From contig NZ_LN885086.1 in the NCBI RefSeq assembly GCF_001458695.1, forward strand, positions 690,001 to 722,000: a stretch of DNA of 32,000 bases. The letters are read 5' to 3'. A program made the translations under genes and the position numbers. Positions 1 to 32,000 of the stretch are shown here, piece by piece (the stretch's first letter is position 1; each line of letters begins with the position of its first letter). The notes beneath the pieces were generated by a model. The model ran no database searches, was not told where the DNA came from, and saw only the letters and a program-made list of their open reading frames with translations. The stretch comes from Candidatus Nitrospira inopinata. GTDB lineage: Bacteria > Nitrospirota > Nitrospiria > Nitrospirales > Nitrospiraceae.

Positions 1-599
1 CAGTCATAACGTTTGGCCTCCTCGTTCAGACACAGATTTTTTATGAGACAAAGACAACAAGGCAAAGAACAGAGAAGAGAAAGAACTTGTTCGCGAAAGA
101 ATGTGCTGGACCACGGCCATCCAGGTGCTGTTTATCGTGTTGTTTATCGCAGTCGACGGGAATCTCTTTCGGCGCGGAACTGACACCGCTCTGCTTTGAT
201 CTCCAGCCGAATGTTTATAACGATTCGAGCGGGATTTTTCAAGAGACCTTGCTTCCTCCTGCACCTTACCCCACAAACTCCGAGATGCGCCGCCGACTGA
301 CCATATCTGCAACCATCTTACTACCTGTCGGGCGAAGAGGGAACCCTCCCTCCCGTAAAAAACGAGAGCCGGCCCCGCCGAGAAACATTGCTCGTCAGGT
401 AAAGGAAACGCGAGGCTCCTCTCCGAGATGGCAACCGACCCAAAAAGGACGCCTCGGAGATGAGCGGGGTTTCCCATTCAGAGAAGAGGGGCAAGAAAAT
501 GCGCCGCCACGGGGTCTCGTTAAATTCAACGTCGGCGTGTAACGGAGGCTTATCCCTTCCTCCTTACGGCCGCCTATCATACCCTTCATCTCGCTTTTC

Positions 600-1037
600 T
601 TATGTTCCGTCGTCTTTCATGGCGGCGAGATGCTTCATCGCTTCTCGTGCCGCGGCGCGAGCCTTGATCGCAGGGTTCAGGCTGGCTCCCGGGTCCACCT
701 TATCACCCATTTCTTCGACCCGTTTACAATGTTTGATGGCTTCCTCCAAATGCGGCGCGGCCTCCCTGCCTTGACTATTGCCGGCAGGCAACAGTTTGAG
801 GATGGCCTGAGCTTGCCTGGACACTTCGGCGCAATGATGCAGAATAGCCCTCCCGTCACCCATTCCGCCGTGCATCACCATTTCCTCGGCGTCTCTTACC
901 ATCGCCTGGCCTTGTTCTTGAATCTGCTTGATGGAGGCCGCGTGAACGGGCGCAGTCCCCATGACCAGCCAACCCAACAGCATGAATACAAAGAACTTTG
1001 GGGAGACCTTCCTTTTCATCATCGCCTGCTTGCTCAC
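600..1037 (-). CDS. small secreted His/Cys/Met-rich helical protein, SmbP-like putative metal-binding protein
   Basis: 145-aa ORF. The GTG start at 1037 overlaps the upstream stop as GTGA (1034-1037); an alternative ATG lies at 1022. Signal peptide KRKVSPKFFVFMLLGWLVMGTAPVHA/AS. The mature part is helical, with repeated His/Cys spacing (ILHHCAEV, HLEEAIKHCK) and a Met/His patch (MVMHGGMGDG), reminiscent of small metal-binding proteins. Confidence 0.6.
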   Translation of the reverse strand: MSKQAMMKRKVSPKFFVFMLLGWLVMGTAPVHAASIKQIQEQGQAMVRDAEEMVMHGGMGDGRAILHHCAEVSRQAQAILKLLPAGNSQGREAAPHLEEAIKHCKRVEEMGDKVDPGASLNPAIKARAAAREAMKHLAAMKDDGT

Positions 1038-1804
1038 CTCGTCTCAAACACAAATTCGATCGCGGCCGTCCCCTTCGGTCCGACCGTCACGTCTTGTTCC
1101 CGAGCGCCCAGCGCCGGATGCCAGGCCTTGATACGGTAGGTGCCGGCCGGCAAATCGTCAATTATGAACGAGCCGGTCTCGCCGGTCACCGCATAATACG
1201 GATTGTCGATCGCATAGCCCCAGTTCTGCATATAGGGATGCATACCGCACTGCATGGTGAAGACCTTTCGGCCCTTGACAAGATTTACGACGTCCGTCGT
1301 GCCGGTCGCCTTCAGCGACGGCCTATGCAGAACAATGTCCACGCCCGATTGATCGTAGGCGTACCCCTGAATGTCGTGCGACACGGGATCTCGATTTGTG
1401 ACGGTCAACTGCCGTTTATCGCTGACGACCGTGACAAACGGTAAAAACTGGCAGACGACGGCCTCCACTTTGGCGTCCGTAAAGGTAAACGGCTTGCCGC
1501 TCTGGACTCCTTCTATCACGACCACAACGTCCTTGAGTCCCCCGCCTTGCCCGACCTGGACCTCCGTCATGAACCGCCGCCCGTTTCCATCCGACAACGC
1601 GCCGCAAAACACCTGGTCAGGATACCGGCGCAGCTCGAATTCCTTGGGCGGCGGAATCGCGCCTTGAAATGTGACGGTTCCTCGCACAGTGGCGCCGTCG
1701 GTCACAGTTCGCGATTCATAGGCCCAACTGTATTCATCTTGCGAGAGCCCTGCCGTGAACACCCAGGCAATCAGGCCGACTCCCATCATGGTGGATCGTT
1801 TCAC
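1034..1804 (-). CDS. secreted type-1 (blue) copper cupredoxin-domain protein with C-terminal carboxypeptidase-regulatory-like beta-sandwich
   Basis: 256-aa ORF. GTG start with GGAGGAGG Shine-Dalgarno about 7 nt upstream, and a GTGA overlap with the upstream stop (1801-1804). Signal peptide MMGVGLIAWVFTAGLS. Blue-copper ligand pattern H143 ... C186-G-M-H189-P-Y-M192 (nt 1229-1249), the same C-x2-H-x2-M spacing as amicyanin. The C-terminal GSFIIDDLPAGTYRIKAWHP...VTVGPKGTAAIEFVF is typical of CarboxypepD_reg-like domains. Confidence 0.75.
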   Translation of the reverse strand: MKRSTMMGVGLIAWVFTAGLSQDEYSWAYESRTVTDGATVRGTVTFQGAIPPPKEFELRRYPDQVFCGALSDGNGRRFMTEVQVGQGGGLKDVVVVIEGVQSGKPFTFTDAKVEAVVCQFLPFVTVVSDKRQLTVTNRDPVSHDIQGYAYDQSGVDIVLHRPSLKATGTTDVVNLVKGRKVFTMQCGMHPYMQNWGYAIDNPYYAVTGETGSFIIDDLPAGTYRIKAWHPALGAREQDVTVGPKGTAAIEFVFETR

Positions 1805-2415
1805 TGTTGTTCCTCCTCCGAATGTTGGCCGCCAGAAGACGGCGCTTGCATGGACTCCCGCGGAACCGCCGGGTCGAGTCGCTGGGGAAGCTCAAACAGG
1901 TAGGGCGACTGTTCGGTAAAGACGACTCTGCGGAACTCTTCCGACCACTGCCCCTGCTTGCTCACCGTCTTCAGGGGGAACCGTTGCGCCTTCGTCACCC
2001 AACGGTAGTATTGTCTGACGGTTCCGTCCTCTTTGACGGTGACCTCGAAGAGTTCCGTGGGATGTCCTTGCAGTGTTTCGTCTCCCACAAATTCGCGCGA
2101 AATTTCCCCTTCCATGGTCTCGCTGACCACCAGCTTATGGTCGCTCGCGATCGGCACCTCGAGGTATAGCCGCCGTTTGGAGAAAATAAGCCATGAACTT
2201 CGGCGGTCCATCCTCACGATAATGACGCTGGCCCCCCCCTGCGGATAGCTGAACTCAAACCGCCAGCGATCGGCCTTGGCGTTGACATGGGCCGTGACCA
2301 CGGACGTTCCGTTTTTGACGATCCGGTCGGCTGAAAAATCAAGCGCCGCCACCTCATCGGTCAACGCGCCACAGGCGATCGACACCAGTCCGACGAAAAT
2401 CCTTACAAGCCGCAT
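1801..2415 (-). CDS. exported LolA-like / DUF4412-like protein
   Basis: The ORF is open to 2577, but its first 54 codons are Pro/Arg-rich and look non-coding. ATG at 2415 begins a signal-like segment MRLVRIFVGLVSIACGAL. I found no clear SD, so the start is uncertain. The body (ADRWRFEF...VIIVRMDRRSSWLIF...LYLEVP...VGDETLQGHPTELFEV...FELPQ) has the look of LolA-fold periplasmic proteins. The stop overlaps the next start. Confidence 0.55.
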   Translation of the reverse strand: MRLVRIFVGLVSIACGALTDEVAALDFSADRIVKNGTSVVTAHVNAKADRWRFEFSYPQGGASVIIVRMDRRSSWLIFSKRRLYLEVPIASDHKLVVSETMEGEISREFVGDETLQGHPTELFEVTVKEDGTVRQYYRWVTKAQRFPLKTVSKQGQWSEEFRRVVFTEQSPYLFELPQRLDPAVPRESMQAPSSGGQHSEEEQQ

Positions 2416-2534
2416 ATTGTTTGTCAGAGGTTTTACCGTATCGCCGGGCCCCGTGCAAGTCCGGTCCAGGACCCGTAAGCAGGCAGTATGTTGTGACGGT
2501 GGAGGCGGACGGTCACGCTCGATCCTAAGTGCGG

Positions 2535-2575
2535 ACAAACAAATGGGGAACCCCGTGGCATCCACAAGGTTCCCC
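2535..2575 (-). terminator. intercistronic hairpin plus T-rich tract just downstream of the oxidase stop codon
   Basis: The minus strand reads GGGGAACC-tt-GTGG-atg-CCAC-gg-GGTTCCCC (2575-2545), followed by ATTTGTTTGT. This gives an 8-bp outer stem and a 4-bp inner stem, 29 nt after the stop at 2604. Confidence 0.4.
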
Positions 2576-2603
2576 ACTTTCTCGAACCCGTTCTCGAACG
2601 GAC

Positions 2604-5600
2604 TCAGTCGGCCTTCATAGATACAGGAAGGGACTGAACCGGACTCTCTTCTTCAGCCCGTTGTACGGCCGGTACTTGCCCGTCCAACGGCAAGATCGCC
2701 CGACTATCCCGATCCAGAACCTTCAGCATTCCCCAGTGTCCGGCATCCAGATACCCCGGACGTTGGTTAAGCCATAGATAGTCTCCGGGAATTCCGTTCG
2801 GCCCTCCGGCTCCACCGTGCAGCCAGGCATTGAAGACCTCGGCCCCACCGAACTCCATGGTGCTCACGAGATCCGCGCCGCTCATGTAGGGCTCATGTTT
2901 CCACTCATGGCCCGACACGCTGAACAGTTGAACCTGCTCGCTGAACGCGCCCAGCACGTGGATCACCACCGGATCGCCCACGTGCGCCACAATGGTCGGC
3001 GTCACCGGCTGATCACCGGCCTTGACGCAGGCGAACACTTCGCTGTAGGCGCACCCCTTCTCGGTTCGGTAATCCGTCGGCTCCGACCGATAATTCACCG
3101 CGGTCACGCCCGCCACCTTTTGGATGTATGGCATGAAGCTCGTGCCGCTGATGTTGTCCTCGTCCTGGAACAGGAGCGCAAAGGACCGGTAGTTCCGCCG
3201 GTTCTCGTTGCCCGGCACGGTCCGATCGACGATCACGTCCGCCCGCCAGGAACTCTTCTGAGCCAGGTCTTCGCCGCTCACCGGATCCCGGTATCGCGAC
3301 CCCTTCGGGCCGATCACGATCGCGCCAAAGAGCCCATTGCGGGGGTTTTCGATCACATTGCCCCAATCCTGAATCAGAGCGACATTCTCCCCGAATTCCG
3401 GATGGGCATAGAAGGTATAGGTCCGGCTTTGCCCCGGCGCGACCGTTTGGTCGCCGGGATTATACCCGGCATTGATCCCCATCGATTCCTTGGGATCGTA
3501 GGCCAGATTGTCCACGTGGAACCCGGCGCGATCCTTGGCCATTTCGTTTCTCAAATTGACCTTGATGCAATCGCCGACGTTCACGTGCAGGGTCAGCGGG
3601 CTCGGCTCAAGACTGCCAGCCGCGACCTTGGCCTTTTCGCCTTCGAGCACGTACATCTTGCCGCTTTCGTTGCCCAACAACATCTTCCGCTCCAAGTCGA
3701 CCTCCATGACGCCGGGCGCTCCCTTGTTGTAGCGGATCGCCTTGTCGATGGCCGTCACGTTGAAGGTCTTCACCGGCGCGTCGGCGGGACACACGGACGT
3801 GGCCGCCTGCGGAATTTCATCCCGCCCCGGCAGCGGCTTCAAGGTGGGGTCCGGTTTGTCAAGCACACGGAAGATACCCCAACTCCCCTCCGCGAAGTGC
3901 GACGCGCGACCGCTGTAGTACAGATAATCGCCTGCCATCCGTTGCGGTCCGCCGGCGGCCGGAATCGCCGCGTCGTACCGTTCCCCAATCACCACATGGA
4001 GCGTGCTCCTCGGAATCGAGTTTTTGCTGTAGCGCTCCATCGGGAACCAGTGTCCGCTGATATGCCAGGAGTGCACCTCGTTCGCCGATCCTTCAATCAA
4101 CCGCACGACGACCGGATCACCCAGATACGCCCGTAGGATCGGCGTCTCGGGATCTCCGTGAATCCGGCTGTTGAACAGTTGCGACGGATCGGGATTGTTC
4201 GCCAACCTGACGGACAGCGGCTCCACGCGCATGTTGTAGCCGCCTCCCGTCGTCGCTTCGCCGCCGTTGAGGAACCACATCGGCGACTTATTCAGCTTGG
4301 CCGGATAGACCGCGGAAGGAGTGCCGTCCACGGAAATCGCTCCGACCTTCGCCTGCGGGTTATCGGCCGTGATCAACTCCGCCGCCCGCGGATTGGAATC
4401 CATGACCTGCGTCACGATCTCGCGGAACGAACCGGAGATGTGGGCGGACACCGGTTCGGTAGTATGGATGTCGGCCACCGGACCGCTGCGGATTTCCTTG
4501 CCCGTCACCGGATCATGATACGTGGACCGCGGCGGCTCGGCGATGAAGGTCGAGTAAAACCCATGCCCCCACCCGTCCAATCCGAACACGTGGTCATGCC
4601 AGAACGTCGTGCCGAAATCGGCGTCCACGTACCACCGTTCGCGAATCCATTCCACCGACACGATCTCGCCCTTCTTGTGGTGATATTTCAACGGGCGCTC
4701 GAAGGTGATCGTGTTCCCCTCGATCTTGCTGATACGAGCCGCTTCAAATCGGCCCACCTCGTCCATCCCCACGCCCAGTTCGGTTTTGACGTGGTAGCGC
4801 GAAGCGTCTTTCACCTTGATGCTGGTGGCCCCCTTCTGCACGTCGGCCTCGATGGTCGTATTCATCGGGACCGGCATCCCTTTGCCCGGGTGCTCGTCCT
4901 TCAAAATGGTGAAGGGCCGCAGCGACATCTCATAGGAGAACCCGATGATGGGACCGTCGGATGCCTGCGTATCGAATTGGAACATGTGCGGGTGCAGATT
5001 CGTCTTGCTCGAGAACCCTTGCCGCTGGTCGTCCTTCAACTCGCTGGAGTACAGGACGTCGATGCAATCCTGCACGTTCCCGCGAATCACCAACGGCATC
5101 TGCTTGGCGGGATTCTTCCTGACTTCCTCCTCCTCTTCGTGCAGCACGTAGAGCAACCCGTCCGGATCCACGATGGCCGGCGTCTTGGCCGTCGCCTTCT
5201 TGAGCGTGATCGGGAGCGTGATCGCGTGAATATTGAACTCCTTGATCGGCGCCCCTTCCGGACAAAGACTCCACGGTCCGTTCTCACCCGGCTTGGCCGG
5301 CTCGGTGGAATTACTGCCGTCGTCGCGGCGATGAATCGGCTCCAACCACGGCGCCCCGCTGTGACTCGGCGAGAACGGCACGCGACGGCCGAGGTGCGGC
5401 CTCAACCAAGGCCAGGCGACCTTGCCGCTCCGAGGATCGAAGAGAATATCCTGCCGTTTCCCCGGCGTCGCCGACTTGTAGTTGACCCATTCATAGGTGG
5501 TCTCCGGTTCGCTGAGCGCCTTGTTCCCCTGCCAGGCCCAGTCGTTCACCGTTGCGTCATAGGCCAGCGTCTGCTCCTTCTCGGTGTTCTTGTGGCCCGG

Positions 5601-7367
5601 TTTGCCCTGTGGCGGCAACTGCATTTCCACCCAATCCTTCAAGGACACTTTCACCGGATTGGCTTTCCAGTCGGTCTTATCCTTCGTAATCTCGAACTTC
5701 TTGCCGCCGTACCAATCGACCGTGGTGCCCACGAGCTTGTCGCTGGAAACGCCCGGCTTCATGCGCCCGATTCGATCCGGCAATTCGGCCAGGGGCTTCA
5801 TCACATCGGTCTGGTACCCCGGCGCCTGCAACGTGTTGTACACGCGCCAGAACCCCCACATGCCCGTCACATAGTGCTGCGGGATATGGCAATGAAACAC
5901 GAATTCCCCCGCCAGGGCTTGGAGACCTCCCGATCCCCCTTCGATCACCTGGTCATAGACTTCCGTCGGTCCGATGGACTGCACGTCCAACCGATCCGAC
6001 GAATCGCTGATCAAGGGGAACTTCACCGGACCGTTCTTGGACACCGCGAAGTCGAGATTGCTGATACCGGGCTGGCGAGCCCAACGAATCGATCCACCGT
6101 GCAGATGGTGCGAGTGGACGATCTCCGACCCGCCCGCCATGCGGAACTTGGCCGGGTCGCCGAGATACGAACGTGGGATCGTCGTGGCAGGATCGCCGAA
6201 CGTATAGGAACCGTAGGCCATGGACTCATCGCCATAGAACCCCATATGGGCCTGCAACTCGATGCGCGTCCCATGGGGTTCGCTGCGATAATTGAGCAGC
6301 CGGGCTCCCGGCCGATAGGAATCGGTGTGCGGGTCCCGCTGCGGCAACATTTCGCCGTTCTTGTTCAACAACCGGAAGGCTTCGTCGCCGGCCTCATGAT
6401 AGAAAATGGCGAATTCCCGGAAATCCGGTCCGTTGGGATCTTCGATCATCGCCTCCCAGCCGCTCGCCATCGGCTTCCCGTCGAACGGGCTCAAGTACCG
6501 AGATCCGCGCGGTTCGACGACCAGCATGCCGATCAGACCCAAATTGAATTGCTCACGCGATGCGTGGGATCGGAAGAAGCGCGCTCCTTCCTGCGTATCC
6601 GGCTTGATATACCATTCGAACCGTTGCTGATTCCCGGGCGCCACGGTCGCCTCCGGATTCGACGGAGTGGCCGGCTTGCCGGTGGCGCTCACGACCATCG
6701 ACGACCCGTTGATCACGAGATTCGTCGGTTCGCCGTCAAGCTCGTTATGGAGAGTCAGCTTGAGACAGTCGCCCTGGTTCGCCCGAATCACGAGCGGCTG
6801 AATGACGTCGCCTTGCAACCCGTTCGACACCGCACCGGGGTCATTTTCCTTTTCCCGCGCTTCTCTGTTTGCGGTTTCCTCCGCGCGCGCTTTTTCGACG
6901 TTCTCCTTCAGCACGTACATATAGCCTGGGAAAAAGTCGAGAAACCGATTCAACGTGATTTCGATATTGATGGCCGAAACGTGATACTCCTTCACCGGCG
7001 CGTTCGCCGGACACCGATGCCCGGCGCCCACGGCGACCTTGTCCGGGTCTTCCGCCACCAACAGCACACCTTGCTGCATCATGTGATTGTCGGCGCCGGC
7101 GCTGTACCCGCCTTTCTGCCGCACGAACTCTTGCTGGCGCTTCACCTCCTCCATCATGCGGTCGTGCAGAATGCCTCCCCCTTCCCGATAAATCACCTTC
7201 TCCGCCTGCGCCGTGCCCGCATCACCATGCCCCTTGTGTGACTGATCCGCAGCCGGCGCCTGCGGCGGAACCATCAAGCCCATACCGGCCGCCAACAGCA
7301 GGCTGCGGAACAGCGCCGTCCCGCTTCTTTGTCGCCTGCGGCGTGGTTCACATCCCCTTGACCTCAT
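2604..7367 (-). CDS. giant six-cupredoxin-domain multicopper oxidase (MnxG/MofA size class), exported
   Basis: 1587-aa ORF. ATG with GGGAGGAGG SD about 7 nt upstream. Arg-rich signal RRRRQRSGTALFRSLLLAAGMGLMVPPQAPAA. Canonical MCO ligand motifs: HSHHLH (nt 6099-6116), HCHIPQHYVTGM (nt 5859-5894), HPH (nt 4986-4994) and WHDH (nt 4590-4598). Three-fold internal repeat, each unit opening with CPxxAP[VI]Kx[YF] at aa 119, 702 and 1193. Confidence 0.93.
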   Translation of the reverse strand: MRSRGCEPRRRRQRSGTALFRSLLLAAGMGLMVPPQAPAADQSHKGHGDAGTAQAEKVIYREGGGILHDRMMEEVKRQQEFVRQKGGYSAGADNHMMQQGVLLVAEDPDKVAVGAGHRCPANAPVKEYHVSAINIEITLNRFLDFFPGYMYVLKENVEKARAEETANREAREKENDPGAVSNGLQGDVIQPLVIRANQGDCLKLTLHNELDGEPTNLVINGSSMVVSATGKPATPSNPEATVAPGNQQRFEWYIKPDTQEGARFFRSHASREQFNLGLIGMLVVEPRGSRYLSPFDGKPMASGWEAMIEDPNGPDFREFAIFYHEAGDEAFRLLNKNGEMLPQRDPHTDSYRPGARLLNYRSEPHGTRIELQAHMGFYGDESMAYGSYTFGDPATTIPRSYLGDPAKFRMAGGSEIVHSHHLHGGSIRWARQPGISNLDFAVSKNGPVKFPLISDSSDRLDVQSIGPTEVYDQVIEGGSGGLQALAGEFVFHCHIPQHYVTGMWGFWRVYNTLQAPGYQTDVMKPLAELPDRIGRMKPGVSSDKLVGTTVDWYGGKKFEITKDKTDWKANPVKVSLKDWVEMQLPPQGKPGHKNTEKEQTLAYDATVNDWAWQGNKALSEPETTYEWVNYKSATPGKRQDILFDPRSGKVAWPWLRPHLGRRVPFSPSHSGAPWLEPIHRRDDGSNSTEPAKPGENGPWSLCPEGAPIKEFNIHAITLPITLKKATAKTPAIVDPDGLLYVLHEEEEEVRKNPAKQMPLVIRGNVQDCIDVLYSSELKDDQRQGFSSKTNLHPHMFQFDTQASDGPIIGFSYEMSLRPFTILKDEHPGKGMPVPMNTTIEADVQKGATSIKVKDASRYHVKTELGVGMDEVGRFEAARISKIEGNTITFERPLKYHHKKGEIVSVEWIRERWYVDADFGTTFWHDHVFGLDGWGHGFYSTFIAEPPRSTYHDPVTGKEIRSGPVADIHTTEPVSAHISGSFREIVTQVMDSNPRAAELITADNPQAKVGAISVDGTPSAVYPAKLNKSPMWFLNGGEATTGGGYNMRVEPLSVRLANNPDPSQLFNSRIHGDPETPILRAYLGDPVVVRLIEGSANEVHSWHISGHWFPMERYSKNSIPRSTLHVVIGERYDAAIPAAGGPQRMAGDYLYYSGRASHFAEGSWGIFRVLDKPDPTLKPLPGRDEIPQAATSVCPADAPVKTFNVTAIDKAIRYNKGAPGVMEVDLERKMLLGNESGKMYVLEGEKAKVAAGSLEPSPLTLHVNVGDCIKVNLRNEMAKDRAGFHVDNLAYDPKESMGINAGYNPGDQTVAPGQSRTYTFYAHPEFGENVALIQDWGNVIENPRNGLFGAIVIGPKGSRYRDPVSGEDLAQKSSWRADVIVDRTVPGNENRRNYRSFALLFQDEDNISGTSFMPYIQKVAGVTAVNYRSEPTDYRTEKGCAYSEVFACVKAGDQPVTPTIVAHVGDPVVIHVLGAFSEQVQLFSVSGHEWKHEPYMSGADLVSTMEFGGAEVFNAWLHGGAGGPNGIPGDYLWLNQRPGYLDAGHWGMLKVLDRDSRAILPLDGQVPAVQRAEEESPVQSLPVSMKAD

Positions 7368-7611
7368 ACACGGCCTCCTCCCTCTTGTGTCCGCCCGTAA
7401 AGCGGAACGTTGAACGATGACAGAACAACTCTCTACGGTATGCTTTTCCGTCTCCGCAGATCCTCGCTCGCTGCCTTAGTAAGGATCCCGGCCTCCTCTG
7501 AGACTCCGGCCTCTTCGTCTAGAGGAAAAGAGCTGGTGAAGGGTTCCTTCTTGCGAAGGAATGGGTCATTCGGAGGCCGGTCCAAAATCACCCAAAACCT
7601 TCACCAGCAAC
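7368..7611 (-). promoter_or_regulatory. structured 5' leader of the oxidase gene
   Basis: 11-bp perfect inverted repeat GCTGGTGAAGG / CCTTCACCAGC (7532-7542 / 7598-7608). It encloses a 7-bp hairpin TTCCTTC-ttgc-GAAGGAA (7544-7561) and, on the RNA, is followed by UCUUUUCCUCU. One GGAGGCCGG (plus strand, 7573-7580; CCGGCCUCC on the RNA) is complementary to three CCGGCCTC(C) copies (plus strand, 7506-7513, 7488-7496, 7371-7380; GGAGGCCG-type on the RNA). The last copy is the SD region. Confidence 0.4.
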
Positions 7612-7621
7612 CGTTTGGTAG

Positions 7622-7637
7622 AGCAACTGGCATGCCG
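7622..7637 (-). promoter_or_regulatory. candidate sigma-54 (-24/-12) promoter of the oxidase operon
   Basis: The minus strand reads CGGCATGCCAGTTGCT, against the consensus TGGCACG-N4-TTGCW. GG and GC have exact 10-nt spacing, and GGCA, G7 and TTGCT match. It sits about 255 nt upstream of the ATG at 7367. Confidence 0.45.
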
Positions 7638-7754
7638 AACGGACCGCTCTTCTCTTCAACGGGCGGAATCCGCTGAAAACACGGCAATCTAAACATGGAC
7701 GTCCCTTTGTCAGAAAAAGCAATCCCGCTCTTCTCGAAAGTCCCAAGACTCCAC

Positions 7755-7823
7755 AGGATTGGACAGCCATGGATATGCTCCGGATCAACTTCATGATTTC
7801 AACCAGTTAGACTGTCCAATCCT
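7755..7823. promoter_or_regulatory. 12-bp perfect inverted repeat, candidate enhancer (UAS) for an enhancer-binding protein
   Basis: AGGATTGGACAG (7755-7766) and CTGTCCAATCCT (7812-7823) are separated by 45 nt. They lie about 145-210 nt upstream of the transcription start predicted from the sigma-54 element. Confidence 0.3.
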
Positions 7824-8009
7824 TTTGACAATCATACTGGTGCAACTGGGGTAATTCGGTGCACTCAAACCGCGACTGTTTGATACCCGTTCCGAAGAAG
7901 ACTCCCCCAAGGGATGCCCCAGCGGGAATGCCAACACGATCCGGCCGGACCGTCGGCGCTCATCGGGCGTCTTTTCAACCTTTCGTCGACTGTGCCCGGA
8001 TTGAGAAAT

Positions 8010-8483
8010 TCAGGGGTGCAGGCGGGGACACCACTCGACTTCAGCGTGACAAGCCAACTCGGCGAACGAGCTCCGTTGATCGCGAGGTCGCACAAGACAT
8101 GCGGAACAGATCAACCAGCAGGGAGAGGCACAGGAGCGATCGGTGCATGACCCGTCGTCCCTCACGATCATCGCCTGCCGACGGCAATAACTCTCGCTTG
8201 AAACGCGGAAACTCTGGCCATAGCAGAGGAGACTCTCATAGAAGGAGGCGCGGTTGACGATCGGCCTTCCGTCGAGCGCGATTCGGACGTCTCGCAGATC
8301 ATCCGCTTCGGATAGCAGCCGGGCGACGGCCTCGACCGACTTCGGAAAATCATTAAAGACCGCGATGTACAACGCCCCTTCCTCATCACTCTCCACCCAA
8401 TAGGCAGCCGCTGTTCTCATCCACCGCAGCAGCGCCGGAGCACGGGCCACCCGCGCTTCGGAAATTGCCACAGATAGACGCAT
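8010..8483 (-). CDS. hypothetical protein with Cys-rich C-terminal half
   Basis: 157-aa ORF. ATG is preceded by GAGGTGAG with 6-nt spacing and lies 3 nt after the stop of the oxygenase gene (TGAGCCATG). All 9 Cys are in the last 71 residues (C87, 100, 113, 118, 122, 126, 129, 145, 152). I recognise no family. Confidence 0.55.
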   Translation of the reverse strand: MRLSVAISEARVARAPALLRWMRTAAAYWVESDEEGALYIAVFNDFPKSVEAVARLLSEADDLRDVRIALDGRPIVNRASFYESLLCYGQSFRVSSESYCRRQAMIVRDDGSCTDRSCASPCWLICSACLVRPRDQRSSFAELACHAEVEWCPRLHP

Positions 8484-8486
8484 GGC

Positions 8487-9239
8487 TCACCTCGATTTGG
8501 CTCGCGGCATGAATACGGCGGGACCGAAGTAGGCAAACGCATCCTTCATGTTTGAAAACAGCTTGTTCAACGGTCCCATCCGTCGGTCGGTGACGTACTG
8601 CAATGTCAAGACGACCCGCCGCTCATGGGCCCCCAACGGCGTCACCGCGTGCCAGAGTTTGTCGCCGTTGAAGACCACCATCGTTCCCGGCTCCATCGCA
8701 ATGCGCGTTTCGCTGATCTCGGGCGGAGCCGTCCCCTTGCGCACGCGGGCCACTAACCGGCAGTGTTCGGACTGTTCCACCAATCCAATCAACACTGTAT
8801 AGCGGGCGCCTTTGTAATAAGAGGTGTCGTAGTGAAAACCGATGTGGTCACCCGGTTTCGTGTAGTAATACAAGGCGCAGGAATGCGGATCATCCTCCGG
8901 ACACCACTCGATACGCTCTCCTCCGATCAATTGATTCAAGAACGACCGAAGCGCTTCCGAACGATAGAGGGCGAGAATTCCCGGTGCCTTCTGCCGGATC
9001 ATGTAATAACTCACGCTCCCGCCCTGTTTATGTCCGGGGACATAGTTCCGATGAATGTCGCCCTCCAGCCGTTCGACTTCTCGCACACACCGTTCGACCA
9101 CCGGCTGAGGAATGAATCGCTCAAGCCGAACGAACTCATTCTGCTCCTCGTACAGCCGATGAAGAAATGACGGATCGGCTGCTTCGGTTGCTGCACGAAG
9201 ATGCTCTTCGATCTCTATCGTGGTCTCCGTTCGCGGCAT
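8487..9239 (-). CDS. Fe(II)/2-oxoglutarate-dependent oxygenase (prolyl-hydroxylase-like)
   Basis: ATG at 9239 (MPRTETTIEIEE...) has a purine-rich SD (AGAAGGAGAAAAGGGA) upstream. The 39 codons above it in the ORF track are Arg/Gly/Lys-rich and likely non-coding. Facial-triad pattern HIGFHYD (H-x-D) ... LWHAV, and distal RRVVLTLQY, as in the 2OG-Fe(II) oxygenase superfamily. Confidence 0.8.
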   Translation of the reverse strand: MPRTETTIEIEEHLRAATEAADPSFLHRLYEEQNEFVRLERFIPQPVVERCVREVERLEGDIHRNYVPGHKQGGSVSYYMIRQKAPGILALYRSEALRSFLNQLIGGERIEWCPEDDPHSCALYYYTKPGDHIGFHYDTSYYKGARYTVLIGLVEQSEHCRLVARVRKGTAPPEISETRIAMEPGTMVVFNGDKLWHAVTPLGAHERRVVLTLQYVTDRRMGPLNKLFSNMKDAFAYFGPAVFMPRAKSR

Positions 9240-9371
9240 CGCTATCCCTTTTCTCCTTCTCCATCCCTTTTCTCCGCGGGGCTTGCTTGCCCACCTCGAT
9301 AACACCCTGGAACCGGAAGCCATCCTTTTGCCCTTTGTTTCCCGTCCAGCGCCCATCGAGCAGGCCGTCGG

Positions 9372-10052
9372 CTAGAAACCCAACCCCACGTAGAGACCGG
9401 CGGTCCAGAAATTATTCACCGTGTTGGTTTGATTGGCGGCCTGGTGATAGCGGCCATCGACGCCCAACCACAATTCTTTCCATAGACGATATTCCGCGCC
9501 GCCGCCGAACTGCACCCCGATGTCCAAGTAATTGATCTGGCTCGACGTCGGGCTGATGACGTGGAAATCCAACCCGCCGGGAATCACCCACGGCTGAAAA
9601 TCGGTGCCTTGTCTGAACTTGACCTTGGGCGCCACGCTGGCCGTCAACATGGTCATCTGCACCTTGGCCGGAGCGAGGTTCCCAACCAACGCTTCCCCGC
9701 TCACCACACTGTTCGAAGCCCATCGTTTGAACTCCAACCCGATCTCCCCCACGAGCGCGACCCCCGGCACGACCCCCCATAAATCCCTCGTGATCATCAA
9801 TTCCGCTCCTCCCCCGATGTAATAGCCGCCGGTTCCGTCGTTTTTCCCCCCGGCCCCATGAACATCGGTGATCAGTTCGCCGGCGCGATCGCTCAACATC
9901 TCGCCGTAGCCTCCGCGGAAAAACACTCGATTCCCCGTCGTGGTTGTATCCCCGGCCCAGACGAGCTGTCCGATCGACACCGCCACTCCCGCCGCAATGC
10001 CGACGACTGCGATCCATCTCCCCGCGTTCCGCTGGCCTCCCTTATCGCGCAT
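9372..10052 (-). CDS. outer-membrane beta-barrel protein (OmpW/porin-like)
   Basis: ATG at 10052 is preceded by GAGGGAGG with 5-nt spacing; the track ORF starts 10 codons earlier at 10082. Signal peptide GRWIAVVGIAAGVAVSIGQLVWA. Alternating hydrophobic beta-strand pattern, Gly/aromatic-rich, with the terminal motif LYVGLGF ending in Phe as in OM beta-barrels. Confidence 0.8.
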   Translation of the reverse strand: MRDKGGQRNAGRWIAVVGIAAGVAVSIGQLVWAGDTTTTGNRVFFRGGYGEMLSDRAGELITDVHGAGGKNDGTGGYYIGGGAELMITRDLWGVVPGVALVGEIGLEFKRWASNSVVSGEALVGNLAPAKVQMTMLTASVAPKVKFRQGTDFQPWVIPGGLDFHVISPTSSQINYLDIGVQFGGGAEYRLWKELWLGVDGRYHQAANQTNTVNNFWTAGLYVGLGF

Positions 10053-10120
10053 GATGCCTCCCTCATGGTGATGCTGATGCATGCCCTCCGGCCAGAGCCA
10101 TCAACAGGTTGAATGGTTTC

Positions 10121-10158
10121 GAGAAAAAAGAGGGAGTCACTCTCACCTGTGACTCCCT
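10121..10158 (-). terminator. intrinsic-terminator-like hairpin with T6 tract (attenuator or end of an upstream transcript)
   Basis: The minus strand reads AGGGAGTCAC-aggtgaga-GTGACTCCCT followed by CTTTTTTCTC. This is a perfect 10-bp stem (10131-10140 / 10149-10158) with an 8-nt loop. It lies about 70 nt upstream of the porin start codon. Confidence 0.55.
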
Positions 10159-10303
10159 CCCTTGGCGTCCCGCTGGCGACGATCACCGTCTCACACACAT
10201 CGATCACACGCCCATTCTCCTTTCGCTCCGAATCATTTACCGTCCAGCATCGCTACGCGGAAAGGCTCTGAACTACAGCGCCACCGGGACTACCCGGTCA
10301 TCG

Positions 10304-10319
10304 AGCAACCTTTGTACCG
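10304..10319 (-). promoter_or_regulatory. candidate sigma-54 (-24/-12) promoter upstream of the porin operon
   Basis: The minus strand reads CGGTACAAAGGTTGCT. GG-N10-GC spacing is exact and the -12 TTGCT is perfect, but the -24 half is weaker (GGTAC vs GGCAC). Confidence 0.3.
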
Positions 10320-10477
10320 TTGCTTGGTTTTTCTTTGGTTTTTCTATATTCCGCTCCCACGGCGGAGATGAAACACAGAGAAGAGCGGAACAGCTCTGCT
10401 CCCCGCGCACACACCATCTAATCGGATGGACAGTTCCAAAGAGGTCGCAAGGGCAAGCCCGTCAATTCAATCATTTA

Positions 10478-10501
10478 GGCCGTCCGAACTGTTGGACGGC
10501 C
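10478..10501 (-). terminator. perfect 8-bp hairpin downstream of the enhancer-binding-protein gene
   Basis: GGCCGTCC-gaactgtt-GGACGGCC lies 48 nt after the stop at 10549. On the minus strand it is followed by TAAATGATTG, which is only weakly T-rich. Confidence 0.35.
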
Positions 10502-10548
10502 CATCGTGATAAGAGAGGCGGGAAGGGACAGACGTAGAGAGAAGAAGG

Positions 10549-11979
10549 TTACTCGATGCCGTAGGCGCGCAGCTTGTTGTACAGACTTGCTCGGCTGATC
10601 TTGAGCAACTTGGCCGCCTTGGCCCGGTTGCCGCCGGTTTTCTTGAGCGTGTCGACGATGCGGGCCCGCTCGGTCTGGGCGATCACCCCGCGGGTCGCCG
10701 AACGCAAGTCTTCCCCTTCGTCAGGGGCATCAAGGATGATAAGATCGTCGCAGTCGATCGCCGACCCGGCGGTCGTCACGACGGCCCGTTCGATGTAGTG
10801 TTGCAGCTCCCTCACGTTTCCGGGCCATGCGGCTTTGCTCAACGCCTGCTTCGCCCGATCCGACAACGTGCGGACCGGTTGCTGATGCCTTCGGCACGAG
10901 CGGGCGATGAAGTGTTCCGCCAGCAGGGGGATGTCTTCCCTTCGATCGCGGAGCGGAGGCACATAGAGCGGCAAGACCGCCAGACGATAATACAAGTCCT
11001 GTCGAAACGCCTTTTCTTTGACAAGATCCGTGAGATCTCTATTGGTCGCGGAAATGACCCGCACGTCGACCTTGATCGGCTTGGTCCCGCCGACGGGCCT
11101 GATCTCACCCTCTTGCAGCACGCGCAGCAACTTGGCCTGAAACACCGGCGTGGTGTCGGCGATTTCGTCAAGAAAAATTGTCCCCGAGTCGGCTTCCTCA
11201 AATAAGCCCCGTTTATTCGCCACCGCGCCGGTAAAGGCGCCCTTCACGTGGCCGAACAACTCGCTTTCCAGCAGCGTTTCCGGCAGAGCGCCGCAGTCAA
11301 CGACGATGAAGGGTTTGTCTTTCCTCCGGCTCAAAGCGTGAATCGTTTTCGCGAGCAGTTCTTTGCCCGTTCCACTTTCCCCCTGGATCAGCACCGTCGC
11401 CGAGCTTTCCGCCACAAGGGCCACCATGTCGAAGAGCCGCTGCATGGCCGGACTCCGACCGATCAACTCCCCCAGCGAGTCTCGCGCCCCCGGCCCGCTC
11501 TCCTGCTCGGGGGAAACCTGACCGCTCGCCGTCCGCTCGCGCTCGTCCTTGAACAGCACCAACATCGAACCGACGTCGCCCTCGCCGGTGACAAGCGGAA
11601 ACGCTTGGTGCATCCCGCAGGCCGTTCCATCGCCTCCGATGGAACAAGAGACCGACCGCACGTCCGGCGCCTCGAACACCTTGATCGCCGGACAGGTCCC
11701 GCACGGGTCGGATCGATGGGCGAAGGCTTCGTAGCACTTGGCCCGCTGGCTCTCCGATTCCTTGGCCGCCGCGGACGACCACGCCGGCCCGTTCGCGTAC
11801 ACCACGTTAAAATGGCGGTCCATGACCGCCACGCGATCGGTCAACCCGCCGGCGAGTTGGGTGATCGCCTCAAGCCGCGCCAAGAGGATAGGATCGCGAA
11901 ACGGTGGAACGTGCCCTTGCTCCCCCGAGTCCCCCTCCTTGGCTGAATGACGGTGCCAGACCGGTTGCTCGCTACTCAT
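10549..11979 (-). CDS. sigma-54-dependent transcriptional activator with N-terminal Cys-rich PAS-like sensor
   Basis: 476 aa. AAA+ core with Walker A GESGTGKE and the sigma-54 contact loop GAFTGA. C-terminal Fis-type HTH ([21 protein letters not shown]). The N-terminal roughly 150 aa has no receiver Asp pocket but carries five Cys (C82, C93, C96, C112, C121). Confidence 0.92.
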
Positions 11980-12046
11980 GGTTTCTTGTCCAAACCGACG
12001 ACCTTATTCCAGGTCCCACCGGTCTGCCGAGCGCCTTCGCGACGCC

Positions 12047-12436
12047 TCATGATCCTTGGTGATTTAACAGTCGTTGCACACAGGCTTTCAACTCCGAGAT
12101 GCGTACCGGCTTGTTAAAATAGGCATTGGCGCCAGCCCTCAAGACGTCCTGCTCGGCCCGCGCGTCACCGAACGCCGTCATTACGATGATGGGACACCGG
12201 GGAGCGATCGTCCTCAACCGACTGATATAGTCCGGCCCTCCGGCCGGCATGCGGAGGTCGGTGAGGATCACATCCGGCACGGACTCCATCACCATCCGAA
12301 AGGCTTCATCGCCGTCCCTCGCCTGCCGCAACTGATAGTCGGAGCCCCAAAATTCGTCACAGAGCAGACTGAGCATCTCTCGGTCATCCTCGACGATCAG
12401 CATGACGGCTACCCTTCCTCTTGTCACGGTCGCCAT
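12047..12436 (-). CDS. single-domain response regulator receiver (CheY-like)
   Basis: 129 aa. MLIVEDDREML ... DVILTDLRMP ... IIVMTAFGD ... AGANAYFNKP is the classic REC signature. SD GGAAGGTAGG lies upstream of ATG 12436; an alternative ATG at 12403 has AGAGGAAGGG. Confidence 0.88.
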   Translation of the reverse strand: MATVTRGRVAVMLIVEDDREMLSLLCDEFWGSDYQLRQARDGDEAFRMVMESVPDVILTDLRMPAGGPDYISRLRTIAPRCPIIVMTAFGDARAEQDVLRAGANAYFNKPVRISELKACVQRLLNHQGS

Positions 12437-12483
12437 CCCCGCAATCCTACCTTCCGTATCTGTGGCGCTTAAAATTAGGATCT

Positions 12484-12499
12484 GGCAAGGGATATGCCG
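12484..12499 (-). promoter_or_regulatory. candidate sigma-54 (-24/-12) promoter of the receiver / enhancer-binding-protein operon
   Basis: The minus strand reads CGGCATATCCCTTGCC. It has the same CGGCAT...TTGC architecture as the oxidase promoter, with exact GG-N10-GC spacing. It is about 50 nt upstream of the receiver start codon. Confidence 0.4.
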
Positions 12500-12774
12500 A
12501 CCGGGAGCGAAGAAGAACCTTCAAAATTACGGCCGGTTTTCTCTAGAGACCAACTCGGCGGTCCGTCGCTGGAGACAAAGGCGACAATCCGAGAGGACCC
12601 GCTGACGCGTCATGCCACAGTGCCAAGAGGCGACGCCGCGCGCGCTCCGACCGCCGGCCGGGTCATGATTGTCGGTCCATCGACCGGGTGGCGGCGCCGG
12701 GCGGTGTATCCAGATATCAGCCCGCAGTCTATCCAGTATTAACTTCCCATGGGCGGGCCGGTCGGAGGAGATCA

Positions 12775-13089
12775 TCACCGACCAGCCGAGGTCGCCACGC
12801 CACTTCCCCCTCTGTTGAGCACAGAAGGCTGGACCATCGTGGTACGGACATCCTTGTGTCCGAGGAGTTCTTAGATCGTCCTGATATCGTGGCCATCTTC
12901 AAGGAGATGAGTCCCGAACGAATGGCGGAGCATGTGGCAGCTCGCCGGCTTGGCGAGCCCGGCTTTCTTGACCGCCTGCTTCACCGCCTTCTTCGGGACG
13001 GCCTCTTGGAGGTGGTACTTCCATGTCGTTTGAGGCGGAAACTGCGATCGATGAAGAGCGTCGAGGTCTTTCCGACCCGCAGCGTCGGT
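12775..13089 (-). pseudogene. C-terminal fragment of an integron-integrase-like tyrosine recombinase (inactivated)
   Basis: My own translation of the minus strand gives [81 protein letters not shown]. It matches the HxLRHSFATHLLExGxDIRT[IV]QELLGHxDVxTTMIYTHVLxxGGxGVxSP box of IntI/Xer recombinases. There is an in-frame TAA where Gln is expected, and the catalytic IYTH is replaced by VQPS. The N-terminal roughly 200 aa are absent. Confidence 0.75.
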
Positions 13090-13150
13090 CTAACGACAAA
13101 ACTGAGCGCCCCGGCGGTCGTCGTGGTTTGCTTCAGTGGGATGGTTAGCT
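13088..13150 (-). repeat. attC-like imperfect palindrome at the 3' end of the brnTA pair
   Basis: The minus strand reads AGCTAAC ... GTTAGAC. The second core fits GTTRRRY and the first fits RYYYAAC with one mismatch. Predicted fold: R-box C90-C94/G44-G48 (5 bp); an unpaired 6x6 spacer; an L-box of 13101-13107 with 13030-13037 equivalents (ACTGA+GC paired with GC-T-TCAGT, one bulged T); and a G+C-rich terminal loop. Total length is 63 nt. Confidence 0.3.
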
Positions 13151-13381
13151 TGCTTTCCTTGTTTCCTCTTTCAACCGCTCGGCAATCCAAAGTTTGATAA
13201 CCGATTGTCTCGTCACTCCAAGGCGGCTCGCCTGGGCATCCAGTGATTCGATCATCCAACTGGGGAAATCGACATTCACACGTCTCTGTTCATGTCCTGG
13301 GCGGCGGGCTTTCGAGAGGGTCAGGTGAGGTGTAATATCCTTCCTGTCATCAAACATCTTATCGAGATCCTTGGCTTTCAT
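13145..13381 (-). CDS. brnA: ribbon-helix-helix antitoxin of BrnT/BrnA-type toxin-antitoxin pair
   Basis: 78 aa. RRVNVDFPSWMIESLDAQASRLGVTRQSVIKLWIAERL is the CopG/RHH signature found next to DUF497 toxins. It overlaps the toxin gene by 23 nt. Confidence 0.8.
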   Translation of the reverse strand: MKAKDLDKMFDDRKDITPHLTLSKARRPGHEQRRVNVDFPSWMIESLDAQASRLGVTRQSVIKLWIAERLKEETRKAS

Positions 13382-13634
13382 AGTACAGTTTCCTCTCTTC
13401 TTTTCTGGCTCTTCGGACTGAAATCAACCGAATGCGTCCCTTCCGATAAGTAAAAAAGGCCGACCACAACTTCTGCCCGAGAGCCGCAATGACAACATAT
13501 CTGGGTTCGTCTTCGGTTCGCGCCGGGATTTCGAGCCGGTCCTCGTCTTCCCACAGAAGTTGCGCCTCCACGAAATCGATTCCGTGCTTTTCGAAGTTGG
13601 CCTGGCTCTTCGAAGCATCAAACTCAAAATCCAT
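13359..13634 (-). CDS. brnT: BrnT-family (DUF497) ribonuclease toxin
   Basis: 91 aa. FEFDASKSQANFEKHGIDFVEAQLLWED ... RIRLISVRRARKEERKLY matches the DUF497/BrnT pattern (FEWDxxKxxxNxxKHGxxFxEA ... iRiISaRxAxxxEr). An AT-rich palindromic region (TATATATTTCCTATA) lies immediately upstream. Confidence 0.85.
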   Translation of the reverse strand: MDFEFDASKSQANFEKHGIDFVEAQLLWEDEDRLEIPARTEDEPRYVVIAALGQKLWSAFFTYRKGRIRLISVRRARKEERKLYYESQGSR

Positions 13635-14039
13635 GGTGGTATAGGAAATATATAGATATGGATCTGCATGTCAACTAAGCAAGGAGTCGGTCGGCATGGC
13701 ATCCGCCCCTTCTTGCGTAGATTTGGTCAGCTATCTCGACTGCCCTCACCTCTCCACATTTTCTGCCAGGCTACAGCGAGGTCCCTCTCTGAACGGATGT
13801 TATCGCTGTCTTCCGGCAAATGGAATGTCAAGGAGTGGCGCGACGGCTGGCGGCTTGCAGAGATTGGCGGTCCAGCTTTCTCGACTACCTCCCTCCATAC
13901 CTTCTGGGGGGATGAATCCTTGGAATGGCACTCCCCGTTGGCTGAGGTTGAAACTCCATTACCAGCCTCCATCCTTCACAGCATCCTGTGGGCCGGCGGC
14001 TGACGCGAGCACGACGCCGACCGGCTCTTTCTGATCCCG

Positions 14040-15947
14040 TCAGAGGCTTTTCGGCAACGAAACCGTAAACGTCGTCCCCTTTCCCTCCTCGCTTTCGACG
14101 GTAATCGTGCCCTGATGTTCGTCGATGATCCCCTTGACGACGGTCAATCCAAGACCGGTTCCCTTGCCGAATTCTTTCGTCGTGAAGAACGGCTCGAACA
14201 CCTTCGGCAGCATCTCTTGCGGAATCCCGTGCCCCGTATCGGCCACCGTGAGCGTGACCGAGTTTTGATCCTGGGCCAATCCGATTCGCAAGGTTCCCCC
14301 CGCCGGCATGGCGTGGATGGCGTTCGCCACCAAATTGATGAACACCTGGCTCATTTGATCCGCGTCGGCCATCACGCTCGGACACCGATCGTCCACCGTC
14401 AATTCCACCGTCACATGGTTCCGATCGAGCCGTTCTCGAAACAGCTCGATGCCGTCTTCGACGATGTCCTTCAGGTGGAGCGGCCTCCGCTCCGGCGGCT
14501 TGCGGCGGGCGAACGCCAGCAATTGATTCATCACTCTCGTGATTCGCTCCACCTGCGCGATGATCGTTTTCAGTCCCTTCTTGATCGACTCATCGCCGAC
14601 ACGGTCCATCATGTATTCGGCGCGGCCCAAAATCACGTTCATCGGCGTGCCGATTTCGTGCGCCATGCCGGAGGCGAGCGTGCCGAGCTCCGCGATCCGC
14701 TCGGTCCTCCGGAGCTGCTCCTGAATCTGTTTGAGCTCCGTCACGTCGATTCCGGCCGCCACAACGTAGTCCGCGTGCCCCGATGAATCGGTGATCACCG
14801 TGTTCGCCCATGCGATGCGCCGTCTCCTGCCGTCTTTGCCCACCCAATCATGCTCGTGCTCATTGCGAAGCTCTCCCGCCACAAGGCGATCGAACACCGC
14901 TTTGACCGACTCGACCTCTTCGGGCGCCAACAGAAGACTCCAGACCGTTTTCCCCGTCACTTCTTCCGAACTATAGCCGGTCGCCTGTTCGCAGGCGCGA
15001 TTGAAGCGGAGAATCCTGCCTTCTCGATCCAACACGACGACCAACGCGCCCGCGGTTTCCAAGACCGCCTCGATGAACGCGTGCTGCCTCCGCAGTTCCT
15101 CCACCACCCGTTGGTGCTCGGTGATGTCGCGGAGAATGACGGTATAGTAGCGCTTGCCCTCGACGGAGACGTGCGAAATCGCCGCCTCGATGGGGAACTC
15201 TTCGCCGTTGGAGCGGAGTCCCATCACCGTCCCCAACTTGCCCATTTTTCGGCTCGTCACGTTGGATTGCCCGAACGCCCGCACTTGCTGTCGATGCGCC
15301 TCGCGGAACCGGGCCGGCAGGAAGCGATCAAGGGAATTCCCGACGGCCTCTTCCGCGGAACACCCGAACATCTGCTCGGCCGCCCGGTTGAACAACACGA
15401 CCCTCTGCTCGTGATCCGTGGTAATGACGGCGTCCATGGCGGATTGGATGATGCTGTCCAGCCGCAGTTGACTGGCCAACAGTTTTTCTTCGGCCATTCG
15501 CAGGCCGGCGGCGGCCCCCAGCGCCGCTTCGGTCGCCTGGGAGCTGGCCTGCTGCGCCTCGATCATCAGCCCTTCGGCATGGGCTCGTTCGACTCGCTCG
15601 GACTTGAGTTCGTCTTGCGCGCGCTTGTAACGGACCAGTCCCGTCGCGATCATCCAGAGGACCACCGTGCCCAGCGCTCGGTTGAACAACGCATAGGGAG
15701 CCGTCTGCGCCGTCGGCTTAAGCAAAAAGACGGCCCAAACGAGCACCGTCGCCAAGGCGGCATAGGCGAGCGGGAGAGACCGGCCTGGCAAGATGAACGT
15801 CAGGAGTAACGGGAGGACATAGAGCATCGCGGTCGCCATTTCGAGCGGCGCCAGCGCATCGATCAGCAAGACGACGATCGTGACGGTCGCGACCATCATC
15901 GGTGCCACGCGCATGATTCGACGCCCCATCTCCTTCATCCGATCCAT
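14040..15947 (-). CDS. membrane-anchored PAS-PAS sensor histidine kinase
   Basis: 635 aa. About four N-terminal TM segments with no sizeable periplasmic loop, then a coiled-coil, then two PAS-like modules ([24 protein letters not shown]; [24 protein letters not shown]). H-box [13 protein letters not shown]. ATPase N/G boxes ([30 protein letters not shown]). Confidence 0.93.
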
Positions 15948-16002
15948 CCCGGCCTGATTCGGAGCAGGCGGCCCCGCTCCTCTAGATGGTCAGAGGCGGT
16001 CC

Positions 16003-17382
16003 CTAGTCTTCCGGGTGAGGTTTCCCTTCGATTTCGGCAAGCTTGCGATAGAGGGTCTTGCGATCGATGCCCAGAACGTGGGCGGCCTGATACTTGTTGC
16101 CGCCGGTCTTTTCGAGGATCTTTTTAATGTATTCTTTTTCGACCTCGTGCAAGGGCAGACTCTTCTCCGCCGCTTCGTCCAGCACCCGGCGGTCGCCGCG
16201 CGCCCCTTGCACCGCCGGGGGCAAATCATCCGGAGACACCTTGTCTCCGCGGCTCAACGTGACGGCCCGTTCGATCACGTTTTCGAGCTCGCGCACATTG
16301 CCCGGCCAGGCATAGTCGATCAACATTGCCAACGCCGCTTCGCTGATCCCTTTGACCGGTTTTCCTCCCGTCTCGGCGCACTTCTTCAAAAACGCATCGA
16401 CCAGCAACGGAATGTCCTCCCGCCGCTCACGCAGGGGAGGCAGTTTTAATTCAATGACGTTGAGCCGATAGTAGAGGTCTTCGCGGAACCGCTTGTTCTT
16501 CACTTCGTCGGCCAGATTAAGATTGGTCGCCGCGATGATCCGCACATCCACCGCGATCGGCTTGGTGGCGCCGACCCGCCGGATTTCTTTTTCCTGGATC
16601 GCCCGCAACAGCTTGGCCTGCAACATGAGCGGCAGCTCGCTGATCTCGTCGAGAAACAACGTCCCCTTCTGCGCTTCCTCGAACAGCCCCCGTTTGTCCA
16701 CCTTGGCGTCGGTAAACGCTCCCCGCATGTGCCCGAACAACTCGCTTTCCAACAGTTGTTCCGGAATCGCGGCGCAGTTGACGGGGACAAACGGCGCCTC
16801 CTTGCGGCTGCTGTTGTAGTGAATCGCCTTGGCGACCAGCTCCTTTCCGGTCCCGCTTTCCCCCGTGATCAACACGTTGGTCGGGCTGTCGGCCACCCGG
16901 CGAATCAAATCAAACACCGCCTGAATCGCTTTACTCTTGCCCAAGATCTGGTGAAAACTGTATTCCTTGCGCACTTCCTTGCGGAGCCGGTCCACTTCTC
17001 TCCGGAGCGCCGCTTCTCTGATCACCCGCTCGACGACCCGGATCAGCTCGTCTTTCTTCACCGGTTTGGTGAGATAGTCGCTCGCGCCGTGCTTCATCGC
17101 TTCGACGGCGGTATCCACCGAGCCGAACGCGGTCATGAGCACCACGTTGACCTCCGGATACTCTCGTTTGATTTGATTGAGCAGTTCGAGCCCCTGCATG
17201 CCTTTCATCCGAAGATCCGTCAGCACCACGGCGTAATCTTCTTCCGCCAGGAGCTTCAAGGCTTCTTCGCCGCTTCCAGCCACGGAAACCTGATGCCCTC
17301 GATCTTTCAACATGTCCTGGGCCAATTCCCGCATGTCGGCATCGTCATCGACGACCAGGATCGCGCCCCATTCTTCGGTCAT
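16003..17382 (-). CDS. NtrC-family sigma-54-dependent response regulator
   Basis: REC domain (ILVVDDDADMRE ... VVLTDLRMKGM ... VVLMTAFG). AAA+ core (GESGTGKE; GAFTDA variant of GAFTGA). Fis-type HTH (GNKYQAAHVLGIDRKTLYRKL). ATG at 17382 has ACGGAGAAG SD; the track ORF begins one codon earlier at a GTG. Confidence 0.95.
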   Translation of the reverse strand: MTEEWGAILVVDDDADMRELAQDMLKDRGHQVSVAGSGEEALKLLAEEDYAVVLTDLRMKGMQGLELLNQIKREYPEVNVVLMTAFGSVDTAVEAMKHGASDYLTKPVKKDELIRVVERVIREAALRREVDRLRKEVRKEYSFHQILGKSKAIQAVFDLIRRVADSPTNVLITGESGTGKELVAKAIHYNSSRKEAPFVPVNCAAIPEQLLESELFGHMRGAFTDAKVDKRGLFEEAQKGTLFLDEISELPLMLQAKLLRAIQEKEIRRVGATKPIAVDVRIIAATNLNLADEVKNKRFREDLYYRLNVIELKLPPLRERREDIPLLVDAFLKKCAETGGKPVKGISEAALAMLIDYAWPGNVRELENVIERAVTLSRGDKVSPDDLPPAVQGARGDRRVLDEAAEKSLPLHEVEKEYIKKILEKTGGNKYQAAHVLGIDRKTLYRKLAEIEGKPHPED

Positions 17383-17453
17383 CACCTTCTCCGTCTGCTA
17401 CAGGGCCATTCCTCTCTAGTGGAGACTCATCTTGTTGTCCCAAACTGCAACGG

Positions 17454-17485
17454 TGCGACAGTTGGACTGTCGCATTATGCGACAG
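17454..17485. promoter_or_regulatory. palindromic TGCGACAG operator-like element in the NtrC-type gene leader
   Basis: TGCGACAG-ttgga-CTGTCGCA (17454-17474) is a perfect 8-bp palindrome, followed by a third direct copy TGCGACAG (17478-17485). It lies between the candidate promoter and the start codon. Confidence 0.3.
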
Positions 17486-17521
17486 AACAGACTGACTCTT
17501 CCCATTAAAGGGGTAAGGATC

Positions 17522-17537
17522 TGCAAAGGTAAGACCA
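17522..17537 (-). promoter_or_regulatory. candidate sigma-54 (-24/-12) promoter of the NtrC-type regulator / kinase operon
   Basis: The minus strand reads TGGTCTTACCTTTGCA. TGG and TTGCA are at exact consensus spacing, and the middle of the -24 box diverges. It is about 140 nt upstream of the start codon. Confidence 0.35.
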
Positions 17538-17573
17538 TATTTTCGGAGGGCTGAGACAAGAAGAGCTTAACAA

Positions 17574-18173
17574 TCATTCTGAGGCCGGTCGATGAGATCG
17601 ATCCGCTGCTCGCCATCGCTTCTTGATCGCCGCCACGGCCTGTTTGGCCTCTGTTTCATCGAGACCGATGCCGAAGCGACGGGTTTTCCCCTCATAGTCG
17701 AAGGCAATGGCTCCGCCGCCGATGCCCCATAATTGCAGGGCCATCGACAAATCCATGGGATCAAAGATGGCCGGCTCGGCCTGCAGTTCACGCACTTGAT
17801 CCAGATCGTACACCTTGTCAAGGCCGAATCCTCCGACATCGCGACGAAGAGTGAGGCTCCCGTCTCGCACGGTCACAATCTCTTTCCCCATCACCTGCCA
17901 CAACCAGGCGTAGACGGCCAAGACACCGGCCACCGTCCAAACCACGAACCAGGCGACCATTAACGACCATCCGCCGGACGGCGCCTCCCCTTCAAGAAAT
18001 CGGAGGGGGATGAGGACCTCGGCGACTACCCAGGCACAGAGCCAAAACCCCAAAAACCCGATCACAAACCAACTCCGGCTATAGGGAATCACCAAACGGA
18101 GGCAGTCCGATGTCTCCGTGATCATCACCCGTGAGGGAAGCGGGCGGGGAGAAAGGGATCGGGTTTTGGCCAT
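17574..18173 (-). CDS. hypothetical membrane protein (two TM segments plus soluble C-terminal domain)
   Basis: 199-aa ORF with two clear hydrophobic helices (WFVIGFLGFWLCAWVVAEVLI; WSLMVAWFVVWTVAGVLAVYAWLW) and a C-terminal beta-rich domain. I recognise no family and the SD is weak. Confidence 0.55.
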   Translation of the reverse strand: MAKTRSLSPRPLPSRVMITETSDCLRLVIPYSRSWFVIGFLGFWLCAWVVAEVLIPLRFLEGEAPSGGWSLMVAWFVVWTVAGVLAVYAWLWQVMGKEIVTVRDGSLTLRRDVGGFGLDKVYDLDQVRELQAEPAIFDPMDLSMALQLWGIGGGAIAFDYEGKTRRFGIGLDETEAKQAVAAIKKRWRAADRSHRPASE

Positions 18174-18586
18174 AAATGCTCACGTTGAAACGGCCGGTAT
18201 TATGGCACGAATGGGCGGGGAGCCTGCCATGGAAAAACAGCCACCGGTGACACTGCCCCCCATTTTTTGAGCATGCGGCAGATCGGCGACGAGTCGGATC
18301 TTGCAGCATTCTGCCACAGAAGTTTCTGGATCATTGCCGAAAAAATCCTCATGCCGACTCATCGAGGCCGGGAACTTCGACGAAACGTATCATCAGCGGA
18401 AAAGTCCGGTGGGAATGAGCTCCGTTTGCGAATGTTCAGCGTTTGCCTCTCTAAATTGCGAGCGAATCGCAATGGCATCCAACATGCACATGAGCATGTG
18501 TCTCGGCATGAAGTCCTGGCGATGGAGCCCACGATACGTTGGGTCAAATCGCTCGATCCATCGACATTTCTAAAAAGGAGGGAACG

Positions 18587-18937
18587 ATGCGACGACTTTC
18601 ATTGAGATCGGTGATGCTGACGATCTTGCTTGCAGCCGGTGTCCTGATCGCCGGCGAATCGGCCTCCGCGGGCGACAAGGGCAAGAAAGATAAGGTCGAG
18701 ATGGCGCAGGCGGCTAAGGTGTCGATTGAACAAGCCATCCAAACCGCCTCGGAGAAGGTATCGGGCAAGGTCATCGAAGCCGAACTGGAACGCAAGCACA
18801 AGACGCTCGTGTGGGAGGTCGAGGTCGTGACGCCCGAACACAAAATTATGGAGGTCCACATCGATGCGGAGAGCGGGGCCGTCATCGACGTGGAGGAAGA
18901 AACGCCCAAAAAAATCCGCTCGCCCAAAGAACGGTAG
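18587..18937 (+). CDS. secreted PepSY-domain protein
   Basis: ATG at 18587 is preceded by AAAAAGGAGGGAAC. Signal peptide MRRLSLRSVMLTILLAAGVLIAGESASA. KVSIEQAIQTASEKVSGKVIEAELERKHKTLVWEVEVVTPEHKIMEVHIDAESGAVIDVEEE is a typical PepSY fold signature. Confidence 0.8.
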   Translation: MRRLSLRSVMLTILLAAGVLIAGESASAGDKGKKDKVEMAQAAKVSIEQAIQTASEKVSGKVIEAELERKHKTLVWEVEVVTPEHKIMEVHIDAESGAVIDVEEETPKKIRSPKER

Positions 18938-18952
18938 ATTGCCGTAACTTTT

Positions 18953-21664
18953 CTAAAAAGGAGCAGTCTCCCGCCCCAACAACGCGACACGGTCATGGAG
19001 CATCGCGGCGATCCGTTGGTAGCGATCGGCTCCGCTTTCGGGACTATCCAGGATGGCGGGGTCGATCGGTTCGCCAAAGAGGATCGTGACAGGTCGTCGG
19101 CGCGGCCACCGGCCACCGGTCGGCAGGGCTTCAAAGGTTCCTCGAATCCAAACCGGGATGATGGGAACCGGGTAGGCAGCCACCAACAAGCCGATTCCCG
19201 ACTGAAAGGGCTGGAGCATGCCATCTCGCGAGCGTCCCCCCTCCGGAAACCAGACGAGGTTGTAGCCACGTGCAAGGGCCGCCGCCCCCAGGGCGACATC
19301 GGCCAAGGGCCTGCCGCTTTGATCAATGGGCAACACCTGAACCGCGCGGCTGATCAACCGCATGAGAGGATTTTTGAACATAATGCCGGTCCATCCTCCC
19401 CAATAGGTCCGATGCAAGACCCCATCGGGAAAAGCCGCGATGATCGCCAAGGGATCGAGTACGCTGGCATGGTTGGAGATCACGATGCAGGGCCCTTCCA
19501 GTCGTCCGATCCGCTCGCGTCCTTTCACTTCGAGCAAAAACACCGTTCGCATGAGCCGGCGGACCACACGAAATATGACCGTGCCCAGCCCTCGCAGCGC
19601 CCATCCTCGTTCTTTCAGCCATTGCCGCTGCCGTTGATCCAGTAAGGATTCAGGCTGTTTGAGTTGCAGGACCGGATCGGACGTCCCTCCGGGCGCCCCT
19701 CTCATGACCTGCTCCGCCTCCACGGCTTCGCGTAACAGATCCCGCACCGTGCCGATGCGGGCGATGGCTTCTTCGTGCAGATCAACGCCGAGCCGATCAC
19801 GCAGCTCCAGCGTCAGAGCGAGCCAGGCCAGCGAATCCAAGCCGAGATCGAGCGTCATGTGCGTATCCGGGGTCAATCTTACCTTGGGAAACCGTGCGCC
19901 CAGCCATTTCCAGACGGCCAGCGCGACCTGGTCTTCCAGTAATTGCCGATCCTCCGGCGCCATCGACTCGATCGCGATTGGCCCAGCTTCGACAAGGGGA
20001 CGTGCCTCTTCTTGTTTCTTTGCCTCAAACAGATCCGCCAGTTTATGTCGCTGAAGCTTGCCCAGCCTGGTGCGAGGCAATGGATCAAAACTGATGACAC
20101 ATTCCGTGAGGCGACAATAGGACGGTACCTGGCGCAACCGCTCATCCAACTCGGCGCGAATGGTCCGGATCAAACCATCACGCTCTTCTTCATGAAAGGA
20201 CGTGACGCGCGGCACGACGATGCCGACCAGCCGACCGTCACGAGCCAAGACCGCTGATTCCCGCACGGAAGGAGCTTCGTCCAGAACCTGTTCGATTCTT
20301 TCAGGCCAGATCTTTTCCCCTCCCGGTAAGGTGATGCGGGACGAGGCGCGCCCCACGATGTGGAGGTAGCCTTCCCGGTCGATGTATCCCAAGTCTCCCG
20401 TCCGGAACCAGCCGTCTTCTGTGAAGACCTCCGCCGTTTTGTCCGGCAAATGCCGATAGCCGGCGAAGACGTTGGGGCCCTTGGCTTGAATTTCTCCTTG
20501 ACCGGTTTCCGGGTCAGCCTCCGCGATACGGAGGCGAACATTGGGGAGCGGTTTGCCGGCCGTGTCGATCACGCGACTGCCCGGCAGGGTCAAGGTGAGG
20601 ATTGGAGAGGTCTCCGTCAGCCCGTAGCCTCCCGCCACCTGCCAGCCCAGGCCGGCCAATCGCCAGGCAAGATCCGAGGGCATCGCCGCCCCTCCGTACA
20701 CTAATGTTCGAAGGTGGGGCGCCACCTGTTTTCTGATGGGCGCGAACAGCCACTCACCAAGACGCAGGCCATACCGCCTGGCCAACAGGGTGGAGAGCGC
20801 GAGGAGTCCGTGAACAAGCGTTGCAACCGCTCGTCCATTCCGACGGAGCCGCTCCTCGATCGCGGCGTAGAGAGCGGAATAGAGACGCGGGACGCCGATG
20901 ATCGCCGTGACACGACCGTCTCGTAGCGAGCGGAGCAGTTGGGGACCGGTCAAGGAGTGAGGAAGAATGATGGGCAAGCCAAGCGCACAGGGCGCGAGGA
21001 ACCCCGCCATGAACGGATAGACATGGTGCAACGGCAACGGGAGGAGCACCCGTTCATCCGGCTGATAGACGAGGATCTCGATCAGCGCCTCGAGATTGGA
21101 GATCACATTGGCGTGAGTCAGGGGCACGCCCTTGGGCCGTCCACTGACCCCCGACGTATAAAACAACAGCGCGTGATCCTCTGGCTTGACAACACAGCCC
21201 GGGTCGATCGGGGGGCCAAAGAGCCGCCTGAAGCTTCGCGGATCACGCTCATCGGCATCCAACAGAATAAGGGAGCGCCCTTCGTGAAGATCGAGGCTCA
21301 CCAACCGCTCAACCAATGATCGAACGGTCACAAGCCGGTGCGCGTCACAGTCGCGGATGATGTGGGCAAGCTCCTGACCGGCCGATTGAGAATCGACCGG
21401 GACCGGGATCGCGCCGGTATAGAGCAGCGCCAGACAGGCGGTGATCCATTCGGGCCGATTGGGCGCATAAAGCGCCACCGGCTCGCCTGGTTGCAGACCT
21501 GCTTGCAGCAGACCGGCTGCTAGCCGCCTGACGTCTTCCGATAGGCCCGCAAACGACCTGGTCTCGACCTCCTGTTTGTGGAAGGCGACGATCGCCGTCT
21601 GCTCTCCATGGCTCGACAGGTGCTGAGCCAGCGCCTGGAGGGTGCTCCACCTGGGTCCGTACAT
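18953..21664 (-). CDS. tri-domain fusion: acyl-AMP/acyl-CoA ligase - acyl carrier domain - PlsC-type lysophospholipid acyltransferase
   Basis: 903 aa. Adenylation motifs FYTSGVSGRPKGV, GYGLTETS, WFRTGDLG and LPRTRLGKLQR. Carrier-domain phosphopantetheine site LGLDSLAWL (Ser611). Acyltransferase HxxxxD (NHASVLD, aa 731-737) and FPEGGRS motifs. Confidence 0.92.
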   Translation of the reverse strand: MYGPRWSTLQALAQHLSSHGEQTAIVAFHKQEVETRSFAGLSEDVRRLAAGLLQAGLQPGEPVALYAPNRPEWITACLALLYTGAIPVPVDSQSAGQELAHIIRDCDAHRLVTVRSLVERLVSLDLHEGRSLILLDADERDPRSFRRLFGPPIDPGCVVKPEDHALLFYTSGVSGRPKGVPLTHANVISNLEALIEILVYQPDERVLLPLPLHHVYPFMAGFLAPCALGLPIILPHSLTGPQLLRSLRDGRVTAIIGVPRLYSALYAAIEERLRRNGRAVATLVHGLLALSTLLARRYGLRLGEWLFAPIRKQVAPHLRTLVYGGAAMPSDLAWRLAGLGWQVAGGYGLTETSPILTLTLPGSRVIDTAGKPLPNVRLRIAEADPETGQGEIQAKGPNVFAGYRHLPDKTAEVFTEDGWFRTGDLGYIDREGYLHIVGRASSRITLPGGEKIWPERIEQVLDEAPSVRESAVLARDGRLVGIVVPRVTSFHEEERDGLIRTIRAELDERLRQVPSYCRLTECVISFDPLPRTRLGKLQRHKLADLFEAKKQEEARPLVEAGPIAIESMAPEDRQLLEDQVALAVWKWLGARFPKVRLTPDTHMTLDLGLDSLAWLALTLELRDRLGVDLHEEAIARIGTVRDLLREAVEAEQVMRGAPGGTSDPVLQLKQPESLLDQRQRQWLKERGWALRGLGTVIFRVVRRLMRTVFLLEVKGRERIGRLEGPCIVISNHASVLDPLAIIAAFPDGVLHRTYWGGWTGIMFKNPLMRLISRAVQVLPIDQSGRPLADVALGAAALARGYNLVWFPEGGRSRDGMLQPFQSGIGLLVAAYPVPIIPVWIRGTFEALPTGGRWPRRRPVTILFGEPIDPAILDSPESGADRYQRIAAMLHDRVALLGRETAPF

Positions 21665-21699
21665 GGAGAAGGCTCTGGGATGAACGGTGACTTCGCCAC

Positions 21700-22353
21700 T
21701 TATGATACGGTGAGCGACGCTTTGAGTCGCAGCTTTCGTTGATCGACCGTCGTATCCTGTATCAATCGGCTGAAACTGTCGGCCAAGACCTCGTTGATGA
21801 CGGCTTCCACGTCTTCGGGGTCGAACCAGAAGACGTCCTCGGCCCCTTTCCCGTTCAGCACCATCCGCACCACACTGCCGTCGGCCACGTTCGTGGCCTG
21901 GATCGTCACCTTGGCACGCGCCGTGATCGCAGTGAATCCGAACCCGCTCTTGGCATGGACGGCACAGTCCTCAACCCTTCCGGCCAGGATCACGTCCGCC
22001 TCCGTTTTGCCACCTTTTTGATCGCCGCCTTGGGTGGAGACCACCTGCCAGCCCTTGGCCACCAGGTGTTCCTTCAAGGCCTGCGTCACCGCCTCCGTGA
22101 GCTTGCTCCCGGGAACGTCGAAATAACTGACTCCTCCCCATAGATGGGTCCGCACTCCCAAGTTGGTCCGGTGCTGGCGGCCGTCTTCAAACGGTCCGAT
22201 GGCGACCCGTACCGGCTGAGGCTGAACGGCCGCCTTTTCGGTTGTCTGAGCCACTCCGCGCAGATGAATGGGAATCACCTCGCCCGTCCCGGCGCATCCG
22301 ACGATGGTCGCAAGCCCCACTCCCCCAATCCATGACATCCAGGTCTGTTTCAC
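21700..22353 (-). CDS. lipoprotein of unknown function
   Basis: GTG at 22353 is preceded by GGGGAGGG with 5-nt spacing, giving MKQTWMSWIGGVGLATIVGC with lipobox IVGC. The track ORF extends to 22425, and the ATG at 22383 is an alternative start coupled to the pal stop. I recognise no family with confidence. Confidence 0.65.
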   Translation of the reverse strand: MKQTWMSWIGGVGLATIVGCAGTGEVIPIHLRGVAQTTEKAAVQPQPVRVAIGPFEDGRQHRTNLGVRTHLWGGVSYFDVPGSKLTEAVTQALKEHLVAKGWQVVSTQGGDQKGGKTEADVILAGRVEDCAVHAKSGFGFTAITARAKVTIQATNVADGSVVRMVLNGKGAEDVFWFDPEDVEAVINEVLADSFSRLIQDTTVDQRKLRLKASLTVS

Positions 22354-22385
22354 GATACCCTCCCCGTTCATCCGTTTTATCATCG

Positions 22386-22988
22386 TTACTGCAGTCTGAA
22401 ATGCGCCCGCCGATTGGACTGCCAACAGGCCTCACTGTGCTCCGTGCAAAACGGTCGCTCCTTCCCGTAGCTGACGATCTTGAGCCGAGACGGCGCCACG
22501 CCCAAGTCCTGCAAATATCGTTTGGCGGCAGCAGCGCGCCGCTCTCCCAGAACGAGATTGTACGCACTTGTGCCTCGCTCATCGCAATGCCCCTCAATCA
22601 ACACCGTGCCATCGGGCCCTGCCTTGAACCATGCGGCGTTGGTTTCCAACACCGATTGCGCGTCGCCTCGAATGATATGTTGATCGTAGTCGAAATAAAT
22701 GTCCGCCAACTCCGCCTGCGGTTGGGATGGCGCGGGAGCAGGCTCTGAAGGAGGCGCGGTCACGATCGGCTCTTGAGCGATACGCCTCTCTTCTGTTGAA
22801 GGCGCCGCGGCCGGTGGTCCGCCCGCCGATGGTTGCCTTGTCTCTCGCTCGGCGGAAGCCGTCGGAGACGGAGCGGACGGAATCGCCTGCCCCTCCACCG
22901 CCGTCGTCACCCTCTTGCCCGTGCATCCAGCCATAACTGTCAATGCCAACACCCCCAGGAACAACCGACCCGTCACTTGTGTCGTCAT
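22386..22988 (-). CDS. pal: peptidoglycan-associated lipoprotein (OmpA-family C-terminal domain)
   Basis: ATG at 22988 has AGAGGAG SD with 6-nt spacing. Signal plus lipobox MTTQVTGRLFLGVLALTVMAGC. A Pro/Ala-rich linker follows. OmpA-like domain IYFDYDQHIIRGDAQSVL ... IEGHCDERGTSAYNLVLGERRAAAAKRYLQDLGV ... SYGKERP. Confidence 0.9.
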   Translation of the reverse strand: MTTQVTGRLFLGVLALTVMAGCTGKRVTTAVEGQAIPSAPSPTASAERETRQPSAGGPPAAAPSTEERRIAQEPIVTAPPSEPAPAPSQPQAELADIYFDYDQHIIRGDAQSVLETNAAWFKAGPDGTVLIEGHCDERGTSAYNLVLGERRAAAAKRYLQDLGVAPSRLKIVSYGKERPFCTEHSEACWQSNRRAHFRLQ

Positions 22989-23018
22989 AGCGGCTCCTCT
23001 GTTCATCAGTGGTGGTTA

Positions 23019-23402
23019 TCAGTGAGCGCGAATCGACTGGGCCAGCAACCCGTCGGATGTCTTAAGATAGGTGACCTCAGCCGTCTGGCCGGCCTTCAGG
23101 TCCGCCAATTGGGCCGCCTGCTTGCCCTTGGTAATCTTCGTGTCGGCGGACACGCGGGCGCCCACGATCATTTCCTCTTTGCTGGGCAGTACCACCTTCA
23201 CCACAATAATCTGAGGATTCGCCTCGACATTCGTCGCAACCACCGTCCCCCGCACTGTTCGCTGAATGACCTCGCCGGCATGACTCATTATCGGCACGGC
23301 TGCCGCCAAACTCGCAGCCAGGATCCCACTGAGAAACAGTGCCGATAGCGTTCTCCCTCTGATTCCTCCATAACTGAGTGTCGTTGTGTCCTTTCGCATC
23401 AT
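23019..23402 (-). CDS. small secreted protein, unknown function
   Basis: 127-aa ORF with signal peptide (RTLSALFLSGILAASLAAAVPIMSHA) and a beta-rich mature part. It is the first gene of the pal operon by position. Confidence 0.55.
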   Translation of the reverse strand: MMRKDTTTLSYGGIRGRTLSALFLSGILAASLAAAVPIMSHAGEVIQRTVRGTVVATNVEANPQIIVVKVVLPSKEEMIVGARVSADTKITKGKQAAQLADLKAGQTAEVTYLKTSDGLLAQSIRAH

Positions 23403-23841
23403 TGACCTCCTTCCTTGTGAGTGGAACCTCTTGGCAAAAACAGCGCCATACGACTCTTCAAGGCTTGATCACAGAACATGTTGAAACAAAAGAGAGCGCT
23501 CTGCCATCCCTCAAGAAACACCGATTTTGTTCTTTCGAGGTTGAAGCAATCCGCCTCACCATCCTTTCTTAGTTCTGTTGCTAAATGGCACAACTTTCAA
23601 CCGGGCCATCATGTGAAAGGCCCCCTTCTTGAGAATCCCTCTTTAAGAATCCCGCCTTTTCTCTCCTGGCCTCGGAAACAAATAGTGTGGCCCGGCCCTT
23701 GAATCAAGGGGGGTCACGTGGCTCATTGTTCGAATTACCTGCAGTTCCGCTGGAAACCAGGGTCCTCGTAGTCTGCCCCTTGTACCCCAAGAGGTTCTCG
23801 GGCCAGAATGACCAGCGATCAAGAGAGGACAGCTTATTCCT

Positions 23842-24306
23842 GTGAATCAACCGACCACACATGTTTCCCAGACCGAGACCGCGCAGGTCCGTTGGGAACA
23901 TTTTCCCCATCAAGCCGACATGGGCGTGAGGGGGATCGGGCCAACCAAGGAAGCGGCCTTTGAACAGGCGGCGATGGCCTTGACCGCTGTGATCACGAAC
24001 CCGGAATCGGTCAGGCCAGTGGAGGCCGTCTCCATCACGTGCGACGCGCCCGACGATGAACTGTTGCTGGTCGATTGGCTGAATGCCCTGGTCTATGAAA
24101 TGGCGACAAGGAACATGCTGTTCGGCCGTTTTGCCGTCCAGATTCACGACCATCGCCTTCAGGCCACCGCCTGGGGAGAGCCGGTCGACGTCGCGCGCCA
24201 TCAGCCAGCCGTCGAAGTGAAAGGCGCCACCTACACTGCCTTGTCCGTCAAGGAGGAACAGGAACCAGAAGGCTGCTGGATTGCTCAATGTGTGGTCGAT
24301 GTTTAG
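23842..24306 (+). CDS. archease (RtcB activator)
   Basis: 154 aa with a GTG start. [30 protein letters not shown] ... [11 protein letters not shown] is the conserved archease signature. It sits directly upstream of rtcB. Confidence 0.88.
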
Positions 24307-24338
24307 ATGTCGAATTGTTGAGGAGAGCGAGGGAAGCC

Positions 24339-25769
24339 ATGGACCTTCAACGGCTGACACAACGGGGCGAGAACGAATGGATGATCGAACCCCAGGGCAC
24401 GATGAGGGTGCCAGGTGTGATCTATGCCACGGAATCTTTGATTCGCGAGATGGACGACAAGGTCTATGAACAGGTCGTCAACGTGGCGACTCTTCCTGGG
24501 ATTGTCCGGGCGTCCTATGCGATGCCTGATGCCCACTGGGGCTATGGGTTTCCGATTGGAGGTGTCGCGGCGTTCAACCCCGACAAGGGCGGTGTCGTCT
24601 CCGCCGGTGGTGTGGGCTTTGACATCTCTTGCGGCGTGCGCTTGCTTCGCACGGGACTCACAGCGGAGGAGGTTCACCCGATCAAGGAACAACTGGCCGA
24701 CGCCCTGTTTCATCACGTTCCTGCCGGTGTCGGCAGCACGGGTCGATTGCGACTCAATCGGGACGAGATGGACGCCATGTTATCCGGCGGAGCGAAATGG
24801 GCCGTCTCCAAAGGCTATGGCCTGCGCGATGACCTGGCCTTGATCGAAGAAGGAGGGTGCATGGCTGGCGCCGAGCCGGACTGCGTGTCCGACCAGGCCA
24901 AAAAGCGGCAACAGGACGAGATGGGGACGCTCGGCTCCGGGAACCATTATCTGGAAGTACAACGGGTGGCCAGGATTTTTGATGAACCGATCGGCGCGGC
25001 CTTTGGCCTCCGCGAAGGGGATCTGGTCGTGAGCATCCATTGCGGCTCGCGCGGCCTGGGCCATCAAATTGGAACCGAGTTCTTAAAGCGCATGGCTGTG
25101 AGCGCATCGCGCCATCAGATTGCGTTGCCTGATCGTGAGTTGGCCTGTGCCCCCATTAACTCGGAGGAAGGGCAGGAATATCTCGGCGCCATGCGCGCGG
25201 CGATCAACTGCGCGCTTGCCAATCGGCAGATCATTACCCACCTGGTCAGGGAGGTGTTTGAGAAGCTGCTCCCCCAGGCCTCTCTCACCCTGCTCTACGA
25301 CGTCTCGCATAACACCTGTAAAGTGGAAACCCATCCTATCGACGGGCGACCGACGCGCCTCTTCGTCCATCGAAAGGGTGCCACGCGAGCCTTTGGCCCT
25401 GGCCATTCCGACCTCCCTCCCTCACTTCGACCCATTGGTCAGCCGGTTCTCATTGGGGGCACGATGGGGACGGCTTCTTATGTGCTTGTTGGCACCACCA
25501 AGGGCATGGCCTTGGCCTATGGCTCCGCCTGCCATGGAGCGGGCCGAAGCATGAGTCGCCATCAGGCCACCAGGCGATGGCAGGGCCGCGATGTGGTGAA
25601 AGAATTGGCCGGGCGCGGGATTCTGATCCGCAGCCCATCCATGAGGGGCGTCGCCGAAGAGGCGCCAGGCGCCTACAAAGATGTGAGCGAAGTGGTCAAT
25701 GCGGCTGACGAAGCCGGTCTGGCCAAGAAGGTCGCCCGGCTTGAACCCCTGGTGTGCATCAAGGGGTAG
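24339..25769 (+). CDS. rtcB: RNA 3'-phosphate/5'-OH ligase RtcB
   Basis: ATG at 24339 (MDLQRL...). Conserved RtcB blocks: MPDAHWGYGFPIGGV, GGVGFDISCGVR, GSGNHYLEVQ, HCGSRGLGHQ, HNT, HRKGATRAF, GTMGTASYVL and CHGAGR. Confidence 0.95.
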   Translation: MDLQRLTQRGENEWMIEPQGTMRVPGVIYATESLIREMDDKVYEQVVNVATLPGIVRASYAMPDAHWGYGFPIGGVAAFNPDKGGVVSAGGVGFDISCGVRLLRTGLTAEEVHPIKEQLADALFHHVPAGVGSTGRLRLNRDEMDAMLSGGAKWAVSKGYGLRDDLALIEEGGCMAGAEPDCVSDQAKKRQQDEMGTLGSGNHYLEVQRVARIFDEPIGAAFGLREGDLVVSIHCGSRGLGHQIGTEFLKRMAVSASRHQIALPDRELACAPINSEEGQEYLGAMRAAINCALANRQIITHLVREVFEKLLPQASLTLLYDVSHNTCKVETHPIDGRPTRLFVHRKGATRAFGPGHSDLPPSLRPIGQPVLIGGTMGTASYVLVGTTKGMALAYGSACHGAGRSMSRHQATRRWQGRDVVKELAGRGILIRSPSMRGVAEEAPGAYKDVSEVVNAADEAGLAKKVARLEPLVCIKG

Positions 25770-25788
25770 CAAGGCCTCGCCTACCAAC

Positions 25789-26181
25789 ATGCCGGATGAC
25801 ATGAACGACCGTCTGACTCTCGGCACCACCCTCCTCGTAATTCATTCGTTTGCCTCGTTCCTCACATTCCTCTACTGCCACATCAATACCGAGAGTCAGG
25901 CGGTGTTTGCCTATTTTCTTTTCCTCATTGTCGATGCCCCGACCCTTCCCTGGGCCTTTGAGATCGAAGGCAAGATCGGCTTTCTCTCACCGCTCGCCGA
26001 CGCATGGACCAACGTGTGGTACTACGGCCACCAAGGAGTCAACCTGAGAGCGTTCATTCTGACAGCGATATTCGGGGGGCTCCATTGGTTTGCAATCGGA
26101 AATCTTCTGACGTATCTCTTCAGGCAAATCCACCAACGACTCCAACGACAGCCGACGTCATCAACCGTTCAGTCCCTCTGA
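25789..26181 (+). CDS. small integral membrane protein, unknown function
   Basis: ATG at 25789 lies 20 nt after the rtcB stop. 130 aa with three to four hydrophobic helices (LTLGTTLLVIHSFASFLTFLY; VFAYFLFLIVDA; AFILTAIFGGLHWFAIGNLLTYLF). Confidence 0.55.
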   Translation: MPDDMNDRLTLGTTLLVIHSFASFLTFLYCHINTESQAVFAYFLFLIVDAPTLPWAFEIEGKIGFLSPLADAWTNVWYYGHQGVNLRAFILTAIFGGLHWFAIGNLLTYLFRQIHQRLQRQPTSSTVQSL

Positions 26182-26274
26182 CACACCGAGCGACGCGACT
26201 TGGGGTCCACCAGCTCGCCGGTGCTATTTTGCCCTGTTGCAATTTCTTCGTTTGGTCGAAGCAGGCCCACCCTT

Positions 26275-27627
26275 TTATATTCTGCGCCGCCCCCACACAA
26301 AGTAGATGGGGGCGCCCACCAACAGCGTCGCAATTCCCATGGCTCCTTCTATCGGCCGTTCATACAGGGCATTCCAGACGATCACAACCGCCGCAAGAAT
26401 AAAAAATGCGGGAACGACGGGATAAAGCGGCGTGCGATAGGGGCGGGGAAGGTCTGGCTCCCGACGCCGAAGCACGAAGACCGATCCGACTGCCAGGGCG
26501 CTGAAGATGGTGAGCACGGTGCCACTATAGATCACCAGCCGCTCAAAGCTTCCCGAGAGAATCAAGACGGAAGCCCACAGGCTCTGGAGAAGAATGGCGT
26601 GAGTCGGTATGCCTCGTCTGCCGGAGAGTTGACAAAAATACGTTGGAATCAACCCGTCTTTCGCCATCGCATAATACACACGAGGTCCGGCCCACACCAT
26701 GGCGCTCACGGCTCCTGCAATTGACAGGCACAGGATCATGGTCACCAGGCGAGCAGCATCCGCCCCCAGCAGCGCCGCAGCGACTTTATTTGCGACGGGC
26801 AACAGCGGTGGATCGGCCAACTCCGCCACCGTCAAGGCATAGAAATAGAGCAGGTTCAGCACGAGATAGAGGAGCATGACAAACAGGGTACCGCCGATCA
26901 ACGCGCGAGGAAGGGTGCGAGCCGGTTCTCTCACCTCGCCGGCCAAGTACACCGCGGCATTCCACCCCGAATAGGCATAGAGCGCAAAGATCAACGAGAC
27001 GACGCACAGTCCGAGACTCGGCGTAGCACGTGCATCGGGGAGCGCAAGATGAGCCCAGTCCCCCTTTCCTCCTAGCAATCCCGCCACAACGAGAAAGAGG
27101 ATCGCCCCTATGTTCAATATGGTAAGAGTCCGTTGAAGCCATTCCCCTGCTCCTACGCCGAGCAGGTGAAATCCCGTGATCGCCCACAGGAGGGCAAGCG
27201 CCACGATGATTGACAGGACCCCCTCTGTTCCTTCGTCTCCAAATCGAACGATCTCAAGAAAATAGGAGGCGAAGCTCATGGCTCCGGCCGCAATAGCCGC
27301 ACTAAAGCCGACGGCGAAGGACGTCCATCCGCTCAGGAACCCGACGAACGGTCCATAGGCACGAGTGAGATAGACGTACTCTCCGCCGGCAACCGGCAGC
27401 GCCGTCCCCAATTCGCTATAGGCCAATGCTCCTGCGAGGGCGATCAATCCGCCCATCAGCCAAACGGCAAGGATCAAGCCGGGATGGCCAAGATCCCGTG
27501 CCATAAAGCCCGTGGTGGTAAAGATCCCGCTCCCTATGACGTTGCCGATCAGCACGCAAGCGGCGGTGAACCAGCCGATACGACGAGAAAGCGTCGACGG
27601 ATCACCATCGGTCCTTTCCATCCGCAC
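26275..27627 (-). CDS. APC-superfamily amino acid/polyamine permease
   Basis: 450 aa with about 12 TM segments. N-terminal VLIGNVIGSGIFTTTGF is the APC signature. It starts 6 nt after the pcm stop. Confidence 0.9.
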   Translation of the reverse strand: MRMERTDGDPSTLSRRIGWFTAACVLIGNVIGSGIFTTTGFMARDLGHPGLILAVWLMGGLIALAGALAYSELGTALPVAGGEYVYLTRAYGPFVGFLSGWTSFAVGFSAAIAAGAMSFASYFLEIVRFGDEGTEGVLSIIVALALLWAITGFHLLGVGAGEWLQRTLTILNIGAILFLVVAGLLGGKGDWAHLALPDARATPSLGLCVVSLIFALYAYSGWNAAVYLAGEVREPARTLPRALIGGTLFVMLLYLVLNLLYFYALTVAELADPPLLPVANKVAAALLGADAARLVTMILCLSIAGAVSAMVWAGPRVYYAMAKDGLIPTYFCQLSGRRGIPTHAILLQSLWASVLILSGSFERLVIYSGTVLTIFSALAVGSVFVLRRREPDLPRPYRTPLYPVVPAFFILAAVVIVWNALYERPIEGAMGIATLLVGAPIYFVWGRRRI

Positions 27628-27633
27628 GACCCC

Positions 27634-28365
27634 CTACTGTTTTTTCGTCGGACGGACCAACGGAACAAATCGGACCAACATGATGGTTTTCCGCTCATAG
27701 CCGGTCTCCGTACGGCGATGGAGTTCCAGCATTTGCGAGTACGTGCCGACGGGAAGAATGAGGCGCCCGCCGATGGCCAATTGATCGAGCAAGGGCTGAG
27801 GGACGTGATCTGGTGCAGCCGTCACCATGATTGCATCGAACGGTGCTTCTTCGGGCCACCCTTCATAGCCGTCCCCCACCCGCACCTGGACGTTTCTGTA
27901 TCCCAGGTCGGCCAACGTCTGTTCCGCCCGGCGGGCAAGCGGCTCCACGATTTCCACCGTAAACACCTTGTCGGCCAGTTCGGCAAGAATGGCGGCTTGG
28001 TAACCCGAGCCCGTCCCCACCTCCAACACCTTGTCCGTCTTTCTAAGCCGCAAGTGCGCCGTCATCTCGGCGACCAGCGAGGGCTGTGAAATGGTCTGAC
28101 CATGGCCAATGGGCAGAGGACCATCCACGTAAGCAAACAACGAATAAGCTCCCGGCACGAAGCGATGGCGCGGCACATGTCTCATCGCGGCAATCAATGC
28201 GGGATCTTCAATGCCGCGAGGAATGATGTATTGATCGACCATCCGGTTGCGTTCAACGTCGTGCGTGGACTTCCCGCCTTCTCCACCATGACAGGAGGCA
28301 ACCCATACCGAGAGCAAGAGCACGGCAATGGCAAGGAGCGTGGCTCGCACGATCCGGGTCTTCAC
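27634..28365 (-). CDS. pcm: protein-L-isoaspartate O-methyltransferase with N-terminal export signal
   Basis: 243 aa. HVPRHRFVP, GHGQTISQPSLVA, VLEVGTGSGYQAAILA and PFDAIMVTAA are Pcm hallmarks. N-terminal MKTRIVRATLLAIAVLLLSVWVASC is a signal/lipobox-like segment. Confidence 0.92.
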   Translation of the reverse strand: MKTRIVRATLLAIAVLLLSVWVASCHGGEGGKSTHDVERNRMVDQYIIPRGIEDPALIAAMRHVPRHRFVPGAYSLFAYVDGPLPIGHGQTISQPSLVAEMTAHLRLRKTDKVLEVGTGSGYQAAILAELADKVFTVEIVEPLARRAEQTLADLGYRNVQVRVGDGYEGWPEEAPFDAIMVTAAPDHVPQPLLDQLAIGGRLILPVGTYSQMLELHRRTETGYERKTIMLVRFVPLVRPTKKQ

Positions 28366-28642
28366 ACAAACTCCCGTGGTCTCGATCGTGTTTTGCTGAA
28401 AGAAGCAATCACAATGCCTTGTCCGCCGGCCCGGACCTCAACGAAGAAGTTGAGAGGACGGAAGTTCGCGTTCAATACGCTTCTGTGGCGTTCGGCTACG
28501 AAGACGTTCCCCTCGCTGTGGCACGTTGTCCCCGGCAAGAGTTCGGCGAATCTGCTTGGGAGTGGAAACGTGTCGGCGAGGCAGGTCTTTTCGTCGTCAT
28601 GCCGATCGGCACCGGCCTTGCTTTCTCCGTTAAGGGTGAGTC

Positions 28643-29806
28643 ATGGCCATGTCACCCTGTCAGACTAATCTCCAAGCCGCACTCTATTACGAACCCCTGC
28701 CTGACCACTTCGTCCGCTGCACCCTCTGTCCACACGAGTGCCGAATCGCGCCGGACCACCGGGGTGTCTGTGGCGTTCGAATCAACCGTGGAGGCCGACT
28801 GTTCACGCAGGTCGGAAATCGGATCGTTGCAGCGGAGATCGACCCGATCGAAAAGAAGCCCTTGTTTCATTTTCTTCCCGGAAGCTCGACCTATTCGATC
28901 GCCACGGTCGGCTGCAATCTGCGCTGCCGATTCTGTCAGAACTGGGCTATCTCGCAATGGCCGAAGCTGCAAGGGTCCCCCACGGGGTCTCAAGAGGACG
29001 GCGGCAAGACGTCGCCAGCGGCGGGGGAACATCCGGAAGATGAGTGGTGCCCTGATGCAGAACCATCTAAAGCAGAATGGAGGATTGGAACGACGGTGGT
29101 TCCATCTGAGATCATCTCCCTCGCTCAACGAGCCGGCTGCGGAAGCATGGCCTACACCTACACGGAACCGACGATCTTCTACGAGCTGGCCCTCACGACC
29201 GCGCGGCTGGCGTCCACGGCCGGGCTCGGCAACGTGTTTGTCACCAACGGATTTATCTCGCTCGATCCCCTCCGAGAAATCGCATCGTACCTCGGCGCCG
29301 CCAACATCGATCTCAAATCCTTCCGCGACAGCTCTTACAAGAAATTGTGCGGAGCCAGACTGGAGCCGGTCTTGGCGGCCATTCGGGAATACAAGAGACT
29401 GGGGGTCTGGATCGAGCTCACCACGTTGCTGATTCCCGGATTGAATGACGAGGACGACGAACTGAGGGACATCGCGCGCTTCATCGCCACCGACCTGGGA
29501 GCTGATGTGCCCTGGCATCTCAGCCGTTTCTTCCCCGCCTATAAGATGGAGCGCTGGCAGGCAACACCTGTTCATTCGTTGCTGCGAGCCAGAGAAATCG
29601 GCCGGGAGGAGGGGTTGCGTTATGTCTACGTGGGAAATCTCCCGCAAGGGGCGCAAGGGGAGGGAGCCGAGGATACCATCTGCCCAGATTGCGAGACGGT
29701 CCTCATTAGGCGAAGGCGATTCACGGTCGTTGAGAATCGACTGCGAACCGGCCACTGCCCTGACTGTCACCGGCTCGTGGCGGGGCGGTGGGTCGTCGGC
29801 GGCTGA
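28643..29806 (+). CDS. AmmeMemoRadiSam-type radical SAM enzyme (PFL-activase-like)
   Basis: 387 aa with AAGGGTGAG SD. N-terminal Cys cluster VRCTLCPHECRIAPDHRGVCGVR. DPIEKKPLFHF. Radical SAM CNLRCRFCQNW (C-x3-C-x2-C, nt 28913-28936). TYTEPTIFYE, ANIDLK, PWHLSRFFPAYK and the C-terminal CPDC...CPDC knuckle all match the AmmeMemoRadiSam radical SAM family pattern. Confidence 0.88.
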   Translation: MAMSPCQTNLQAALYYEPLPDHFVRCTLCPHECRIAPDHRGVCGVRINRGGRLFTQVGNRIVAAEIDPIEKKPLFHFLPGSSTYSIATVGCNLRCRFCQNWAISQWPKLQGSPTGSQEDGGKTSPAAGEHPEDEWCPDAEPSKAEWRIGTTVVPSEIISLAQRAGCGSMAYTYTEPTIFYELALTTARLASTAGLGNVFVTNGFISLDPLREIASYLGAANIDLKSFRDSSYKKLCGARLEPVLAAIREYKRLGVWIELTTLLIPGLNDEDDELRDIARFIATDLGADVPWHLSRFFPAYKMERWQATPVHSLLRAREIGREEGLRYVYVGNLPQGAQGEGAEDTICPDCETVLIRRRRFTVVENRLRTGHCPDCHRLVAGRWVVGG

Positions 29807-29843
29807 ACCGCTCCACGGCCGTTAGATTGCAGAGGTCCGACTC

Positions 29844-31058
29844 ATGGGACTGATCGATCCGATGATCATAGAGTCTTCCCGGACGGCGCCGGCGGAAGAA
29901 GCCGTCGAAATCGTCGAGCGGAAAGGGTTGGGCCATCCCGACACCATCTGCGACGCCGTGATGGAGGCCGTGGCCGTCCAATTGGCACGGGCCTACCTCA
30001 CGATCTGCGGCCGTGTCCTTCATTTCAACGCCGACAAGGGGATGCTGGTGGCCGGTCAAGTCGAGTGCCGATTCGGCGGCGGCGCCGTTGTCACTCCCAT
30101 GCGGTTGGTCATGGGCGATCGAGCCACCTGCGAGTGGCGGAGCAAGCGAATCCCGGTCAAGGACATCGCCGAACGGACGGCCTTTCACTGGTTTCAACGG
30201 CACTTGCCCCGCATCAAGCCAGGTCACGATGTGGAATGTCAGGTTGAGCTGAAACCGGCGTCCGAGGAGTTGCGGTCCGTGACCGAACGGCCACACGAAG
30301 TCGTGGCCAACGACACGTCCGCCACCGTCGGATACGCTCCCCTCACACCCACGGAACGGCTCGTCTTGCGGATCGAACAATTTCTCAACGGCCGTCTCTT
30401 CAAGAAAGAGTTCCCGGACACGGGCGAAGACGTCAAGGTGCTCGCCGTCCGTCGCAAGAAGGAACTGACCGTCACAGTGGCGATGCCCTTCCTCGCTCCA
30501 TTGATCCGTACCGAAGCCGTCTATTTCAAGCGGAAAACATTGGCAGAGCGCGTCCTGACCGATTTTGTGACACGCGAGTGTCCGGTGGACTTCTCTCCAC
30601 ACGTCTTCTTGAATGTATTAGATCAACGTGGAGCCGGTGAGGCCGGCGCTTACCTGACGTTGCTGGGGACGTCGGCGGAGGCCGGTGACTCCGGCGAAGT
30701 CGGACGAGGCAATCGTGTCTGCGGCATCATTTCACTGAGACGACCGGCCAGCGCCGAGGCCGCCCCGGGCAAGAACCCTCACGCCCATGTCGGAAAGATC
30801 TATAACGTATTGGCTCAGACGATGGCGGAGGGCATTCACAATAAGGTCGAAGGCTTGCGTGACGTGACCGTGTGGATCACGAGCCAGATTGGCCGGCCAA
30901 TTTCCTCACCACATTCCGTGGTCGTCGAAGTCATTCCGGCAAGGGGGACGACGCTGGCGTCCGTACGGCCGCAGATCCAGCGCGTCGTTCGAGCAGCCTT
31001 TTCACGTATGCCCTCCTTCTGCAAGCAATTGGCGCAAGGTCTGTACTCGGTCTGCTGA
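29844..31058 (+). CDS. archaeal-type S-adenosylmethionine synthetase (methionine adenosyltransferase)
   Basis: 404 aa. VERKGLGHPDTICDAV, ANDTSATVGYAPLTPTERLVL, GEDVKVLAVR, LLGTSAEAGDSGEVGRGNRV and APGKNPHAHVGKIYNVLA match, block for block, the archaeal MAT family as I remember it from Methanocaldococcus MAT, not bacterial MetK. Confidence 0.9.
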   Translation: MGLIDPMIIESSRTAPAEEAVEIVERKGLGHPDTICDAVMEAVAVQLARAYLTICGRVLHFNADKGMLVAGQVECRFGGGAVVTPMRLVMGDRATCEWRSKRIPVKDIAERTAFHWFQRHLPRIKPGHDVECQVELKPASEELRSVTERPHEVVANDTSATVGYAPLTPTERLVLRIEQFLNGRLFKKEFPDTGEDVKVLAVRRKKELTVTVAMPFLAPLIRTEAVYFKRKTLAERVLTDFVTRECPVDFSPHVFLNVLDQRGAGEAGAYLTLLGTSAEAGDSGEVGRGNRVCGIISLRRPASAEAAPGKNPHAHVGKIYNVLAQTMAEGIHNKVEGLRDVTVWITSQIGRPISSPHSVVVEVIPARGTTLASVRPQIQRVVRAAFSRMPSFCKQLAQGLYSVC

Positions 31059-31146
31059 ACCTCGTACATGGGACATTTGCGAAGCGCAGCACCGATCTTG
31101 TCGCCCCGTGATCACCACCAGAGGTGATCCGCCGGCTGTGCCGACG

Positions 31147-31881
31147 ATGGAAGCAGGAGCTCACATTGCACCTCACCACCTCGGAAGAGTCGAGAAACGA
31201 CTTCTCCCCCCTTGTCTCGTGCGAACGAGGAACAAGACCGCTTGTGTTCCGATAATAACCGGCATCTTGTTTCTCCTCCTGACTGTAGCCTGTACTTCCC
31301 CCGTCGAGAGCCTGCGCCCGGCATCTCCGGACTCTCCTGTTCGAACGATCTTGATCTCACTCGACACCTGGCATGCCATGATTGCGTTTCCGATCGACGA
31401 ACCTGATCGTTCGTCGTCTGCACCGCATCGGTACGAGGAATGGGGCTATGCCGAACGGGCCTGGTATCTGGAAGGCCGGCAAGGGATAGGTGGCATCGTG
31501 CGCGCCCTGTTCTGGCCTTCGGAGGGAGTGGTAGAAGTTGGCCACTATCATCAAGTGTGGGCGAACCGCACCCCGCAACCGCCCGCCGAACTGTTTACTT
31601 TTTTTGTGAGTGACGAGGCCTATCACCGATTAAAGCGGCACCTGCGTGGCACCATCTCGGAAGAGACGCCGCTGGCCTCGATAGATCAATCGGTCTTTTA
31701 CCCTGCAACACAGTCCTACCATCTGTTTCACACCTGCCATCAGTACGCTGCCCTTGCCTTGCGCGAGGCTGGTTTGCCGCTCTCACCGTTCTGGGCCTTT
31801 ACTCGCACCAGCTTGGCTTGGCAACTCAAGCGCGCGGCGCAATCACCGGAGAACCACCCGGTTACCGTACCTCCTGCATGA
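31147..31881 (+). CDS. DUF2459-like lipoprotein
   Basis: ATG at 31147. An alternative GTG at 31219 gives MRTRNKTACVPIITGILFLLLTVAC with a lipobox. WHAMIAFP ... YEEWGYAERAWYLEG ... FYPATQSYHLFHTCHQYAALALREAGLP resembles the DUF2459 pattern. The track ORF start at 30889 overlaps the MAT gene and is rejected. Confidence 0.7.
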   Translation: MEAGAHIAPHHLGRVEKRLLPPCLVRTRNKTACVPIITGILFLLLTVACTSPVESLRPASPDSPVRTILISLDTWHAMIAFPIDEPDRSSSAPHRYEEWGYAERAWYLEGRQGIGGIVRALFWPSEGVVEVGHYHQVWANRTPQPPAELFTFFVSDEAYHRLKRHLRGTISEETPLASIDQSVFYPATQSYHLFHTCHQYAALALREAGLPLSPFWAFTRTSLAWQLKRAAQSPENHPVTVPPA

Positions 31882-31909
31882 CAGGATATGAAGAGAGCAC
31901 GGAGAACGG

Positions 31910-32000
31910 ATGAGATTGCCAACCCACGAAGCCTCCTTGGGTTTTCTTTTGCTCGTCGCCTTCTCTGTCAAGATCGCCGCACCACGGACATACCGCCCTA
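31910..32000 (+). CDS. 5' end of an ORF with signal-peptide-like start (runs off the window)
   Basis: ATG at 31910 is preceded by GGAGAACGG (SD-like, 5-nt spacing). MRLPTHEASLGFLLLVAFSVKIAAP looks like a signal peptide. Only 30 codons are visible. Confidence 0.3.
   Translation, partial: MRLPTHEASLGFLLLVAFSVKIAAPRTYRP

What the first reader, a model, noticed from the sequence alone, without database searches (positions are those of the whole stretch)
2604..7367. Giant 1587-aa six-domain multicopper oxidase with three-fold internal repeat but only one complete copper-ligand set
Seen in the sequence:
- One exported ORF contains three paralogous modules. Each opens with C-P-x-x-A-P-[VI]-K-x-[YF]-x-[VI]-x-A-I (aa 119, 702, 1193; nt 7013, 5264, 3791) and closes with G-x-W-G-[FIM]-x-[RK]-V (aa ~502, ~1161, ~1543). 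That implies 3 x 2 cupredoxin domains.
- Only module 1 has the canonical H-C-H-x3-H-x4-M motif (HCHIPQHYVTGM, nt 5859-5894) plus HSHHLH (nt 6099-6116).
- The partner H-x-H pairs are in module 2 (HPH nt 4986-4994, WHDH nt 4590-4598). They are separated by about 130 aa rather than the ~40 usual for laccase-type enzymes, implying an inserted ~90-aa domain (aa ~825-905).
- The equivalent sites in the later domains have lost the Cys (HSWHISGHW; HVLGAF...SGHEW).

Established knowledge: bacterial MCOs of this size class (Bacillus MnxG, Leptothrix MofA, Pseudomonas MnxG) are Mn(II) oxidases, and six-domain ceruloplasmin-type enzymes oxidise Fe(II).

Inference: this is a periplasmic metal oxidase (Mn, Fe or Cu) with an unusual domain order. 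The substrate cannot be read from the sequence.
Basis: partly seen in the sequence, partly recalled or inferred. Interest (0 to 1): 0.75.

Follow-up and report, generated by a model that had tools for sequence, protein, structure and literature searches.

The report
Nitrospira MnxG-type six-domain copper oxidase
This is a real, exported, 1587-residue copper oxidase of a Nitrospira bacterium, of the same six-domain type as the known bacterial manganese oxidase MnxG; the features that looked odd are normal for that type, the gene has been noted in nitrite oxidisers before, and its substrate is still untested.

Summary
ORF 2604-7367(-) encodes a 1587-aa protein with three significantly related two-domain modules. 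It has one complete copper-ligand set: T1 plus half the trinuclear cluster in domain 2, and the two H-x-H pairs in domain 3. An ~87-aa insertion lies between those pairs.

The closest solved relative, by sequence (E=1e-103) and by fold (Foldseek E=2e-47), is Bacillus MnxG, the Mn(II) oxidase. However, a T1 site only in domain 2 and a cluster between domains 2 and 3 is reported as the rule for bacterial six-domain oxidases, so the domain order is not unusual.

The window comes from Nitrospira, and the best-matching relatives are all Nitrospirota, including Ca. Manganitrophaceae. Published genome papers already describe this MnxG-like oxidase in Nitrospina and Nitrospira.

Found here and not seen in the papers I read:
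- A conserved downstream gene (50 of 65 loci) encodes an amicyanin-like blue-copper domain joined to a beta-sandwich.
- An SMBP-like protein follows it.
- A sigma-54-type promoter motif recurs upstream of the oxidase genes.
- A second oxidase paralogue starts at the window edge.
- The linker domain and the domain-3 insertion are absent from Bacillus MnxG.

The substrate (Mn(II) most likely; Cu(I) or Fe(II) possible) cannot be read from the sequence.

The parts
2604..7367 (-). Complete gene for the 1587-aa MnxG-type six-domain multicopper oxidase (stop codon 2604-2606)
   Evidence: ORF list and translation. Pfam Cu-oxidase_3 and Cu-oxidase_2. PDB 9bxa MnxG E=1e-103. More than 1900 homologues; those that carry a source name are Nitrospirota.
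7248..7367 (-). Signal peptide, aa 1-40 (Sec-type; predicted cleavage after A-P-A)
   Evidence: Read directly from the sequence. All homologues have Sec-type N-termini without a conserved twin-arginine motif.
7014..7247 (-). His/Met-rich N-terminal tail of the mature protein, aa 41-118
   Evidence: In homologues, His clusters (HxH, HxxH, with Met runs) follow the cleavage site directly. The metal-binding role is inferred, not tested.
5811..7013 (-). Module 1 (cupredoxin domains 1-2), aa 119-519; the only module with a T1 site
   Evidence: Aligns with MnxG residues 3-383 at 122.8 bits. Pfam Cu-oxidase_3 at aa 186-287 and Cu-oxidase_2 at aa 400-508.
6099..6116 (-). HSHHLH (aa 418-423): the HxxHxH motif, giving one T1 His and two trinuclear-cluster His
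   Evidence: H418, H420, H421 and H423 are invariant in 51 homologues. Aligned with the HVFHYH motif of MnxG.
5859..5894 (-). HCHIPQHYVTGM (aa 492-503): T1 Cys, His and axial Met, plus two T3 His
   Evidence: H492, C493, H494 and M503 are invariant; H498 is conserved in at least 90%. Aligned with HCHLYPAFGIGM of the MnxG H340A mutant structure.
5265..5810 (-). Conserved inter-module linker domain, aa 520-701 (about 60 aa in Bacillus MnxG)
   Evidence: Invariant W552, W579, W610, W612, H658 and H669. The model gives an alpha/beta fold with 10-residue block pLDDT 77-91 (one block at 65) for aa ~515-654. No Pfam family.
3792..5264 (-). Module 2 (domains 3-4), aa 702-1192; domain 3 supplies the other half of the trinuclear cluster
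   Evidence: Aligns with MnxG 443-803. BLASTP to M1 and M3.
4986..4994 (-). HPH (aa 792-794): first H-x-H pair of the trinuclear cluster
   Evidence: Invariant. Aligned with HIH in the MnxG segment GFHIHFVKFD.
4653..4913 (-). Beta-rich insertion of about 87 aa in domain 3, aa ~819-905, between the two H-x-H pairs
   Evidence: Absent from MnxG and from modules 1 and 3. Model block pLDDT 70-95. No Pfam family.
4590..4598 (-). HDH (aa 924-926): second H-x-H pair of the trinuclear cluster
   Evidence: Invariant. Aligned with FFHDHLF of MnxG.
2712..3791 (-). Module 3 (domains 5-6), aa 1193-1552; no copper-ligand set
   Evidence: Aligns with MnxG 465-792 (98.5 bits) and 858-1214. All ligand positions are lost.
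7622..7637 (-). Sigma-54-type promoter-like element CGGCATGCCAGTTGCT, about 255-270 nt upstream of the start codon
   Evidence: The same motif lies at -150 to -272 upstream of 14 of 82 homologous oxidase genes, against 0.01 expected per 700 nt. Function not tested.
1801..2415 (-). Downstream gene 1: exported protein of about 204 aa, unknown family (the ORF as listed starts at 2577; the probable start is M55)
   Evidence: Conserved directly downstream in many Nitrospira loci, with matches starting at residues 48-78 of the long ORF. No Pfam, NCBIfam or significant PDB match.
1034..1804 (-). Downstream gene 2: 256-aa protein with an amicyanin-like type-1 copper domain (H143, C186, H189, M192) joined to a CarboxypepD_reg beta-sandwich
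   Evidence: Ligands invariant or at least 90% conserved. The profile hits blue-copper protein 5fc9 (E=1.3e-6) and amicyanin (E=2.4e-5), with the four ligand positions aligned to amicyanin. Lies directly downstream of 50 of 65 oxidase genes.
600..1037 (-). Downstream gene 3: 145-aa SMBP-like small metal-binding protein
   Evidence: Pfam SMBP 29.9 bits against a cutoff of 29. Weak match to N. europaea SmbP 3u8v. Recurs in many of the loci.
1..7 (-). Start codon (nt 7-5) of a second, tandem oxidase paralogue cut off by the window edge
   Evidence: The window aligns with L020 up to the start of its second oxidase copy, about 70% identical in protein. The reverse complement of the window ends in ...GAGGAGGCCAAACGTTATGACTG, matching MTAS... 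of that copy.
10549..11979 (-). Sigma-54-dependent transcriptional activator (476 aa), candidate regulator of the oxidase operon
   Evidence: Pfam Sigma54_activat 239 bits plus HTH_8. An activator lies within 2.5 kb upstream of 22 of 59 homologous oxidase genes, including in a Manganitrophus MAG (L003).

Best explanation
The gene encodes the Nitrospira representative of the bacterial six-cupredoxin-domain (MnxG-type) multicopper oxidases.

Shown:
- It is built from three paralogous two-domain modules.
- It has one catalytic copper set. The T1 ligands H418, C493, H498 and M503, and the cluster ligands H421, H423, H492 and H494, are in domain 2. The cluster ligands H792, H794, H924 and H926 are in domain 3.
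- All of these are conserved in 51 Nitrospirota homologues (H498 in at least 90%, the rest invariant). They align with the corresponding motifs of the solved Bacillus Mn(II) oxidase MnxG.

Inferred mechanism:
- After Sec export, the enzyme is loaded with copper in the periplasm. The operon's SMBP-like protein, the blue-copper protein and the His-rich N-terminal tail may help with this.
- It takes single electrons from a reduced metal ion at the T1 site. Electrons pass through the Cys-His bridge to the trinuclear cluster at the domain 2/3 interface, where O2 is reduced to water.
- Domains 1 and 4-6 would be copper-free scaffolding that closes the pseudo-threefold ring.

The most likely substrate is Mn(II), oxidised to Mn(III)/Mn(IV), because Bacillus MnxG, the nearest characterised relative found here, oxidises Mn(II). 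Expression is probably sigma-54 dependent.
For: - Motifs and ligands.
- Internal repeats.
- Homology to MnxG across all modules, with ligand motifs aligned.
- Model of aa 105-1190: best PDB match is 9bxa Mnx (E=2.4e-47, TM 0.53), then ceruloplasmin, factors V and VIII, and two-domain laccases.
- Family rule of T1 in domain 2 and cluster between domains 2 and 3: PMC3600357.
- Sec signal peptides and His-rich tails in all homologues.
- Conserved copper-protein partners.
- Sigma-54 motif and activator.
- Earlier literature proposing Mn oxidation for this oxidase in Nitrospina and Nitrospira: PMC3578206, PMC9477243 and bioRxiv 2024.12.25.630300.
Against: - No activity has been measured for any member of the Nitrospirota clade.
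- The NCBIfam MnxG equivalog model scores 122.8 bits against a cutoff of 3100, and Foldseek sequence identity to Bacillus MnxG is only 22%. Functional transfer is therefore weak.
- A preprint, citing Kurdi et al. 2023, warns that homology predicts function poorly for these oxidases.
- The accessory genes are not MnxE/MnxF.
- The operon context (SMBP-like protein, cupredoxin; CopD-like and RND genes nearby in related loci) fits a copper-handling role equally well.
- The model is unreliable around the copper sites: pLDDT is 28-59 for the ligand-bearing loops. The interface geometry is inferred from homology.
Confidence: 0.55

Rival explanations
1. Cuprous oxidase or copper-homeostasis enzyme. 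Working like CueO, PcoA or CopA, it would oxidise periplasmic Cu(I) to Cu(II). The SMBP-like protein and the blue-copper protein would buffer or deliver copper.
For: - An SMBP-like protein is in the operon. By my own recollection, not checked here, SmbP of N. europaea binds copper.
- The N-terminal tail is rich in His and Met.
- CopD-like genes and a CusB/RND efflux system lie near the oxidase in related loci L001-L003.
- Weak NCBIfam similarity to CueO and CopA (E about 2e-3).
Against: - The known cuprous oxidases are three-domain enzymes. By my own knowledge, they carry a Met-rich segment over the T1 site; nothing of that kind was looked for or noticed near T1 here.
- The nearest homologue by far is MnxG.
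- The regulator is a sigma-54 activator, not a CueR-, CusRS- or CopRS-type copper sensor.
- Copper-binding partners are also expected simply because a Sec-exported oxidase must be metallated in the periplasm.
Confidence: 0.2
2. Electron-transfer module. The conserved amicyanin-like protein would be the physiological redox partner of the oxidase. Either it donates respiratory electrons for periplasmic O2 reduction, or it accepts substrate-derived (for example Mn(II)) electrons and passes them to the respiratory chain.
For: - A T1 cupredoxin gene is translationally coupled in the same operon and lies directly downstream of 50 of 65 oxidase genes, including in Manganitrophaceae.
- The Manganitrophaceae paper notes that an oxidase could serve Mn lithotrophy only if electrons went to a periplasmic carrier rather than to O2 (PMC9040806).
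- A Rieske/cytochrome b cluster lies a few kb upstream in L003.
Against: - The trinuclear O2-reducing cluster is fully conserved, so electrons are expected to go to O2.
- No physical or co-evolutionary evidence for an interaction was obtained; the partner model was of low confidence.
- Oxidase copies of about 60% identity, and some second paralogues, lack the partner.
Confidence: 0.1
3. Ferroxidase. Like ceruloplasmin or Fet3p, it would oxidise Fe(II) to Fe(III) in the periplasm.
For: - Six-domain architecture, with structural similarity to ceruloplasmin (Foldseek E about 6e-16).
- A methionine axial T1 ligand, which by my own knowledge is common in metallo-oxidases.
- Nitrospira MAGs from iron-rich sand filters carry these genes.
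Against: - The ceruloplasmin copper layout (T1 in domains 2, 4 and 6; cluster between domains 1 and 6) is not present.
- Sequence identity to ceruloplasmin is only about 10%.
- No iron-transport genes (Ftr1- or EfeU-type) were seen next to the gene.
Confidence: 0.08
4. Laccase-like oxidase acting on organic substrates such as phenols or amines.
For: Module 1 superposes on two-domain laccases (TM about 0.6 relative to the target). By my own knowledge, multicopper oxidases are often promiscuous.
Against: No characterised six-domain bacterial oxidase known to me acts mainly on organic substrates. The hosts are chemolithoautotrophs. The operon contains metal-binding proteins, not catabolic genes.
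Confidence: 0.05

Closest known systems
Bacillus sp. PL-12 MnxG (Mnx complex, PDB 9bxa), Mn(II) oxidase
   Same: - Three two-domain modules, giving six cupredoxin domains.
- A single T1 site and the HxxHxH and HCHxxxHxxxxM motifs in domain 2; two HxH pairs in domain 3, all aligned.
- It is the best structural match.
   Different: - The window protein is 360 aa longer.
- It has a signal peptide plus a His-rich tail.
- Its inter-module linker is about 180 aa, against about 60 aa in MnxG.
- It has an ~87-aa beta-rich insertion between the two HxH pairs.
- No MnxE/MnxF homologues are present. The operon instead carries a cupredoxin/beta-sandwich protein, an SMBP-like protein and an unknown 204-aa protein.
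- It is exported to the periplasm of a Gram-negative-type cell. MnxG, by my own knowledge, sits in the spore outer layers.
Pseudomonas-type MnxG (NCBIfam NF041487 equivalog)
   Same: Seven matching stretches with a total E of 6.5e-36, including the HCH region. Large exported bacterial six-domain oxidase.
   Different: The score of 122.8 bits is far below the equivalog cutoff of 3100, so this is not the same orthologous group.
MnxG-like periplasmic multicopper oxidase of Nitrospina gracilis and Ca. Nitrospira defluvii (Lucker et al. 2013, PMC3578206); 'two novel MCOs' of Ca. Manganitrophaceae (PMC9040806)
   Same: Probably the same family. The homologues are Nitrospira, Nitrospirota and Manganitrophaceae proteins of 1570-1650 aa and 54-98% identity. 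The 2013 paper describes a periplasmic oxidase similar to the Mn-oxidising enzyme of Bacillus SG-1 (its MnxG).
   Different: In those genomes the gene is reported inside the NXR / bd-like oxidase cluster. No NXR or bd-like oxidase gene was found in this 32-kb window. Identity with the specific published proteins was not checked directly.
Ceruloplasmin, hephaestin and coagulation factors V and VIII (eukaryotic six-domain proteins)
   Same: Six cupredoxin domains in a pseudo-threefold arrangement; significant fold similarity.
   Different: In ceruloplasmin the T1 sites are in domains 2, 4 and 6, and the cluster lies between domains 1 and 6. Here T1 is only in domain 2 and the cluster lies between domains 2 and 3. 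Sequence identity is about 10%.
Amicyanin and other small blue-copper proteins (for the downstream 256-aa gene)
   Same: The His...Cys-x2-His-x2-Met ligand pattern aligns with amicyanin's NREAMPHN and C-x2-HPFM segments. By my own knowledge these hold its ligands His53, Cys92, His95 and Met98. The profile E is 2.4e-5 for amicyanin and 1.3e-6 for blue-copper protein 5fc9.
   Different: The cupredoxin domain appears to sit within, or be fused to, a CarboxypepD_reg/transthyretin-like beta-sandwich. No Pfam cupredoxin model reaches threshold. The structure model was of low confidence.

Membership tests
Bacterial six-domain (MnxG-type) multicopper oxidases | Six cupredoxin domains arranged as three homologous two-domain modules | tested here: met
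   - Internal repeats, E from 7e-14 to 8e-29.
- Each module aligns with MnxG modules.
- The model of domains 1-4 matches 9bxa, ceruloplasmin and two-domain laccases.
- Domains 5-6 rest on homology only.
Bacterial six-domain (MnxG-type) multicopper oxidases | Single T1 copper site, located in domain 2 | tested here: met
   There is only one HCHxxxHxxxxM motif (aa 492-503), and the Cys is lost at the equivalent positions of modules 2 and 3. The ligands are conserved. The family rule is from PMC3600357.
Bacterial six-domain (MnxG-type) multicopper oxidases | Trinuclear-cluster ligands split between domain 2 (HxxHxH, HCH) and domain 3 (two HxH) | tested here: met
   H421, H423, H492 and H494 in domain 2, and H792, H794, H924 and H926 in domain 3, are invariant and align with the MnxG motifs. 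The three-dimensional geometry is not reliably modelled.
MnxG equivalog (NCBIfam NF041487, Pseudomonas type) | Whole-protein score at or above the curated cutoff (3100 bits) | tested here: not met
   122.8 bits.
Bacillus Mnx complex (MnxG-E3F3) | Co-encoded MnxE and MnxF accessory subunits | tested here: not met
   None of the three downstream proteins matches any chain of 9bxa in sequence searches of the PDB. These searches are by sequence only, so distant structural equivalence is not excluded.
Mn(II) oxidases (functional class) | Catalyses Mn(II) to Mn(III)/Mn(IV) with O2 | not testable with these tools
   Requires an enzyme assay.
Ceruloplasmin-type six-domain ferroxidases | T1 sites in domains 2, 4 and 6, and the trinuclear cluster between domains 1 and 6 | tested here: not met
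   Domains 4 and 6 lack the Cys. Domain 1 lacks both HxH pairs, retaining a single His, H266, at the second. Domain 6 lacks the HxxHxH and HCH motifs.
CueO/PcoA/CopA cuprous oxidases | Three-domain oxidase reaching the family score | tested here: not met
   The protein has six domains. The NCBIfam scores are 17.1 bits for CueO (cutoff 525) and 16.3 bits for CopA (cutoff 479).
Type-1 blue-copper proteins (cupredoxins), for the downstream 256-aa protein | His, Cys, His, Met ligand set in a cupredoxin-family sequence context | tested here: met
   H143, C186, H189 and M192 are conserved in at least 90% of 61 relatives of 26-57% identity. The profile aligns them with the corresponding amicyanin positions (E=2.4e-5) and hits 5fc9 at E=1.3e-6. 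Eight of 61 members hit Pfam Copper-bind weakly.
Type-1 blue-copper proteins (cupredoxins), for the downstream 256-aa protein | Cupredoxin beta-sandwich fold | tested here: inconclusive
   The model has a mean pLDDT of 50.8, too low for a fold search.

The most novel reading that the evidence does not exclude
The oxidase and its conserved, co-transcribed amicyanin-like blue-copper protein form a periplasmic redox pair. The pair would connect metal (Mn(II)) oxidation to the respiratory chain, or drain respiratory electrons to O2. It is shared by nitrite-oxidising Nitrospira and the Mn-lithotrophic Ca. Manganitrophaceae. If true, a MnxG-type oxidase would be part of an energy-relevant electron-transfer route and not only a stand-alone O2-reducing oxidase.
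Probability: 0.1. Interest if true: 0.8.

Novelty: new member of a known kind. Interest (0 to 1): 0.4.

Why it matters
Nitrospira dominates nitrification in soils, wastewater plants and drinking-water sand filters, where manganese is also removed. The related Nitrospina oxidase is among the most abundant oxidoreductases detected in the mesopelagic ocean proteome (PMC9477243).

No enzyme of this Nitrospirota clade has been assayed. Possible roles include making Mn oxides, generating Mn(III) for protection against reactive oxygen (the 2013 hypothesis), handling copper, or something else. Which one applies bears on the coupling of the nitrogen and manganese cycles.

The practical value of this analysis is a defined expression unit for testing: the oxidase, a 204-aa protein, a blue-copper protein and an SMBP-like protein, behind a sigma-54-type promoter. 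It also corrects the idea that the copper-site layout is unusual.

Tried and rejected
Only aa 105-1190 were modelled, so domains 5-6 and the ring closure between modules 1 and 3 were not modelled.
- The model of the 256-aa partner was too poor to use (pLDDT 50.8). The cupredoxin assignment therefore rests on a profile built from distant relatives.
- Pfam scans at a permissive E-value found nothing credible for the linker domain, the domain-3 insertion or the 204-aa protein. NCBIfam found nothing for the accessory proteins.
- A Tat signal was considered because of the RRRRQR stretch. I rejected it because the homologues have ordinary Sec-type signal peptides without a conserved twin arginine.
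- Across the whole window, the sigma-54 consensus with 2 mismatches is not enriched (18 matches against 13 expected). The site upstream of the oxidase is credited only because a stricter motif recurs at similar offsets in orthologous loci.
- ORF 4..477(-) and the long antisense ORFs 2817-4136(+) and 4158-7241(+) were treated as non-coding. The antisense ORFs lie opposite a conserved gene in GC-rich DNA. ORF 4..477 lies in the intergenic region between the SMBP-like gene and the second oxidase copy.
- A literature search for a paper on the 9bxa structure found nothing in the held library. Substrate-site residues of MnxG could therefore not be compared.


Full report
**The observation.** ORF 2604..7367 on the minus strand encodes 1587 aa. 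A GGAGGAGG ribosome-binding site lies 7 nt upstream of the ATG.
- three C-P-x-x-A-P-[VI]-K module openers (aa 119, 702, 1193);
- three G-x-W-G closers (aa 502, 1161, 1543);
- one HCHIPQHYVTGM (aa 492-503);
- HSHHLH (aa 418-423), HPH (aa 792-794) and HDH (aa 924-926).

BLASTP between the three modules gives E-values of 7.6e-29 (M1-M3), 9e-20 (M2-M3) and 7e-14 (M1-M2), so the three-fold repeat is not chance. A three-way alignment shows that the copper-ligand positions are complete only once. Module 2 keeps vestiges (HSWHIS; Cys changed to Ser), and module 3 has lost nearly all of them.

**What the protein is.** Pfam recognises only Cu-oxidase_3 and Cu-oxidase_2 in module 1. A search of all PDB sequences finds Bacillus sp. 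PL-12 MnxG (9bxa, 1227 aa) at E=1e-103, in seven stretches that cover all three modules. Searching with single modules gives this mapping:

| Module | Best-aligned MnxG residues |
|---|---|
| M1 | 3-383 (domains 1-2) |
| M2 | 443-803 (domains 3-4) |
| M3 | 465-792, and also 858-1214 (domains 5-6) |

The copper motifs align residue for residue:

| This protein | Bacillus MnxG |
|---|---|
| HSHHLH | HVFHYH |
| HCHIPQHYVTGM | HCHLYPAFGIGM |
| NLHPHMFQFD | GFHIHFVKFD |
| FWHDHVF | FFHDHLF |

The deposited MnxG entry is titled an H340A mutant. That probably explains the Ala where this protein has the T1 His, although my residue count puts the Ala at 339.

A model of aa 105-1190 was built from a 51-sequence alignment. 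It has mean pLDDT 70.9 and pTM 0.72. Its best PDB match is 9bxa (Foldseek E=2.4e-47, TM 0.53/0.48). Ceruloplasmin, factors V and VIII and the two-domain laccases follow. The model is good for domain 1, the linker, the core of domain 3 and the insertion. It is poor (pLDDT 28-59) for domain 2 and the ligand loops, so the copper-site geometry rests on homology.

**The copper layout is the family norm.** In 51 homologues of 54-93% identity, H418, H420, H421, H423, H492, C493, H494, M503, H792, H794, H924 and H926 are invariant, and H498 is conserved in at least 90%. That is a full T1 site plus an eight-histidine trinuclear cluster, split between domains 2 and 3. A published comparison of six-domain copper proteins states that all analysed bacterial six-domain oxidases have their only mononuclear site in domain 2. 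It places the trinuclear site between domains 2 and 3, unlike ceruloplasmin, where it lies between domains 1 and 6 (PMC3600357).

**What differs from Bacillus MnxG.**
- An insertion of about 87 aa (aa ~819-905) lies between the two H-x-H pairs. They are 130 aa apart here and about 47 aa apart in MnxG. The insertion is modelled as a confident beta-rich domain (block pLDDT 70-95).
- The linker between modules 1 and 2 is about 180 aa, against about 60 aa in MnxG. It has invariant Trp and His residues, and its first ~135 aa are confidently modelled as a small alpha/beta domain.
- Neither element matches a Pfam family.
- The mature N-terminus is a His/Met-rich tail that follows a Sec-type signal peptide in every homologue. 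I rejected a Tat signal because the arginine run is not conserved.

**Organism and distribution.** The window is 97.5% identical in DNA to a contig of an uncultured Nitrospira MAG, and about 92-93% identical to two others. More than 1900 protein clusters match. At least 589 stretches in species-representative genomes encode relatives. The best 80 are all Nitrospira, Nitrospiraceae, Nitrospirota or Ca. Manganitrophaceae.

**Genomic context.** The gene heads an operon-like row on the minus strand:
- the oxidase (7367-2604);
- a ~204-aa exported protein of unknown family (2415-1801);
- a 256-aa protein (1804-1034, 4-nt overlap with the gene before it);
- a 145-aa SMBP-like protein (1037-600, 4-nt overlap; Pfam 29.9 bits against a cutoff of 29).

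The window's left edge cuts the start codon of a second oxidase paralogue about 70% identical to the first. It is present in full in the syntenic loci L001, L002 and L020.

The 256-aa protein is the most consistent neighbour. It lies directly downstream of 50 of 65 oxidase genes that have enough flanking sequence, including in Manganitrophaceae. Its C-terminus is a CarboxypepD_reg beta-sandwich. Its middle part carries His143, Cys186, His189 and Met192, invariant among close relatives and at least 90% conserved in 61 relatives of 26-57% identity. A profile of those relatives hits a type-1 blue-copper protein (5fc9, E=1.3e-6) and amicyanin (E=2.4e-5). The four residues align with amicyanin's NREAMPHN and C-x2-HPFM segments. 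By my own knowledge these hold its copper ligands. Eight of the 61 relatives also hit Pfam Copper-bind weakly. The structure model of this protein was unusable (pLDDT 51), so the fold itself is not shown. None of the accessory proteins resembles MnxE or MnxF by sequence.

**Regulation.** A sigma-54-type motif (CGGCATGCCAGTTGCT, 7622-7637, minus strand) lies about 255-270 nt upstream of the start codon. The stricter pattern GG[CT]A[CT]-N5-TTGC[AT] occurs at -150 to -272 upstream of 14 of 82 homologous oxidase genes, against 0.01 expected per 700 nt. A sigma-54 activator gene lies upstream here (10549-11979) and within 2.5 kb upstream of 22 of 59 homologous genes. This is suggestive but untested.

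**Prior knowledge.**
- Lucker et al. (2013) described a periplasmic multicopper oxidase in Nitrospina gracilis, highly conserved in Ca. Nitrospira defluvii and similar to the Mn-oxidising enzyme of Bacillus SG-1. They proposed that it makes Mn(III) for protection against reactive oxygen species (PMC3578206).
- A Pacific metaproteome found the Nitrospina 'MnxG' to be that group's second most abundant oxidoreductase (PMC9477243).
- A 2024 preprint reports mnxG in all its Nitrospira MAGs from sand filters, but warns that homology predicts function poorly.
- All Ca. Manganitrophaceae are reported to carry 'two novel MCOs' (PMC9040806).

**Function.** The shown part is the architecture and the intact four-copper catalytic apparatus. 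The inferred part is the chemistry: one-electron oxidation of a reduced metal at T1, coupled to four-electron reduction of O2 at the cluster between domains 2 and 3.
- Mn(II) is the most likely substrate, because the nearest characterised relative found here, Bacillus MnxG, oxidises Mn(II). But the clade is distant: 22% identity to Bacillus MnxG in the structural alignment, and 122.8 bits against the 3100-bit equivalog cutoff for the Pseudomonas type.
- A copper-handling role is a serious rival, given the SMBP-like and blue-copper partners and the nearby CopD/RND genes in related loci.
- A redox-partner role for the cupredoxin is the most novel reading that the evidence does not exclude.
- Ferroxidase and laccase-like roles are less likely.

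**Verdict.** This is a real and correctly described feature: a Nitrospirota member of the known MnxG-type oxidase family. Its 'oddities' are family traits, and its existence in nitrite oxidisers is already published. The remaining interest lies in the untested substrate, the conserved blue-copper partner, and the clade-specific linker and insertion domains.

Noticed in passing
window 1-7 (-), with 8-599 as the intergenic region: The window's left edge cuts the start codon (nt 7-5, preceded by GAGGAGG) of a second, tandem oxidase paralogue, about 70% identical in protein to the first. Many Nitrospira genomes carry the two giant oxidase genes in tandem, separated by the three accessory genes.
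   Followed up: yes
window 1034-1804 (-): The CarboxypepD_reg beta-sandwich appears to be split. Its first strand lies at aa ~38-47 and the remainder at aa 203-252, with the amicyanin-like copper domain (aa ~100-200) between them. That suggests a cupredoxin inserted into a transthyretin-like domain. Two conserved Cys (C67, C118) may form a disulfide.
   Followed up: partly
window 8010-9356 (-): A HalD/WelO5-like 2-oxoglutarate/Fe(II) oxygenase (289 aa, 8487-9356) is followed by a small Cys-rich protein (157 aa, 8010-8483). The pair recurs in about ten of the related Nitrospira loci, directly upstream of the oxidase in the closest ones and elsewhere in the locus in L046. Whether it modifies the oxidase or belongs to a separate pathway is unknown.
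   Followed up: partly
window 7014-7247 (-), and homologues in alignment A1: In all homologues the mature N-terminus begins with a His cluster, often with Met runs (for example AADSDAHQGHAG, EEAHPHEHDMQQMRM, GGADHDHHD). This looks like a conserved metal-capturing tail.
   Followed up: partly
window 5968-5991 (-), aa 460-467 of the oxidase: The motif L-D-x-Q-S-I-x-P just upstream of the T1 loop is shared with Bacillus MnxG (LDVQSIGP against LDAQSISP in the alignment). D461 is invariant in the Nitrospirota clade. It is a candidate for part of the substrate site, but this was not tested.
   Followed up: no
window 12047-17385 (-): A regulatory cluster comprises a stand-alone receiver protein (12047-12436), a PAS-PAS histidine kinase (14040-15947) and a second sigma-54-dependent response regulator (16003-17385). 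Several related loci also carry two sigma-54 activators upstream of the oxidase.
   Followed up: no
window 18953-21664 (-): A 903-aa fusion of an AMP-binding enzyme, a phosphopantetheine carrier domain and an acyltransferase. It may be an Aas-like lysophospholipid acylation enzyme.
   Followed up: no
window 29844-31058 (+): The S-adenosylmethionine synthetase is of the Pfam AdoMet_Synthase family (PF01941, 452 bits). By my own knowledge this is the archaeal-type enzyme, not the usual bacterial MetK. It lies next to a radical SAM protein (28643-29806).
   Followed up: no
window 24288-25769 (+): An RtcB RNA ligase (575 bits) without an obvious adjacent RtcA. The NCBIfam RtcR model is among the many sigma-54 activator models that match the activator at 10549-11979.
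   Followed up: no
L072, L077, L078, L080 (loci of oxidases about 54-56% identical): In the more distant Nitrospirota and Manganitrophaceae loci, the cupredoxin/beta-sandwich gene is duplicated in tandem after the oxidase. Further paralogues of 30-33% identity lie a few kb downstream, after the SMBP-like gene in L039, L048, L054 and L058.
   Followed up: no
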